Assembly: GCA_016932785.1 (NCBI GenBank)
Contig: JAFGCJ010000002.1
Location: forward strand, 401,777-465,776
Reading direction: 5' to 3'
From: Candidatus Dojkabacteria bacterium
GTDB lineage: Bacteria > Patescibacteriota > Dojkabacteria > SC72 > JAFGCJ01
DNA length: 64,000 nt
Made by a program: the position numbers and the translations under genes. The notes below the pieces were generated by a model. That model was given only the letters and a program-made list of their open reading frames with translations. It searched no databases and was not told where the DNA came from. This document shows, piece by piece, positions 1 to 64,000 of this stretch; within the stretch, counting starts at the first letter, position 1, and every line of letters begins with the position of its first letter.

Positions 1-479
1 CAGGAAATCTCGACCCACAAACATCCTTTGAGATCATCGACATTCTAGAAAATATAAACAGCTGGGGAACAACAATCATGATAGCCACCCATGACAAAGA
101 GATAGTAGACATGATGCAGAAAAGAGTTGTCAGACTAGTGGATGGTGCCATCGAAAGCGACCAGGAAGGATCCTATGATGGAACTCAGAAGACATCTAAA
201 CAAAGAAAAAGGAGTCCTATAAGATCAAACGGAGATAGTCCAAAAGATGAAAGGTTAAAGGAATCTCCTTCCAACAATAAAATTGACACTACTCCACTGT
301 CAGATTTGGATATTTCAAAGAAAATACTAAAAAGACTGAATAAATCATCCATTAACACAATTGGAGACCTGCTTGACCTGAGCGAGTCAGACCTAGATAA
401 TATAAAAGGGATCGATCAAAAAGAAATACAGAATATTACTCAAAAACTGGAAGAGTTTCTTAAAGATGGCAAAAAGTAG
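1..479 (+). CDS. ftsE: Cell-division ABC ATPase FtsE, 5'-truncated by the window edge, with a C-terminal RNAP alpha-CTD-like helix-hairpin-helix extension
   Basis: The same frame upstream of listed ORF 78..479 reads GNLDPQTSFEIIDILENINSWGTTIMIATHDKEIV (D-loop/H-loop of an FtsE-type ABC ATPase). It overlaps ftsX by 14 nt. The tail LSDLDISKKILKRLNKSSINTIGDLLDLSESDLDNIKGIDQKEIQNITQKLEEF resembles RpoA alpha-CTD. Confidence 0.85.
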   Translation, partial: GNLDPQTSFEIIDILENINSWGTTIMIATHDKEIVDMMQKRVVRLVDGAIESDQEGSYDGTQKTSKQRKRSPIRSNGDSPKDERLKESPSNNKIDTTPLSDLDISKKILKRLNKSSINTIGDLLDLSESDLDNIKGIDQKEIQNITQKLEEFLKDGKK

Positions 480-1419
480 CGAACCCAAAACCCAAAATTT
501 CAGAAGAATTCTCACTGCAACGAGAAAGCATATAGTCAGAAATAAATGGCTATCAATAGCATCAATCATCGTAATATCCCTTACCTTCATAATTGCGACC
601 TCGATGATCGGTCTGGTAATTATTTCCAGTCGAACAATCAGCGCCTTCGAGAAAAAGGCTCAAGTTATGATTTTTTTCGAAAATGACTCAGCCGAAGAGG
701 ATATCCTTTCACTTCAGGACGAGCTGGAACAACTGGATATGACTGAGAGTGTTGAATACATATCGAAAGAGGAGGCTCTCGAAATTTACAAAGAGGACTT
801 CGAGGATGATGAAGCCCTGGTCGAATCGGTAACCTCCGATGCCCTACCCCCCAGCCTTGGAATAAGGGCAAAGAATATTGATGAAATTCCAGACATCATC
901 AAATACTGTAACAAGTTGAAGGAGAATTCAGACAACAACATAGAAGAAATTATGTATTTCAAGGACGTTATCGATACACTACGCGGAATATCTCGAGTAA
1001 TAAGGATTGGCGGAGGCATTCTTGTTGCCGCGCTTTCTGCCATTTCGATAGTACTAATCCTTATAACAATAGGCTTTAATATAAATGCCCATAAGAGCGA
1101 GATTGAGGTTATGCAACTGGTAGGATCAACTAACAACTATATCCGCATTCCATTCTTACTAGAAGGAGCCTTCTATGGATTTGTCGGATCAGCAATTTCA
1201 ATTTCTATATTACTTCTCATCTGGTATGGGAGTATCTATTTAATACAAAACAACGAATTGTTCATATTTATTTCGCAGACATTCAAAGAAATTGGAATGT
1301 CATACCTCAAGGAGTTTAACTTTATTTTCATAGGATCGACCATTGTAGCTGAAATCGCTGCCGGGACAATTATTGGTTCTGCTAGCAGCTTAATTGCTAT
1401 ATGGAAATATCTTAAATGA
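466..1419 (+). CDS. ftsX: Cell-division permease-like protein FtsX
   Basis: 317 aa. N-terminal RKHIVRNKWLSIASIIVISLTF TM helix, a large extracytoplasmic loop and three C-terminal TM helices. Translationally coupled to ftsE upstream and the M23 gene downstream. Confidence 0.85.
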   Translation: MAKSSEPKTQNFRRILTATRKHIVRNKWLSIASIIVISLTFIIATSMIGLVIISSRTISAFEKKAQVMIFFENDSAEEDILSLQDELEQLDMTESVEYISKEEALEIYKEDFEDDEALVESVTSDALPPSLGIRAKNIDEIPDIIKYCNKLKENSDNNIEEIMYFKDVIDTLRGISRVIRIGGGILVAALSAISIVLILITIGFNINAHKSEIEVMQLVGSTNNYIRIPFLLEGAFYGFVGSAISISILLLIWYGSIYLIQNNELFIFISQTFKEIGMSYLKEFNFIFIGSTIVAEIAAGTIIGSASSLIAIWKYLK

Positions 1420-2717
1420 AAAAACTAATTCTCAATATCAAAATATTAGTACTAGCAGGAATTTTCATTTTCCTTACTATACCTTTTGCATTCTTACCAC
1501 AGGATATTCATCCTACAGTTGCCGCCTACGACACAACTTGCCCTTCCTATATGACAGATGAAGAGTGTCTTGAATATCTCCAGGAACAGGCCGCCAAGGT
1601 AGCCAATGATAGAAACGGTCTCGAGTCATCTATAGACGCCGAAAATCTTGAGCAGTTATCTCTTGCAGAACAGATACAATATTTAGGCGCAAAAATAGAA
1701 GACACTGAACTTGCAATTACACAAATTGAGATCGACATTGAGAAAAACAACGTTGAAATAAGACTTCTAGGAAACGATATCCTGGACATACAAAACAACA
1801 TAGATACTCTTACACAAGAAATCAATAACCTCAAAACAGTTATCCAAGAAAGAACTCAGGCAAGTTATAAGCTTACATTCATATCCCCTCTGGAAATAAT
1901 ACTCGACTCACAAAATCTGGAAACAATGATGAGAAGAATGAAATACCTAATAGAGGCCAAGAACAAAGACCGCCTCCTGCTATCTGATATGTCTGTTTCC
2001 CAGAAGCAACTACAAGAAGAAGAAAAAATACTCAGTGAAAAGAAAGCCGAGATCGAGGAGAAACGAAATAAGATCGAGGAACAGCGCTCAGAGCTTGCTG
2101 GGACAAGAAAGAACCTAGAGTCTCAGAAAGCTCAGCAACAGATATTACTTTCCGAGTCAGAGAAGAGAGAAAAAGAATACTATCAGGAACTGGAAGACAC
2201 ACGAATTGCTCAAAGTGCTCTTGATGCTGAAATATCGAAGGTTATTGCCAGAATGTGGGAAGACGGCGAGATACCTACTGAAGGATGGGTCAGTAAAGGT
2301 GCACCAATAGGACAAATGGGTAGTACTGGATGTTCAACAGGACCACACCTTCACTTCTCAATAAATAATGGTACTCCCCACTCTACCTACTGGTATTTCT
2401 GGGGAAACATAAACCCATGGTCAGGTTATCTAAATAAAGGTCCAGAATGGTGGCCCCCCTGGTGGACGGGCGGTTGGAAATACTACTATATAACAAGCGG
2501 CTCCATGCAGGTACCTCTTGCCGGAACAGTAATATTAACTCAGGATTTCCACCAAGGAATGTCAGTTGATATGGTTAGTCTTAACGGTGAAGGCGCAATT
2601 GTTTATGCTGCCATGGAAGGAACGCTATCTAGGGGAGTGGAAGGTATATGTGGAGGTAAATTCGCAATAATAGAACACCCTAATGGATGGGTTACGGGAT
2701 ACCTACACCTCAAATAA
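1416..2717 (+). CDS. Membrane-anchored coiled-coil M23 (LytM-type) peptidoglycan metallopeptidase, EnvC/PcsB-like FtsEX partner
   Basis: ATGA overlap with the ftsX stop. N-terminal TM segment, about 250 aa of heptad-rich coiled coil, then GSTGCSTGPHLHFS (HxH motif) and FHQGMSVDM...IIEHPNGWVTGYLHLK (the N-terminal half of an M23 domain placed last). Confidence 0.8.
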   Translation: MKKLILNIKILVLAGIFIFLTIPFAFLPQDIHPTVAAYDTTCPSYMTDEECLEYLQEQAAKVANDRNGLESSIDAENLEQLSLAEQIQYLGAKIEDTELAITQIEIDIEKNNVEIRLLGNDILDIQNNIDTLTQEINNLKTVIQERTQASYKLTFISPLEIILDSQNLETMMRRMKYLIEAKNKDRLLLSDMSVSQKQLQEEEKILSEKKAEIEEKRNKIEEQRSELAGTRKNLESQKAQQQILLSESEKREKEYYQELEDTRIAQSALDAEISKVIARMWEDGEIPTEGWVSKGAPIGQMGSTGCSTGPHLHFSINNGTPHSTYWYFWGNINPWSGYLNKGPEWWPPWWTGGWKYYYITSGSMQVPLAGTVILTQDFHQGMSVDMVSLNGEGAIVYAAMEGTLSRGVEGICGGKFAIIEHPNGWVTGYLHLK

Positions 2718-2771
2718 TTTCCTTCGAAGTTTTTAATTTTCTCTTAATAAGAGTCCTATATCATTGAATAT

Positions 2772-4331
2772 ATGACTCCCAAGCTATTACTGTTTATATT
2801 AACTCTGGCACTTCTATCCATTGCTGTATCACAATTTCCCTATCAAAAGTCATATGCAAACTCTGAGTCCATACTCATAAACGAAGTCTTCTACGATCCG
2901 ATAGGTTCTGACTCAGGCAAAGAATGGCTCGAGCTTAAGAATATCTCTAACAACACAATCGATTTAAACGGATGGTCTATCGAGAAAGCAGGCTCCAGCT
3001 TCTCAGAAATTGCCATTTTACCTTCGTACCAAATAGAACCAGGAGAAATAGCCCTAATTGGAGAGCCATATGTAGAATATGCAGATATTGCAGTAGCAAG
3101 TCTTTCATTTCAGAATGGAGGAGCAGAGACAGACGGAATCAGAATTCTCGATCAGGATGGAATTGTTGTTGATACCTTGCTCTATGACGAGCCCAACACA
3201 AATAACCTTCCATCCGACCTTGGAGAGCCAGTACCGGGATTTGCCAAAGATGTAAATAGTGGGAGCAGTCTCTCCAGAATCAACAGCATAGACTCTGATA
3301 TATGCAGCGATGATTTTATTGAGACAGAGTCTCCTACTCCAGGTGAAGAGAATCTGATTCCTCCAACTGTCCAATTCGAGCCCCCAGAAGAAGTCTATAT
3401 CGGGAAAGAGATCGTTATATCCGGGTCAGAGTCCTATGATCCAGACGGCTCAATAAAAAAGTGGAATTGGACAATACTCGACCCTACAGAAGTCCAAAGT
3501 TACTACTCTGAACCAGAAATTCTGTTCAGCCCAACCATAGATGGAGAATATATCATCACGCTAACAATTACAGACAATGACGACCTTTCCAGTTCAATTG
3601 AGAAATCAATAGCAGCCGTTGAAGACCCAGAGAATCCAATAACAACAGCAATCTCAGATGTAAAAACATTAGAGGTTGGAATAAAAATTTCCGTCATGGG
3701 AACAGTAACAGTCCCAACAGGGGTAGTATCCGACACAGATTTCTATATACAAGACCAGACGGGGGGAATCCGAATAAGATCCCAGACCCAGGATGCAAAG
3801 CTTGGAGAAACCTACTACGTCAAAGGAACTCTCAAAACCTACTATGGAGAGAAATACATACTATCAGAGACTATCACCAATACCGAAAGCACATATAAAA
3901 TAACCCCCAAAATAGTGCCACCAGACAAAATAACAGAAAACTATATAGGTCTGCTAATAACAACCGAAGCTGAGATCGAAAAAATTGACAAGGAATATAT
4001 CTCTATAAAAGTCGGAGATCAGATACTGAAAACAAAGATTTACATTTCAAATAAAAGCGACATTGAAATTCCCGAAGACCAGGACAAGAAGTACATAACA
4101 GTGACAGGAATAGTATCCAGGTACGGAACCAATAGTGACGGGTCTCCAAGATTAAGACTAATACCTAGATTTCAAAATGACATTGCATTCAGCAACAACC
4201 CTACTCTCTTGGCAAGAACCGGTACAGGCATATACAGAATATATCTTTATGCAATATTTTTTTACACGATATATCTGATATCGTACCCGACCTTTCTCAA
4301 GGTCTGCACTACTTCACAAAGAAGCAAATAA
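2772..4331 (+). CDS. Secreted surface protein with lamin-tail domain, PKD domain, OB-fold-like modules and an LAxTG-type C-terminal anchor
   Basis: Signal peptide MTPKLLLFILTLALLSIAV. LTD motif ILINEVFYDPIGSDSGKEWLELKN...LNGWSI. PKD-like SGSESYDPDGSIKKWNW. OB-like TVTVPTGVVSDTDFYIQDQTGGIRI...YYVKGTLKTYYGE. C-terminus LLARTG followed by a hydrophobic stretch and a basic tail QRSK. Confidence 0.7.
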   Translation: MTPKLLLFILTLALLSIAVSQFPYQKSYANSESILINEVFYDPIGSDSGKEWLELKNISNNTIDLNGWSIEKAGSSFSEIAILPSYQIEPGEIALIGEPYVEYADIAVASLSFQNGGAETDGIRILDQDGIVVDTLLYDEPNTNNLPSDLGEPVPGFAKDVNSGSSLSRINSIDSDICSDDFIETESPTPGEENLIPPTVQFEPPEEVYIGKEIVISGSESYDPDGSIKKWNWTILDPTEVQSYYSEPEILFSPTIDGEYIITLTITDNDDLSSSIEKSIAAVEDPENPITTAISDVKTLEVGIKISVMGTVTVPTGVVSDTDFYIQDQTGGIRIRSQTQDAKLGETYYVKGTLKTYYGEKYILSETITNTESTYKITPKIVPPDKITENYIGLLITTEAEIEKIDKEYISIKVGDQILKTKIYISNKSDIEIPEDQDKKYITVTGIVSRYGTNSDGSPRLRLIPRFQNDIAFSNNPTLLARTGTGIYRIYLYAIFFYTIYLISYPTFLKVCTTSQRSK

Positions 4332-4439
4332 GTTCACAATACTCAACACATAACCAGCATTCCGGGATTTTACTAGACACGACAAATGCATTCTGATACA
4401 CTCACTGAAGCACACATTAATTCTTTAAATAAACATAAA

Positions 4440-5261
4440 ATGGCAGCAAAAAAGAGAACATCCAGAAGGAAACCACAACCCAAAAAACAAATAAAAACGC
4501 AGAATAAAACCCAAGGCCCACGAAAGGCTTCAAAAAATATTCTTCAAGCTTTTGTGGAATTCTTTAATGAAAGAAGATTCTTAAGAAATACTATTATTTG
4601 GATATTAATATTCTTCGCCTCGTTAACAATAGTCGACTTTGGAGTTCAGTATCTAAACTACCACGCAAGTGCCGCTGTTGTAAACGGAAAGAGAATCTCC
4701 ATGTCCAGATTTTATGACAAGCTTCAGGAGACGTACGGAAACACCGTAATTGCACAACTCATTGATGAGGAACTTATACACCAAGAAGGAAAAGCGCAGG
4801 ATGTAAAGATTGATGAAGAAGAGATAGATAAAGAGATCGAGACCCTGGAATCAAGTTATGGAGGAAAGGAAAACCTTGACTCCGAATTGGAGGATAGAAA
4901 TTTAACAAGAGATGAGTTGAGAAGACAGATAGAGACAACTCTTATTGCTCAAGAAATTCTTGGAAAGGAAATCTCGATAACAGAGAGTGAAAAGAAGGAT
5001 TTCTACGACGAGTACAAAGACTTAATAGTTGAGGGAAATGACGATCCGACATATGAAGAGGCCGAGGACAGAATAGTCGAGATCCTTACTGAACAAAAGA
5101 TAAGCGAAAAGGTACAACCATGGCTCGAAGAACTAAGAAGCGATGCAAAGATTCATAATAACATAGAAAGCCCCAAGAAGTACCAGTTCTTAAGAATCAC
5201 AAAATCTCTAGTAAACGACCTGATTGAGAAGATTCTTCCCGAGGAAAAGAAAGACAATTAG
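4440..5261 (+). CDS. Membrane-anchored SurA-N/PpiC-chaperone-like protein with no obvious PPIase domain
   Basis: Basic N-terminus, TM helix IIWILIFFASLTIV, then VVNGKRISMSRFYDKLQETYGNTVIAQLIDEELIHQEG, typical of SurA N-terminal-like domains. I prefer the ATG at 4440 to the listed 4386 start. Confidence 0.45.
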   Translation: MAAKKRTSRRKPQPKKQIKTQNKTQGPRKASKNILQAFVEFFNERRFLRNTIIWILIFFASLTIVDFGVQYLNYHASAAVVNGKRISMSRFYDKLQETYGNTVIAQLIDEELIHQEGKAQDVKIDEEEIDKEIETLESSYGGKENLDSELEDRNLTRDELRRQIETTLIAQEILGKEISITESEKKDFYDEYKDLIVEGNDDPTYEEAEDRIVEILTEQKISEKVQPWLEELRSDAKIHNNIESPKKYQFLRITKSLVNDLIEKILPEEKKDN

Positions 5262-5286
5262 AGACCTGTTAAAAGAGAATCGTCAA

Positions 5287-5874
5287 CTACTCGCAAGGTT
5301 CTACAACTCCATATCCACCATGTCTTCTTCGGTATACCATTGAATACTTACCTGTATTTGCATTCTTGAATAGATAACTGTCATAATCTAACATCTCCAT
5401 TCTCTCAATAGCCTCAGCCTCAGTCACAGGGGTACAGTCTTCAAGTTTTTTCCTGCGTACAATCTTAGGAACATAAGCGGCAACATACCTATCCTCTTCG
5501 ATATCAGTATCTGGCTCCAAGTCCTCAGTCATCTCCACGGCCTTCCAGGATTCACTGCCTTCCCATTTCCGCTTTGTTTCCTTATATTTTTTTACCTTTC
5601 TAACAAGAATATCTGTCACCTCATCAACCAATGCATATAACTCTGGTCCGGATTTTTCTACTCTGGCAATAACATTAGGAAGGTGCATCATGATTTCTAC
5701 ACTGAAATCCCTGTCTACACCTCTTGCAGTGACATTGTCAGAACACTCAACTGAAATTGATGTTGCAATATCAAAAATCTTTTCATATTTTGATATTTTA
5801 TCTTCAACATAATCCTTAATAGCGTCAGTAATTTCCATACCATGACCTGACACCTTAATTTCTGGTAGTGCCAT
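5287..5874 (-). CDS. hpf: Ribosome hibernation promoting factor, long form
   Basis: N-terminus VSGHGMEITDAIKDYVEDKISKYEKIF (RaiA/HPF fold). C-terminal dimerisation domain PVTEAEAIERMEMLDYDSYLFKNANTGKYSMVYRRRHGGYGVVEP. Confidence 0.85.
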   Translation of the reverse strand: MALPEIKVSGHGMEITDAIKDYVEDKISKYEKIFDIATSISVECSDNVTARGVDRDFSVEIMMHLPNVIARVEKSGPELYALVDEVTDILVRKVKKYKETKRKWEGSESWKAVEMTEDLEPDTDIEEDRYVAAYVPKIVRRKKLEDCTPVTEAEAIERMEMLDYDSYLFKNANTGKYSMVYRRRHGGYGVVEPCE

Positions 5875-5897
5875 TAAAATTCTAATAACAAATAAAT

Positions 5898-6182
5898 CTA
5901 GACTTTATAGACTTGATAACCTTCCTTAACCTCACCTTCAACCTTCATTCCAAATTCTTCACCTGGTTGCACCTCTTCAACACTCTGATTGCTGACCTGC
6001 ATTGACTCAATCTGCTGTTCTAAAACAACATTGCCCTCTTTGTCATATACCTTTATGGTATCCCCGACTTTGATAACAGCTGTAGGATTTACCGCTGCTA
6101 CAGAAATCTTGTCGAAGAAGTGGGTCACCTCACCCACCTTTGTTCCTTCGTACTGAACATCATCAGACATTCCTGCGGACAT
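5898..6182 (-). CDS. Small beta-barrel protein (EF-Tu domain-2 / U32 C-terminal-like)
   Basis: VGEVTHFFDKISVAAVNPTAVIKVGDTIKV...GEEFGMKVEGEVKEGYQVYKV resembles translation-factor domain II-like barrels. The listed N-terminal 20 aa look spurious. The start is uncertain (6182 or 6170). Confidence 0.35.
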   Translation of the reverse strand: MSAGMSDDVQYEGTKVGEVTHFFDKISVAAVNPTAVIKVGDTIKVYDKEGNVVLEQQIESMQVSNQSVEEVQPGEEFGMKVEGEVKEGYQVYKV

Positions 6183-6250
6183 AAGGATAGAATAATAATT
6201 TATTGCTATAACAATGTTAGCACTATTAATAGCCCAAAGCAATTTTGGCT

Positions 6251-7042
6251 CTATATCCCGACTCCTTCATACCTCCTTACAGTTCTATAAAACACTGTCC
6301 TGCTAACAACATAAAGAATTACTGCTATAACAAAAGAAATAATAACATACCACCAATTTTCGACAAGACCAACCACAAGACTTGCAGGAAGCACGGTCAT
6401 CAGTCCAACAGGAATAATAAATGTCAAAACAAACTTCCATATTCCTTTAAAAATTCCTGAGGGATACTTACTTAGCTCTATAACCTCCCATACTAACGGA
6501 TTAACTGCACTGATATCTGTATAAAAGAATGCTAAAGAAGTAACAAGGATTACCATAGAATATAGAATCAGAAGACCACACAAAAATGTGAAAATATACA
6601 GCAATACGGCTGCTACAGATATTTTTATATCATAATTTATTATTGTTACTATGATAATAATAAGCCCAAGCGGAAGGCTGTATACATCGTCAAAGTCCAT
6701 CCATCTAAATGAAGACTGGAATAAAAGATCCAATGGCTTGTGCATGCAGTTTTGAAGCTTGCCATTCTTCACGAAATCAGAAAACCCGTAAATCATAGGT
6801 AAAAAAGTTAAACCTGCAATTGAGAAAAATATCGAGTATGTCCCATACAAAATAAGTAAATCCTGAAGTTCCCAACCAGTGATATTGTCCGCAATCCCCA
6901 AAAAAAACTTGTAAAACACAAGAACAGCCAGGAAATAAACCACATTAACAAAAGCCCACACGTAAAAATTCACTCTATATTCCAGAGCATTTCCCAAAGA
7001 CATTTTAAGAGTTTTAAAATAGATCAAAAAATACTTCCTCAT
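6251..7042 (-). CDS. ABC-2 type transporter permease (COG3694-like)
   Basis: 263 aa, six predicted TM helices. N-terminus KMSLGNALEYRVNFYVWAFVNVVYF is typical of this permease family. 4-nt overlap with the upstream paralogous permease. Confidence 0.65.
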   Translation of the reverse strand: MRKYFLIYFKTLKMSLGNALEYRVNFYVWAFVNVVYFLAVLVFYKFFLGIADNITGWELQDLLILYGTYSIFFSIAGLTFLPMIYGFSDFVKNGKLQNCMHKPLDLLFQSSFRWMDFDDVYSLPLGLIIIIVTIINYDIKISVAAVLLYIFTFLCGLLILYSMVILVTSLAFFYTDISAVNPLVWEVIELSKYPSGIFKGIWKFVLTFIIPVGLMTVLPASLVVGLVENWWYVIISFVIAVILYVVSRTVFYRTVRRYEGVGI

Positions 7043-7815
7043 ATACCAACAGCTTCAAGTTTCTTGAGCCCTCTCTTATAAATTAACCTCGAAAGCACAG
7101 ATAGAACTGAAACCCAAAATATTTGGATTAAAAGCAGAAATAGCAGATCAGACGACTTCCCCATTACCATCATTATAGGAGTGTTGAATACAGCCTGAAA
7201 AGGAAGATACATTAACACTTTAGCCAACAAACCGCCATAAAGAGATATCGGCACGACAAGACCAGAGAAAAAATACCTAAATATCATGTACATATTATAG
7301 AATCCATACGACAACTTGATCCAAAATGCTAATACCCCGACAATGTATCCCACAGTAAACTCAATAACATGAGCAAGGATCATACTAAAAACGAAAAGTA
7401 GAATTCTGAAACCGAAAACTCCAAACTGGATTCTATACATGACAATTGCAGCAGCTATAGCAAAAAGGAATCTAAGCAAATTGAACCCCACTGATTGAGC
7501 ATGATATCGTCCAAAATGAGATATTGGTTTCATTACGAAATTTACAATATCTCCCTCCCTAATATTCGTGGCAATTTCCCAATGTTGATTGACAAGAATC
7601 AGCTGCGTAATAAAAGCCCAAATAAAATACGGAACTATAGTCTCATTTGTAAAAAGAGAGCCGCTAGAAGAATCAAGATCTACCAATCTCCAGATATTCA
7701 AGCTAACAAACAAAGAAAAAAATGGAGTAAAAAAATGGACCCAAAAATTGAATCGGTATTCCGACATTGTTCTAAAACCCAAATGTAATATTTTTAGATA
7801 AACTTTTCGACTCAT
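7039..7815 (-). CDS. ABC-2 type transporter permease (COG4587-like)
   Basis: 258 aa polytopic membrane protein. N-terminus FRTMSEYRFNFWVHFF. Coupled to the downstream permease. Confidence 0.65.
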   Translation of the reverse strand: MSRKVYLKILHLGFRTMSEYRFNFWVHFFTPFFSLFVSLNIWRLVDLDSSSGSLFTNETIVPYFIWAFITQLILVNQHWEIATNIREGDIVNFVMKPISHFGRYHAQSVGFNLLRFLFAIAAAIVMYRIQFGVFGFRILLFVFSMILAHVIEFTVGYIVGVLAFWIKLSYGFYNMYMIFRYFFSGLVVPISLYGGLLAKVLMYLPFQAVFNTPIMMVMGKSSDLLFLLLIQIFWVSVLSVLSRLIYKRGLKKLEAVGI

Positions 7816-7894
7816 ATCAAAAACACTATTATTACGGGGAAATTATAGCATAAATATGATAAAACGATAAAATAGCGCGATTATTACCCAAAAA

Positions 7895-8716
7895 CTACAT
7901 CTTCTGACACTTTTCACAGACAAAGGTATCACGCCCATTAACCTTCATGCACGATATCATGTACCCACAATTCGGACATTTCTGTCCGGATTTTCTATAA
8001 ACCTTCATAAAATCTCTTTCTTGCTCAGAAATATCAACACCACCAGAAAGATCTTCAACAATTTCTATGGAACTCTTTATTACTTTCACTATTGAATCAT
8101 GCAGCTTACCAGCTCTTCCACTTTCAAGAATCGACTTAGCTTTAGCTTTCGGGTGTATTTTGGCATCAAAAAGAGACTCATCCGCATAGGCATTCCCAAT
8201 TCCCGCAATTTCCTTTTGGTCCATGAGAATACTTTTAATACCGGACCGAGATTTTTGTGACATAATTTCTTCGAACTTTTTCAAAGTAAAATCCTCGGAT
8301 AATGGATCCAAGCCATAATCAGCATTCAAGAGCTTCGAGACAATGTTTTTTTCCTTTTGATCAAGTTCTATCTTCATCCAGGCGCTCCAGTCCTTAACCT
8401 GTACGGTGTCCCCAGTCTCAAATTGCATCTCTGCAACAACGTTTTTATCTTTTTTCTTAACGTCTTTCCAGCAAAAATTTCCATGAAGCATGAGGTGAAT
8501 GACAAGCTTTGCTCCATTTGAAAATTCAAAGGAAAGAATCTTGGATACACGAGAAATACCATACAGTTTTTCTCCTTCCAATGAATCCTTTATATCAATC
8601 TTCTCTGCATTTTGAAGCACTTTTTCAACCCTGACATCGAATGTCTCAAGCTTTTTTGACTTAAGTTTACGAAGCATATTCATTTTCATTACCTCAAGAT
8701 CAACGATCTCTGGCAT
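7895..8716 (-). CDS. Formamidopyrimidine-DNA glycosylase / endonuclease VIII family (Fpg/Nei)
   Basis: N-terminal MPE (catalytic Pro2/Glu3). H2TH motif GIGNAYADESLFDAKIHP. C-terminal zinc finger CPNCG...CEKCQ. Confidence 0.8.
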   Translation of the reverse strand: MPEIVDLEVMKMNMLRKLKSKKLETFDVRVEKVLQNAEKIDIKDSLEGEKLYGISRVSKILSFEFSNGAKLVIHLMLHGNFCWKDVKKKDKNVVAEMQFETGDTVQVKDWSAWMKIELDQKEKNIVSKLLNADYGLDPLSEDFTLKKFEEIMSQKSRSGIKSILMDQKEIAGIGNAYADESLFDAKIHPKAKAKSILESGRAGKLHDSIVKVIKSSIEIVEDLSGGVDISEQERDFMKVYRKSGQKCPNCGYMISCMKVNGRDTFVCEKCQKM

Positions 8717-8742
8717 AAGTACAAAAATGACAATTTAAAAGC

Positions 8743-9807
8743 CTATTTCCAGACACCGGCTATCTTTTCCCCACACGATTTACATTTTCCACCCAAATCA
8801 AAGTCTTTCTTTATATCGACATTATACACATCCCTATGTATTAACAACTTTCCACAATTCGGACAAAGTGTACTAGTTTTGTCCGAATCCCAAAGATTTC
8901 CGAAATAGATATACTTCAAACCTGCCTTCTTCCCTATATCAAAGGCAGAATAGAGTCTCTCGGCAGATGTCTGTGCTTTATCCTGAAGCTTATAATCCGG
9001 ACTAAAGCGTGAAATGTGCCAGGGGATGTTTTTGCTCAAGCCAGCAATGAATTCTGCTATTTTTCTGAGTTCCTCGTCTGAGTCGTTTTCACCGGGAATT
9101 ATCAATGTCGTTATTTCAATCCAGACGTTATTTTTCACAAAATACTCAATATTCCTTAAGACAGGCTGCAAGCGGCCACCACAAAGTCTTTTATAAAAAT
9201 CATCAGAAAAGGACTTAAGATCAAAGGAAATCGCACTCATGCCCGCTGCAAGCTCGGGGAGAACCTGTTTCGACATGTATCCATTCGTGACAAAGACACA
9301 TTTTATTCCGCTCTCCTTTGCAAGTTTTGCAATATCCAAAGCATACTCAACAAAAACAGTCGGTTCATTATAAGTAAAGGCTACTATCTTAAGATCCTTC
9401 TTTTTACAAAAATCTATTACATCTTCAGGAGGAAGATCATAACCATAATCAGATATTGTCGTTCCCAGCTCACCAGACCTTCCCTCTTGCATAAGTTTCT
9501 CCTTCACAATCTTAGAAAACTGTGAAGTTTTCCAATTTAAACAGAAGTCACATCGAAAATTGCATCCGACGGTCCCAATCGAAAATGCATATTCCCCTGG
9601 CATAAAGTGAGCAAGTTTCTTCTTCTCGATCCAGTCTGGATAAGCATCTGCTGCTTTACCATAAACAATCAGGTTCAGGATACCATCTTGGTTCTGCCTC
9701 ACACCACAAATACCAGACCCACCTTCCCTGATCTTACAGTGCCATTCACACGCATTACACTGAACCTCATTCTTCCCCAATTTTTCATAGAATCTTGCCT
9801 CTTTCAT
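8743..9807 (-). CDS. amrS: AmmeMemoRadiSam system radical SAM enzyme
   Basis: N-terminal CNACEWHCKIREGGSGICGVRQN. Radical SAM cluster CNFRCDFCLNW. C-terminal CPNCG...CKSCG. Adjacent to AMMECR1 and Memo genes. Confidence 0.8.
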   Translation of the reverse strand: MKEARFYEKLGKNEVQCNACEWHCKIREGGSGICGVRQNQDGILNLIVYGKAADAYPDWIEKKKLAHFMPGEYAFSIGTVGCNFRCDFCLNWKTSQFSKIVKEKLMQEGRSGELGTTISDYGYDLPPEDVIDFCKKKDLKIVAFTYNEPTVFVEYALDIAKLAKESGIKCVFVTNGYMSKQVLPELAAGMSAISFDLKSFSDDFYKRLCGGRLQPVLRNIEYFVKNNVWIEITTLIIPGENDSDEELRKIAEFIAGLSKNIPWHISRFSPDYKLQDKAQTSAERLYSAFDIGKKAGLKYIYFGNLWDSDKTSTLCPNCGKLLIHRDVYNVDIKKDFDLGGKCKSCGEKIAGVWK

Positions 9808-10400
9808 TATTTTTTCTTATTTACATTCTCTTCACTGAACTTAATGACATTATATGTAAAAACGTCAAATATTTTTCCAGATGACCTCCAAAAATCCGAA
9901 GACATTCCTGCCTTTACACATAAACTTGAAATAAACTCCTCTGCTTCAGGCAAATCTTCCCAAACCTGAGGAAGATACGTGGCCTGATTAGCCCCATATT
10001 TTATTATCAAACCAGGTTTGTTTACAGAAATCTTGCTAACAAGCTCTTCTGGACTAGAAAACAAAACTCTTTCCGGAGAGGAAAGAACAGAAACTTCAAT
10101 AACAGTCCTTTGAAGTTCAGATCTAGATAACGGCTCAAATCTTGGATCTTGAAACGCGGCAAGAATTGCATTCCTCGAAACTGCCTTATATACCGGCGAC
10201 TCCCCCTCAATATTTCCAATACAGCCACGAAGCCGACCATCTATTTTCAATGTGACAAAAACCCCAGCAATAGAGGTAACATCATCAGGAACTTCCCCGA
10301 AATCCGGATCAACATTCTTAAAAACACCTTCTATTGAAGATCTTGCCAAATCAAGCAGATATTTTCGAGACTTATGACTTATCTTCATAAATAATGCCAC
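9807..10400 (-). CDS. amrA: AMMECR1 domain protein
   Basis: LRGCIGNIEGESPVYKAVSRNAILAAFQDPRFEPL and ATYLPQVW are hallmark AMMECR1 motifs. Confidence 0.85.
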   Translation of the reverse strand: MALFMKISHKSRKYLLDLARSSIEGVFKNVDPDFGEVPDDVTSIAGVFVTLKIDGRLRGCIGNIEGESPVYKAVSRNAILAAFQDPRFEPLSRSELQRTVIEVSVLSSPERVLFSSPEELVSKISVNKPGLIIKYGANQATYLPQVWEDLPEAEEFISSLCVKAGMSSDFWRSSGKIFDVFTYNVIKFSEENVNKKK

Positions 10401-10424
10401 GATCGAGTCCTTTTTGCGATCCTG

Positions 10425-11243
10425 CTACATTCCACAAAAATAAATTGAGGCGTAACCGACTACAGAATCTTTATCACCTGCTGTATCTCCTGAAGTTCGA
10501 TAGTCTGCCAATTTAGGCTGCCACTTATGTCTTTTGGCTATTTCAACAAGAACCGAAAGCGGAAGATTTCCACATGAGTCTTCAGATGATTGCACATACT
10601 CGTAACTAAGAGACAAAATGGAATCAATCGTCTTCTGATCAATATCCTTGGCTTCATCATAAGGATGATAATGTGACAAATCTGTACTAACAATAAGTAA
10701 ATCATTATCCCCGATGTACTTCTCAAATATATCTGCATATTCGACACAGTCCCCCTCAGAAAACAAAACTGGAACAATCTCGAACTGCTTTCCTGAGAGA
10801 ACTGACTGAATAAAAGGTAATTGAACCTCAATACTATGTTCCATTTCATGAGCCGAATTTGCCTCATTACACAAGTCTTCATTTTTTACCATCTGTCGGG
10901 CTACTTCAGAAACTTTCACTCTACCCAACGGTGAATTCCAAACATCAACTGTAGATACTCCCATTCCCTTAACAGGAGTCTTGTGACAGGGACCCAAAAT
11001 GAATATCCTCATGAGTTCTTTTGTTTTCTCCGAGCAGTGAGCTAGGACTTTGTATGCATTCCCCGCGGTATAACCAGAGTAAATATATCCGGCATGCGGG
11101 GCTATCAGAGCACGAAGATTACACTTGCCGCAATCGACCTCGGCATCATCTAAATACTGACCTATGGCAAAACGGAGAGTTCCTGAATCCTCAGGGTAAA
11201 AGCTACCTGCGTAGGTTGGTTTTCTAACCTTTTCTTCTATCAT
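10425..11243 (-). CDS. amrB: Memo-like protein (AmmeMemoRadiSam system protein B)
   Basis: PTYAGSFYP, IAPHAGYIYSGYTAGNAY, STDLSHYH. Start trimmed to the ATG at 11243 to avoid overlap with the upstream gene. Confidence 0.8.
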   Translation of the reverse strand: MIEEKVRKPTYAGSFYPEDSGTLRFAIGQYLDDAEVDCGKCNLRALIAPHAGYIYSGYTAGNAYKVLAHCSEKTKELMRIFILGPCHKTPVKGMGVSTVDVWNSPLGRVKVSEVARQMVKNEDLCNEANSAHEMEHSIEVQLPFIQSVLSGKQFEIVPVLFSEGDCVEYADIFEKYIGDNDLLIVSTDLSHYHPYDEAKDIDQKTIDSILSLSYEYVQSSEDSCGNLPLSVLVEIAKRHKWQPKLADYRTSGDTAGDKDSVVGYASIYFCGM

Positions 11244-11736
11244 TAACTGATTTAAATATACCATATCCAAGAACCGATGACACTATGATTCCACCTACAA
11301 CGAGAATCACAATGTCCTCTGTGCTTATTTTTTCATCCTCAGATGTATCTTCTGTAGAATTATCTACATCATAATTTTCCTCGATAAAGCTTATTATTGG
11401 AGTATCACCAACAACCCATCTCAGATCATCACCATCCTTATACACAAGCGTAGGAGTACCTTGTTCTTCTAAAGGAAGATCATTATCTTGAACAAAATTT
11501 GTATATTCTTCTGCTACTCCGCCATCAACCGTCACATTCTTAATTTCAAAATTGTCCTCAAGATTATTCTCCTCTATAAATTCCTCAACCTTTGCACAAT
11601 GGGGACAACCTTCACTAACATATATAACCAAATCCTCAGGTTTTGCATGGACAACCCCATTCATCACAAAAAGACCTAACAAATATAATACGAAACCCAT
11701 TACTACGGCATATGAAATTCTTTTACTCTGGATCAT
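11224..11736 (-). CDS. Membrane-tethered glutaredoxin/thioredoxin-fold protein with a CPHC active site
   Basis: N-terminal TM helix, VIYVSEGCPHCAKVEEFI (a DsbA-like CPHC dithiol), acidic linker and a C-terminal TM helix. Confidence 0.6.
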   Translation of the reverse strand: MIQSKRISYAVVMGFVLYLLGLFVMNGVVHAKPEDLVIYVSEGCPHCAKVEEFIEENNLEDNFEIKNVTVDGGVAEEYTNFVQDNDLPLEEQGTPTLVYKDGDDLRWVVGDTPIISFIEENYDVDNSTEDTSEDEKISTEDIVILVVGGIIVSSVLGYGIFKSVNDRRKG

Positions 11737-11791
11737 TTTGCTGATAAAATTTCGAAGTTATTTATTAATCTTATAAACGTATAACAAACTA

Positions 11792-12775
11792 ATGCAAATT
11801 GAAAGAATCATTAATTTTTCGCTGGACGCAATTATAGCAATAATTTTGTTATTCAGCACAGGTATACTTTATACGTGTGCTTGGGCACTACAAAAAACAA
11901 GGACAAACAGGCTATTCTTATTCTCAGTATTAGGATTGACTCTCTCTGTCATTGGCTTCTTTTTTTATGGCATTGCTATAGAACCATTTTCACTTATTAC
12001 AACGACAGAAACAATAGACCTGGATGATTTTGAAGGCGAAGAAAGCCTAAAACTTATACTCGTTTCAGACCTTCATGCAGGAAGATTTTTTAATACAAAC
12101 AAAATTCCCAAACTCGTAAAAAACATAAATGACATAAACGAAACGGATTATCTACTTATTCTCGGTGACGTAATTAACCAAAATAAAAATCAGGTTGATG
12201 ACCTTGAAGAGCTCAAAAAAATAGATAAAGAGGTGTATTTCGTATACGGAAATCACGATTACTTCATACCATCAGGCGCAGAACCAAAAGAAAACGAAAA
12301 AGCAGATATAGTTCCTGGCCTCGAGAAAATGATCCAAAACATAGGAGCTAACGACCTAAAAAATGAGTCAATCAAACTTGAAGAATATGATAATTTCGAT
12401 GTATACCTTGCCGGTATAGAGGACGTCTGGTCACATAGGGATGAATACGAATTCCTAGAAACCTTGCCCGAAGACGACGTTGTTATTCTAATGTGCCACA
12501 ATCCAGACTGTGTCATCAATATTGCCGCTGATAAAGAAGTAAAGAAAAGAGTAGACCTGGTTGTTTCCGGCCATACACACGGCGGAGAGATGAGACTACC
12601 ATTGATAGGATCAATAGCACCACAGGGACTTCCAATATTCCTTCCCCAATCATACGATAAAGGTTATCATACATACGAAGATATACCTCTTTACATTACC
12701 TCGGGAGTGGGAAATGTTGGTGTAAGAATGAGAACATTTAATACTCCAGAAATTGTTTTACTGACAATCAAGTAA
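11792..12775 (+). CDS. Membrane-anchored calcineurin-like metallophosphoesterase (YkuE-like)
   Basis: LVSDLHAG, ILGDVIN, GNHDY, GHTHGG motifs in canonical order after two N-terminal TM helices. Confidence 0.8.
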   Translation: MQIERIINFSLDAIIAIILLFSTGILYTCAWALQKTRTNRLFLFSVLGLTLSVIGFFFYGIAIEPFSLITTTETIDLDDFEGEESLKLILVSDLHAGRFFNTNKIPKLVKNINDINETDYLLILGDVINQNKNQVDDLEELKKIDKEVYFVYGNHDYFIPSGAEPKENEKADIVPGLEKMIQNIGANDLKNESIKLEEYDNFDVYLAGIEDVWSHRDEYEFLETLPEDDVVILMCHNPDCVINIAADKEVKKRVDLVVSGHTHGGEMRLPLIGSIAPQGLPIFLPQSYDKGYHTYEDIPLYITSGVGNVGVRMRTFNTPEIVLLTIK

Positions 12776-12782
12776 TAAATAA

Positions 12783-13418
12783 ATGAAAAAATACACGAAA
12801 ATACTCAAAATCTCAGCACTTGTTCTTGGAATTGCTACCTTAGCATTTCTAATATCCGGTCCTATTCTTGTCTACCGTGGAAAATACCAAATATACACCA
12901 AAATAGATGACGTCGAAAAAACAAGAGTAGGAATAGTATTCGGTGCAGGCGTGAAGCCAACCGGAGAGCCCTCAGATATGCTCGAGGACAGACTGAAGTT
13001 AGCATATGATCTTTACGAGAACGACAAAATAGAAAAAATAGTCGTCTCAGGTGACAACAGGTTTTCTCATTACAATGAGCCCCAGGCCATGTACAACTAT
13101 CTTGTAAGAAAAGGCGTAAATAATGAGGACATAGTGCAGGACTTTGCAGGAAGAAGAACCTATGACACATGTTATAGAGCAAAAGAGATTTTCGGTATCG
13201 ATGAGGCGCTTCTTATTTCTCAGGGTTATCATCTACCCAGAGCTCTTTTTCTTTGTAATAAGATGGGAATAGAAAGTACAGGATATTCCGCCACATTGCG
13301 AACATATGAGAATGAGCCACAGTATAAGATACGGGAAATAATAGCAATCTACTGGAGTGTTATTGATATTTATATAAGAAAACCAACCCCAGTATTAGGA
13401 GAAGAAATCGAAATCTAA
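12783..13418 (+). CDS. DUF218 / SanA-like (ElyC/YdcF family) protein
   Basis: N-terminal TM helix, GIVFGAGV...PSDMLEDRL, IVVSGDN, ISQGYHLPRA are typical of the SanA family. Confidence 0.65.
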   Translation: MKKYTKILKISALVLGIATLAFLISGPILVYRGKYQIYTKIDDVEKTRVGIVFGAGVKPTGEPSDMLEDRLKLAYDLYENDKIEKIVVSGDNRFSHYNEPQAMYNYLVRKGVNNEDIVQDFAGRRTYDTCYRAKEIFGIDEALLISQGYHLPRALFLCNKMGIESTGYSATLRTYENEPQYKIREIIAIYWSVIDIYIRKPTPVLGEEIEI

Positions 13419-13429
13419 AAAGAGAAAAG

Positions 13430-13753
13430 TTATTTCAAATATTTCTCAAGAGCAGTCAAGTAATCCTCTTTCGCTCTCAGACCAACGAGTTGATCCACAG
13501 CCTCCCCATCTTTGAAAATAAAAACCGCAGGGATACTCATAATGTTGTACTTCGTTGACACCTCTCTATTCGTGTCAACATTTACCTTGCAAACTTTCAC
13601 TTTATCCCCTAATTCATCGGACAGTTCATCAATTATTGGACCCAGCATCTTACAAGGCATACACCACTCAGCCCAAAAATCGACAACAGTGACTTTGTCT
13701 GATTCCAATACCTCTTTTTTAAATGTTGAATCTGTTACTTCTATATTTGCCAT
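13430..13753 (-). CDS. trxA: Thioredoxin
   Basis: 107 aa. VVDFWAEWCMPCKMLGPIIDEL (a CxxC active site, CMPC instead of CGPC) and SIPAVFIFKDGE. Confidence 0.9.
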   Translation of the reverse strand: MANIEVTDSTFKKEVLESDKVTVVDFWAEWCMPCKMLGPIIDELSDELGDKVKVCKVNVDTNREVSTKYNIMSIPAVFIFKDGEAVDQLVGLRAKEDYLTALEKYLK

Positions 13754-13826
13754 ATTTAGTACTTGCCAAATTTATACATTATATGTATATTGTAGCATGC
13801 TGATTTGACATGACAAGGACAGTAAC

Positions 13827-14585
13827 GTGACATATAATTGCATATCCATAACACCACAAATATACGAAAAACTATACATCCAATGGATGGGATATACCTA
13901 TGACAATTACAAAACTTACCCCTTTCACAACATAGATCATATCAAAACCTCACTTGACTGTGCTGAGAAAGCAATGGAAAGTGAGCTCATGATCGAACAT
14001 GAAAAACTTCTCGTCAAAACAGCAATCCTTTTTCACGACACCGAATTCAAGCCCAGACGCGAAGGCCACGAAAAAAGGTCTGCAAAAAGAGCAGAAATTG
14101 AACTTTCAAAAATTAACATCCGCACAGACGACATTCTAAGCGTCAAAAAGATCATACTTGCAACAGAATTTCCGAGAAACCCTCAAAACATATCAGAAAA
14201 GGTCATTGCTGACGCTGACATATGTACCCTTGGCTTCAGAACAGGTTTTTTCGATTGGACTATGAGGGATTACTCAGAAAAGTACATCTACGAAGAAAAA
14301 ATAGATTTACACAAATACCTAGAAGGGCTTGTCGGATTCTTCGCAGATAATGATTACTATACAAGATGGGCCCAACAGAACCTCTCGTCACAGAAAAATA
14401 CAAATTTACAATTAATAAAACACTACCTCGAAACCCTCTACTCAAAAGAAAACGAGAGTATGAAATATAAATCTACCATATGGAATTTTTCGAGTCTCTA
14501 CTCCCCCACAAAGGACAAAGCCGAAGAAAAGTACAGTAAAAGGTCTTCCCCTTCATCCATGCTATTCGACTACAAAGAAGAATAG
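13827..14585 (+). CDS. Hypothetical protein, possible HD-type phosphohydrolase
   Basis: GTG start. HNIDHI...AILFHDTEF resembles an H...HD motif. No other recognisable features. Confidence 0.35.
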   Translation: MTYNCISITPQIYEKLYIQWMGYTYDNYKTYPFHNIDHIKTSLDCAEKAMESELMIEHEKLLVKTAILFHDTEFKPRREGHEKRSAKRAEIELSKINIRTDDILSVKKIILATEFPRNPQNISEKVIADADICTLGFRTGFFDWTMRDYSEKYIYEEKIDLHKYLEGLVGFFADNDYYTRWAQQNLSSQKNTNLQLIKHYLETLYSKENESMKYKSTIWNFSSLYSPTKDKAEEKYSKRSSPSSMLFDYKEE

Positions 14586-14629
14586 CCATTTTCTTGCCAA
14601 GTAATTTCTAAAACTGTATTATTCCCCAG

Positions 14630-15397
14630 GTGGCAAAAAAGAAAATTATCATTAAAGTCGAAAATCTTAAAAAATCGTACGGCAAATTAGCCGCGGTCAA
14701 GGGTATTAATTTCAATGTATTTCAAAATGAAGTCTTTGGAATTCTCGGTCCCAATGGAGCTGGGAAGACCACGACTTTGGAGATGATTGAAGGACTTAAA
14801 AGCATAGACGATGGATTGGCTGAAATCGACGGAATAAATGTAGCCAAGAAACCCCAAGGAATAAAGAAGCTCATAGGTATACAACTTCAATCTTCATCAT
14901 ACTTCGAAAACCTAAATCTCTCAGAACTCCTTCAGCTTTTCGGAAGATTCTATGGCAGAGAGGTAGATCCCAACGAAATAATTAAGAAGGTACATCTTGA
15001 GGGAAAAGAAAAATCTTTTGTTAAGCAACTTTCTGGGGGACAGAAGCAAAGACTTTCTATCGCTTCTTCACTTGTTAATGACCCTAAAGTTCTTTTCCTT
15101 GACGAGCCGACAACAGGCCTGGATCCTCAGGCCAGAAGAAGTCTTTGGGACTTGATAAAAGAGTTACGAGAGAAAGACAAAAAGACAGTAGTACTTACAA
15201 CTCACTATATGGAAGAAGCTGAGGCGCTCTGTGATAGAGTAGCAATTATGGATTTAGGTAAGATAATTGCCCTTGATACTCCCGAGAGTCTTATCAAAAA
15301 ACTTTTAGACAAAGGCTTTAAACCAAAGAGAAGACGTTTGGAGGCGACATTAGATGATGTATTCCTTGATTTGACAGGAAAGGAGCTAAGAGAATGA
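14630..15397 (+). CDS. ABC transporter ATP-binding protein (ABC-2/DrrA type)
   Basis: Walker A GPNGAGKTT, signature LSGGQKQRL, Walker B VLFLDEPTTGLD, H-loop TTHYMEE. GTG start. Confidence 0.9.
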   Translation: MAKKKIIIKVENLKKSYGKLAAVKGINFNVFQNEVFGILGPNGAGKTTTLEMIEGLKSIDDGLAEIDGINVAKKPQGIKKLIGIQLQSSSYFENLNLSELLQLFGRFYGREVDPNEIIKKVHLEGKEKSFVKQLSGGQKQRLSIASSLVNDPKVLFLDEPTTGLDPQARRSLWDLIKELREKDKKTVVLTTHYMEEAEALCDRVAIMDLGKIIALDTPESLIKKLLDKGFKPKRRRLEATLDDVFLDLTGKELRE

Positions 15398-16485
15398 AAA
15401 ACCTTAAGATGCTATTTCATCTCACAATTGCAGATATAAAAATGACTATTCGAGATACCAGCTTTATTTTCTGGTCGCTCTTCTTTCCATTTATGATTAT
15501 CGGTATCTTCGGAGTAATGGATTTTGCCAACATGGGAAATAATAACGTCGGACTCGTGTACAATAAAAACACTGAGATTTATGCAAAACAGCTCAAACAG
15601 GTATTCGAGGAAGAAGATGATTACAAATTCCATGAGGGTAACATCGACGATGAGATCACCGAACTTAAGAACGATGACAGGGTGATAGTTCTAGAATTTA
15701 CTGAATCAGAGGATGGCCAGGTAGTTGTAAATACTTATATGAGCGAAGAGAACAAACAGACTGCTTCTATCATTATGCTCGTTGCAGAAAAGATTCTCGC
15801 TGATATCTCGCTCCAAATGAAGCACATAGAGCTTCCCTTCGAAGTGAAGCAGAACATCGTCAACACTGAAAACCTGAGATATATTGATTACATGGTCCCT
15901 GGGGTAATAGCCCTTTCACTGATGCAGGGAGGCTTATTCAGTGTAATCGGTGCAATTGTTGTAGCAAGAGAAAAAGGAATTCTCAAGCGTCTTTTTGCTA
16001 CGCCACTACCAAAGCACGTCTATCTCATCGCGAATATTGGGACAAGAATGCTTATGTCACTTTTACAGATTGCAATACTTATTATTGTCTCTAAATTGGT
16101 CTTTGGAATAAAAATAGTCGGAAGTATACCGCTGGTGGCAATAATGTCATGTTTGGGAAGCCTAGTCTTTCTTTCACTTGGATTCTTATTCTCCGGGTTC
16201 GCAAAGACCTCAGAAGCTGCACGTGCAATGATAATGCCGGTCCAAATGCTATTCATGTTCACCGGTGGAGTCTACTTTGACAGAAGTGTACTACCTAAGT
16301 GGCTATTTGACATAACAATGTATTCACCTTTGACATATTTATCAGATGCTCTAAAAGACATAATGGTTAAAGGGTATGACCTTGACAACCAGAACATTCA
16401 AACCGCCTTTATCGCACTTAGTATTTGGCTGGTAGCACTGGTTTCACTGTCGATAAAAACTTTCCGGTGGAACGGAAAAGAATAG
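15394..16485 (+). CDS. ABC-2 family transporter permease
   Basis: ATGA overlap with the ATPase gene. N-terminal TM helix, a large loop and five C-terminal TM helices, typical of the ABC-2 membrane domain. Confidence 0.8.
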   Translation: MKNLKMLFHLTIADIKMTIRDTSFIFWSLFFPFMIIGIFGVMDFANMGNNNVGLVYNKNTEIYAKQLKQVFEEEDDYKFHEGNIDDEITELKNDDRVIVLEFTESEDGQVVVNTYMSEENKQTASIIMLVAEKILADISLQMKHIELPFEVKQNIVNTENLRYIDYMVPGVIALSLMQGGLFSVIGAIVVAREKGILKRLFATPLPKHVYLIANIGTRMLMSLLQIAILIIVSKLVFGIKIVGSIPLVAIMSCLGSLVFLSLGFLFSGFAKTSEAARAMIMPVQMLFMFTGGVYFDRSVLPKWLFDITMYSPLTYLSDALKDIMVKGYDLDNQNIQTAFIALSIWLVALVSLSIKTFRWNGKE

Positions 16486-16510
16486 AACAATCTAGAACGT
16501 GCTCGAGGTT

Positions 16511-17023
16511 TCAACTCTCTCCAAGTAGCTTAAGAATTTCCTGTGCAAAAATACCTGCAGCCCTGGGACCGCTTGCAGTAACAATATTTCCATCCACAGT
16601 CACCTCCTCACCGGTAAACTGGGCACCATGCTCAACAAGATTTGTCCCCTCGCTAGGAAATGCCGTTGCCTTCCTACCTTCAAGTAGTCCTGAATTGGCA
16701 AGTGTTGACGGACTAATGCAAATTGCTCCAACAACTTTCCCTCTCGAATATGCATCTTTCAATAACTGATGAACAGTTACATCGTCAAAATAAACTTTTG
16801 CACCTCCTCCCCCAACAAGAATCACAGCATCATAATCATCGATAACCACACTTGAAATATCGCCATCAACTTCCACCGTTCCTCCTAGAACACCCTTAGC
16901 GACTTCTACACCCATTGACGCGACAGTTACTTCACACCCAGCATTTTCAAAAGCCTCTCTTGGTATCCCATACTCATTATCCTGATAATCGTTAGGAGCC
17001 AAAATCATAAGAATTCTTTTCAT
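16511..17023 (-). CDS. DJ-1/PfpI family protein
   Basis: MKRILMILAPNDYQDNEY and the nucleophile-elbow GKVVGAICISPSTLANSGLL. Confidence 0.85.
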   Translation of the reverse strand: MKRILMILAPNDYQDNEYGIPREAFENAGCEVTVASMGVEVAKGVLGGTVEVDGDISSVVIDDYDAVILVGGGGAKVYFDDVTVHQLLKDAYSRGKVVGAICISPSTLANSGLLEGRKATAFPSEGTNLVEHGAQFTGEEVTVDGNIVTASGPRAAGIFAQEILKLLGES

Positions 17024-17045
17024 ATGACATTTCTAACAATTTAGC

Positions 17046-18221
17046 TTAGTCAGTGAATTCCACAGAACTTTGCTCATATTCATCAATATTTTCATTATCA
17101 TATTGGCAATTTTCCAATTCCAAGGCTGCGGCATCTTTAAGAATGATGTGCAATGTCCGAATGTCCGAATCTTTAAACACTACTTTACTGCGGCCGTATA
17201 CTATAAGAGTTGGATCACCAGCGATTTTTTCTATAGATATATTATCAAATTCAGCCTCAGCATACTCTCCTACCATGCATACATCACAGCTCAAAGAAAG
17301 ATCCTCAAATTTCACCTTGGAATATTCAGATAATTCCATTTCTCTAACAGGGGTGCTAACCACGGAAACATTAGAATATAGCTTAGATACAATGTTTAAT
17401 CCTTGTATCCAGCTGCTGCTCCATTTGATACTATAGTCATCCTGAGAATACGATCCAGTATCCTGAGAAATAGGAATGTCAACATTGTATTCAGTATCAT
17501 CGTCCTCTTCAGATTCAAAAATAAGGCCTAGAATGACATTCTTAGAGTTCATCAACTCAACGTCTGCATTCCTTTTTAGCATAATTTGATACTCATCTAT
17601 ATCACACTCTTCTAGATTCAGACTCCAACCCTCATTTGAATCGAATAAGTAGTCCACATCATCGCCAGGTTGCAGATCTTTTATCTTTTCCTCTCCGTCA
17701 GATACAAAAACCGGTATCAAGGTCGATCCAGTAATATCTGCCTTCGACTTATCATGAAGAAGTACTTTGCCCAGATCCGAATCCTTAGCTTCCAGTTCTG
17801 ATCTGTCAGCAAGGTATATGCCTAAGTTATTTTCCAATTTTGAGTCCTCGACGGTAATACTCGGGCTGGAATTGTCCTCCTTGGTCGAAATAATGGAAAA
17901 AAAGGAATCATCACCATCAATAGTACTCTTCTTAATCTCAAGATCAGAGTCACCCGATACATAAAAGCCCAAGAGATCATAATCTTCTGCATCTATTAAC
18001 ACCTCACTGTCATCAAACACCAATTTCCCACCCTTGGATACGATCACAGATCTACCTATTAGAATTTCTTCACCGGATACTAATTTCTCCCTGTTTGAAA
18101 TAGTCCACTCATAGGACTTTCTACCTAGGATGGTAGCCAGGACGAGTGCTAGAACGACTATAACAGCTATGACAATGAGATCCCTTGAAAAAGTCTTCTT
18201 AATTTTCTCCACGAAGGCCAT
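17046..18221 (-). CDS. Hypothetical membrane-anchored, highly acidic extracytoplasmic protein
   Basis: Long ORF with a TM helix LIVIAVIVVLALVLATIL followed by D/E/S-rich beta-rich repeats. No recognisable catalytic motif. ATG at 18221 preferred to the listed TTG start. Confidence 0.5.
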   Translation of the reverse strand: MAFVEKIKKTFSRDLIVIAVIVVLALVLATILGRKSYEWTISNREKLVSGEEILIGRSVIVSKGGKLVFDDSEVLIDAEDYDLLGFYVSGDSDLEIKKSTIDGDDSFFSIISTKEDNSSPSITVEDSKLENNLGIYLADRSELEAKDSDLGKVLLHDKSKADITGSTLIPVFVSDGEEKIKDLQPGDDVDYLFDSNEGWSLNLEECDIDEYQIMLKRNADVELMNSKNVILGLIFESEEDDDTEYNVDIPISQDTGSYSQDDYSIKWSSSWIQGLNIVSKLYSNVSVVSTPVREMELSEYSKVKFEDLSLSCDVCMVGEYAEAEFDNISIEKIAGDPTLIVYGRSKVVFKDSDIRTLHIILKDAAALELENCQYDNENIDEYEQSSVEFTD

Positions 18222-18365
18222 ATTAATAGTATCCTTGTTTATTCTTAAATATGTCAATACCGCTATTCAATTATACAACAATGGACGCAGAATTTGTCCC
18301 TGATTACCCGAACTAACGCGATATGTGTTAATATTTTACTAGATATAAATGTAGATATACTGCAA

Positions 18366-19229
18366 ATGAGTCTTGACCCAGTTCTAAAAAGTCCAGCAAC
18401 AAACACCACTGAGACAGAAAAAAAAGAACAGGACAAACCAAAGCCTAGACATCTCAAGTCAAAGAAAACTGGTAAGGCGCTGAGAAATATCTTTAGCCTT
18501 CTTGTAATTATTACAGTACTCGCTCTGGGATATAGAGGATATCTCTGGCTTGATGAAAAATTTAAAGAACAACAGAAATCAATTAATGAAAAATATTCCG
18601 AAAGCGTTAATCTACTGCTAGAAGAGTCTCAACAGGAAGAACCCTTCAGACCACCCCACGCCCTTGAAGATAAATTTCCAGGCTGGGAAACATATTACTA
18701 CTCTACAACCTCGATCCGATATCCACCAGAAATTAGTCCCGAATACACTCTCATATACAGCATAGGGTGCACACAGGGCATAACAAAGGTGGATTTCACA
18801 AGTGAAGAATTTCGCTCCGCTTACTACCAAACCGCCCCACAAGGCGATAGTGCAACCCAAACAGCATTTTATGACTCAGTATTTGGAATGACCCTGTGTG
18901 AACTGAATAACCCTAATAATTTATCCATTATAGACTTTGCTAGCGCTCCCGACACTTGGTTTCTTAACTCATCAAAATACGACGCACCTACAGAAAGAGG
19001 AATAATAGTTAGGAATTGGAATAGAGCCGACCTTAACAGAACAAGATTCATGGCATATATCTACGACGGAAAATTGCTCAATGACAATGTTGTGATCGTA
19101 TTTATTCAGGATATGGACACAAAGGAAATATTTATTGCCGAATTAAACCTGGATTACTACAATAACCGGGATTCCTCAAAGCAAAAGGCCATCGAACTTT
19201 TCAAGAAAATCCTCACATCAATAGAATAA
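18366..19229 (+). CDS. Hypothetical membrane-anchored protein
   Basis: ATG at 18366. Basic N-terminus, TM helix IFSLLVIITVLALGY and a globular extracytoplasmic domain. No recognised motif. Confidence 0.5.
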   Translation: MSLDPVLKSPATNTTETEKKEQDKPKPRHLKSKKTGKALRNIFSLLVIITVLALGYRGYLWLDEKFKEQQKSINEKYSESVNLLLEESQQEEPFRPPHALEDKFPGWETYYYSTTSIRYPPEISPEYTLIYSIGCTQGITKVDFTSEEFRSAYYQTAPQGDSATQTAFYDSVFGMTLCELNNPNNLSIIDFASAPDTWFLNSSKYDAPTERGIIVRNWNRADLNRTRFMAYIYDGKLLNDNVVIVFIQDMDTKEIFIAELNLDYYNNRDSSKQKAIELFKKILTSIE

Positions 19230-19459
19230 AAAGCACTAGAAATAGTTACCTTGGTAAAGGGCACCGACAGACTCAGTTCAATTAGTCGGTGCCCTCGCAA
19301 GGAAGACGATGACCTGCTACATGGATTGCAGCAAGGTCCTAAAAATATAGCGCATTTTCACTTTCTCTTCATGACCTATTCTTGACGAATAGTTGTCTGA
19401 AAACTGGCATCGAAAAACAAATGCCAAAAATTAATACCGGACAAGTTCTTTACTGAAAA

Positions 19460-19939
19460 TCAAAACAAACTACTTATCTTCTCCACGACATTCACTATCT
19501 GTTCCTCCCGGTCTTTCCTCATCCAGTTCACAATTCCAGAGCCAAGAAAGGTTGCACCCTTTGACTCACAACTTCGCCTTATCCAGTTGACAGCACTATT
19601 ACCACCCAACCATGGGTACCAGAATCCCTGAGTAATAAGAACCGCAAATTTTTTGCCTGATAGGGAACCAAGTCGTTTCATGTATGCCTTCATAACGGCA
19701 TTCAACATGAAGGCCATTACGAAGGAACCGAAAATTAAGTAGTCATACTCACCTATATCAGGACTCTTGGTAAACACGACTTCTTTTGCACCCTGAATGT
19801 CCCTTAACTTACCTTCTATTTCAATCCTCTCAATAACAACCTCATGGCCAGAGGAAGAAAGCCTTTTCCTAATTTTTTCTGCTACTGACAGGGTATTTCC
19901 TGTATCTGAGTAAACTATTATGCCTATTTTCATAATCAA
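19460..19939 (-). CDS. Flavodoxin-like protein
   Basis: MKIGIIVYSDTGNT, a flavodoxin phosphate-binding loop. About 159 aa. Confidence 0.65.
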   Translation of the reverse strand: MIMKIGIIVYSDTGNTLSVAEKIRKRLSSSGHEVVIERIEIEGKLRDIQGAKEVVFTKSPDIGEYDYLIFGSFVMAFMLNAVMKAYMKRLGSLSGKKFAVLITQGFWYPWLGGNSAVNWIRRSCESKGATFLGSGIVNWMRKDREEQIVNVVEKISSLF

Positions 19940-19960
19940 TAAATAACAATTAATGCAAGA

Positions 19961-20767
19961 CTATCCTTCTTTACTGAACATTTTCTGTCTTATAACCTCT
20001 TCAAACCCCAACTTTTTACCAGAACCAATTGACCCGTAATTATCAACATCAGTACAAAAGTAGAACTTATCAGCTCCGAGTTTGTTGGCTTCGGTTATTG
20101 CATGAAGCATCATCCTGGTATTAATTCCCTTTCTTCGATACTCCGGTACTACTGCAGCATTTATCCAGATGGCTGTATCGAAGCATATTCCCATACTTCC
20201 TGAAGCTACAGGCTTATCGTCGACATATCCCGCAAAATGAAGCTGCGTCACACCATCAATATGCGTTTTGAACAACTTTGACAGCGAAGACGCATAGGGA
20301 GTGTAATCAAAATCGGAATAGCCAAGACTGGCTGCGATTAAATACTCGGCAAATTCATCCTCCGTCCTACATTCCTTTATATCAAGCCCTTCAACATTGA
20401 GATCTCTGTTCTTCAAAGAACCGTACTCAAGTCCCCAAAATATTGCTTCCTCATCCTTTATTTCTTTATAACCTAGAGTTGAAATCTCGTTCTCTATTTT
20501 CTCAGGAGCATCAAATCCAGAAAGATATATGCTACTCGGTTTCCTTCTTTTCTTAAAATAGCCTTCAATATTTGGGATTTCATTCAGCAACTCCTCCTTA
20601 CTATCTAGGTCAAAATTCATTGCACAGTTCATGAACTTCGCATCAGTATTGAGTACAAAACACATCTCATAACAAGGAAGCGTCAACAGCTCATCATAGA
20701 AAGAACACCTCCAAAGGAGATTATTGAATCTAATTACTTTTCTCGCCTCTAACCTTGTAAGATTCAT
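19961..20767 (-). CDS. GNAT family N-acetyltransferase (long form, paralog 2)
   Basis: C-terminal GNAT motif A VVPEYRRKGINTRMMLHAI...GKKLGF. Clear paralogy with the upstream gene (DYTPYASSLSKLFKTHIDGVTQLHFAGYVDD). Confidence 0.7.
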   Translation of the reverse strand: MNLTRLEARKVIRFNNLLWRCSFYDELLTLPCYEMCFVLNTDAKFMNCAMNFDLDSKEELLNEIPNIEGYFKKRRKPSSIYLSGFDAPEKIENEISTLGYKEIKDEEAIFWGLEYGSLKNRDLNVEGLDIKECRTEDEFAEYLIAASLGYSDFDYTPYASSLSKLFKTHIDGVTQLHFAGYVDDKPVASGSMGICFDTAIWINAAVVPEYRRKGINTRMMLHAITEANKLGADKFYFCTDVDNYGSIGSGKKLGFEEVIRQKMFSKEG

Positions 20768-21576
20768 GGTTTTTTCGTAAATATTGTTTGTTTTATTTCT
20801 GGATCAAAACCTAACTTGTTCAATAAACCCGATCCTGGTTCATCTTTTTCATCAATACAGATATAGATCTCACTGGCTTTTTTCTTAAGAGCCTCTCCTG
20901 ACGCATACTTTATCATTTCAGAGCCAATTCCTTGCCTTCTGAAGTCCGGAAGCACAGAAATATTGACCAGGTGCGCCATATCGAGATACAAAGCTAAGGT
21001 TGAAGAACATACAATATTATCATCAACATAGCCTACGATATGCATAGATGTAACCCCGTCATAGACCTTTGTAAACAACTTCGAAAGCGATGAGGCATAG
21101 TGAGTATAGTCAAAAATATCACTCCAGGCTTCGTTAGCAACATATAAGTAATCCTGAAATGCACCAAAATCATACGCTATTGAAAACTTAACCTTGTCAT
21201 TATAAACAACATCTTTTCCTGGCAGTGATTTTGTCCAAAGAACAACGTTCTCTGAAGGATCATTTATATAACCCCGCTTTAAAAGAAGCGCTTCGAGGTT
21301 ATCGGGACGGCTACTCTGTTCTACTGATATCGAAGGACTCTTTTGTCTAATCTTAAAGTACTTCTCGATCTTTTGAATCTCGTCGTCAACACTGTCCTTG
21401 CCCAAATTCAGGTTCATAGCACAATTAAAATATCCATAATTATCGTCCAGAGTATAAACCAGATCATAATTTGGATGACGGACAACTTCGTCAAGAAAAA
21501 ACGACCCGAAAATGAGAATATATGAATGAATTATTTTCCTGTACCTAAGCCTGTTCATAAGAATATGATAACACAA
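20764..21576 (-). CDS. GNAT family N-acetyltransferase (long form, paralog 1)
   Basis: VLPDFRRQGIGSEMIKYA...LNKLGF. The shared block is DYTHYASSLSKLFTKVYDGVTSMHIVGYVDD. 4-nt overlap with paralog 2. Confidence 0.7.
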   Translation of the reverse strand: MCYHILMNRLRYRKIIHSYILIFGSFFLDEVVRHPNYDLVYTLDDNYGYFNCAMNLNLGKDSVDDEIQKIEKYFKIRQKSPSISVEQSSRPDNLEALLLKRGYINDPSENVVLWTKSLPGKDVVYNDKVKFSIAYDFGAFQDYLYVANEAWSDIFDYTHYASSLSKLFTKVYDGVTSMHIVGYVDDNIVCSSTLALYLDMAHLVNISVLPDFRRQGIGSEMIKYASGEALKKKASEIYICIDEKDEPGSGLLNKLGFDPEIKQTIFTKKP

Positions 21577-21617
21577 AAGTACTGACTCAATAGGTTATCT
21601 TTAGAAAACCCCAGAAC

Positions 21618-22103
21618 CTACTTTATCCTATCCACTTCAACCAATACCTTTCTACGGGGAAATTTCACCTTCATCCCATCACCTAAATCCAGAGTAATCA
21701 TCGGGAAAATATCCCTATCAATTCTCGAATCTACCCATTCAAGATCAGGGTATTTCTTCATAAAATCCTCCAGACTTACAGGGGGAACAATTTCTATATG
21801 TTCTAAGAATGCCTCCTGAGTTTCTCCTTCCTTAGGAGAAACAATTTCTATTGCTGGGATTCGTTGATCATTGTAAGCAAGCGGTTCAAAAAATTCGTAT
21901 ATAGCAACTTTTACATCACCAACCTGCACATCATGCTTAATTTCTCCAACTTTTGACAGCTCCTTTTTTCTTTCTTCATAGTCCTCCATCGATGCAGCTC
22001 TGTAACCAATATGGTCTATTTCTAACTCAGAAGTGTCAATTCCTTGATCCTGCATTTTCTTAAGAATTGTATCCAAAAAGTCCTTGTAATTTGTAAGAAT
22101 CAT
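21618..22103 (-). CDS. YecM-like VOC-fold metal-binding protein
   Basis: IDHIGYRAAS, IPAIEIVSP, FLEHIEIV and KVKFP match the YecM pattern (DHI..R, IVELP, WEHIEIV, KFHP). Confidence 0.6.
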   Translation of the reverse strand: MILTNYKDFLDTILKKMQDQGIDTSELEIDHIGYRAASMEDYEERKKELSKVGEIKHDVQVGDVKVAIYEFFEPLAYNDQRIPAIEIVSPKEGETQEAFLEHIEIVPPVSLEDFMKKYPDLEWVDSRIDRDIFPMITLDLGDGMKVKFPRRKVLVEVDRIK

Positions 22104-22114
22104 AATTGTTTTTT

Positions 22115-22855
22115 TTATTTTAGAGTAAAACCGGCATCAACATATATAACCTGACCGGTCATTGCATCATTTTTCGCAAGAAAAAGGAAAGCCTCAGCTA
22201 TCTCATCAACTGTAATCCACCTTTTAAGATAAGTCCCACCTAGCCAATTATCTATTTTTTCTTGAGGCTGGCCATCGTAGATTCTTGTTTTTACATATCC
22301 AGGAGCCACAGCATTAACCTGAATCTCAGGAGCAACATGTTTTGCCAGAGTTCTAGTCAAACTGTTTACCGCGGCCTTAGACACAGCATAAGTAATACTG
22401 CTTCCACCATGTTCCCATCCCTTAATAGATGATGTGTTAAGGATCTTGCCACTACCCTGCTTTTTCATTATCTCAACAGCATATTGAGAACATAGCATAA
22501 CATTTACGAGATTAATATTCAGCAGATCAAGAAGATCCTCCTGATTTGCTTCGAAATAAGGAACTTTCTCTGAAGGATGCGCCGCATTGTTAATAAGAAT
22601 ATCGAGAGAATCAAACTCGTCTATTACCTTTTTGAATAATTTCTTAATGTCAGATTCAACAGATAAATCAGCTTTCACCTCAAAGGATTTTACTCCGAGT
22701 TTACCTATTTCCTCTACGACTCCTTTTGCACCCTTCTCGTTTTCATGGTAATGGACAACAATATTGCATCCTTCCTTAGCAAATCGCATAGCGGTAGCCT
22801 TACCTATGCCGCTTGAAGATCCGGTTACAAGAACAGTTTTCCTCTTGAGATTCAT
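22115..22855 (-). CDS. Short-chain dehydrogenase/reductase (FabG-like)
   Basis: TGSSSGIGKATA cofactor loop, NNAA, and YAVSKAA (catalytic YxxxK). Confidence 0.9.
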   Translation of the reverse strand: MNLKRKTVLVTGSSSGIGKATAMRFAKEGCNIVVHYHENEKGAKGVVEEIGKLGVKSFEVKADLSVESDIKKLFKKVIDEFDSLDILINNAAHPSEKVPYFEANQEDLLDLLNINLVNVMLCSQYAVEIMKKQGSGKILNTSSIKGWEHGGSSITYAVSKAAVNSLTRTLAKHVAPEIQVNAVAPGYVKTRIYDGQPQEKIDNWLGGTYLKRWITVDEIAEAFLFLAKNDAMTGQVIYVDAGFTLK

Positions 22856-22923
22856 ACTCTTGAAATTAATAAAAATAATCTATCCTCCATAAACATCACT
22901 ATTATACCAAGAACAAGAGAACC

Positions 22924-23265
22924 TCACTTAAGATAGGAATCCCCGTCCTTATAGTTTACCTTTGATACTATCATCTTGAACTCTTTATCTGAATCATTCC
23001 TGAAACCATGTTCCTCATCCCTCTCGACGTATATCATATCTCCAGGATTAACCTGAAATTCTTTTCCATTGACAATCATTATCGCAGAATTTTCGGTCAC
23101 ATAGAAAATTTCATCTGTGAAATCATGGCTGTGACTTGGAATTACACCACGTGGTTCAACTACGACATCCTCAATCAGATTGATTTTACCTTTTATTTGG
23201 TCCAGCAAAATCCTCTTTTTGTAAGATTCACCTGAGATCCATTTTTTATTTCTTACAACCTTCAC
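22924..23265 (-). CDS. Cupin domain protein
   Basis: 113 aa. PSHSHDFTDEIFYV and GDMIYVERDEEHGFRN (cupin motifs 1 and 2). GTG start. Confidence 0.8.
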   Translation of the reverse strand: MKVVRNKKWISGESYKKRILLDQIKGKINLIEDVVVEPRGVIPSHSHDFTDEIFYVTENSAIMIVNGKEFQVNPGDMIYVERDEEHGFRNDSDKEFKMIVSKVNYKDGDSYLK

Positions 23266-23373
23266 GACTAATTATAATACGGCAGTCAAACAACTTGAAG
23301 ACTATTGTGAACATCCCGAAGTATTCTTAGACTTCCTTTTGGAAAAAAATGATACACGTCTTACAAACTTTCC

Positions 23374-23447
23374 TGGTTGCGGGACTAGGATTCGAACCTA
23401 GATTGGACGGTTCAGAGCCGTCTGTCCTACCATTAGACGATCCCGCA
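23374..23447 (-). tRNA. tRNA-Gln (anticodon CUG), CCA encoded
   Basis: Minus strand reads TGCGGGA-TC-GTCT-AATGGTA-GGAC-A-GACGG-CTCTGAA-CCGTC-CAAT-CTAGG-TTCGAAT-CCTAG-TCCCGCA-A-CCA. The cloverleaf is perfect with a U1:A72 pair, typical of tRNA-Gln. Confidence 0.9.
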
Positions 23448-23477
23448 TCTATATCAAGAGGAATTTTAACACAGAGA

Positions 23478-24446
23478 CTAATCGAAAAACATCTCGTTGG
23501 TGACCTTAAGATCGTTATTTTCACGAGCTAGATACTCCCACAGCATACCCAGAAGCAACAGATTACCAGTCTTCTCAAGGTAGTCAACCATTTCCTTATC
23601 CAATTTTCCTGTACTAAGATCCCAAAACTTCTGGGCAGTATCGGCATCACCAGTAACAACGCAAATCCATGAATACACCCAAGGTACATCATACAAACGA
23701 GGATAGCACTGACAAAGTTTTGTAAAACTAATGAGATAGGGTTTTCCATTTTCATAAACAAAATTGTCCGGGGCAAGATTTCCATGAACAGTTCCTAGAA
23801 CAAGTTTTTTCTTCTTAAAAAACTCTACAGATTCCTTGTATTTTGCTTGAAAACCCTTCAAGACACTCATATCCAGTGACGTTTTTCCTGCCTTAGCTAA
23901 AGATTGAAGTTTTTCAAAATAATTTTTTGCCGTATCCAAGATTTTCCCGTTAATATCAGTACCTTCTTTTTCTTTCGTCTTGGGCAAGTCCATCTTGGGG
24001 AAACTATCTATTTCAGAGATTATATCGTTAAATTTCTCGATCCAATCACTAATATGCTGTACCCCCATCCTGATATCATCACCAAGACACAAGCCCTCAA
24101 GCCAAAATCGTGAATAACCATAGATATCTATTTTCCCATACTTCTCGTCGAAGACTTCCTCTGCTCCAGGAGGAAGTAAGAAAGATTTCGCTTCCCCATC
24201 GGGATAAAGCTCCCAAAGTCTCTTTACTGCTTCAACCTCATTTCTAAGATCCTTAACTCTAGTATCATCTCCCTCCAAGGCAACACCCATTTTAGCAACA
24301 AAAGGCATTCCTTCTTTTTCACATGAGTACGTGAACTTATTAAGAGAGGCATTACCAACAAGCGCATCTACAGAATACCCCTTACCCTCAAGATACATAC
24401 GAATGACCTCATCGTACATCTCGTAATCAAAGTCTTTAACAGCCAT
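23478..24446 (-). CDS. Aminoglycoside/choline-kinase-fold (APH family) protein, probably catalytically degenerate
   Basis: GTVHGNLAPDNFVYENGKPYLISFT aligns by eye with the APH HGDxxxxN...IDF region, but has HGN and ISF. Confidence 0.6.
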   Translation of the reverse strand: MAVKDFDYEMYDEVIRMYLEGKGYSVDALVGNASLNKFTYSCEKEGMPFVAKMGVALEGDDTRVKDLRNEVEAVKRLWELYPDGEAKSFLLPPGAEEVFDEKYGKIDIYGYSRFWLEGLCLGDDIRMGVQHISDWIEKFNDIISEIDSFPKMDLPKTKEKEGTDINGKILDTAKNYFEKLQSLAKAGKTSLDMSVLKGFQAKYKESVEFFKKKKLVLGTVHGNLAPDNFVYENGKPYLISFTKLCQCYPRLYDVPWVYSWICVVTGDADTAQKFWDLSTGKLDKEMVDYLEKTGNLLLLGMLWEYLARENNDLKVTNEMFFD

Positions 24447-24452
24447 TAAATT

Positions 24453-26015
24453 TCACTCCAAAAATTTAATACAATCATTTACAAAGGAGTCACATTTCTC
24501 AAGTCCCAATATTTCCATACACTCAAAGAGAGGCGGACTTGCTGTCCTACCTGTAACTGCAACACGTAGAAGCATAAACATATCGCCGTGCTTCCATCCG
24601 GCTTTGTCAGCATAGACTCTTATAGTATTTTCCCATGTTTCATGCTCCCAAGATTTCTCGAGAACAGGCTTCAGTTCCGCCCATAGAGTCTTCAGATTAT
24701 CCTTAGCATTGGAGAATTTCTTAAAATCGTCTTTTGAATACTCAAGCTTCTCATCATAGAAAAAACTCAGTAACTCAGGAAGTTCGGCAAGATAATGAAG
24801 TCTTTCCTTTACCAAAGGTAGAATTTTTTCAAAATATTCTCTCTTCCCCTTCCATAAAGGGTGGTACTTCTTCGTATCTTCGATAAGTTTCTTCTCCCAA
24901 TCCAGAAGTTCTAGATACTTATCCGAAACAAAGTCATGAAGGACTATATTGTCTATCCACTCAAATATCCTGTCTGCCAATTCCGAATCATCCATTTCCC
25001 TAATATAGTGACCATTGAAGTGATCCAACTTATCAGGCAAAAACCTCGAGCCAGACTTACGAATCCTTCGAAGATCAAAGAGTTTTACCAATTCATCCAT
25101 GCTATAGATCTCATCTGGATTTCCGTCTTTATCACTTGGAGACCAACCCAGCAGCGCAAGAAAATTCCACAAAGCCTCAAGCAAATATCCTTTTCTAAGG
25201 AACTTCAGTGCTGCATTTGATCCGCCGCGTTTTGAGAGTTTCTTTCTTCCATCAGGATTAAGGACATTAGGAGGCTGAATCAAATACGGCATCTTCCATC
25301 CAAATGCCTCATATATTAGTATCGTCTTGGGAGTACTGGAGACATATTCTTCACCACGGATGAGATGTGAAATTTTCATCAAATAGTCATCTACGACAAC
25401 AGCAAAGACGTAGGTAGGATATTCATCAGACTTAAGAAGTATCTGGTCGTCAATTAATTCATTCTTAACTCTCACTTTTCCATGATTTACATCCTCGTAT
25501 TCAGTAAAACCTGTCCTAGGAACTTTCAACCTTATCACATACTTTTCTCCAGCCTTGATCTTCTTCTGGACATCATCAGGAGACAGGTCACGACATTTCC
25601 CATCATACATAGGCTGTTGTTTGTTCTTAATCTGATTTTCTCTTAATTCCTTAAGCCTATCTTCACTGCAAAAACAGTGGTATGCTGAGCCTTTTTGTAA
25701 AAGCTCTTCAGAATATTTCTTATATATGTCTAGCCTCTCAGACTGGACGTATGGTCCATAATCTCCACCAACTTGAGGTCCCTCATCAATTTCGATACCG
25801 TATGCAGCGAAATTTTCATATATGGACTCAATTCCACCTTCTACCTTTCTCTCAACATCTGTATCTTCTACCCTGAGAATAAACTTTCCGTTACACTTCT
25901 TTGCCCAAAGATAATTGAAAAGAATATTTCGCATACTTCCAATATGCATCCACCCTGTGGGACTAGGACAAAACCTCACCCGAACATCTTTTGTGAAATT
26001 TGTATCATCAATCAA
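24453..26015 (-). CDS. gltX: Glutamyl-tRNA synthetase
   Basis: VRFCPSPTGWMHIGSMRN (HIGH motif) and KLSKRGG (KMSKS motif). 520 aa. TTG start. Confidence 0.9.
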   Translation of the reverse strand: MIDDTNFTKDVRVRFCPSPTGWMHIGSMRNILFNYLWAKKCNGKFILRVEDTDVERKVEGGIESIYENFAAYGIEIDEGPQVGGDYGPYVQSERLDIYKKYSEELLQKGSAYHCFCSEDRLKELRENQIKNKQQPMYDGKCRDLSPDDVQKKIKAGEKYVIRLKVPRTGFTEYEDVNHGKVRVKNELIDDQILLKSDEYPTYVFAVVVDDYLMKISHLIRGEEYVSSTPKTILIYEAFGWKMPYLIQPPNVLNPDGRKKLSKRGGSNAALKFLRKGYLLEALWNFLALLGWSPSDKDGNPDEIYSMDELVKLFDLRRIRKSGSRFLPDKLDHFNGHYIREMDDSELADRIFEWIDNIVLHDFVSDKYLELLDWEKKLIEDTKKYHPLWKGKREYFEKILPLVKERLHYLAELPELLSFFYDEKLEYSKDDFKKFSNAKDNLKTLWAELKPVLEKSWEHETWENTIRVYADKAGWKHGDMFMLLRVAVTGRTASPPLFECMEILGLEKCDSFVNDCIKFLE

Positions 26016-26084
26016 TGCTTTAAGAACAACATTATTTTAATAACGCTTCATTATAGCATAGAATTTTCATATAATAGTACCGCC

Positions 26085-27371
26085 ATGACTCTAACAGAAG
26101 CTGCCTCTCTCACAAAGAAATCAGTCTACTACGTAGGAATACCTCTTGGGGCAATCATTGTCATCTGGATAATAATCCAAATGATTACTCCTCAGGCAAC
26201 GCTTCCGGAGAAATATATCACTCCTGACTATTTGTGTGGTCCTCTTCCCAAACTAGAACTCGAGTCAATAGAGCAACCAACATCAAATACTCAATTCAAT
26301 ATAGAAACGACTACTGGAGCCATCCCTGATCTACCAAAAGTAGTCAACGTATTTAAATATAACCATCCAGGCCAAAGTCTTCTAGCTTTGGAAGAAAGCA
26401 AGATTATAGCCGAGAGATTAGGATTTGCCCCTGAAATATACACCAGAAAAAGCGTCGTAGAGTACGAATGGCAAAACTACGACAACGGTCAGACTCTTAT
26501 AATTGAAACTGGAAATCTAAATCTCAACTTAACAACTGATTTTACCGCGCCCGGCTCTGAAACATATTCACATCTTCTTCCTAGTGAGGAGAATGCCAAA
26601 AGCATAGCTCAAAGTTACCTTCGCTCGGCGAATCTTCTAACCGACGACTATCAGGATGGAGATCAAAGAACGTACCTTGTCCAAATAACATCGAGCGGTG
26701 AGCTTCGCGAGGCACCATCTCTCTCAGAAGCCGATCTTATTCGTGTCGACTTCTTCAGAAAAGAGGCTCTCATAATAATCGATCCCGAACTAGTCGATAC
26801 CGCAGAGATCGGTTCTACACTTCAAGAAAAACTCGAAGAGGAAGAAGAGGTAACAATAAGGGACGAAGATCAAAAGTCCGTTAAAGTAAAAAAATACAAC
26901 ACTGACGTGAAAAATGACAGCCCTATCTTCGGCAACATATCAGTTCTTGTGGGTGGAAGAGAAGAGGAAGAAAGCAGAGACTTTAAGATCTTCGGGCTGA
27001 CATACCAAAATTGGATAATATCTGATTCACCATGCGGAACCTATGGACTAATCTCACCGGAAGAGGCAGTCAGAAAAGTCCAGGAAGGAGAAGGTACCCT
27101 GGTCTACTTGATGGAGAAAAACGGAGATAGGATTATTCCCTACGCCTCAAAATCTGTAAGTGGGATGACAATACTTGAGGTCGACATAGCCTATCTCGAC
27201 ACAAGCGCAAAACAAACATACCTTCAACCTGTCTATTACATAAGAGGTGAGGCAGAATTCGAAAATGGTGAATTTGGAGAATTCTACTACTACGTTCCAG
27301 CTATTGACTACGATGCAATACCAGATGATGCTGGTCAACAGTCACCCGACGAAGAGTCTTCTTCTGAATGA
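26085..27371 (+). CDS. Hypothetical membrane-anchored extracytoplasmic protein
   Basis: ATG at 26085 gives MTLTEAASLTKKSVYYVGIPLGAIIVIWII (a TM helix). The listed upstream extension from 25773 is antisense to gltX and is rejected. Confidence 0.5.
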   Translation: MTLTEAASLTKKSVYYVGIPLGAIIVIWIIIQMITPQATLPEKYITPDYLCGPLPKLELESIEQPTSNTQFNIETTTGAIPDLPKVVNVFKYNHPGQSLLALEESKIIAERLGFAPEIYTRKSVVEYEWQNYDNGQTLIIETGNLNLNLTTDFTAPGSETYSHLLPSEENAKSIAQSYLRSANLLTDDYQDGDQRTYLVQITSSGELREAPSLSEADLIRVDFFRKEALIIIDPELVDTAEIGSTLQEKLEEEEEVTIRDEDQKSVKVKKYNTDVKNDSPIFGNISVLVGGREEEESRDFKIFGLTYQNWIISDSPCGTYGLISPEEAVRKVQEGEGTLVYLMEKNGDRIIPYASKSVSGMTILEVDIAYLDTSAKQTYLQPVYYIRGEAEFENGEFGEFYYYVPAIDYDAIPDDAGQQSPDEESSSE

Positions 27372-27377
27372 TAATTC

Positions 27378-28463
27378 CTAATTGCACTCATAGTTTGACC
27401 TTACCCATTCAATGATTTTTCTGGATTCTTCCCCTCTATCTTCCGCATTCAAAACAACCACAACGAAATCTCTCTTGTCATCAACATATGTGACTAAGCA
27501 AAGGCCAGCATTCAATGTATATCCAGTCTTTAATCCGATAACACCATCCACATTACCTAAGAGCGGATTGGTAGAGGCAAAGCTTTCAGTTCTTCCTGTT
27601 GACGTTGTAACCGAATAGCTCGATCTACCTGCGAAACCAGCAATCACAGGATTTCTCATGGCGACAATAGACAGAACTGCTATATCCATAGGTGTTGAAT
27701 ACTGATCGCTGCTATCAAGACCTATTACATTAACAACTGAAGTATCACTCAAACCAATAACACGAGACTTCTCCTGCATAGCCGTAAGAAAGCCGTGTTG
27801 ACCTCCTGGATAGTTCTGGGCAAGAACGTACATAGCATCATTTTTTGATCCAATTAGGGCTGCGCCCATAAGGTCCTCAACAGAAAGAGTCTCACCCACC
27901 CCCAGATCTAAACCATTACCTTGGGCATCTACAGATTCCTTCAGCGCCAGCTGCTGATCGAGATCATAATAATCTAATGCCACTAAGGACCCAAGAATTT
28001 TCACTATGCTGGCAAATGGTGCACTAGTACCAGAGTCCTTCTGCAATGCCACCTGAAAATCATCAGAATATACAACAACATAAGATTTAGCATTTATTTC
28101 AGGTTTCTCAGCATTGCTCCGACGACATCTTGAAACCGGATCAGCTACAGGAACATCTTGTGCTACATCTGCCGAGCTGCTATCAGAAAAGCGTGGGATT
28201 ATGTACTCCTGTCTTTCAGGCCTCGTTCGTAGCAAGAAGAAAGCTGTGGTGGTCAAGGCCACAAGCAGTACAGGTATCAGCCAAATGAGATATCGCCGTC
28301 CTGATACCTTCTTTGTCTCCGACTCTTCATTTTGATCCTCAACGGTACTTCCCAAACTTATTTCGCCAGCATCATCCGTCCCATCGACATTGTCTCCTTC
28401 TTCATTGAGCCTCTCGATCAGTTTCTTTTTATTATCCTTGTTGTAACGGTCTCTGTTTATCAT
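27378..28463 (-). CDS. D-alanyl-D-alanine carboxypeptidase (S11, PBP5-like)
   Basis: SxxK ASIVKIL, SxN GSKNDA and KTG LKTGYT, in order after an N-terminal TM helix. Start trimmed to the ATG at 28463. Confidence 0.8.
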   Translation of the reverse strand: MINRDRYNKDNKKKLIERLNEEGDNVDGTDDAGEISLGSTVEDQNEESETKKVSGRRYLIWLIPVLLVALTTTAFFLLRTRPERQEYIIPRFSDSSSADVAQDVPVADPVSRCRRSNAEKPEINAKSYVVVYSDDFQVALQKDSGTSAPFASIVKILGSLVALDYYDLDQQLALKESVDAQGNGLDLGVGETLSVEDLMGAALIGSKNDAMYVLAQNYPGGQHGFLTAMQEKSRVIGLSDTSVVNVIGLDSSDQYSTPMDIAVLSIVAMRNPVIAGFAGRSSYSVTTSTGRTESFASTNPLLGNVDGVIGLKTGYTLNAGLCLVTYVDDKRDFVVVVLNAEDRGEESRKIIEWVRSNYECN

Positions 28464-28464
28464 G

Positions 28465-30348
28465 CTATTTCTTGAAGTCAGCTTCACTTGAGGCAGGATT
28501 TGGCTCAGCAGCTTTTATTAAGTCACTAGCTTTCATCTTGATTGATCTATCCCTTCGGCCAGCATTGAATACAACCTCATCTTTTTTCCAAAATTCACGA
28601 TCCAGGTACATCTCAATTCCAAAGACCTTGCCAAACGGCGGAACTGCACCTACCTTTACCCCAAGCTTGTCCTCTACCTCTTCTGGGGACGCCATTTCAA
28701 CAGGCTCTCCCACAACATCTTTCACAGCCTTTATATTAACCTTCCTATCAGCCGGCACACACACCATTACCATACCACCTGACTTCTTCTTCATTACCAT
28801 AGCTTTAGGCGCCATATCCATAGAAGTACCCCTGACACGAGCTGCCTCTTCAGATGTCTTGACCTCTTTATGCTCAATTACCTCATAACGAACCTCTGCA
28901 GCATCAAGAATGGACTTAACTCTTTGAAATACAGCATCAACAGACTCCTTGACTAGTTTAATACCAAGTTCCTTAAGTAAATCTTTGGAGACCGGGCTTG
29001 GGGCATCCATAACTGAAGTCTTACCCGCCCCAGTCATAGGAAATGCGATTCCTTCCTTCAGGGAAGATTCTCCCGCGAGAATCATGATAAGACGATCAAT
29101 TCCAAGTGCTATTCCACCATGTGGTGGTGCACCTAATGAAAACGCTTCAAGCATATGTCCTATATTCTCTTCGATATCTTGTTCTGAGTAGCCCATTATC
29201 TCGTAAGTCGCTCTTAATACCTTAGGATCATGAGCCCTTATACTCCCGCCGCCAGATTCCAGGCCATTACACACCAGGTCATATTGGTATGCTTTAATCT
29301 CCGGAATATGCTCACCTTTCAGATGCCAATCAAGATGCTCCTCATGAGGCTGACTAAATGGGTTGTGCGTAAACACCCATCCGCTCCTGCCTTCTTCTAC
29401 CTCCGCAGCATCTTCTTTATCAACCTTCTTAAAAAACGGGAAATTGACAACCCAGGCAAACGCGAGTACATTTTCTTTTTTCTCTTTTTCAGTCCTTAGA
29501 TCAAATTTATCTGAGCCATACTCCTTCATAGCGTCCTCGTAGTTTATAACCGGGAATTTCTCATCTTTAAGATTGGCCCCGACAGACTTGACAGCATATT
29601 TGACAACATCCTCTACAACCCGCATGACATCTTCCTGGCTAACAAAACTCATCTCGAGGTCAAGCTGAGTAAACTCGAAACCTCTGTCCGAACGAAGATC
29701 CTCATCCCTAATACAACGTGCAACCTGAAAGTACTTCTCCATAGCGGCAACCATAAGGATCTGTTTATACTGCTGAGGACTCTGGGGAAGCGCATAGAAC
29801 TTACCCGGATTAAGTCTCGAAGGTACTATGAAGTTCCTCGCCCCCTCACTGGTTCCTTTAGTCAACATCGGCGTTTCAATCTCAAGAAAATCATACTCAA
29901 ACAGTTTTTCCCTCATTGCCTGCACAAGTTTTGACCTCATTTTCACAATCTTTTGTAATCGTTCTCTCCTCAAGTCAAGATATCTATACTTAAGTCTCAT
30001 TTCTTCATTTATGTCGTAGCCATCACCCTGAACTGGAATCGGTAACTCTAAAGCAAGATTGAGGACCTTCAGAGACTCTGCTTCTACCTCAACACCTCCA
30101 GTCGGTAGATCTTTATTTACACTTTCTTTTGGCCGTTCCTTAACCGTACCTATAATTTCAACTACAGACTCATCTGTTATCTTTTCTTTATTTCCAACCA
30201 CAACACACTGCACAACTCCACTAGTATCTCTCAGATCGATGAAAGATACCTTGCCATGATCACGAAAGGTATTAACCCATCCCTGAAGTTTTACTTTTTT
30301 CCCTACCTGCTTTACCGCATCTAAAATAAGGACTCTTTCATTCTCCAT
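28465..30348 (-). CDS. aspS: Aspartyl-tRNA synthetase (archaeal/eukaryal-length core) fused to a C-terminal YbaK/ProX-like aminoacyl-tRNA editing domain
   Basis: OB domain KLQGWVNTFRDHGKVSFIDLRD. Motif 2 CIRDEDLRSDRGFEFTQLDLEMSF. Motif 3 GGIALGIDRLIMILAG. Then 158 extra aa with YbaK-like KAMVMK...VCVPADRKVNIKAV...GVKVGAVPPFG. The ATG at 30348 is preferred because the listed TTG start at 30396 lies inside the leader terminator. Confidence 0.9.
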   Translation of the reverse strand: MENERVLILDAVKQVGKKVKLQGWVNTFRDHGKVSFIDLRDTSGVVQCVVVGNKEKITDESVVEIIGTVKERPKESVNKDLPTGGVEVEAESLKVLNLALELPIPVQGDGYDINEEMRLKYRYLDLRRERLQKIVKMRSKLVQAMREKLFEYDFLEIETPMLTKGTSEGARNFIVPSRLNPGKFYALPQSPQQYKQILMVAAMEKYFQVARCIRDEDLRSDRGFEFTQLDLEMSFVSQEDVMRVVEDVVKYAVKSVGANLKDEKFPVINYEDAMKEYGSDKFDLRTEKEKKENVLAFAWVVNFPFFKKVDKEDAAEVEEGRSGWVFTHNPFSQPHEEHLDWHLKGEHIPEIKAYQYDLVCNGLESGGGSIRAHDPKVLRATYEIMGYSEQDIEENIGHMLEAFSLGAPPHGGIALGIDRLIMILAGESSLKEGIAFPMTGAGKTSVMDAPSPVSKDLLKELGIKLVKESVDAVFQRVKSILDAAEVRYEVIEHKEVKTSEEAARVRGTSMDMAPKAMVMKKKSGGMVMVCVPADRKVNIKAVKDVVGEPVEMASPEEVEDKLGVKVGAVPPFGKVFGIEMYLDREFWKKDEVVFNAGRRDRSIKMKASDLIKAAEPNPASSEADFKK

Positions 30349-30367
30349 TTTATTAATACTTATAATT

Positions 30368-30546
30368 AAACTAAAATCGTCCTCTCTACCAACCAATATG
30401 ATTGATAAAAAGGACGATTCTGAATCGAAAAATTCTAAACCGTGGTGCCACCTCTATTTCTGACCACTAGGGTCGGACACTTTACAATATTAATATGATT
30501 CTATGTCACTCCATCTCGCAGGCTTTCAGCTACCCTGCTTGCTTTC
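30368..30546 (-). promoter_or_regulatory. T-box riboswitch leader (Asp GAC specifier) controlling aspS
   Basis: T-box motif AAATAGAGGTGGCACCACGG (30459..30440). Specifier GAC followed by A (30507..30504). Antiterminator: A1 AGAGG/CCTTT, 7-nt bulge TGGCACC, A2 ACGGT/ATCGT. Competing terminator AATCGTCCT/AGGACGATT followed by a T-rich tract. Confidence 0.75.
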
Positions 30547-30552
30547 AAAGTC

Positions 30553-30581
30553 ATTATACAGCAAATGTTAAACCTCAACAA
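30553..30581 (-). promoter_or_regulatory. Candidate sigma70-type promoter of the aspS T-box leader
   Basis: Minus strand reads TTGTTG, 17 nt, TATAAT, located just upstream of Stem I. Confidence 0.4.
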
Positions 30582-30603
30582 ATAAAAATGCAATAGAATC
30601 ATG

Positions 30604-32310
30604 TTATGTCAGAACCATATCTATAATTTTGAACTGTAAATATTCTTCTCCATTCCATACATTCGATTCAAGCGTACCCATAAGCTCAACAGTATCACCA
30701 GTTGAAATTTTATTAACCCAATCTCCTCCGCCAAAATAAATACACGAGAGAAATCCGGAATCCTCACCCTTCACCATTAATCTGAGATGCTTACCATCAC
30801 CAACGTCACTGAACTCAGCAACGACGGCATCCTTTACCCAGAAAACAGGTCGCCTGTTTCCATATCCAAAGGGTGCAAGCTTCTTAATAATACTATACGT
30901 TTCCCAATTCATATCACTGATATTAACAACTGCATCGGCACTCACCTCCTTGACAAAATTCTCCTGTTTAAGCTGGCTTTCAGCGACCTTCTCAAGCCTA
31001 TCCTTCAATTCCTCAATGTTATCAGTATTCACAGTAAAGCCTGCTGCCAAGGAATGCCCTCCGAAACTCTCTAAAAGGCTGGACTCCTTCTCAATGGCCT
31101 CAATTATATTGAAACCGTTAATACTTCTTGCCGAGCCTCTAGCCGTCTTTTGAGTTTGTGTAACAACAATGACAGGCCTATTAACCTCTTCCTGAATTTT
31201 ACCTGCAACAAGCCCTATAATCCCCTCGGGCCAATCATTACCATACGCAAAGTACAGGTGTTTACCTGAACCTTCACGTTCAATAACCTCCCTTACCTCA
31301 TTCAGAATTGTCTCGGTTATCTCCTGACGTTCCTTGTTCCACATACCCAGCTTATCAGCTAGAAACTTGGCAGAGCTATCCCGAGATGTTGTAAGCAAAC
31401 GTAGGGCATCTGTAGCATCACCAATCCTTCCTGCAGCATTTATTCTTGGACCAATCACATATCCCAAGTGGTAGGTGTTAAGATCAGCTAAAGAAACCTT
31501 TGCCTCCTCAGCAAGAGCTTTGATACCAGGTCGATCTGAATTTCTTAGTAATCTAAGGCCTTGCTTTACAATAATTCTATTCTCATCTGTTATCGGCATA
31601 ATATCGGCAACCGTAGATAAAGCCACAAGATCAAGACCAGGCACCTTGTCCCAGAAGTAACTATCTGGAAACCTCTTTTTTTCCATGGCAGCAACAAGTT
31701 TCCACGCAACGGCAGCTCCCGAAAGATATCCAAATGGATATTTACCTTTGGGATGTAATGGATGTACGATAGTAGTATATCTTGGGAGCTTCTCACCGAT
31801 CTTATGATGATCAGTTACAATAAAATCTATACCCTCCTTATTCTTATATGTCTTTCTATGCTTTTCTATCAATTCCACATCTCTGATTCCACAATCCACA
31901 GTTATGATCATTTCCCCACCCTTCTTGATAATGGCGTTTATGCTTGACTCTGAAAGTCCATACCCTTCATCCACCCGTGAAGGAATATACGGAAGAACAT
32001 CTGCTTTCCTCTTCCTAAAGAGATAGTCCCACAACACAGCAGTTGCACAAATACCGTCAGCATCAAAGTCGCCATGAATAAAAATTCTGTTTCCCAAAGC
32101 AATAGCTTTCTCAATCTTGCTCACAGCTTTTTCAACATCATAGAGAAGAAAGGGATCGATTAAATCATCGAGCTTGGGATCCAGAAATTTCTCAGCCTCA
32201 ACTTTACTTCTGATACCCCTGAAATAAAGAATCTTTCTTAACAAAGGATTAAAATCCTTCAACTCGACATCAATCTCGTCTGGAATTTCTTTTGGTTCGA
32301 TCCACCGCAT
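30604..32310 (-). CDS. recJ: Single-stranded-DNA-specific exonuclease RecJ
   Basis: DHH motifs IHGDFDADGICA, VDCG, VTDHH. DHHA1 GGHSLAAG. C-terminal OB-like domain. Confidence 0.9.
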   Translation of the reverse strand: MRWIEPKEIPDEIDVELKDFNPLLRKILYFRGIRSKVEAEKFLDPKLDDLIDPFLLYDVEKAVSKIEKAIALGNRIFIHGDFDADGICATAVLWDYLFRKRKADVLPYIPSRVDEGYGLSESSINAIIKKGGEMIITVDCGIRDVELIEKHRKTYKNKEGIDFIVTDHHKIGEKLPRYTTIVHPLHPKGKYPFGYLSGAAVAWKLVAAMEKKRFPDSYFWDKVPGLDLVALSTVADIMPITDENRIIVKQGLRLLRNSDRPGIKALAEEAKVSLADLNTYHLGYVIGPRINAAGRIGDATDALRLLTTSRDSSAKFLADKLGMWNKERQEITETILNEVREVIEREGSGKHLYFAYGNDWPEGIIGLVAGKIQEEVNRPVIVVTQTQKTARGSARSINGFNIIEAIEKESSLLESFGGHSLAAGFTVNTDNIEELKDRLEKVAESQLKQENFVKEVSADAVVNISDMNWETYSIIKKLAPFGYGNRRPVFWVKDAVVAEFSDVGDGKHLRLMVKGEDSGFLSCIYFGGGDWVNKISTGDTVELMGTLESNVWNGEEYLQFKIIDMVLT

Positions 32311-32328
32311 AAGATCTGTACAACAATT

Positions 32329-32985
32329 TTATTCTAGCCCGCAGTCATTGACCACAATCTCTATTATATCCCATGAGAATCCCTTTGACTGAAGTCGAGC
32401 GATGATCTTCTTTCTTTCAATATTTCGCCCTTTGAGTATTTTTTCAGCAACTCTCCGCGCCATATCCAACTCTTTCTCCTTTGACACTTGAAGTTCATTC
32501 AGTAATTCTCTTGAGACACCCTTCTTTATCAGTTCCTGACTAATCAACATCCATCCCCGAGGTTTCGAATTGAATCTACTTTTTATCCACCACTGAGCAA
32601 AGTCAAAATCTGATACAAGCTTTTGTGCAATAAGCTTACCAAGTACTTCCGTTTGGATCTCTGCCTCAAGCTCAGCTGAGTCATCTTCAAAACTAGTTTT
32701 TTTAAACCATTTTGACCTGTTCTTATAAAATAAATCACGAATATACCTTGAAATCTCTTTTTCGGAATGAGGTCTTCTTGAAATCTTACCTATGCAGCGA
32801 TCATAAACCCTAAAGAATATCTCGTCTCTGGCAACCTTCTCCAATAAATCGGACGTTACATCTTTTCCAGAATAGAAACCGCTCCTAGAAAGAGAAACCT
32901 CAGATAAACCGAACCAAAACTCACCATCAACCTCAACATTGTACCGACCTGATTTCTTTTGCGCAGATATTCTCGTTACCTTCAA
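32329..32985 (-). CDS. recX: Regulatory protein RecX
   Basis: About 218 aa helical-repeat protein. The FGLSEVSLSRSGFYSGKDV N-terminus and repeated basic helices resemble RecX. Lies in the recA neighbourhood. Confidence 0.7.
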   Translation of the reverse strand: MKVTRISAQKKSGRYNVEVDGEFWFGLSEVSLSRSGFYSGKDVTSDLLEKVARDEIFFRVYDRCIGKISRRPHSEKEISRYIRDLFYKNRSKWFKKTSFEDDSAELEAEIQTEVLGKLIAQKLVSDFDFAQWWIKSRFNSKPRGWMLISQELIKKGVSRELLNELQVSKEKELDMARRVAEKILKGRNIERKKIIARLQSKGFSWDIIEIVVNDCGLE

Positions 32986-32991
32986 AAAGTT

Positions 32992-34020
32992 TTACATATC
33001 TAACAGATAATAAATACCCAAACCATAACTGTTCTGCTCAGGAAGAACATTTAATCTATCAAGAACAGAGCTTTGATAGTCATAAAGACTAGCCCAGAAA
33101 CCTCCAGAAGTGTATTCCACAATGGTCAGGTTTTTCTTCCCTACAAGCTCCTCCATAACCTCAACAGAATCTGTAAAATCACCAACATCGTCGACCAGAC
33201 CATTCTCTTTGGCCTGTTGACCTGTGTAAACGCGGCCGTCAGCCAGAGTTTCTACCTGTGATCGGTCCATTCCTCGCCCCTCAACTATTGAGTCCACAAA
33301 AGAATTATATGCCTCATCAACAATATCTTGATATATTACATCTGCCTCTCCATTCGGATCTTCGTCAAAAATTCCTGAATCATCTTTGAACTCACCAGAT
33401 TTAAAAGTCCGGTACTCTATTCCAATCTTTTCGTATAGCTCATCAAGATTTGACACCTGAAGGACAGTGCCTATGCTTCCCGTTATGGTTGAAGGATGAG
33501 CGACTATCTTATCAGAACCTGCCGCTATGAGATAACCCCCTGAAGCTCCCATTCCCGACATCCATGTAACAACCTTCTTCTTCTTCCTAAAGTCCAAAAG
33601 CTCTCTGTATATAAGGTCGCTAGCAACAACTTCTCCACCCGGAGTATTCATTTTAATAATGATACCCTTAACCTGACTGTCTGACTCAGCACGATCTATC
33701 TGGTCAATAATTTCAGCAGAAGAAGCTCCTCCCGCAGAGAATATATCACCGCTGCTCTCCTCTACAATGACACCCTGAACATCAATCACTACTATCTTTC
33801 CGCCAGAGCCCTCCTCTATTACTTTTTCATCTACGGAGGTCTCAAGATCTGAACCCAAGGCAGCAACAACAGCAATAAGACCAACTATTCCACCGACAAC
33901 AAGAACAAAAACAGCACACCCAATACCCGCAAGTATCCAACACCCTCTATTGGACTTCCCTTCAGGAGCCTGATTTAAGTTTTGGGACTCAGAAGACACT
34001 ACTTTAGAAGATTTAGGCAT
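32992..34020 (-). CDS. sppA: Signal peptide peptidase SppA (36K type, S49)
   Basis: N-terminal TM helix, INTPGGEV and GMGASGGYLIAAGSD (catalytic Ser region). Confidence 0.85.
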   Translation of the reverse strand: MPKSSKVVSSESQNLNQAPEGKSNRGCWILAGIGCAVFVLVVGGIVGLIAVVAALGSDLETSVDEKVIEEGSGGKIVVIDVQGVIVEESSGDIFSAGGASSAEIIDQIDRAESDSQVKGIIIKMNTPGGEVVASDLIYRELLDFRKKKKVVTWMSGMGASGGYLIAAGSDKIVAHPSTITGSIGTVLQVSNLDELYEKIGIEYRTFKSGEFKDDSGIFDEDPNGEADVIYQDIVDEAYNSFVDSIVEGRGMDRSQVETLADGRVYTGQQAKENGLVDDVGDFTDSVEVMEELVGKKNLTIVEYTSGGFWASLYDYQSSVLDRLNVLPEQNSYGLGIYYLLDM

Positions 34021-34124
34021 AACATAAATTTTACAATTAATAGTATCTGGAATGTACCTCAGATTGAAGAAGCTTTCAAGCGAAGAGCCTGTTTCTTGAT
34101 AACGTCAAATCGATATATATTAAC

Positions 34125-35171
34125 CTACTTGCCGGATTTTCTGACTTTGTTTTCGATCTCTTTCGCAAGCTTTTTATCATCTTTCAGAATCTGAATTGCT
34201 GATTCTCGACCCTGCGCGAGCTGCTTATCTCCATATTTAATCCATGCTCCACTCTTCTCAAGGACAGCATACTGAATAGCAGCGTCAAGAATACTACTCT
34301 CTCTATCTATTCCTTCAGGATAAATTATGTTGAAGGTAGCCTCTCGGAAGGGCGGTGCTACTTTATTCTTAACAACTTTTACCTTTCTTACATGTCCAAT
34401 TAGCTCGTCTCCATTCATAATTTTCTCCTTCTGTCTTATATCCATCCGCACTGACGAATAGAATTTCAACGCTCGGCCACCAGTAGTTGTCTCAGGGTTT
34501 CCAAACATAACCCCAATCTTCATACGAATCTGGTTTAAGAAGATAACTGTAGTATTCGTCTTACCACTAATCGCAGTAATTTTTCTTAGTGCCTGAGACA
34601 TCAATCGGGCATGAAGCCCCATATGACTATCCCCCATTTCTCCCTCTATCTCAGCCCTCGGAGTAAGCGCAGCTACTGAGTCTACAACGATAACATCTAT
34701 TCCCCCCGACCTAACAAGAGTTTCAAGTATCTCCAAGGCCTGTTCCCCAAAGTCTGGTTGAGAAACAAATAATTCCTCGAGATTTACCCCAATGTTACGA
34801 GCATAATCCGGCAATAAGGCATGCTCGGCATCAATAAATGCCGCTTTCCCTCCCTTTGCCTGGGCTTCTGCTATTATATGAAGTGCAAGCGTGGTTTTAC
34901 CGGAAGATTCAGGGCCAAAGATCTCAATAATTCTTCCCTTAGGTACTCCCCCAACTCCCAATGCCATATCAAGAGACAATGCACCAGTAGGAATAACCTC
35001 AACATCAACACGCTTGTTCCCGCCCAAACGCATAATGGAACCCTTACCAAACTGTCGTTCAATTTGCTCTATTGCGGTTTTCACAGCCTGGTCACGATTC
35101 GATTTGTCAGATTCAGATTTTAAGTCATCTGAAGATTTCTTTTTTCTCGGTGTCATATAAACAATATTCAA
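34125..35171 (-). CDS. recA: Recombinase RecA
   Basis: [41 protein letters not shown] and VVDSVAAL. The start may be the ATG at 35156. Confidence 0.95.
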
Positions 35172-35294
35172 TTTATTTCAGCAAGAAAAGTCTAGCAAAA
35201 TATTTGATTTTGTCAAAAAGCTAAAGGTAAAATAATGAAATTTTCATTAAATTGCTATAAAATGGCATTATAGCTAATTTCTATTTTAGATATC

Positions 35295-35702
35295 ATGAGC
35301 CGAATAAACACCGAAGTTAAGATAGAGAAACGCTCCACAATACCAAATGGAGCAAAGAATGCAGTTAAAGGATTCGCAGACTTTATGAATAAGTACTCAA
35401 TCCTAACAATGGCTATAGGCGTGATAATAGGTCAGACAACCAAAGATACCGTGAATGTACTAGTCTCAGGAATTATTACACCAGCACTACAGCTTCTTAC
35501 TCCAAATACTGAACTTCAAGACCTTGTTATAAAGGCAGGAAAAGCCGAATTCAAAATTGGTTTGTTTATAAATAGCTTCATCGAAATGCTTATAATAATG
35601 TTGTTACTTTACATAGTTATTGCAGTTATATTTAGAAGAAAGGATTTACTGGAAAAAAAGAAGACCTCGAAAGTTAGCTCAAAGAAAACTAAGAAAAAGT
35701 GA
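35295..35702 (+). CDS. mscL: Large-conductance mechanosensitive channel
   Basis: FADFMNKYSILTMAIGVIIGQTTKDTVNVLVSGIITP and a second TM helix plus a basic C-terminal tail. Confidence 0.85.
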   Translation: MSRINTEVKIEKRSTIPNGAKNAVKGFADFMNKYSILTMAIGVIIGQTTKDTVNVLVSGIITPALQLLTPNTELQDLVIKAGKAEFKIGLFINSFIEMLIIMLLLYIVIAVIFRRKDLLEKKKTSKVSSKKTKKK

Positions 35703-36874
35703 CAAAAAGAAAATCCAGAAAGAAAACAAAGAAAAAAATTCCCAAGATTAACAAGGTTACAAAAGTCATAAAGGTTAACCCAATAGTCTCTATCTTTATA
35801 GTAATGCCTTTAATATTGCTGACCCCCTATTTCTTAATTTCGGGTCTACCCGAGTATTCAGAGCTCACAAACAAGCAGTCTATTGTCTCACAAAGAATCG
35901 ACGATTACAGCAATGGAGGATGGAATACAGAGGAAATCGAGAAGGAATATGATAAATACTACTTTGAAAATGACAGCTATAACTACCTAGTAAACAAATT
36001 CTTTCCTAATAAGTTACAAGAAATTGAAAACAAACTCGAATTCTCGATCGATACTCAAACAACGGAAATATACGAAGAAAAAGCTGAGATCGTTAAGGAA
36101 TCATCAAATCTATACATGGACGAGATATCTCAGGATACACATATTCTAGAAGAATTACTCGACATTGTGGATGAGGGGGTAACGACTGAAAACTATATTC
36201 TTGCCAATTGGGCCTTGGATCAAGCAAGAAAGGAATCTATATATTTATCAGAGCTTCAGGACGAGGACATTGAACAATCACTTGCTCGGAAAGTTAGTAC
36301 TATAGAAAGCATGAAATTTATAGGCCTGTACTACGGTCTTGATTTCTCAAACGAAGTAGCTGAATCAAAGGAAATAGCACAGACAGATGATGCTCCACTC
36401 GAAAAGTTTCTTAAGCTAGACAACATCAAAGAAGAAGCAGCTCAGAAACTGAATCAGAAAATCATTGCCCGAGGCGGAAAGGTACCCACTTATAAATGGA
36501 TATTCATTTCGATTGGACGTCAAAGACTGTATATGATCGAAGACTACAACATAATATATGATATGCCTGCTTCAACAGGAATACATGGACACGGTACTGC
36601 TGTTGGTGAATTTCAGGTCTACGAAAAAGTGGACATGGCCTGGGGATACTATGAGATCTGGATGCCGTACTGGCTCACGGTATACTACTCTGGGGGTCTA
36701 GAAAATGGGATACACGGAATACCCATTTCACCAGTTTCAGGAAGATGGAATCACTGGGAATCTGTAGTGGGAGTACGACCAATAACCTATGGTTGCATTA
36801 TGCCACTTGATAATGACGCAAAAAAAGTATACGAATGGGCTGAAGTAGGAACAACAGTAAGTATCCACTATTAG
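35699..36874 (+). CDS. L,D-transpeptidase (YkuD) domain protein
   Basis: GTG start overlapping the mscL stop. TM anchor. C-terminal ISIGRQRLYMIED...IHGIP...TYGCIMPLDNDAKKVYEW (catalytic His/Cys). Confidence 0.75.
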   Translation: MTKRKSRKKTKKKIPKINKVTKVIKVNPIVSIFIVMPLILLTPYFLISGLPEYSELTNKQSIVSQRIDDYSNGGWNTEEIEKEYDKYYFENDSYNYLVNKFFPNKLQEIENKLEFSIDTQTTEIYEEKAEIVKESSNLYMDEISQDTHILEELLDIVDEGVTTENYILANWALDQARKESIYLSELQDEDIEQSLARKVSTIESMKFIGLYYGLDFSNEVAESKEIAQTDDAPLEKFLKLDNIKEEAAQKLNQKIIARGGKVPTYKWIFISIGRQRLYMIEDYNIIYDMPASTGIHGHGTAVGEFQVYEKVDMAWGYYEIWMPYWLTVYYSGGLENGIHGIPISPVSGRWNHWESVVGVRPITYGCIMPLDNDAKKVYEWAEVGTTVSIHY

Positions 36875-36907
36875 CTTATATATGGAAAACCCTGACTGTT
36901 CGATTAA

Positions 36908-37204
36908 CTATTTTGAACGAGGAATTTTCTTATACACCATAAAGTAGTATATTATTCCCCCTATCCATCCCGTCAAAACAACTATCAGAAGCCAGATCAT
37001 CCTGTCATTCTCTGTACCGTTAGGAAACTCCTCCGGTTTACGCTGAACAGCATCAATTATCATGACTATCCATAAAACCAAGCCCACTATTATAAGAGCC
37101 CACATCGCTATCATCGCAACAACATACATCCCCATAAAACCAGCATAAACTCCAAAGAAACTCATGGGACAACATAAATCAGCAAAAGATGACGAATTCT
37201 GCAT
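36908..37204 (-). CDS. PLD_N-type small membrane protein
   Basis: Two TM helices with IIDAVQRKPEEF...MIWLLIVVLTGWIGGIIYYF, characteristic of the phospholipase_D-nuclease N-terminal family. Confidence 0.6.
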   Translation of the reverse strand: MQNSSSFADLCCPMSFFGVYAGFMGMYVVAMIAMWALIIVGLVLWIVMIIDAVQRKPEEFPNGTENDRMIWLLIVVLTGWIGGIIYYFMVYKKIPRSK

Positions 37205-37254
37205 TTTCTTAGTAGTAAAATTAGATCTGGTTAGTAATACTAAAATATGCCAAG

Positions 37255-38235
37255 CTATTTGGCAACTTTCTTTAACTCGGCTAGAAGATTATCTTCGACC
37301 TCGATCTCTCCAGCCTCCTCTACTTCCCGTCTCATTCTGTTTCCCCTCTCTCCAGGTACAAGTATTTCATCAAAGCCTTCCGCAAGTCGTGCTGATTTTA
37401 CCTCTTTTTTCATTCTGGTCACTTCCCTTACGAATTCTTCTTTATCGGTCATTATATTTGGATCAATAGCAATGATAAGATTACCGGCATTCTTGCTATT
37501 TGTATCAAAGAAATCCGCCCTGACTAGAGGTCCCGCGAGAATCTGTACAATCATCGCAAGCCCGGAACCTTTGTGTTTTGCCATAGTTGCGATAGCACCA
37601 TTCAGTATTTCTTCTGGCTTTACTGTTGGATTACCTTCCGAATCATAGCCACAGCCCTCTGACACGTCCTTACCGGCCGTCTTGGCCTCAACCAGACCGT
37701 AGTAAGCAATTGCAGACGTAGTGAAGTCTAGAATTATTGGGTCTTCTTCCGTAGGAACTGCATATGCTATTGGGTTAGTGCAGAACTTCGCCTTATTAGA
37801 TCCATATGGAGCCGTCAACTCAAAAGGAGATGCTGCACAGGCAAATCCTATAAATCCTTCTTTTGCGACTTTGCTTACATAGTAGCCAATCGCTCCTGTC
37901 GACTCTGTAGCATTGAAGTTACCAGCCATACCTATACCAGATTCTTTTGCTTTTTCTATAGCAAGTTCCGTATCACGCTCCATTACCAGCATGGCATGAT
38001 TCTTTCCTCCATCAACAAGTGCCGAAACCGGAGTTTCTTTTACAATCTTCATTTCGGTAATTCCCTCTCTCTTTGGAATCCCGTTACCAATCAGTTTCAC
38101 TATACCCTGGTTATTTCCGCGCAGCTGAGCATAGAAAAGTATATTCTTTATTACCTCTGTTTCCTCATCATTATATCCGTAGCTTTTTATTGCCTTTTCA
38201 GTCAAATCGGACAGTTCTTTAAGAGAAATCTTCAT
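37255..38235 (-). CDS. Ldh_2 family malate/L-lactate/sulfolactate dehydrogenase
   Basis: 326 aa. NILFYAQLRGNNQG, GFACAASPF and KGSGLAMIVQILAG resemble Ldh_2 family motifs. Confidence 0.8.
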   Translation of the reverse strand: MKISLKELSDLTEKAIKSYGYNDEETEVIKNILFYAQLRGNNQGIVKLIGNGIPKREGITEMKIVKETPVSALVDGGKNHAMLVMERDTELAIEKAKESGIGMAGNFNATESTGAIGYYVSKVAKEGFIGFACAASPFELTAPYGSNKAKFCTNPIAYAVPTEEDPIILDFTTSAIAYYGLVEAKTAGKDVSEGCGYDSEGNPTVKPEEILNGAIATMAKHKGSGLAMIVQILAGPLVRADFFDTNSKNAGNLIIAIDPNIMTDKEEFVREVTRMKKEVKSARLAEGFDEILVPGERGNRMRREVEEAGEIEVEDNLLAELKKVAK

Positions 38236-38266
38236 TATTATATTGCTAAATTAATATACTCTGAGG

Positions 38267-39994
38267 TTACCTCCACCCCCTTAATTTATAATACTCCTCC
38301 AACATTTTATCAAAATCTGACTTTAAAAGAGACCTTTTCTGGCCATCAACCTCAATTTCATAACCCAGTATGCGCTCAGGTAAGGTATTCTCTTCCAAGG
38401 AATGCCCGAGTTCTTTGTTTATTTCATACTCCAAGTCGAACACTATTCCCGCAATTTCATCCAATTGCTTAGAGGTAACTTTAATTCCAAGATATGCCTC
38501 AATACACCGAGACCAAATGTCGTTATCGTACATAAACCCAGCAAATCCACAAGTACCCAGACTGTCAAACTTCACATTCTTATTCTGAGCATTAATAGCT
38601 TCCTGTGCCTTCCCTTCAGTATCAAATCTCTTGTCTCCAGCACCAACATTTGCAGATACTGTATGTCCCTTTCGGTGATCTCCCCCCACAGGTGACGTCG
38701 CATATGTTATCGCCATTCCTATTGCTGCTCGAGGATCCCAAGCAGGAAGATCAAGGCCTTTAGCGTGAACAACATATTTCTTACCAACTCCAAAATTTTC
38801 AGCTGTCTTAAGAATTCCATCAGCCAGCTTTTCCCCATCTCCTTTGCGTTCTCCTATTTGCCTTATTAGCTCAAACATCCGTTCTGGAGTCCATTTATCA
38901 TCTATATCTCCTTTGTCAACACATTCTTTGTACCAGCCAAGAGCTCCACCTGTACTTATCGTGTCCAAACCATATTCATCACAAATCCTATTTGCCTCAA
39001 TAACAACGTCCAGATCAAAATTATCGCAGTTGGCACCAAGCGACCAGAGAGTCTCATATTCCGGACCTTTTACACCCTCCTCAGAATATTTCCCTCTTAA
39101 TATTCTCGTACACGCGAGCGGACAGCTCCAACACGCCTCTTTTTTCACAACTTTTTTCTTAAATCTATCGTACCCCAGTTGGTCAATTTCATCTTCATTA
39201 ATGAAATTCCTTCTGTAATTGCTGGCTGGGAAGGTTTGCCAGTCACTAGAGGTTTTCACTACCGGGCCTGTACAATATGTATCAACATCATTTTCAATCT
39301 CATGTTCAGCTTTCCGACCAAGGAATTCCTTAACAAGATCTCTAGTTTTATCAGAATCATGGCTTTCAAGAGGCAATTCACCTCTTCTAACTACAATAGC
39401 CTTTATTTTCTTAAAGCCGAAATGCCAGCCCGAACCGGCACGGCCAGAGGCACGATTACCGAATTGAACAATTGCATACTTAACAAGATTCTCACCACCT
39501 CTTCCAATAGAGCCAATCGAAATATCCTGACCGTCATACTTTCGAGCTAATATTCTCCGTGTTTCATAGACGTTCTTACCGGCAATATCGGAGGCGTCCT
39601 TGATTTTTATGCCATCTGCACCAACTTCAAGATAAACCCATTTTTTAGAAACACCTCTTATCTGAAGAACAGAAATTTCCTGAGACTTCAGATATGCCCC
39701 AAAACGCCCACCAGAACTCGAGCTAAGAAGAAATCCCGTTAAAGGAGAGCTAGTAACAAGACTCATTCTACTGGAAGAAGCAAAGGGGGTACCGGTTAAC
39801 AGTCCTGGAACAAGAAACAACGAGTTATCAGGATCATCTGCAGGTCGAGGATCCTGGGAATAAAGATGAGCCCCCAGTCCACGGCCGCCCAGATACTTTC
39901 TAATAATATCCTCTTCAAGGTCTTTCTGATCCACCTGACCTGTACTAAGATCGAGAGTTAGAATCTTTCCAAAATTCACAAAACACAGACTCAA
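38267..39994 (-). CDS. Aldehyde:ferredoxin oxidoreductase (tungsto/molybdopterin AOR family)
   Basis: KYLGGRGLGAHLY (AFOR_N), the 4Fe-4S ligand region EACWSCPLAC, and DTISTGGALGW. The start may be the GTG at 39979. Confidence 0.85.
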   Translation of the reverse strand: MSLCFVNFGKILTLDLSTGQVDQKDLEEDIIRKYLGGRGLGAHLYSQDPRPADDPDNSLFLVPGLLTGTPFASSSRMSLVTSSPLTGFLLSSSSGGRFGAYLKSQEISVLQIRGVSKKWVYLEVGADGIKIKDASDIAGKNVYETRRILARKYDGQDISIGSIGRGGENLVKYAIVQFGNRASGRAGSGWHFGFKKIKAIVVRRGELPLESHDSDKTRDLVKEFLGRKAEHEIENDVDTYCTGPVVKTSSDWQTFPASNYRRNFINEDEIDQLGYDRFKKKVVKKEACWSCPLACTRILRGKYSEEGVKGPEYETLWSLGANCDNFDLDVVIEANRICDEYGLDTISTGGALGWYKECVDKGDIDDKWTPERMFELIRQIGERKGDGEKLADGILKTAENFGVGKKYVVHAKGLDLPAWDPRAAIGMAITYATSPVGGDHRKGHTVSANVGAGDKRFDTEGKAQEAINAQNKNVKFDSLGTCGFAGFMYDNDIWSRCIEAYLGIKVTSKQLDEIAGIVFDLEYEINKELGHSLEENTLPERILGYEIEVDGQKRSLLKSDFDKMLEEYYKLRGWR

Positions 39995-40060
39995 AACTTA
40001 ACCCCAGATATTATAAAATAATATAGTGTTAGTGTAAAATAAAATTATACTCCTCACAAT

Positions 40061-40393
40061 ATGACAAAACCTAAAATGATTCTTATTTATATAACTTGCG
40101 AAAGCCTTAAACAGGCAAAAGAAATCGGTGCGCTTCTTCTCAAAAAAAACTTGGCAGGATGCATAAACATCATTCCAGAGGTTCAGCCTATGTTTATCTG
40201 GCCTCCTGGTTCAGGAAAGATAGATGAGAGCAAGGAAGTTATACTGCTTGTAAAGTCGATAGAAGAAAAATATGAGAAAATAGAAAAGAAAGTACTATCA
40301 GCACACAGTTTTGATACTGTCTGTATTTTTGCAATTCCTGTTATGAAGGTCGGAAAAAAATACTACGAGTGGTTACTGAGCGAGATCAAGTAA
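40061..40393 (+). CDS. cutA: Divalent-cation tolerance protein CutA
   Basis: 110 aa. ILIYITCESLKQAKEIGALLLKKNLAGCINI...YYEWL, typical CutA1. Confidence 0.8.
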   Translation: MTKPKMILIYITCESLKQAKEIGALLLKKNLAGCINIIPEVQPMFIWPPGSGKIDESKEVILLVKSIEEKYEKIEKKVLSAHSFDTVCIFAIPVMKVGKKYYEWLLSEIK

Positions 40394-40423
40394 TACAGAG
40401 ACCATATACCATGCTTAGAAAGC

Positions 40424-41167
40424 CTAAACTTCAAATTTCTCCCCAATTGCTATTGCAACCTGCTTAGTGATCTGACACAACAACTCCCGCTCCCCCTCAA
40501 AATCACTTTTAATCTTCTTTATGTAAACTATCACCCCAATAATATTCCCCTCGTACTCAAGAGGTACCAGGAGATGACTCTTATCTCCAGACACCTCCTG
40601 CAGTTTATCAGCCAGATCTTGACTCACTCCCGGACACAGATATTCCCGCGTCAGATACGTCAGATATGTCTTCTTATCCAATGTACACTTCACTGTCAGA
40701 TTTTCTAAATCATTAGATAATGACAAACGAAACTCGGAAAAAGGTCTATCTAAACAGGAAAAGACTTTTTTCGAAATATTACTGTTAGTAAGAGCAGCGG
40801 CACATAGATCGTCATTCTTAACAAGAAAAATCACTGAGGCCAAATAACCCAATTTGAGAATAAGATCATTTACAGTCTTCGCAAGCACATCCTCTAATGT
40901 CTCGGCGGAGAGAATATCTGTAGCAACATCAAAAAGCGCTGCAGGATCCTTATAGTCAATTCCAAACAGAGAAGCAATTTGAGGCGTCTCAAGCTTCAAT
41001 GCCTTTGAAATATCAATAATCGTCTCTTTAGTCGGGTTTACTCTACCGTTTTCTATTCGACTGATACAGCCAGGAGATGTCCCAATAGCTAGTTCGAGAT
41101 CAAGTTGGCTGACCCCAACGTCATTACGAAAAGCTTTAATTTTTTCTCCAATAGAGATTTCTGCCAT
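40424..41167 (-). CDS. XRE-family HTH transcriptional regulator with a GAF-like C-terminal sensor domain
   Basis: IGEKIKAFRNDVGVSQLDLELAIGTSPGCISRIENGRVNP (Cro/C1 HTH). The C-terminus LLVPLEYEGNIIGVIVY resembles the GAF core. Confidence 0.7.
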   Translation of the reverse strand: MAEISIGEKIKAFRNDVGVSQLDLELAIGTSPGCISRIENGRVNPTKETIIDISKALKLETPQIASLFGIDYKDPAALFDVATDILSAETLEDVLAKTVNDLILKLGYLASVIFLVKNDDLCAAALTNSNISKKVFSCLDRPFSEFRLSLSNDLENLTVKCTLDKKTYLTYLTREYLCPGVSQDLADKLQEVSGDKSHLLVPLEYEGNIIGVIVYIKKIKSDFEGERELLCQITKQVAIAIGEKFEV

Positions 41168-41245
41168 CTGTAATATATTATATAACAACAACATTAATCA
41201 TATAAATCCCATACCCTAAACTGAAACAGTGCTACAATATAGCCT

Positions 41246-42280
41246 ATGCAATACTTCGACCTAGGAACCATAGACAAAATACAAAACTACAGACAAAAGC
41301 AACTCAATAACGGAATCTTTAAGCAACTTGTATATTCTATCGACGAAATTCAAACACTACCTCAGAGTATCAGGGAGAAAATTAAATCAAAACTGTCATT
41401 TCCATCACTTAGACAAGTCAAAGAGGCGCAATCCCAGGATAAATCCGCACTAAAGGTGCTTCTTGAATGCCTCGACGGAAAACAAATTGAATCAGTACTG
41501 CTAAGTCACGAAGATGGCAGAAAAACAGTCTGCATATCAACTCAGATCGGATGTCCCATGGGATGTAAATTCTGCGCGACAGGACAAATGGGGTTTACAA
41601 GAAATCTCACCCACCAGGAAATAGTCGACCAGGTACTCCATTTTGCAAGACTCCTCGCGAAAACTGAAAAGAGAATATCTAACATCGTATTTATGGGAAT
41701 GGGAGAACCTCTTCTGAATCTAAATAACGTTATCTCCGCTACAGAGATTCTTACCGACGCAGAGCAGTTCGGAATTGGTTCAAGAAGAATCACTCTATCC
41801 ACCGTGGGTCTTATCAAACCTATGAGAGAATATTTTAAAAAATTTCCACAGGTTAACCTTGCCATCAGTCTTCACTCCGCCAATCAAAAGAAAAGAAAGC
41901 TTCTCATGCCCAAAGCCTCAACAACTTCAATCGACGACCTTATAAAATATATCAAGTATCATATCCAGAAATACAATCGCAGAATCACACTTGAATACTC
42001 ATTAATTGAAAACTTTAATGATTCTCCGTCAGATGCCAAAGAAATAGAAAACCTTATTTATTCGGTATCCCCCGACGCTGCAAAGCTTATACACATAAAC
42101 CTCATACCTTACAATGAGATAAACGGTATTAAGTTCAAGGCATCACCAAGACACAGAGTTAATGAATTTAGACGAGTCCTTGCCGAGCTTGGGATTAATG
42201 CAACAGTCAGGAAAAGTCTTGGGCAAGACAAAAAGGCTGCATGTGGAATGCTCAAAACTACCTCAAAGAAACATAAATAA
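41246..42280 (+). CDS. rlmN: 23S rRNA/tRNA adenine-C2 methyltransferase RlmN (radical SAM)
   Basis: CISTQIGCPMGCKFCATG, NIVFMGMGEPL, TLSTVG and the C-terminal ACGML. Confidence 0.9.
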   Translation: MQYFDLGTIDKIQNYRQKQLNNGIFKQLVYSIDEIQTLPQSIREKIKSKLSFPSLRQVKEAQSQDKSALKVLLECLDGKQIESVLLSHEDGRKTVCISTQIGCPMGCKFCATGQMGFTRNLTHQEIVDQVLHFARLLAKTEKRISNIVFMGMGEPLLNLNNVISATEILTDAEQFGIGSRRITLSTVGLIKPMREYFKKFPQVNLAISLHSANQKKRKLLMPKASTTSIDDLIKYIKYHIQKYNRRITLEYSLIENFNDSPSDAKEIENLIYSVSPDAAKLIHINLIPYNEINGIKFKASPRHRVNEFRRVLAELGINATVRKSLGQDKKAACGMLKTTSKKHK

Positions 42281-42388
42281 TCCCTTCACGTAAGCAGATC
42301 TTCATGCCACTTGCAAAGACCAGGACAAATAGTTTATTATGAAATGATACCCCAACCGACCTGCCCATTAATTTCGCTGATCAATTAC

Positions 42389-42691
42389 ATGGCACATTTT
42401 GGTGATCCATTTTCCGTTCTAGCCAAGAAAGATAAACTTACAAAGAGCGAACTCATTAGAGCAATCAGACTTATGGTTGCTGCAGAATATGAAGCTGTTC
42501 AATTGTATACACAGCTAGCTGAGTCAATTGACGACAAACTTTCACAGGAAGTTCTTCTAGATATCGCCGACGAAGAAAAAGTCCACGCTGGAGAGTTCCT
42601 CAGGTTATTAAAGGAGCTAGATCCGGAAGAATTCAAACACTACAAAGAAGGAGAGGACGAAGTAGCAGAAATAATAGAGAAGACAAGCTAA
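42389..42691 (+). CDS. Small ferritin-like protein of the EncFtn/rubrerythrin-like family, stand-alone
   Basis: ELIRAIRLMVAAEYEAVQLYTQLAESIDD...VLLDIADEEKVHAGEFLRLLKELDPEE (ExxH di-iron type motif). ATG at 42389 preferred to the listed TTG start. Confidence 0.65.
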   Translation: MAHFGDPFSVLAKKDKLTKSELIRAIRLMVAAEYEAVQLYTQLAESIDDKLSQEVLLDIADEEKVHAGEFLRLLKELDPEEFKHYKEGEDEVAEIIEKTS

Positions 42692-42721
42692 GGAGCTACA
42701 TTTCTATTTATCTAACGCTAA

Positions 42722-43699
42722 TTATTGAATCTTATCATTTCCTGAAACAAAAGGTATACCAGTGAGTGACTGAACATGGAACTCACTCACCCTATACACT
42801 CTGAGGAACTTGCTTCTACCGTCACGAACGTCATCATCCTTCCGCCGGTGTCCAAAAGTTACACTGGGCATTTCAGAGAACTCTAAAGCCAAAAAACCTG
42901 TCAAACCTCTTACTCTTAAAAAAGAAAGCCCTACCATTATAATCTTCGAATTAACCTCTCCCATATTCGGTCCTGGAATATGTAATCCCAGACCAACAGT
43001 GCTGACGAAGTTTCCTCTAAGACCGTATCCAAAACCATCTCTACGGTACCCGTCCCTACCAGTGCTAAGGGAGCCGCTTTGCATTCTAACCCAGTGCAAA
43101 CGTTCATCCTGACCAAAACCATTGGGCACCCTCACTGCTATATCAACTACATTCGGAACTAAACTCGTCAATGCATATTCTCCACTATTCGAGAAGGTTA
43201 TAACCAAAAGTCGGCCACTATTTAAATCTTCCAACCCCTCCACTCCATCTTCAAATAAAGCTCCTAAATCAACATTCACTCTTCGAGATAAAACAGGTTC
43301 ATCTTTATTTAAATATGGGCCAAACCCAACAATGATGTTTCGAGAGAGAATATCATATCCAGTAGTAACTCCGACAAAAGTAGTAGACCTGCATTCAGCG
43401 CACCTGATTGGATAATAACCACCAAGAGCTAAACCTGTTCTCTCATCAGCTGTATTGACCCCAGGAGCAAAGAAATGGACATCAGGCCGTTCTCCTTCGC
43501 CTTTATATTCAAAGGAAAGAGGTGAACCATCACGTCTGGTAATTTTACCAGGCTCTATTCCTGCCAAGATTTGTCCCGCCATTGAAATAGCTTCAGATGA
43601 ATCATACCCGCGAAGGGCTTCTAGAGTTGCGAGGGCATCGTCTCCACGCCCTTTCATACTCTCAAGCCTACTTGAAAATCCGTTTTCTTCTGCTGCCAC
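42722..43699 (-). CDS. Hypothetical Gly/Arg-rich protein (orphan, predicted beta-rich)
   Basis: 325-codon ORF with host-like A/T third positions but atypical amino-acid composition. No TM helix, signal peptide or recognised motif. GTG start (an ATG at 43657 is possible). Confidence 0.45.
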   Translation of the reverse strand: MAAEENGFSSRLESMKGRGDDALATLEALRGYDSSEAISMAGQILAGIEPGKITRRDGSPLSFEYKGEGERPDVHFFAPGVNTADERTGLALGGYYPIRCAECRSTTFVGVTTGYDILSRNIIVGFGPYLNKDEPVLSRRVNVDLGALFEDGVEGLEDLNSGRLLVITFSNSGEYALTSLVPNVVDIAVRVPNGFGQDERLHWVRMQSGSLSTGRDGYRRDGFGYGLRGNFVSTVGLGLHIPGPNMGEVNSKIIMVGLSFLRVRGLTGFLALEFSEMPSVTFGHRRKDDDVRDGRSKFLRVYRVSEFHVQSLTGIPFVSGNDKIQ

Positions 43700-43792
43700 A
43701 ATTCATCAAGAAAAAGTTACCGGGCAAATATTATGGGGCAGTATACCTAATAGGCATCAGTACTTACAAGAATCGAAAAACTTAATATATCG

Positions 43793-44068
43793 CTACTTCT
43801 TCAATTCCTTCTTCAAGCTCTCAATATCATCCTTTGTTGCAACACCGATCTCGGATAAAACATTCTTAACGCCTTCGCGAATTCTTTTATCCAAATCTTT
43901 TCCCTGTTTGGAGATGTCTGACCATACTTCGTCAGCCACTTTTCTGCCTTCCTCAGGAGTTATTTTTTCTTCCTTTTGCATTTTTGTCATGAACTCGTCG
44001 AGCTTTTCCTTTGTTATCTCATACGTTCCGATACCAAAAAGAATAGATTTCTTTACTAGGTCAACCAT
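43793..44068 (-). CDS. Phasin-family protein (COG3937-like)
   Basis: LVKKSILFGIGTYEITKEKLDEFMTKM...EIGVATKDDIESLKKELKK matches the phasin/PHA-regulator pattern. 8-nt overlap with the upstream ABC1 kinase gene. Confidence 0.65.
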   Translation of the reverse strand: MVDLVKKSILFGIGTYEITKEKLDEFMTKMQKEEKITPEEGRKVADEVWSDISKQGKDLDKRIREGVKNVLSEIGVATKDDIESLKKELKK

Positions 44069-45695
44069 AATTAGCTCTTTTAAGAATTAAAATAGAAAAC
44101 ACTATAGTAACTATTATAGCAAGAACCCAGATATAGCGTAAACTGACGACATCCAATACACCCGAAAATGAGAGCGCAAAAACACCAAAAAGAACAAGAA
44201 TTAATAGAAATCCTGTCAACATAATTATTAAAATATTTTGACTGATTCCAGAAGGCTCTTTCTTGTAAGAACTAAGATCAAAGCCCTCCTCAGAAGATTT
44301 TTCAAGAATTTTTTCAGCCGAATCCAACAATTTCGCTGCAACAGTAGGAAACTTTGATGCCACCTCGGCATATTTATACATAGCTCTGACAAGATTGGAA
44401 TCCGAAAATCTATCGGCAAATTCCTCAATAGATTTTTTCTGGAAAAATGGTGCAATCTCAGTAAAGGGATCCAAATCAGGAGCAAGCTTAAGAGCTATTC
44501 CATCCATGGTCACAAACTGCTTGGAAAACAAAACCACATCAACAGGCCATTCTATTCCATTTTTAGATCCTATATAGAGAAGTTTTACCATAAATTGTGT
44601 GAATCCTATATCACCTATACTTGACCCAGAATATTTCAGAATAAAATCACTCAGTTCTTGCCTAAGAATCTTAACCTTTTCATTTCCTATCTTTTCATCA
44701 ATTGTCAAAACCACATCGACAATTTTCTGAATCTCACCTGAATTTACAGCATTAACGATATCTCTAATCTTATCCTGAATGAATTTGTTCAAATTACCGA
44801 CAATACCGAAGTCTATAAGACAAATTCTATCATCGTTATCCACTATTACATTAGCAGGATGTGGATCACCATGAAACAGTCCACCTTCAAAGTTCTGTAT
44901 CACCATAACCTTAAAACATTTCTGAATCAGCTCTCTGGTATTAAAGGTTCGTCCTTTCACTTTGACTATGCCCTCATCATCATTTTTCTTATTTTGCATT
45001 ATCTCGTCCAGAGAAACCCCATTAATAAACTCCATAACAAGCACTCTGGAGGTCGAATATTCTCTATATGGCCTAGGAATTCGAAAATCTAGATTGTCCT
45101 TATATTTAAATCGAAATTTCTCCATATTCCCAAGTTCCACCATGTAATCAAGCTCCTTGACTGTCCACTTCTCAAATTCTTCTAGTATTTCAGGAATACG
45201 ATAATACCGAACAGCCTCAAACACCTTAGCCAATCGAACAACTTTCTTGAATATACTTATATCCTTCTTTATCTTCGAGGTCACCCCTGGACGCCTGACC
45301 TTGATAGCAACAACGTCACCATTTTTCAACATTGCCTTGTACACCTGGCCGATAGAGGCTGCGGCAATAGGCTTTTCATGGAACTTCTGAAAAAGTTGTT
45401 TGATAGGAATACCAACTTCTCTTTCAATTCTTTCTTTGGCAACTTCATCGTCAAAAGGCTCACCATCATCTAAAAGACCTTGCAATTCCATACAAACCTC
45501 AGAGGGCAGTAAGTCGAACCTAACACTAAGCATCTGACCGAATTTAATAAAGGCCGGACCAAGATTCTCAAGTTTCTTGCGAAGATATTTCCCAAAAGCC
45601 TCTTTATTTTTTTTAGACATAGCGTTCAGCCCCCTACCTTTATAGGCAATCTCAGTAAGTGCAGCCAGAATTGTAATGAAGCGGTCAATTTTCAT
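44061..45695 (-). CDS. ABC1/UbiB-family atypical protein kinase
   Basis: LGPAFIKFGQMLSVRFDLLP, AAASIGQVYKA, VAIKVRRPG, HGDPHPANV, LIDFG and C-terminal TM helices. Confidence 0.85.
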   Translation of the reverse strand: MKIDRFITILAALTEIAYKGRGLNAMSKKNKEAFGKYLRKKLENLGPAFIKFGQMLSVRFDLLPSEVCMELQGLLDDGEPFDDEVAKERIEREVGIPIKQLFQKFHEKPIAAASIGQVYKAMLKNGDVVAIKVRRPGVTSKIKKDISIFKKVVRLAKVFEAVRYYRIPEILEEFEKWTVKELDYMVELGNMEKFRFKYKDNLDFRIPRPYREYSTSRVLVMEFINGVSLDEIMQNKKNDDEGIVKVKGRTFNTRELIQKCFKVMVIQNFEGGLFHGDPHPANVIVDNDDRICLIDFGIVGNLNKFIQDKIRDIVNAVNSGEIQKIVDVVLTIDEKIGNEKVKILRQELSDFILKYSGSSIGDIGFTQFMVKLLYIGSKNGIEWPVDVVLFSKQFVTMDGIALKLAPDLDPFTEIAPFFQKKSIEEFADRFSDSNLVRAMYKYAEVASKFPTVAAKLLDSAEKILEKSSEEGFDLSSYKKEPSGISQNILIIMLTGFLLILVLFGVFALSFSGVLDVVSLRYIWVLAIIVTIVFSILILKRANYG

Positions 45696-45731
45696 ATATC
45701 TATGAAAACAGAATTCGGAAAAGATAGCAAA

Positions 45732-46520
45732 TCAAATGTCGAAATCGAGAACGAGGGGATAATGATCGGATACTTTAGCTTCTAGAACTTCAAATCCTTT
45801 CACCCTAACCTGATCATTTACAAAAATATAATCATCAACACGAAGTCCCTTATCTATCTCGTCCTCAAAATCAGGCCTCGTCGCTTTTATCCCATATTCC
45901 TTAATCATGTTTCGAAACGATCCATTCATAATCCCAACGGACTCACAGGAAGGGTCAAGATTGAAATCACCGACAATACATACCGGCAGATTTGCTCCGC
46001 CAAAATTATCTACTATAAACTGAGACTGAGCTACTGTTCTCTCGTCACCCATCTTATCCTGAGTCCAAATCCCATGTAAATGACCCAGCCTTACACTGTT
46101 ACCATTAAAGTCAATGGTAACATCCTGTATTGCTCTTCCATGATCCTCCTTCTTCCAGTTCGTCCAATCAAGAGCTAGTGAATACTCTTTATAGTAATGC
46201 ATGTTTTTTGCCTCCAAAAAAGGATATTTTGACAAGATATAATTACCCTGCTCAACTAAACCTTCAAAATTCTCTATCATTTTATTTCCATGCTTGATTG
46301 CTTCACATATCCAAAGAGGCCCAAAGAAAGAATACCCATATGTCGAAGAAAGAGCATCATCAATAACCTGTTTCGATCTAAATTTCTCTTTTACACTATC
46401 CTGGAAGTGCCGAGTGACCTCCTGAAGACATATTACATCACAATCAAGCTCTTTAAGATATTTTGCCACTTCTGAAGCATTATCCAAGCGAATTCCAACA
46501 TTTAGACTCACAATATTCAT
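45732..46520 (-). CDS. Endonuclease/exonuclease/phosphatase (EEP) family protein
   Basis: MNIVSLNVG, VICLQEV, GDFN and VSDHYPLVLDF. Confidence 0.8.
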   Translation of the reverse strand: MNIVSLNVGIRLDNASEVAKYLKELDCDVICLQEVTRHFQDSVKEKFRSKQVIDDALSSTYGYSFFGPLWICEAIKHGNKMIENFEGLVEQGNYILSKYPFLEAKNMHYYKEYSLALDWTNWKKEDHGRAIQDVTIDFNGNSVRLGHLHGIWTQDKMGDERTVAQSQFIVDNFGGANLPVCIVGDFNLDPSCESVGIMNGSFRNMIKEYGIKATRPDFEDEIDKGLRVDDYIFVNDQVRVKGFEVLEAKVSDHYPLVLDFDI

Positions 46521-46544
46521 ATCTAATACAACAATTATCTAAAT

Positions 46545-47117
46545 CTACTGTGCATACCAATCGCCAGGATCGATATTTTCAACATTTTGACCGGAACTAA
46601 CCGTAACAACAATCTTCGAGTGCGATGGACAACTAGCCTCCAAACCACACGTTACAAATTCAGTATAGTAAGCCTTGTATGTATCCCCGGGAACCTGTGC
46701 ATAAACATAGTACGAACCATCTGGTACATCGATATAGTACCCATATCCAAATTGCGCTTGAGCATCAAGAAATATGTCTGTGGTGCAAGTCTCACCTCCT
46801 CCATTATTTGGCTCGGCACAGATTTTCATACCATCAGGGATTGCTTCACTAGGATAGCTCACCGAACCAGATATTCTTCCATTCTGAGGTACTGAAGTCT
46901 GATCATCGTCATCTGTTTGAGAGTCAGAATCTGTGTCCAAGTTCGTATCTTCATCAGAATCGTCCACCGTAGACTCAACGGAATCCCCACCATCATCGGA
47001 ATCTTCGGTCTCCTTCCCAAAAAGAAGAATACCTATGGTAACAGCAGATCCACATATACATAGCAGTAGAACAACTGCCAAAATAACAATTACTACTGTC
47101 TGTCCTTTCCCTTTCAT
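46545..47117 (-). CDS. Hypothetical secreted protein with an acidic linker and a Cys-containing beta-sandwich-like domain
   Basis: TM/signal VVIVILAVVLLLCICGSAV, a D/S/T-rich linker and GRISGSVSYP (carboxypeptidase-regulatory-like start). Confidence 0.45.
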   Translation of the reverse strand: MKGKGQTVVIVILAVVLLLCICGSAVTIGILLFGKETEDSDDGGDSVESTVDDSDEDTNLDTDSDSQTDDDDQTSVPQNGRISGSVSYPSEAIPDGMKICAEPNNGGGETCTTDIFLDAQAQFGYGYYIDVPDGSYYVYAQVPGDTYKAYYTEFVTCGLEASCPSHSKIVVTVSSGQNVENIDPGDWYAQ

Positions 47118-47263
47118 TTATATTTCTAATTAAATTATATCGTCAATATTAATAATAACTTAGCAAATGCAAGTAAGCAAATTTTTACTTTCCAGAGCCG
47201 AAGTCAGAAAGACAGAAACAAAAAGATGTATAATACACCAAACCAAAATCATTATTTCTGTAA

Positions 47264-48247
47264 ATGAAGATCACAGTTATAGGAGGTGGTACAGGCACCT
47301 CAGCAGTACTCAACGCAATAAAACACTATCGAGACCTAAAAATCAGTGTAATTGTGAATATGACCGACGAAGGTGGCAGCAATAAGGTCATCAGAGACGA
47401 TTTTGGACTTTTACCACTCAGTGACCTCAGAAAATCAATAATTGCATTATCCGAAGACAATCAGGACGAAATACTGAGAAAGCTCTTTATCTACAGGTTC
47501 TTAAAAGGCAAAGGCCTTTCCGGACATACTCTCGGGAACTTAATAATGACTGCACTTTCTGACATCACCGGATCAGAAACAGGTGCCATCGATGCAGTTT
47601 GCAAGATTTTTGATGTTATTGGAGATGTTATTCCTGTAACACTGGATAAGGTTAGACTTGTAGCTGAATATACTGACGGAACTAGAACAGTAGGAGAACA
47701 CCTAATAGATGAACCAAAGAATGACAAAACAATAAGTAAGTTTTATTCTACTCCTATACCAGAAGCGAACCCTAAAGCTATCAAAGCAATAGAAAAAGCA
47801 AATTTTGTAATTATAGGGCCAGGAGATCTTTATACCAGCACAATAGCAAACCTCATCACTAATGGAATACCACAGGCCCTACAAAAGACTGCCGCTAAGA
47901 AAATTTTTATTTCAAACCTAGTAACTCAAAAAGGACAGACAAGAGGTATGGAACACAACGATCTCCTCAAAACAATCGAAAACTTCTCGAAAACCAAGAT
48001 GGATTACACAATAATCAACAAAGGTAAGATTCCTCAAGAAGCATTAAAAGCATACACGAAAAGAGGAGAAACTGTTCACAAAGGAAATATAAAGTCGAAC
48101 AAGAATCTAAAGGTCATTACAGAAAATATCGTCTCACATAAGTTTCTTCCTCAGCACAAGGACGACAAGCTTAAAAGAAGTCTTGTCCGTCATGACCCAG
48201 ACAAGCTCGGCACAGTTCTCTACAGCATATTCAAGGGAATAATTTAG
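47264..48247 (+). CDS. YvcK/CofD-family (UPF0052, gluconeogenesis factor-like) protein
   Basis: KITVIGGGTGTSAVLNAIK, VNMTDEGGS, IIGPGDLYTS. Confidence 0.85.
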   Translation: MKITVIGGGTGTSAVLNAIKHYRDLKISVIVNMTDEGGSNKVIRDDFGLLPLSDLRKSIIALSEDNQDEILRKLFIYRFLKGKGLSGHTLGNLIMTALSDITGSETGAIDAVCKIFDVIGDVIPVTLDKVRLVAEYTDGTRTVGEHLIDEPKNDKTISKFYSTPIPEANPKAIKAIEKANFVIIGPGDLYTSTIANLITNGIPQALQKTAAKKIFISNLVTQKGQTRGMEHNDLLKTIENFSKTKMDYTIINKGKIPQEALKAYTKRGETVHKGNIKSNKNLKVITENIVSHKFLPQHKDDKLKRSLVRHDPDKLGTVLYSIFKGII

Positions 48248-48248
48248 A

Positions 48249-48728
48249 TCAGGAGACTCTAAGGTCGTACTTCTTTACACGATCCTCTCCTAAGACCACC
48301 TTAACCTCTGATTTAACAAACTTCATTGCTGATTCTAGATGCCCTCTTAAAGTATATCCAAGTATACGGTCTTCCTCCTCTTTCTTCTTCTTAAGCGCAA
48401 GTAGCATGTTCACAACCTCGATGGCATCTGAAAATTTTCCTGACCCAAGCTTTTCTTCAGACAAACTATCGGCTGCTGTTGCTATATTTTTAGAAACTCT
48501 TACTGTTTTACCAAGTTTCTTCAAAATACTAGACATTTTATTTTTTGAAATTGGATACCGAAGGCCCAGGCTTTCAGCATTATCAGATGGGATAGATACA
48601 ACAAGAGGATCATCAAAAAACTCGATCTTCAGATATTCCCTTTTGTCATCCTGGTCAGCCTCGAATTTGTCGACAATCTTTCCAACTCCATGTATAGGAT
48701 AGACAACAGTCTCGCGTTTCTTAAACAT
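48249..48728 (-). CDS. carD: CarD/CdnL family RNA polymerase-binding regulator
   Basis: MFKKRETVVYPIHGVGKIVD (Tudor-like RID) and a helical C-terminal domain. Confidence 0.8.
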   Translation of the reverse strand: MFKKRETVVYPIHGVGKIVDKFEADQDDKREYLKIEFFDDPLVVSIPSDNAESLGLRYPISKNKMSSILKKLGKTVRVSKNIATAADSLSEEKLGSGKFSDAIEVVNMLLALKKKKEEEDRILGYTLRGHLESAMKFVKSEVKVVLGEDRVKKYDLRVS

Positions 48729-48808
48729 AAGCAAAACACTATGATAAAGATAGTACCTACAATTATACCATAAAAACGATATTTTTTAAACCTCCACGCA
48801 GGCTGAAA

Positions 48809-50575
48809 CTACTTTACAGTGACACTTTTGGCAAGATTTCGAGGCTTGTCCGGATCATAGCCCAATTCCAGCGCCAAGAAATAAGAAACCAGCTGAAACG
48901 GTATTACATTCGATATACAACTTGCAACACCAACATCAGGAGTTGCAATAAACTCATCGAAGAGCTCATTTTCTACCTGCCCCACACCTATAAGCCATGC
49001 CCCTCTTGCCTTGACCTCTGCTGCTGCAGAGATAATATTTTCTTTTTCTTCATCCTTGCCAATCAAAACGAAAACCGGAGTCCCCTTTTCGATTAAAGCT
49101 ATTACACCATGCTTGAGTTCGCCTCCCGCAAATCCCTCAGCATGAAGGTACGATATCTCCTTTATCTTCAGAGCAGACTCCAAAGTAATATAATAATTTT
49201 GACCTCGGCCAAGAATAAATGCATGGTCAGATTTTTTTAACTTTCTCGAAAGATCGCGAATTCTCTCAAAAAGCTTATCGGAAAAATAGGACTGAAGCAT
49301 GTCAGATAGACAATAAATAGATTTTTTTGCCTCATCATATTTTCCAGCAATGGCGCAAGACACCAAAAGTGACCAGGATAGCTTTGCCGAAAAAGCCTTA
49401 GTGGAGCAAACACATATCTCTGGTCCTGATCTCACAAAAAACGGCATATCTGAAATTCTCGTCAGGGTAGAACCAAGCATATTTACAATACTCGCAACCT
49501 TTGCTCCCCTTGAGATCGCAAATTCAACCGCCTCAACAGTATCAGCCGTTTCACCACTCTGGCTATAAGCAATAATCAAATCATTCGGTGAGAATAAATC
49601 CCTATAGCTATCTACCTCATAAGATTTAAGCTCTACAGCCTTGACTCCAGCTATTTTACGTAAAAAATAGGCTGCCTGACCTGCCTCATAGCTGGCAGTA
49701 CCGGCACCAATAGTATAGACCGTAGATGATTTTTTCACGGTACCTATTAGCGGTTCCAATTCCTTCATTGAGTATTGAACCGCACTTCTTACAGTGTCTT
49801 TTTGTTCAACTATCTCCTTTAGCATAAAATGGTCATATCCACTCTTATCAACATCAACATCGAGATTCTCAAGTTCTTCAATAGTAAAATCAATTTTCTT
49901 CCCCGATTCTGCATCAAACACTGAAATCTCACCATCCTTGTATTCCACAATTTCTCCATCATTAATAAACACTACCCTACTTGTTTTATCTGCAAAAGAA
50001 AGTGTATCAGAAGCGAAAAAGTACTCACCACTACCCACCCCCACAACAAGCGGTGATCCATTTCTAACAGCAATAACATGATCGATCTTACTCGACAAAA
50101 CAACTATAGTATTTCTGCCTTCCAAATCAAGAAATGCTAACCTTACAGCTTCTCTAAGATCTGAGACTGACTTCAGTTTATCCTCAACAAGCCTCACAAT
50201 GACTTCTGTATCTGTTTCCGAAATAAATTCAAAATCCTCATTAATAAGGTTTTTCTTCAAATCCTGGTAGTTTTCTACAATACCGTTTTGAGCAAGAACA
50301 AAGCTCTTATCCGTTGAAAAATGAGGATGAGCATTCACCTCCGTAACTCCGCCATGAGTAGCCCACCTCGTATGACCAACGCCAATATGTGATTCTGGCC
50401 ACTCCCCGACATCAAGATCACCTATCGCTCCGACCTTCTTCGTTACTTCAATCTCTCCCTCTTTCACAACAGCAATACCCCAAGAGTCATAGCCTCGATA
50501 CTCAAGACGTTTCAAACCATTAACGATCTTACCTGCGGCACCGGATTTACCGACATAACCAAAAACCCCACACAT
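48809..50575 (-). CDS. glmS: Glutamine--fructose-6-phosphate aminotransferase
   Basis: MCGVFGYVG (Ntn Cys), GVGHTRWATHG, two SIS domains and the C-terminal PRNLAKSVTVK. Confidence 0.95.
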   Translation of the reverse strand: MCGVFGYVGKSGAAGKIVNGLKRLEYRGYDSWGIAVVKEGEIEVTKKVGAIGDLDVGEWPESHIGVGHTRWATHGGVTEVNAHPHFSTDKSFVLAQNGIVENYQDLKKNLINEDFEFISETDTEVIVRLVEDKLKSVSDLREAVRLAFLDLEGRNTIVVLSSKIDHVIAVRNGSPLVVGVGSGEYFFASDTLSFADKTSRVVFINDGEIVEYKDGEISVFDAESGKKIDFTIEELENLDVDVDKSGYDHFMLKEIVEQKDTVRSAVQYSMKELEPLIGTVKKSSTVYTIGAGTASYEAGQAAYFLRKIAGVKAVELKSYEVDSYRDLFSPNDLIIAYSQSGETADTVEAVEFAISRGAKVASIVNMLGSTLTRISDMPFFVRSGPEICVCSTKAFSAKLSWSLLVSCAIAGKYDEAKKSIYCLSDMLQSYFSDKLFERIRDLSRKLKKSDHAFILGRGQNYYITLESALKIKEISYLHAEGFAGGELKHGVIALIEKGTPVFVLIGKDEEKENIISAAAEVKARGAWLIGVGQVENELFDEFIATPDVGVASCISNVIPFQLVSYFLALELGYDPDKPRNLAKSVTVK

Positions 50576-50702
50576 ACTTAAACAACTAAATTTAAAAACA
50601 CTACGAAAAAAGTAAACGTTATTCTCTCACTTTTCTCACATTTTATAAATTTCAAAGAAGATCTGGTAAAATACTCAAGTCAAATCACTTCAATCTAGTA
50701 AC

Positions 50703-51566
50703 ATGACCGACAAATATACAGCAACATGGGTATCTCATTCTTCAATTAGCGACTTTCTCCAATGCCCGCGCGCGTATTACCTTAAGAATGTTTACAAGAA
50801 CCCCGAAACAGGAAACAAGATTCAAATTGCCTCACCTCCGCTGTCTCGGGGATCGGCCGTACATGAGGTAATAGAGTCACTCTCAAACCTTCCGGTTAAG
50901 AGACGATTTGAGACACCTCTGACAGAGAAATTCGACAAAATTTGGAAAAAGTACAGTGGAAAGATTGGCGGTTTCTCGAACAAGGAAACCGAAGCAAAAT
51001 ATAAGAGGAGCGGTGAAGAAATGCTTCGGAGGGTAACACAAAACCCAGGGCCTCTGCTGAAACTTGCTGTAAAAATCAAAATGGACCTTCCACATTACTG
51101 GCTTTCAGAAGAAGACGATATAATCTTGTGCGGAAAAATCGACTGGCTGGAATATGACGAAAACAATGACAGCGTAAGAATAATCGACTTCAAAACAAGC
51201 AAGCATGAGAACTCCGGTTCACTTCAACTGCCCATTTACAGTCTTCTCGCAAGCAACTGCCAAAGTCATACAGTTCAATCTGCAGCATATTGGTATATCG
51301 CAAGAAACGACAAACCAAAAAATATCAAGCTCCCAGATATAGATAAAACTCAAAAGAAGATTCTCTCTATAGCAAAAAAAATAAGACTTGCAAAACAGCT
51401 TGAAAGCTTCAGTTGTCCAAAAGACTCTGGATGCAAATCCTGCAGACCTTATGAAGCAGTACTTCGGGGAGAGGCAGAACATGTTGGTACCGACAGCATC
51501 GGAAGAGATATTTTCATTCTCGAAGGCAAAACAGAAGATCTTGAAAAAGAAAGCGTAATACTATAA
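50703..51566 (+). CDS. PD-(D/E)XK nuclease, Cas4/AddB-like with a four-Cys cluster
   Basis: N-terminal CPRAYYL, GKIDWLEY...IIDFKTSK (D...D/ExK), C-terminal CPKDSGCKSC. Confidence 0.7.
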   Translation: MTDKYTATWVSHSSISDFLQCPRAYYLKNVYKNPETGNKIQIASPPLSRGSAVHEVIESLSNLPVKRRFETPLTEKFDKIWKKYSGKIGGFSNKETEAKYKRSGEEMLRRVTQNPGPLLKLAVKIKMDLPHYWLSEEDDIILCGKIDWLEYDENNDSVRIIDFKTSKHENSGSLQLPIYSLLASNCQSHTVQSAAYWYIARNDKPKNIKLPDIDKTQKKILSIAKKIRLAKQLESFSCPKDSGCKSCRPYEAVLRGEAEHVGTDSIGRDIFILEGKTEDLEKESVIL

Positions 51567-51577
51567 GCTTGTATCGG

Positions 51578-51892
51578 ATGAAGAAAACTCAAAAACTTTT
51601 TAAAAATTTTACACACTTGTTCTATGCCTCGGGCATTATGTATGCGTTATATTTCTGGGCTACTACACCTAAAAGCAAAGACATGTTCCAACGAAGACTG
51701 TGGGCCTACGAATGCTGGCTTATTTTTACTCTCTATGGAATATTACTCTGGCTTTTCTATATAACAAATGAAAACGAAGCAAGGAAGTCTGAATCCAAGA
51801 TTATCAGATTTCTTAGGAAAAGACGTATCATACAAAGATTATTTCCCTTCATAGTAGTCCTGACAATATACACAGTCAAAGTAACTACCTGA
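51578..51892 (+). CDS. Hypothetical small membrane protein
   Basis: ATG at 51578. Three hydrophobic helices. Abuts the next ORF (TGATG). Confidence 0.4.
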   Translation: MKKTQKLFKNFTHLFYASGIMYALYFWATTPKSKDMFQRRLWAYECWLIFTLYGILLWLFYITNENEARKSESKIIRFLRKRRIIQRLFPFIVVLTIYTVKVTT

Positions 51893-52368
51893 TGAGAATT
51901 TTTAAAAGTATAATTATTAATACTCCCGCAAAGAATCTTGTACTGCTATTTTTCCAGCTAGAAAAAACTCCGGGACAATACTCAATGCCTTCTCACAAAG
52001 GTTTTACAGTTATCGAAGGCAAGCTTGATAAACCAGGATCCATAATCGAAACACAAGAAAAATTTCTCTTTTTCTTTGTGAAGGCAGAATTTATCATAAG
52101 GGACATCGACGAAACCGGACTCTTCACACTATATCTCCAAAAACCTTTAGGTTTTCTAGATGTATTAGTGAAATTCAGATCAAAGAGAATCGACACACAG
52201 CAGACACTTTTATCCATGGATATCTACCAGCCCCACAACACGAAAACACTTAAAAGAATCTTCTTCAATATCGTATTCACCCTTATTTCACCACTTATAA
52301 GAAACCAGATAGGAAAAGAGCTCATTCTTATCAAAAATCTAGCAGAATCACAGGCCAGACCCAGTTAA
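51892..52368 (+). CDS. Hypothetical protein, possibly SRPBCC/START-like
   Basis: 158 aa. The N-terminus MRIFKSIIINTPAKNLVLLF resembles the start of SRPBCC-fold proteins. Weak evidence. Confidence 0.35.
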   Translation: MRIFKSIIINTPAKNLVLLFFQLEKTPGQYSMPSHKGFTVIEGKLDKPGSIIETQEKFLFFFVKAEFIIRDIDETGLFTLYLQKPLGFLDVLVKFRSKRIDTQQTLLSMDIYQPHNTKTLKRIFFNIVFTLISPLIRNQIGKELILIKNLAESQARPS

Positions 52369-53337
52369 CTATATCATTCCCTCACCTTTAAACCACTCAT
52401 ACTGATCCTTAATAGACTCCTTCACATCTCTTGGAGAATATCCCAACTCATTAGTAGCCTTCTCGTGACTGATATTAGAATTACTCAATAAAGTCTCAAG
52501 AGAGTACGGAGTAAACTCTGGATTCTTCTTGAAAAAAGCTAAAACCCCAGCCACAAAACGGGCTATCTTGTAAGGGATAATCTTCGCCGGAGCCTTAACA
52601 CCAGAAAATTCCTCCATATATTTATAGTACTGTTTCATCGTCATCCTTTCCCCCGAAAGAATGTAGGTCTCTCCTTTACCACCCTTCTCCATTGCAGCGA
52701 TCATACCAGCAACAACGTCTCTCACGTCCACATAGTCATATGCCCCCTCCACCATAGCTGTCTGCTGTTCATTCACATAACTGATCATACTTTTTCCAAA
52801 ATACGAAGGGCGATAATCATAAGGACCAATTACTCCTGTCGGACACACTATCGTCGCGTTAAGGCCCTCTTTCACTGCTCTAAGAACAGCCATACTAGCC
52901 CTTGCCTTCGAGCGGTCATACGCACCTCTCGTACTATCCGGATTGAAAGAACAGCATTCGGTAATTACCTTCCCGCGAGGCAGCTCTTTGATCGCGTGAA
53001 TCGAACTCGTATATAAAAGCTTCCTCACATTCTTTTCTACACAGGCCTTAATTATATTCTTAGTCCCACCAATATTTATCTCGTAAACTTTCTTCTCGTT
53101 TCCGGAGGAAATCCATATAAGAGACGCAAGATGATAGACATAATCTACTCCATCCACAGCCTCCATAACTGAAGGGAAATCACGAACATCTCCTACTGAA
53201 GTTTCGTACTGAAGCCCCTTAAGGGGTGTTAGATCAGAATCCTTTCTCGTAAATATGCGAACCTTATCATTTCTGGAAATGAGTTCTCTAACAAGGACAT
53301 TTCCTATTCTGCCTGTAGCTCCTGTAACAAGAATCAT
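52369..53337 (-). CDS. NAD-dependent epimerase/dehydratase (dihydroflavonol reductase-like extended SDR)
   Basis: MILVTGATGRIGNVLVREL, YDRSKARAS (YxxxK). Confidence 0.85.
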   Translation of the reverse strand: MILVTGATGRIGNVLVRELISRNDKVRIFTRKDSDLTPLKGLQYETSVGDVRDFPSVMEAVDGVDYVYHLASLIWISSGNEKKVYEINIGGTKNIIKACVEKNVRKLLYTSSIHAIKELPRGKVITECCSFNPDSTRGAYDRSKARASMAVLRAVKEGLNATIVCPTGVIGPYDYRPSYFGKSMISYVNEQQTAMVEGAYDYVDVRDVVAGMIAAMEKGGKGETYILSGERMTMKQYYKYMEEFSGVKAPAKIIPYKIARFVAGVLAFFKKNPEFTPYSLETLLSNSNISHEKATNELGYSPRDVKESIKDQYEWFKGEGMI

Positions 53338-53430
53338 TGTGTATTAGTTAAAGGTTATCTTAGTGCATATACCTACATAATACATGAAAATATCAGAGGG
53401 ATCCCCTATGGTATCGGTAGAACCTTAAAA

Positions 53431-53505
53431 TCGGGGTGACAGGACTCGAACCTGCGACCCCACGCACCCCATGCGTGTGCTCTAAGCCAACTGAGCTACA
53501 CCCCG
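53431..53505 (-). tRNA. tRNA-Pro (anticodon GGG), CCA not encoded
   Basis: Minus strand reads CGGGGTG-TA-GCTC-AGTTGGCTTA-GAGC-A-CACGC-ATGGGGT-GCGTG-GGGTC-GCAGG-TTCGAGT-CCTGT-CACCCCG-A. G37 sits 3' of the anticodon, as expected for Pro. Confidence 0.9.
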
Positions 53506-53567
53506 AATATTTCAAGAGGATTTTACCACGAACACGTTCCAATCCAAACCTTCAACATTTCGGCCCG

Positions 53568-54599
53568 CTATCTCTTGATCTCAATAACTATCTGATTTGG
53601 CGAAGTAGTTCTGTAAATTCTATATTCTGTGCCCTTTGCCAGAATAAATTCATACACATTATCACCGCCAGATTTGCTACCCTCCACCCGCTCCACAGGT
53701 GAAGAAAGATCTGCCTCAAAAACATTATCCGATCCTAGAACAGAATCCTTTTGTACATTTCCAAACTTTACAACAATTTTCTTGTCAGCAGAAATATATT
53801 CTGCAGTTGTTGGAGGTGTAGGATTTCCAGATGCAGAAGATGTACTCCAGGTAAACTTCAATACACTACCCTCAACTCCCCATGAATACGAACCAATCCG
53901 AACATCACCGGTAGTGTTGGTACCAGTCAGTGACTGTACACCGCTAGAAAATTCTTCAGGATCCTCAACGGCTGACTCATTTTCATCCGAAGTGCCCGGA
54001 TATTTAACATCAAGAATCACAGTCAAACCTTCTCCCTGATGAAGATAGAAAGACGTATCACTATCTATTCCGATATTATAAACCTCCTCAGCTTCATTTG
54101 GAGTAACGGCATGGTAGAGCTTAACAACACCATCCTTATTTATTGTTCTCTGACCTTGATAAGGGATTCCACTACTATCACTTGTAACTCTATCCAATCT
54201 AATTTTTATATAACCGCCAGATGAAACTAATGTGGCCTCAACTTCTGCAAAATCTTCTTCGTCTGACTCAAGAACAAATTCAAACCTGTGATATCCGTCC
54301 ATCGCAGTGTCATTTATTTCCATAAGATCATACTCTGCACTATCTTTTCCGGAGGAATTTCCAACAGTCTGAGTCTGCTCGGAAAATTTAGACATATCCG
54401 TTTCCCCTGTACTTGAATCTTCAGTTTCCTCTTCTTCTGTATCTTCCTCTTCCTGAGATTCTTCATCATTCCCTTGATCTACTGATTCTTCCTGATCCTC
54501 CTTATCAATTTTCTCATTATTCCGGTAGTTCACGTATAGAAGCACTCCCCCAGTAATAACTATTGCAAAAAGAACAACTGCTATTACAATTTTTTTCAT
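53568..54599 (-). CDS. Hypothetical secreted protein with an acidic linker and two beta-sandwich-like repeats
   Basis: N-terminal TM helix and an E/D-rich linker. Two modules end in similar strands (GYIKIRLDRV and NQIVIEIKR), reminiscent of AMIN/GerMN-type domains. Confidence 0.45.
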   Translation of the reverse strand: MKKIVIAVVLFAIVITGGVLLYVNYRNNEKIDKEDQEESVDQGNDEESQEEEDTEEEETEDSSTGETDMSKFSEQTQTVGNSSGKDSAEYDLMEINDTAMDGYHRFEFVLESDEEDFAEVEATLVSSGGYIKIRLDRVTSDSSGIPYQGQRTINKDGVVKLYHAVTPNEAEEVYNIGIDSDTSFYLHQGEGLTVILDVKYPGTSDENESAVEDPEEFSSGVQSLTGTNTTGDVRIGSYSWGVEGSVLKFTWSTSSASGNPTPPTTAEYISADKKIVVKFGNVQKDSVLGSDNVFEADLSSPVERVEGSKSGGDNVYEFILAKGTEYRIYRTTSPNQIVIEIKR

Positions 54600-54634
54600 A
54601 TTAAAAAAACTAAATTTACCTATTTTAACTATAT

Positions 54635-55930
54635 CTAAATTTTAACTACTAATCCACCAATAGAAGCGCTCTTTACTTTTCCTTTAACAATTTTCCCAAT
54701 TTTTCCAGAACCGCTAATTACTTCAACATCCCTCAAGTCCTTTGTTTTTCCTGCATTACTGCTAAGCACAAGAACTTCAACTTCTTTACCTACTATTCTT
54801 TCATTTTGCTTTTTCATTATTTTTACCTGGATGCTCTCCAGTCTTTTCTTCCTACGTTTTTTTTCAGCTAAAGGAACATCATCCTTCATCAAGGCTGCTC
54901 CTGTACCCTTTCTGGGCGAAAATTCAGATATATAAATCATTCCATACCAAATCTTTTCAATGAAGGCCACGGTCTCTTCAAAATCTTCCTCAGTCTCCCC
55001 GGGAAAACCGACAATTACATCAGTACTCAGCCTTATATTAGGTAACTTCTCACTTAAATACTCGATCTTTGCCAAATAATCCAGCCAGGTATAACCACGA
55101 TTCATTTTTTCCAGAACCTTGTTTGAAGCTGACTGAATAGGAAGATTCAGATACGGACATATTTTGTCATATTTTGCCATGACATCAGCTAGCTCATCAT
55201 TAAAATCTTTCGGATGAGAGGTAAGAAATGTCAGCCAAAATTCACCACGAATTCTAGCGATCTTGGCTAGTAAATAAGAAAACCCTACGTTCTTGCCTTT
55301 TACCGTACCAGTCCAACTGTTTACATTCTGACCGAGAAGAGTAATCAATTTACATCCATTCTTAACAAGTTCTCTGACTTCTCTAACTATAGAGTTTAGT
55401 GATCTATGTTCTTCTTTTCCACGAGTATATGGGACAATACAATACGTACAGAAATTGTTACATCCTTTTGATATTGGTACAAAGGCTGCAATGGAAGATG
55501 CGTAGGATTGTTCTGCATTATCGTGGCTAAAAGAACGTTTTTTCCCGGTAGCGATTTTATATATGGACGATAGATCCCCGATGTTCACAAAATAATCTAT
55601 CCATTTAAACCTCCGCCGCATGCTCTTAAGATATTTTGGGTCATAAGCAGTTTTATCTTTACAACCCCGATCTATTCTCTGGGACATACAGCCTGTCATT
55701 ACGACCTTAAGATTTTTGTTTTTTGACTTAAGTTTCTTTATCTTTCTTCCCAGACCCGCCACTTTGTCCTCGGCCCTCTGTCTCACCGAACAGGTGTTCA
55801 GAATAATCAGATCCGAATCCTCCATTTTTTCTGACTTAATCCAACCGGCTCCTAACAAAACCGCCTCTATCTTCTCAGAATCGGCATAATTCAACTGGCA
55901 TCCCCAAGTTTTTATGTGAAATTTAGACAT
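54635..55930 (-). CDS. miaB: tRNA methylthiotransferase MiaB (radical SAM, UPF0004 plus TRAM)
   Basis: IKTWGCQLNYADSE, ILNTCSVR, CNNFCTYCIVPYTRG and a C-terminal TRAM-like GKEVEVLV. Confidence 0.8.
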   Translation of the reverse strand: MSKFHIKTWGCQLNYADSEKIEAVLLGAGWIKSEKMEDSDLIILNTCSVRQRAEDKVAGLGRKIKKLKSKNKNLKVVMTGCMSQRIDRGCKDKTAYDPKYLKSMRRRFKWIDYFVNIGDLSSIYKIATGKKRSFSHDNAEQSYASSIAAFVPISKGCNNFCTYCIVPYTRGKEEHRSLNSIVREVRELVKNGCKLITLLGQNVNSWTGTVKGKNVGFSYLLAKIARIRGEFWLTFLTSHPKDFNDELADVMAKYDKICPYLNLPIQSASNKVLEKMNRGYTWLDYLAKIEYLSEKLPNIRLSTDVIVGFPGETEEDFEETVAFIEKIWYGMIYISEFSPRKGTGAALMKDDVPLAEKKRRKKRLESIQVKIMKKQNERIVGKEVEVLVLSSNAGKTKDLRDVEVISGSGKIGKIVKGKVKSASIGGLVVKI

Positions 55931-55950
55931 ATTTGTGGTACATTATTATT

Positions 55951-56415
55951 ATGGATACAGCAATTATAGCAATAATAATAGCCGTTATACCAACGGCGCT
56001 TTCAGTCTATCTTCTATACGTAACAAACGAACAAAAGAAAAGAATAGACAACCTAACAACAGGCATCAGCGAAGGAAATCTCGAAAATATAGTACGAACA
56101 TACATAGAAAATCTCCGCAAATGTGCCTCCGACATCGACCTAATGAATCAAGAGTTCGAAAAAATACGCCAAGAGACACGCGAGTTCTTTAGAAAAATTG
56201 GGATCGTACGTTTCCAGGCGTTTAAAGATACCGGAGGAGATCAAAGTTTCGCACTCACCCTACTCGACCAGGAAAACAACGGGTTTGTAATAAGTAGTCT
56301 CTACGGAAGAGGGTTCTCCAAAATATACTTGAAACCTATTGAAAAGGGTAAGTCAGAAAAATATACACTTACAGATGAGGAACGAGAATCACTTGAAATT
56401 GCACTGAACACATGA
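55951..56415 (+). CDS. DUF4446-like membrane-anchored protein
   Basis: ATG at 55951. TM helix, then GIVRFQAFKDTGGDQSFALTLLDQENNGFVISSLYGR. Confidence 0.6.
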   Translation: MDTAIIAIIIAVIPTALSVYLLYVTNEQKKRIDNLTTGISEGNLENIVRTYIENLRKCASDIDLMNQEFEKIRQETREFFRKIGIVRFQAFKDTGGDQSFALTLLDQENNGFVISSLYGRGFSKIYLKPIEKGKSEKYTLTDEERESLEIALNT

Positions 56416-57707
56416 GAGAGCTCAACTTAAACTCCGGGGTAATAAACCAAAAAAAGAGAGAAAAGACATCAAAGACTCTAGAAACAACTGCTGTTCCAAA
56501 AGTAGACGAAAATCCAACAAAAAAGACTCCTCTCACCGAGAGAATCAAAAAACTACTCAAGAAATACCAAAACCTGCCTCCCAAGAAGAAAATCCTTGTG
56601 ACCGGACTCATATGTTCAATAATACTCATCATTGGCGGGATAAGTGCCTATTTTATAATATTCAGCAAAGAACCGATCAAAGATTTTACTATTCCCGAAA
56701 GAATCTCTGCAAAAAAATCTACATCACAATACTTTAGTAATATAATTCCTCCTTTCCCCGAGCCGCCAAGAGACAAAGAAAACCCGATCAATGGAGAGCT
56801 TTACACATCAAAACAATATTCCGCTATGGAGGACCGCTATCCTATTGCTGTAATGATAGAAAATCATGTCGACGCACGTCCCCAATCAGGATACAACTCT
56901 GCCGATATAGTTTATGAGGCACTTGCAGAAGGTGGAATTACTCGTACGATGGCAATATTTTGGGGTAAGGAATGTGAAGAAATCGGCCCCATAAGAAGCG
57001 CCCGTCAGTACTTCATCGAATGGCTTATGCCTTATGATCCTCTGTATATGTATATCGGTTATGCAACAAGCTCAGATCCGAGGGTAAACGCGGGGCAAAG
57101 CATTTACGAATATGGAATAAAAGGAATGGATGTATACGGAACATTCTGGAGGGATACTACACGATACTCCCCTCACAATGCTTACTCATCAACCGAACTT
57201 CTATATCAAAGAGCTAAAGACATTGGTTATACAGGAAAACCCGGTGAAATAAAGCCTCTCAAATTCAAGATGGATGCCGCTCCCGACAAAAGAGGGTCCT
57301 TTGAAAAAGTCACGATTACATTCTTTGAACGACTTTATAACGGCGGTCTCTATGATGTTACCTGGGTATACGATTCACAACGTAACGTCTATCTCCGCTA
57401 CAACGGCGACGACAAGTATATTGATCAAAATTCCGAACAACAGGTTTTTGCTAAAAATGTGATCATTCAAAGAATGGATACAATCTCGACTTTTGATTCC
57501 AAAGCTCATATAATAATAACCACCATTGATGAAGGCGATGCAATAATTCTACGAGATGGCCAAACTATAAATGCTACCTGGAAGAAAAAAGATCTAGAAT
57601 CAAGAACGAGATATTACGATAGTGATGGTAAAGAAATAGAACTAAACCGAGGCATCATATGGATAGAATCTGTCCCCATTGAACAAGGTAGTGTAACAAT
57701 AGATTAA
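56412..57707 (+). CDS. DUF3048 domain protein (YerB-like)
   Basis: YPIAVMIENHVDARPQSGYNSADIVYEALAEGGITRTMAIF. TM anchor. ATGA overlap with the upstream gene. Confidence 0.7.
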   Translation: MRELNLNSGVINQKKREKTSKTLETTAVPKVDENPTKKTPLTERIKKLLKKYQNLPPKKKILVTGLICSIILIIGGISAYFIIFSKEPIKDFTIPERISAKKSTSQYFSNIIPPFPEPPRDKENPINGELYTSKQYSAMEDRYPIAVMIENHVDARPQSGYNSADIVYEALAEGGITRTMAIFWGKECEEIGPIRSARQYFIEWLMPYDPLYMYIGYATSSDPRVNAGQSIYEYGIKGMDVYGTFWRDTTRYSPHNAYSSTELLYQRAKDIGYTGKPGEIKPLKFKMDAAPDKRGSFEKVTITFFERLYNGGLYDVTWVYDSQRNVYLRYNGDDKYIDQNSEQQVFAKNVIIQRMDTISTFDSKAHIIITTIDEGDAIILRDGQTINATWKKKDLESRTRYYDSDGKEIELNRGIIWIESVPIEQGSVTID

Positions 57708-57722
57708 AATTGATTAATAAAA

Positions 57723-58298
57723 ATGATCGATCAATTATTTGTATCAAAAGTTAGGGTGAAACTTCTTAAGTTTTTCTTTTTAGATACATCTAAAGAACTT
57801 CACATCCGTGGAATCACTAGAAAGATTGACGAGGAAATTAATGCTGTAAGAAGAGAACTCAAGAATCTTGAATCTGCGTCTATCCTCAGAAAGGAACGAC
57901 GAGGAAATCGTCTTTACTACAAAATTAATAAGGACTGTCCCATATATTACGAGTTGCTCGGCCTTGTAAACAAGGAATTTGGCCTCGGTAGAACGATTCT
58001 TGATAACAAAGACCACTTAGGTGAAGTTAGGTATGCAGTTTTAACTACAGCATATCTGGAAAATCATCACCCTTCTCCATACGATGTCGATATTTTGATT
58101 ATCGGTAATCTCGAAATGAAAAACATATCATCTGCCATAAAGAGCGCCGAATCATCCATAGGACGAGAAATAAGGTATACTGTTATGACCGAAGAGGAAT
58201 TCGACTTCAGAAAAAAGAAGAGAGATTCTTTTATATCCAATATACTAAATCGTCAAAAGATTATACTAATTGGAGACGAAAACGAATTAATGTCATGA
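57723..58298 (+). CDS. Winged-helix (ArsR-like) DNA-binding protein with a C-terminal alpha/beta domain
   Basis: SKVRVKLLKFFFLD...HIRGITRKIDEEINAVRRELKNLESASILRKERRGNRLYYKIN. Confidence 0.55.
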   Translation: MIDQLFVSKVRVKLLKFFFLDTSKELHIRGITRKIDEEINAVRRELKNLESASILRKERRGNRLYYKINKDCPIYYELLGLVNKEFGLGRTILDNKDHLGEVRYAVLTTAYLENHHPSPYDVDILIIGNLEMKNISSAIKSAESSIGREIRYTVMTEEEFDFRKKKRDSFISNILNRQKIILIGDENELMS

Positions 58299-59500
58299 AA
58301 ATACGACTGCCTAGAATAAAACTCCCTAGACTGCAGATTCAACAAGACGTGATTGTCAAAACCGCTTTTATATTAGTCTATTCCGTTGCATGTTTATTCA
58401 TTCTTATACCACAAATAGACTATCAATCCTGGTATCCGGAGAAGCTAGGTACGTATGATTACAAACTTGGTATTGAGTATAGAGAGCATAAAAGAATCTC
58501 TATCGATCTCAAGGAAAACAACATCGATGACAAACAAGTAAATGCTCTCGTAGAGGCAATATACCAGAGAGCCGAAGAAGCAAATCTAAATGATTTCTTT
58601 ATAAGAAAGAACTCGGACAAACTAGAAATTCATATACCCCACTGGTACAGCGACTCATTCGCAACAAGTCTCATTTCTCCAGGAAAAATTGAAATCTTGA
58701 AACCAAAAGACCTCGAGTCCGAAGACAGTCAACCATCTGTTGACCAGATTTTCAGTCGCGACAACTACGAAAGCGTTGGAATTAAAACGTCCAAATTTGA
58801 CAAGGCTACAATAACAAATCAGAGAGCAGGTTACTCATACATAAGTATCAAAAGTGATAAAGACCAAGAAAGAAGACTTAACAAACTTGGAGAAGAATCC
58901 CAGACATCAAATATCGGGCTCGTAATTGACGACTCGGTAAATCTGGCATGGGTCCTTCCTTCCGATGACGAGACAACAAAATACCCTACTCTCATAATTC
59001 TGATGGAATCACCGGAAGTAGAGATTTTTGTCTCGCAACTCATAAACGATCCACTAGAAATGCCAATAGTCACAAGCAACATAGATACTGTCAAGGGAAC
59101 GCAGCGTGAAAGTACGCTATATGCAGTAATCGGCTCTATAGTTGGACTGACAGCAGCAGGTCTACTATTCCAAGCTCTCTACAGGAAGTACTCAGTAAAT
59201 CACATTGCAGCAACAGGCCTTATGATAATAGGCATTATGACATTACTGAAGATCACAGAACCAACGCTTTCTTTGGCAGCAATGATAGGAACACTTTCAA
59301 TATTTGTCTTAATAATGTTCCTTAAATCGGGAACTTATGCGATAGCTTTTCCTATTATTATAGTCATTGGTCTAGCATCATGGTTATCACCAAATCCTAC
59401 ACTGAAGAGCATTGCCAATATCTACATTTCTACGGGAATATTTGCAACGTCTTATTATATTGTTTGTTACCTACTCGGAATATATGAAGAAAAAAGTTAG
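58295..59500 (+). CDS. Hypothetical polytopic membrane protein with a large N-terminal extracytoplasmic domain
   Basis: 401 aa. ATGA overlap with the upstream regulator. One N-terminal and about four C-terminal TM helices. Confidence 0.45.
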   Translation: MKIRLPRIKLPRLQIQQDVIVKTAFILVYSVACLFILIPQIDYQSWYPEKLGTYDYKLGIEYREHKRISIDLKENNIDDKQVNALVEAIYQRAEEANLNDFFIRKNSDKLEIHIPHWYSDSFATSLISPGKIEILKPKDLESEDSQPSVDQIFSRDNYESVGIKTSKFDKATITNQRAGYSYISIKSDKDQERRLNKLGEESQTSNIGLVIDDSVNLAWVLPSDDETTKYPTLIILMESPEVEIFVSQLINDPLEMPIVTSNIDTVKGTQRESTLYAVIGSIVGLTAAGLLFQALYRKYSVNHIAATGLMIIGIMTLLKITEPTLSLAAMIGTLSIFVLIMFLKSGTYAIAFPIIIVIGLASWLSPNPTLKSIANIYISTGIFATSYYIVCYLLGIYEEKS

Positions 59501-60104
59501 CATATCAAATTCTAATATTATGCTTTATATAGGCATATTTCTGCTTGTACTTCCCATATTGGGCACAGTTTTTAATCCCAAAGTGCCAGAGATCATATAT
59601 AAAATCGACCTCTACTCTGGTTTGGCTGTTAGAACAACAATAATATCTATTCTTGTAATAATCATCTGCTACAGTATCATTAGAGCTGTTTACCTAAACG
59701 GTAAATCCACCAATTCCATCCGCATCTCAATAACAAGCTTTGTTCTAAACCTGTTATCCATCATCTTGTTCTTAATAGGATCAACTATCATCTACAAAAT
59801 AGTCGGGATAGATACAATATCTCAACTTTCCGGAACGGTAATTTCAATATCATTATTCTCGATTCTCATCACAATGATCTACGAGGATATCGAGATTTAT
59901 CAAAGAAAAGATAATCAATTACCAAATATTCAAATAGGATCCATCCTGGCAATGCTAGCAACGACGCTCATAACAGGACTCCTACTGGCATTTTCAAGAA
60001 CACCGGTTTCTGATCAGGTTATGGCTTCATCTCTTCCCTTATGGAATCTTATATACCTGCTTTTAGTACGTAAAAGCATCCTTCGATATCTCATAAAAGT
60101 CTAA
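59484..60104 (+). CDS. Hypothetical polytopic membrane protein
   Basis: ATG at 59484 (MKKKVSISNSNIMLYIGIFLLVLPIL). About six TM helices. The listed upstream extension overlaps the previous gene. Confidence 0.4.
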   Translation: MKKKVSISNSNIMLYIGIFLLVLPILGTVFNPKVPEIIYKIDLYSGLAVRTTIISILVIIICYSIIRAVYLNGKSTNSIRISITSFVLNLLSIILFLIGSTIIYKIVGIDTISQLSGTVISISLFSILITMIYEDIEIYQRKDNQLPNIQIGSILAMLATTLITGLLLAFSRTPVSDQVMASSLPLWNLIYLLLVRKSILRYLIKV

Positions 60105-60106
60105 AC

Positions 60107-61021
60107 ATGTCGAAAATCATAGCCATAGGTGGACTTACTTCCTCAGGAAAGAGTTCCCTTGGAATAAAAATTGCTAAAAAATTTGACGGAGAAATTATCA
60201 ACGCAGATTCAAGACAAATATACCGGTATCTTGATATAGGTACCGGGAAGGAGCCAGTATCTGAGCATAAAAAAGACGGTACGGTCATTATAAATGGTAT
60301 TATTCATCATCTTATAGATATCCTGGATCCAGACGAAGACTACAATCTCGCAACTTATAAGAAAAAGACCGAAAGTAAAATATCAGAAATTGCTGACAGA
60401 GATAAACTACCTATTCTTGTCGGAGGAACAGGGCTTTATCTGGATGCTGTCGTATATAACTATGCGCTTGAAGGTAACGGCCCAGACTTGCATCAAAGAG
60501 AGTACCTTCAATCCCTCGAAATCGACCAGCTGCAAAAGCTTTGCCACAAAAATGATCCTAGGTCATTTTCAGAAATGAATCAAAGCGATAAAAAAAATCC
60601 ACACAGACTTATACGATGCATCGAAAGGTCACAATATAAAGAAAGATCAAATACAAACAGAGAAAAAAGTCCATACACGAGCCTATACCTTTGTAGAAAT
60701 ACTTCGGCACTACAACTTGAAAACCAGATAAACGACCGTGTAGAAGAGATGTTCAAAACCGGTCTCTTAGAAGAAAACAAGAAACTTAGAGAACAAGGAT
60801 TTTCTACCGAAATGTCTTCGATGAAGACCATAGGATACAGAGAATTCGATGAATACTTCAGCGGAAATATAACCCTCGAAGAAACCAAATCTCTCATCAA
60901 AACCCACACAAGACAATATGCCAAGCGTCAGATGACATGGTTTAAGCGAAATCCAGACATAACCTGGTTCAAAACTCCAAAAAAAGCACTTGAGCTTGTT
61001 AGTAAGTTTCTTTCTAGCTAG
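60107..61021 (+). CDS. miaA: tRNA dimethylallyltransferase
   Basis: IIAIGGLTSSGKSSLGIKIAKKF, INADSRQIYRYLDIGTGK, ILVGGTGLY. Confidence 0.9.
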   Translation: MSKIIAIGGLTSSGKSSLGIKIAKKFDGEIINADSRQIYRYLDIGTGKEPVSEHKKDGTVIINGIIHHLIDILDPDEDYNLATYKKKTESKISEIADRDKLPILVGGTGLYLDAVVYNYALEGNGPDLHQREYLQSLEIDQLQKLCHKNDPRSFSEMNQSDKKNPHRLIRCIERSQYKERSNTNREKSPYTSLYLCRNTSALQLENQINDRVEEMFKTGLLEENKKLREQGFSTEMSSMKTIGYREFDEYFSGNITLEETKSLIKTHTRQYAKRQMTWFKRNPDITWFKTPKKALELVSKFLSS

Positions 61022-62285
61022 CTTCTATTTTTTCTTTTCCCACGTAATCACGAAGCACCTCAGGAACAGTAAGACTTCCATCCTCATTTTGATATGTCTC
61101 AATAAGTGCTGCCATCAATCTTGACGTCGCAAGCCCAGAAGCGTTGAGGGTATGCGTATATTCCATTTTCCCTTCAGCATCTTTATATCTCACATTTCCT
61201 CTTCTACTCTGAAAGTCATGGGCATTAGAAATTGAGCTAACCTCTGTCCATTTATCCAGATATGGCAACCAAACTTCCACATCATATGTCCTAGCCATAC
61301 CAAACGACATATCCTCTGCAGCAAGCTTTGATACACGATGAGTTAGCCCAAGACCCTGTACAAGTTTTTCTGCACGTGCTACAAGATCATTGAACTCACC
61401 CGCCGACTTTTCCTTGGTCGTATAATGAAACATCTCGACTTTATCAAACTGGTGCATTCTGATAAGACCTCTTTCATCCTTACCATATGAACCAGCTTCA
61501 CGCCTGTAACAAGGAGTATACGCAAAGTACTTAAGCGGAAGATCTGCTTTATCAAGGACCTCATCCCGATGGAGATTGCACAAAGCTGTCTCTGCTGTAG
61601 GAAGAAGACACTGTGAATCCTGGGTCCAGTAAACATCATCCTTGAACTTAGGAAGTTGCCCTGCTACATATGCCGACTCTTCATTAAGAAGATGCGGTGG
61701 AATTATACAAACATAGCCATCTTTACGATGAAATTTCATGAAGTAGTCGATAAGAGCCCACTCAAGCACAGCCCCATCACCCACATACATTGGCATTTGG
61801 GCTCCACTTATTTTTGAGGCACGCTTGAAATCTAAAATTCCCAATTTTTCTCCTACTTCGGTATGATCCTTCACTTTAAATCCAAAATCGCGTTTCTCAC
61901 CCCACTCCCGTATAACTTCGTTGTTCTCTTTTCCTCCAGCAACAATATCCTCTTCAGGAACATTTGGAAGACCTGCAACCATCTCGTCAAGTTTATCTTT
62001 TGTCTCATTTAACTGAACTTCAAACTTCTTAACCTCATCAGAGAGAACCTTCAGATCCTTAACAGATTTTTTGAATCCGTCACTCGATTTATCTTTTATC
62101 GAAGCCATTTTCTCATTGTACTTTTTCTGCTCTGCTCTCTTCGCCTCATATGCCGAAAGTACCTTCTTGTACTTCTCATACATGTTCAATATTTCATCAA
62201 GGTTTAGATCCTTTTCTGTAACCCTCTTCAATAAACCATCTCTGACTTTCTGTATGTCATCAACAATTCTTTTTATATCGATCAT
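61014..62285 (-). CDS. serS: Seryl-tRNA synthetase
   Basis: N-terminal coiled coil MIDIKRIVDD. Motif 2 YTPCYRREAGSYGKDERGLIRMHQFDKVE. Motif 3 HTLNASGLATSRLMAALIE. Confidence 0.95.
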   Translation of the reverse strand: MIDIKRIVDDIQKVRDGLLKRVTEKDLNLDEILNMYEKYKKVLSAYEAKRAEQKKYNEKMASIKDKSSDGFKKSVKDLKVLSDEVKKFEVQLNETKDKLDEMVAGLPNVPEEDIVAGGKENNEVIREWGEKRDFGFKVKDHTEVGEKLGILDFKRASKISGAQMPMYVGDGAVLEWALIDYFMKFHRKDGYVCIIPPHLLNEESAYVAGQLPKFKDDVYWTQDSQCLLPTAETALCNLHRDEVLDKADLPLKYFAYTPCYRREAGSYGKDERGLIRMHQFDKVEMFHYTTKEKSAGEFNDLVARAEKLVQGLGLTHRVSKLAAEDMSFGMARTYDVEVWLPYLDKWTEVSSISNAHDFQSRRGNVRYKDAEGKMEYTHTLNASGLATSRLMAALIETYQNEDGSLTVPEVLRDYVGKEKIEAS

Positions 62286-62364
62286 CTTTATTTATCGATC
62301 AATTTAACTATTCACCCTATCCGGTAGATGCCGCTTCACGAGTCTTTTTAGTACATCTAGAACC

Positions 62365-62392
62365 AAAAAGAGCTCCCCGCTGGGAGCTCTTT
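62365..62392 (-). terminator. Intrinsic terminator hairpin inside the serS leader (attenuator 3:4 helix)
   Basis: Minus strand reads AAAGAGCTCCC-agcg-GGGAGCTCTTT followed by TT: an 11-bp stem with an 8-bp GC-rich core and a run of five T. No upstream minus-strand gene exists for it to terminate. Confidence 0.6.
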
Positions 62393-62411
62393 GATTTCCG
62401 GGTATAGAAAT

Positions 62412-62492
62412 CTAGCATAGACCCCAGCAGGCCTCAGAAGAGGATGAGGAGAAACTAGATACTAGATTTTGCAAAAATATTTTGTACTTCAT
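62412..62492 (-). CDS. Candidate Ser-rich leader peptide of serS (26 aa)
   Basis: Minus strand reads ATG AAG TAC AAA ATA TTT TTG CAA AAT CTA GTA TCT AGT TTC TCC TCA TCC TCT TCT GAG GCC TGC TGG GGT CTA TGC TAG, which translates to MKYKIFLQNLVSSFSSSSSEACWGLC. In-frame ATGs also occur at 62498 and 62504. It is located in the serS 5' region with the terminator about 20 nt downstream. Confidence 0.5.
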   Translation of the reverse strand: MKYKIFLQNLVSSFSSSSSEACWGLC

Positions 62493-62637
62493 TGACATTA
62501 ACATTGTAGCACTATTTTAATATTAGATCCAAATACTACTATTCTCATAACGTTTATCCCATTTGCGTTGCAGCACAATGCGGTACTGTCCTTTTTGTTT
62601 TAAATTAATATGAAATTAATTTTTTATCTCATATCTA

Positions 62638-63987
62638 ATGTTTAAGAAACAGCTGACTACAGTTATCGGTCAAACGTTGGCTATAGCTGCAGTTCTCTCC
62701 GGAGTTTTCATCTGGGGATCTATACTAATAACCGCCACGCAAGCTTCACCAGATGAGCAGAAATCACTGGATCCCACAACAAACAATCTCGCAAAAGAAC
62801 GTGGAATCAGCATAAAAGAGGCCAGAAAGAGAATCAAATGGCAGGATAGTGCCAGTGATCTCAACGACACTCTAACTGAAGAGCTTTCTGATGAAGATTT
62901 CGGCGGGGTATGGATCGGCGAAGACGACAGAGTCAAAGTTGGCGTTCTAAATGGTTCCCAAAATGGCAATAATAAAGACAAAATTAAAAACGAAGCAAGA
63001 AGTTTAGGACTAGAGAATGCTGTCGACTACGTACCAGTCGCAAACTCCTTCGAAGAACTTGAAATAGCAAGGGAAAGAATAAGTAATGAGGCAGAAATTG
63101 TAAATGAAGAAGCAGACTGGCCAATATATGCAGGAATTACTACCGATACCAATCAGGTTCTTGTACATATACCAGAAAAAAATAACGAGCTAACCAAAGA
63201 ACAAAGAGTCTTTCTTAACGAGATTAAGAAAGAGTATGGGCGAATGGTGAAGACAACCACCTATAAGGAATTGCCTGTTGATACAAACTGCTACTTCCCT
63301 TACTGTGACAGCCCTCTTCGCGGCGGTGTCGGTATAAGCGGAAGTAATAATTACAGTGCGCCATATTGTACTGCAGGATTTATGGTCAGAGGAAATTCTG
63401 GTACGAGGTATGTTCTTACTGCTGGCCACTGCTCTTCCGGAGGAAATGGTTGGGCTACATATACTAGTAGTGGAAGTCTAAAAAAGATCGGACCAATTCA
63501 CCGAAGCGTCTACAATCAGAGAATTGACGCCATGATTATCAAAATTCGTGAAGACACCTACAACTGGAATGTTCAAGGATCTGTGTTTATAACTAATGGC
63601 CTGGGAATAGACGGATTCTGGGGACCAAGCTATAACGAAAATTATGATATTAACGGTACAAGCACCAGTGGAAACCTTGTAGGCAGCAGAATATGCAAGA
63701 CTGGAGCCGCTACAGGTTCAAGTTGTGGTGCTGTTCATGAGGTCGATATAGAGGTGGCATTTGCTGATCAGGTGTCAACTAATCTCGTTCGAGCCGGATA
63801 CTGTAATAACTATGGAGATAGCGGTGGTCCTGTTTTCAGAAACGGAAAGGCTTTAGGCATCAATAAGGGAGGAAATCTCAGCTATGGATATAAGATTTCA
63901 ATCAATGGCTACTGCAATGATGAACAGTACTATACAGGAATCCGTCCGATAATCAGAGCAATGGACAATACCATCGACATCTTCTAG
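62638..63987 (+). CDS. Secreted S1-family serine protease, alpha-lytic protease/streptogrisin-like with an N-terminal pro-region
   Basis: Signal/TM segment. Pro-region DFGGVWIGEDDRVKVGV. Catalytic triad contexts YVLTAGHC (His), RIDAMIIKI (Asp) and YGDSGGPVF (Ser). Multiple Cys pairs. Confidence 0.8.
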   Translation: MFKKQLTTVIGQTLAIAAVLSGVFIWGSILITATQASPDEQKSLDPTTNNLAKERGISIKEARKRIKWQDSASDLNDTLTEELSDEDFGGVWIGEDDRVKVGVLNGSQNGNNKDKIKNEARSLGLENAVDYVPVANSFEELEIARERISNEAEIVNEEADWPIYAGITTDTNQVLVHIPEKNNELTKEQRVFLNEIKKEYGRMVKTTTYKELPVDTNCYFPYCDSPLRGGVGISGSNNYSAPYCTAGFMVRGNSGTRYVLTAGHCSSGGNGWATYTSSGSLKKIGPIHRSVYNQRIDAMIIKIREDTYNWNVQGSVFITNGLGIDGFWGPSYNENYDINGTSTSGNLVGSRICKTGAATGSSCGAVHEVDIEVAFADQVSTNLVRAGYCNNYGDSGGPVFRNGKALGINKGGNLSYGYKISINGYCNDEQYYTGIRPIIRAMDNTIDIF

Positions 63988-64000
63988 ACAACACCCACAC

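Follow-up and report, generated by a model that had tools for sequence, protein, structure and literature searches.

A candidate serine-codon leader-peptide attenuator upstream of serS in Candidatus Dojkabacteria

The seryl-tRNA synthetase gene serS is preceded, in the 64-kb stretch of a tiny Candidatus Dojkabacteria (CPR) genome analysed here (the window), by a Ser-rich short open reading frame and a strong terminator-like hairpin at 62392..62365. The neighbouring gene on the far side of this region is transcribed divergently, so there is no upstream gene that would need such a terminator. What, then, does it serve? The first-pass annotation proposed that a Ser leader peptide together with alternative antiterminator and terminator structures controls serS. 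The locus and its relatives were compared with this proposal in mind.

Elements of the serS leader

The genes and the 5' part of the leader are arranged as follows:

61014..62285, minus strand: serS, the presumed regulated gene; seryl-tRNA synthetase of 423 aa (Pfam Seryl_tRNA_N and tRNA-synt_2b)
62638..63987, plus strand: divergent upstream neighbour of the leader, a protease gene
62532..62527, minus strand: weak -35-like TTGGAT, 18 nt upstream of the extended -10
62503..62511, minus strand: candidate extended -10 TGCTACAAT of the leader transcript, from sequence and conservation
62504, 62498 and 62492, minus strand: in-frame ATGs of the mini-ORF (62498 and 62504 as alternative starts)
62412..62492, minus strand: leader mini-ORF MKYKIFLQNLVSSFSSSSSEACWGLC*, predicted to be translated, with stop codon TAG at 62414..62412
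62436..62459, minus strand: regulatory codon run TCT AGT TTC TCC TCA TCC TCT TCT, 7 Ser in 8 codons
62306..62314, minus strand: weak candidate serS-proximal promoter TGAATAGTT, suggested by alignment; a poor match in the window

The Ser-rich mini-ORF with its Ser run lies exactly where it had been annotated on the minus strand, and the run is written with four different codons (TCT, AGT, TCC and TCA). By itself this run is weak evidence: in six-frame translation the 64 kb contains about 12 places where six or more of eight codons are Ser, and the argument that the run is more than chance is therefore built on the comparative data. Neither other mini-ORFs rich in cognate codons nor short ORFs behind an extended -10 comparable to this one turned up elsewhere in the window, and no tRNA or tmRNA was detected in the leader by ARAGORN. 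The start of serS is situated 80 nt beyond the terminator and is involved neither in sequestration nor in pairing with the leader in the predicted folds.

The pattern TGnnAnAnT is invariant in all nine aligned leaders and stands 6–10 nt before the leader ATG in 9/9 copies (4 or 10 nt in the window, depending on the ATG). A scan with the sigma-70 consensus found no -35/-10 pair within 61900..63000, and the promoter is thus called from the conserved extended -10 only. This conserved spacing agrees with the near-leaderless start suggested earlier, and the leader ORF is probably read from an mRNA that is leaderless or almost so. Further downstream, TGAATAGTT aligns with good extended -10 motifs, namely TGATATAAT in L082 and TGCTATAAT in the leader-less relatives L081 and L098. 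Between the attenuator and serS, a further promoter appears plausible in L082 and L086 and possible in the window.

Conservation of the leader and its Thr-coded form

Homologous serS leaders were found at nine relative loci with six distinct sequences (L082, L083, L086/L087, L091/L092, L093 and L089/L090), always just 5' of serS and among relatives with 60–64% SerRS identity. The genes upstream of them vary (a sigma factor, thrS, an ABC permease or a DHH protein, with the divergent protease in the window). All of these leaders possess the extended -10, an ATG 6–10 nt further on, a Ser-rich mini-ORF and a conserved stem-loop; mini-ORF homologues were identified in L082, L090, L086, L091, L093 and L083. 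Their Ser runs mix TCN and AGY codons, so that the run is kept though the codons differ. The density is 5–7 Ser per 8 codons in five of the six distinct homologues and 3/8 in L090, where an early in-frame TGA follows. Two of the leader copies look aberrant.

The geometry of the copies is conserved as well. The first regulatory codon is located 19–34 nt 5' of the antiterminator strand described below (28 nt in the window), and the stop codon falls between -4 and +17 nt from the start of this strand in 8/9 copies, L090 being the exception. With such spacing a ribosome at the stop codon is predicted to block the antiterminator, while one stalled on the regulatory codons is predicted to leave it free.

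The element is absent upstream of serS in eight of the Dojkabacteria-like loci sampled (L081, L084, L085, L094, L095, L098, L001 and L002). A search of genome contigs by SerRS alignment returned mostly other phyla and two Dojkabacteria-like loci, neither with the leader, and P0005 offers no upstream DNA since its contig begins within serS. Scanning metagenome DNA for the leader pattern yielded one new lineage (L089/L090) and a chance hit (L088); the same pattern scan of viral contigs found nothing.

A covariance model, R1, was built from the Ser leaders only. It matches L083:726-848 (52.8 bits, E 5e-10) and L094:298-420 (48.8 bits, E 4.5e-9), and the gene downstream of both matches is threonine-tRNA ligase (NCBIfam E 1e-103 and 2.5e-98, respectively). 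The mini-ORFs at these sites are MYQKLIKQNLVLSTTMSTL and MNKQLIKQNLVMSTTTSTL: in these two relatives Thr codons (STTTST) replace the Ser run on the same scaffold. With Thr codons before thrS and Ser codons before serS, the regulatory codons follow the specificity of the enzyme. The thrS leaders also carry two Ser codons.

Among 78 serS loci from other phyla, 0.5 Mb in all, R1 had no hit, and R1 together with the mini-ORF search revealed no second leader of this kind in the 64-kb window. The best further R1 match there, at 45820-45889, scores 18.8 bits. With the ThrRS of L083 as tblastn query, no thrS was found in the window or in the other loci.

Competing RNA structures

The 3' part of the leader comprises the following segments:

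62462..62469, minus strand: 5' strand AAAUCUAG of a possible anti-antiterminator (P1), pairing with 62415..62408
62408..62415, minus strand: 3' strand CUAGAUUU of the possible P1, sharing nucleotides with the leader stop codon and with the apical hairpin's 5' half
62419..62431, minus strand: antiterminator 5' strand CCUGCUGGGGUCU, inside the last codons of the leader ORF
62393..62412, minus strand: apical hairpin GAUUUCU-AUACCC-GGAAAUC of the antiterminator stem-loop, fitting both states
62376..62390, minus strand: antiterminator 3' strand AGAGCUCCCAGCGGG, made up of the 5' arm and AGCG loop of the terminator plus the first Gs of its 3' arm
62365..62392, minus strand: predicted intrinsic terminator AAAGAGCUCCC-AGCG-GGGAGCUCUUU with U run (hairpin 62392..62367)

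An independent terminator scan recovers the hairpin AAAGAGCTCCC-AGCG-GGGAGCTCTTT at 62392..62367. Its stem counts 11 pairs, 6 being G-C, and TTTTT follows it up to 62365. Both the position and the pairing match the strong terminator which had been annotated after the mini-ORF stop with no upstream gene to terminate. Its predicted energy is -18.2 kcal/mol, and no other terminator-like site in the final 20 kb of the window (44001..64000) is as strong. Such sites are not enriched in this genome segment (17 observed vs 14.2 expected). The motif AGCUCCC-NNNN-GGGAGCU with a U run is shared with L082, L090 and the thrS leaders of L083 and L094, the stem in this group being G+C-rich and 7–11 bp long with a 4-nt loop and 4–8 U. 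A subgroup B (L086, L091 and L093) keeps the ORF and the antiterminator and has a short CUCCC-GGN-GGGAG hairpin without a U run. In the serS copy of L083 an intrinsic terminator is not evident and a U run directly follows the antiterminator homologue, an arrangement that would reverse the logic of the switch.

The two pairings proposed for the antiterminator, CTGGGGTCT/AGCTCCCAG and GATTTC/GAAATC, are both present in the sequence. The former exists and covaries, but it is longer than was proposed: 62431..62419 pairs with 62390..62376 (CCUGCUGGGG.CU with AG.CUCCCAGCGGG) and consumes the 5' arm of the terminator, its loop and three G of the 3' arm. The latter forms the apical hairpin, whose conservation is only partial: across 7 leaders 66% of its cells are paired. 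The complete antiterminator stem-loop has a predicted energy of -25.8 kcal/mol, is mutually exclusive with the terminator and is included in the minimum free energy (MFE) fold of the whole intergenic region.

Comparison of the leaders singles out the same helix. The antiterminator is the only consensus helix given by RNAalifold for six leaders (3 covarying pairs), and on nine leaders 90.6% of its cells are paired vs 40–64% for slid partners. Four pairs change on both sides and the covariation score is reached by 0/500 shuffles of the nine leaders, statistics that are soft since the nine copies represent about six lineages and are phylogenetically clumped. Among the covarying 3' positions are those of the terminator loop, which co-vary with 62428..62425; the loop reads AGCG, GAUA, GGCA or GGC in different copies. 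For a simple terminator there would be no reason to keep these loop positions. The C-terminal residues of the mini-ORF that lie over the RNA helix change non-conservatively (TGC TGG to TGT CGG, that is W to R), and this is exactly the change which compensates the RNA helix. The alignment of serS upstream regions from relatives thus provides what had been anticipated, a conserved Ser-rich mini-ORF and compensatory changes in the antiterminator helix.

For P1, annotated as an anti-antiterminator AAATCTAG/CTAGATTT, the pairing exists and its sequence is kept in the close group: the window and the two thrS leaders share the block CAAAATCTAGT, which reads CAAAATCTATC in L082. It is also present in the MFE structure of the 152-nt leader. 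P1 shows no covariation (64% of cells paired, not above shuffles). For nascent RNA free of ribosomes the predicted structure is the antiterminator and not P1, so that an untranslated leader may by default allow read-through.

Compared with 200 shuffles of itself, the 152-nt leader has the better fold (z = -3.3; 0/200 as good). When a mask imitates a ribosome sitting on the stop codon, the terminator alone forms, as the attenuator proposal had it. In equilibrium folding, ribosome masks alone do not switch the window leader to the antiterminator: at full length the terminator with small hairpins is about 5 kcal/mol better. The predicted switch would have to be kinetic, as in known attenuators.

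Proposed mechanism, alternatives and meaning

The proposed Ser leader peptide with alternative antiterminator and terminator before serS is now backed by conservation, covariation and the Thr-coded thrS copies. Most probably, judging from these comparisons, the element is a classical ribosome-mediated leader-peptide transcription attenuator which tunes serS to the charging of tRNA-Ser. Transcription would begin a few nt after the extended -10 at 62511..62503, placing the RNA 5' end at or next to the AUG of an ORF of 26–28 codons. With Ser-tRNA(Ser) plentiful, the ribosome would pass the seven Ser codons, cover 62431..62419 and reach the stop at 62414..62412. The antiterminator would then be blocked, the hairpin 62392..62367 with its U run would form and the transcript would end near 62365. 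With Ser-tRNA(Ser) scarce, the ribosome would stall at the beginning of the Ser run, 28 nt short of the antiterminator strand. The free 62431..62419 could pair with 62390..62376 once the latter is made, taking the terminator 5' arm, the loop and part of the 3' arm, and the polymerase would continue into serS.

The same sensor could have another output. The leader may sense Ser-tRNA and act through Rho-dependent termination, mRNA stability or downstream translation, the hairpin and the U run being secondary. Subgroup B speaks for this, as it keeps the ORF and the big stem-loop with a small hairpin lacking a U run and contains C-rich unpaired stretches (CCCGCCCCC, UUUCUCUUUC); so do the lack of enrichment of intrinsic terminators in the window and the mycobacterial leaderless poly-Cys short ORFs, which affect translation and not termination (bioRxiv 10.1101/834739). 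We nevertheless consider it unlikely, because the window, L082, L090 and both thrS leaders each carry a textbook terminator, the covarying helix overlaps the terminator exactly, and the serS start 80 nt downstream is unsequestered in every predicted fold. A sensor that needs no translation (T-box-like, another riboswitch or a protein-binding leader, with the mini-ORF incidental) is very improbable. It would fit the observation that conservation is highest in an RNA stem-loop, which is also the sole element to covary, and serS is controlled by T-boxes in Firmicutes, but no T-box or other Rfam family match was obtained (see below), nine of nine copies keep an open frame with an ATG near the -10 and a stop close to the helix, and the change from Ser to Thr involves a run of several codons and not one specifier.

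A similarly low probability is assigned to an independent small gene merely beside serS, whose product would be either an sRNA acting in trans or a peptide rich in Ser and Cys, such as a RiPP-like precursor. The unit does have its own promoter-like motif and a strong terminator, its peptide is rich in Ser, Thr and Cys, and Sinorhizobium attenuator RNAs and their peptides are reported to be able to act in trans (PMC6614838, PMC7298713). Against it, the C-terminus is not conserved as a peptide, and in both subgroup B and the Thr copies the ORF ends before this region; the W to R replacement goes with the RNA pairing; and the only constant neighbour is an aaRS gene immediately 3' on the same strand, whose identity is tracked by the codons. 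The RiPP-precursor reading in particular was rejected on the unconserved C-terminus, the lack of modification enzymes nearby and the codons that track the aaRS. Chance, that is a TC-rich stretch read as Ser next to a functionless stray hairpin, is the least probable of all. Ser-rich eight-codon windows are indeed fairly common (the 12 or so places mentioned above), but the comparative data already contradict this explanation: the leader is conserved at 60–64% SerRS identity, the antiterminator covaries, the two R1 matches have the E-values given above and the switch from Ser to Thr follows the gene. A stray terminator was discarded on the same covariation, conservation and codon switch with the gene.

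No known leader family accounts for the element. In the window region the best of the Rfam leader families is Phe_leader with 26.2 bits (gathering score 55, E 0.23), and no T-box match appears at E<=10 in 60500..64000. In L082, L083, L086, L090 and L094 there is no Rfam match at E<=1, T-box included.

In E. coli pheST, which is preceded by the pheM leader peptide, low charged tRNA leads to read-through. Among aaRS genes, classical attenuators are known or predicted for pheST, trpS and leuS (PMC1262725) and for a hisS paralogue, and leader-peptide attenuation, a textbook mechanism, is documented mainly in Proteobacteria, Actinobacteria and a few Firmicutes (PMC2965389). The serS element resembles pheST of E. 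coli and the predicted trpS and leuS attenuators of Streptomyces in the cognate-codon short ORF and the antiterminator/terminator before an aaRS gene (PMC1262725). In contrast to them it uses Ser and Thr, occurs in CPR Dojkabacteria, shows no sequence relationship (the Phe_leader score is below gathering) and probably has its ORF at the RNA 5' end without a Shine-Dalgarno sequence. It follows the regions 1–4 logic of the proteobacterial trp, his and thr attenuators (trpL, hisL, thrL), with the regulatory codons before region 2, the stop codon at or in region 2 and the terminator as the 3:4 pairing; those control biosynthetic operons, whereas the serS element would control a synthetase and its 1:2 pairing is weakly supported. 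With the Firmicutes T-boxes of serS and thrS it shares the genes, the tRNA-charging signal and the antiterminator vs terminator output, yet T-boxes work without translation, binding uncharged tRNA directly through their specifier codon and T-box bulge. The leaderless poly-Cys short ORFs of mycobacteria likewise use a single-codon run as an amino-acid sensor at several loci (Canestrari et al., bioRxiv 10.1101/834739), but the serS element differs in its canonical intrinsic terminator and in the distance of 80 nt to the serS start.

A full-text literature search found no published Ser-codon leader, leader-peptide control of serS or attenuator of any CPR bacterium and, as far as it reaches, no described T-boxes or attenuators in Dojkabacteria or CPR. 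The present comparison points to classical leader-peptide attenuation for new amino acid/gene pairs and in a new phylum. More tentatively, and with considerable doubt, Dojkabacteria and perhaps other CPR may regulate several aaRS genes with one re-codable leaderless leader/antiterminator/terminator scaffold whose specificity is set by codon swap, a translation-based functional counterpart of the T-box regulon which would spread by duplication and re-coding.

If confirmed, the attenuator model would let annotators find further copies, and serS and thrS together would illustrate how nature re-codes one attenuator scaffold for a different amino acid. Transcription-translation coupling and leaderless initiation would then be implied for CPR bacteria, and the attenuator would be among the first gene-regulatory mechanisms assigned in these uncultivated bacteria with reduced genomes.

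The serS leader in the window

The upstream gap of serS measures 352 bp (minus strand) and ends at the divergent gene of a trypsin-like protease. The promoter motif, start codons, mini-ORF, Ser run and hairpin all lie exactly where the first-pass annotation had placed them.

Elements of the serS leader and its flanking genes in the window
62638..63987, +, divergent neighbour, trypsin-type serine protease of 449 aa (Pfam Trypsin, 33.7 bits)
62511..62503, -, extended -10 TGCTACAAT
62504, 62498 and 62492, -, in-frame ATGs of the mini-ORF
62492..62412, -, mini-ORF encoding MKYKIFLQNLVSSFSSSSSEACWGLC
62459..62436, -, Ser run, seven Ser in eight codons (TCT, AGT, TCC and TCA)
62392..62367, -, terminator hairpin AAAGAGCUCCC-AGCG-GGGAGCUCUUU, with U residues to 62365
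62285..61014, -, serS, the gene 3' of the leader

The protease has a hydrophobic segment at its N-terminus. The hairpin was picked up independently by a terminator scan and is the strongest terminator-like site within 44001..64000, a region with no enrichment of such hairpins (17 vs 14.2 +/- 3.7 expected from shuffled sequence). The leader folds better than its own shuffles (z = -3.3). The Ser run taken by itself is weak evidence: six-frame translation of the window yields about a dozen sites with at least six Ser in eight codons. The best resemblance in Rfam is to Phe_leader (26.2 bits, below the gathering score of 55), a likeness at the level of architecture; neither a T-box (by Rfam scan) nor a tRNA was found in the leader region. 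By sequence the element belongs to none of the Rfam leader families, nor is it a T-box.

Leaders of relatives and the competing helices

Dojkabacteria, formerly WS6, belong to the CPR. The window's SerRS is identical to a protein annotated as Candidatus Dojkabacteria; otherwise the nearest SerRS sequences share 60-68% identity with it. Relatives were sampled from the surroundings of the serS genes that encode the closest SerRS proteins and by a metagenome scan with a pattern from the RNA part of the window's leader. The Ser-rich mini-ORF, whose conservation the first-pass annotation had left to be checked, recurs among the sampled loci in six distinct homologous leaders directly 5' of serS.

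Leader peptides of relatives' serS loci (duplicate loci paired)
L082: MDIYLIIQNLSSSSSSSTEACRGLC
L089/L090: MLMNTYTTVISRISS, then TGA, then in-frame FSSSPACWGIC
L086/L087: MARHIGFSSSSSRS
L091/L092: MAYRTVSFSSSLRS
L093: MAYVISLFSSSSRS
L083: MKRKKQLWKIFCRTYSSSSSKTC

The 5' neighbour of the leader varies (sigma factor, thrS, ABC permease, DHH protein, or the divergent protease in the window), therefore the leader travels with serS and not with the preceding gene. Its distribution across Dojkabacteria-like serS loci is patchy: eight loci with a short upstream region (L081, L084, L085, L094, L095, L098, L001 and L002) are without it. Among all complete Dojkabacteria-like serS loci from contig look-ups, serS is convergent with the IPP transferase gene miaA (60107..61021 (+) in the window, Pfam 212.8 bits) in the window, L081-L087, L091-L093, L097 and L098. 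Beyond miaA, where the locus is long enough, lie two unannotated ORFs of about 200 aa and about 390-440 aa; those of the window have no Pfam match.

In all copies TGnnAnAnT of the extended -10 is invariant and the leader ATG follows at 6-10 nt. An RNA that begins at the AUG or beside it would have this spacing, which is consistent with the nearly leaderless mini-ORF proposed earlier. A conserved G-rich strand lies 19-34 nt 3' of the first regulatory codon, and the leader stop is located from 4 nt before to 17 nt after the start of this strand, with the exception of L090. The mixtures of TCN and AGY codons in the Ser runs differ between copies, which favours selection for codon identity over selection for a nucleotide string. 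The C-terminus is not conserved as peptide: in the Ser leaders of L086, L091 and L093 (subgroup B) the ORF stops before that part, and between the window and L082 TGC TGG becomes TGT CGG (W to R), exactly the change that preserves the RNA pairing.

The predicted helix competing with the terminator is longer than proposed: CCUGCUGGGG.CU (62431..62419) pairs with AG.CUCCCAGCGGG (62390..62376), the 3' strand consuming the terminator's 5' arm and loop together with three G from the 3' arm. The predicted energy of this antiterminator stem-loop is -25.8 kcal/mol vs -18.2 for the terminator. It is part of the MFE structure of the complete intergenic RNA and is the only consensus structure obtained by RNAalifold from six leaders, with three compensatory pairs. 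In a nine-sequence alignment (another pair count was made on seven sequences) 90.6% of the antiterminator cells are paired vs 40-64% with the 3' partner slid, and the compensatory changes sought in this helix are found: four pairs are altered on both sides, with a covariation score reached by 0 of 500 shuffles. Variation extends to the terminator loop (AGCG, GAUA, GGCA, GGC/GGA), which co-varies with CU, UC and CC of the upstream strand; nothing in a plain terminator would call for this. The canonical terminator AGCUCCC-NNNN-GGGAGCU with U run is found in the window, L082, L090 and the leaders of thrS, its stem being invariant among them.

The third pairing of the first-pass annotation, the possible anti-antiterminator AAAUCUAG/CUAGAUUU, is conserved as sequence in these same leaders, but it shows no covariation in the alignment of leaders, and nascent RNA free of ribosomes is predicted to fold in another way. 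In ribosome-mimicking folds a mask at the stop codon leaves the terminator alone. Even when the Ser run is occupied by the ribosome, the terminator state of the full-length RNA is still ~5 kcal/mol better at equilibrium than the antiterminator state. This implies that the switch must be kinetic, like that of known attenuators.

Thr-coded copies before thrS

The most informative result of the analysis is given by thrS. A covariance model trained on the six Ser leaders only matches L083:726-848 (52.8 bits, E 5e-10) and L094:298-420 (48.8 bits, E 4.5e-9), which share with the Ser leaders the promoter spacing, the CAAAAUCUAGU block, the antiterminator and the terminator. Their mini-ORFs encode MYQKLIKQNLVLSTTMSTL and MNKQLIKQNLVMSTTTSTL, with the Thr-rich stretches STTMST and STTTST, and the gene that follows is threonine-tRNA ligase (profile match, E 1e-103 and 2.5e-98).

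thrS genes of relatives (447-453 aa)
L083:961-2304
L094:548-1909

Thus the codon run follows the amino-acid specificity of the downstream enzyme. Such tracking is the hallmark of ribosome-mediated attenuation and is poorly explained by rival readings. The ThrRS is short, matching about positions 150-565 of the 613-position thrS profile, without the N-terminal TGS/editing part; two Ser codons that the leaders contain besides the Thr codons fit the scheme poorly and may or may not be linked to this short form. The model has no match in 78 serS loci of other phyla and detects no second leader copy within the 64-kb window, where thrS is absent. A weak match at 45820..45889 (+) (18.8 bits, E 0.05), without obvious mini-ORF or terminator, is probably due to chance.

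Deviating copies and the proposed mechanism

Several copies deviate from this scheme. Subgroup B (L086:2324-2444, L091:1812-1932, L093:1861-1975) has a short CUCCC-GGN-GGGAG hairpin with no U run after it; L086 and L091 have a weak alternative hairpin, with CUUUG after it. The peptides read M-A-...-SSS-RS, the stop TGA lies 3 nt 5' of CCCGCCCCCGGGG, and the 5' end of the ORF, AUGGCAUA, is able to pair with UAUGCCGU. The serS leader of L083 (L083:2348-2466), just after thrS, lacks the terminator 3' arm. Its antiterminator homologue ACCUGCUAGG/CCUGGUAGGU runs straight into UUUUAUAUU, holds the stop codon inside its 5' strand and has the direct repeat UAGGUUUUAU on both sides of its loop. This arrangement would invert the attenuator logic; the copy may be decayed or may also serve to terminate thrS. 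The leader ORF of L090 (L090:1654-1782) has an early in-frame TGA (...SRISS*FSSSPACWGIC*) with intact RNA helices, and the leader is identical to that of L089 from an independent metagenome assembly.

A good extended -10 is also located between attenuator and serS at L082:2464-2472 and L086:2468-2476. It aligns with the promoter of relatives without the leader element, where good motifs of this kind lie at L081:2463-2471 and L098:1453-1461; the match in the window is poor (TGAATAGTT, 62314..62306 (-)). These motifs, about 20-32 nt 5' of the serS ATG, may represent a second, attenuator-independent promoter, and part of serS transcription may bypass the attenuator.

Among synthetase genes, pheST, trpS and leuS (PMC1262725) and a hisS paralogue (PMC2965389) have known or predicted classical attenuators. 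A full-text literature search turned up neither a leader with Ser codons nor control of serS by a leader peptide, and for CPR bacteria it yielded no described attenuator. The idea of a sensory ORF, probably leaderless in the serS element, is common to this element and the leaderless mycobacterial poly-Cys ORFs (bioRxiv 10.1101/834739); in contrast to the latter, the serS element ends in a canonical terminator.

The conserved leaders, the antiterminator covariation and the Thr-coded thrS copies support, at the level of comparative sequence, a Ser leader-peptide attenuator of serS as the first-pass annotation had read it, with the structures corrected. The proposed mode of action is that of the attenuators of pheST, trp, his and thr. 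Transcription would begin just past the -10 and the ribosome would start on the leaderless or nearly leaderless AUG. With ample Ser-tRNA(Ser) it would cover 62431..62419 and reach UAG at 62414..62412, thereby blocking the antiterminator; the terminator would then fold and transcription would stop near 62365. When Ser-tRNA(Ser) is scarce, the ribosome would stall at 62459..62436, the antiterminator would form first and the polymerase would proceed into serS.
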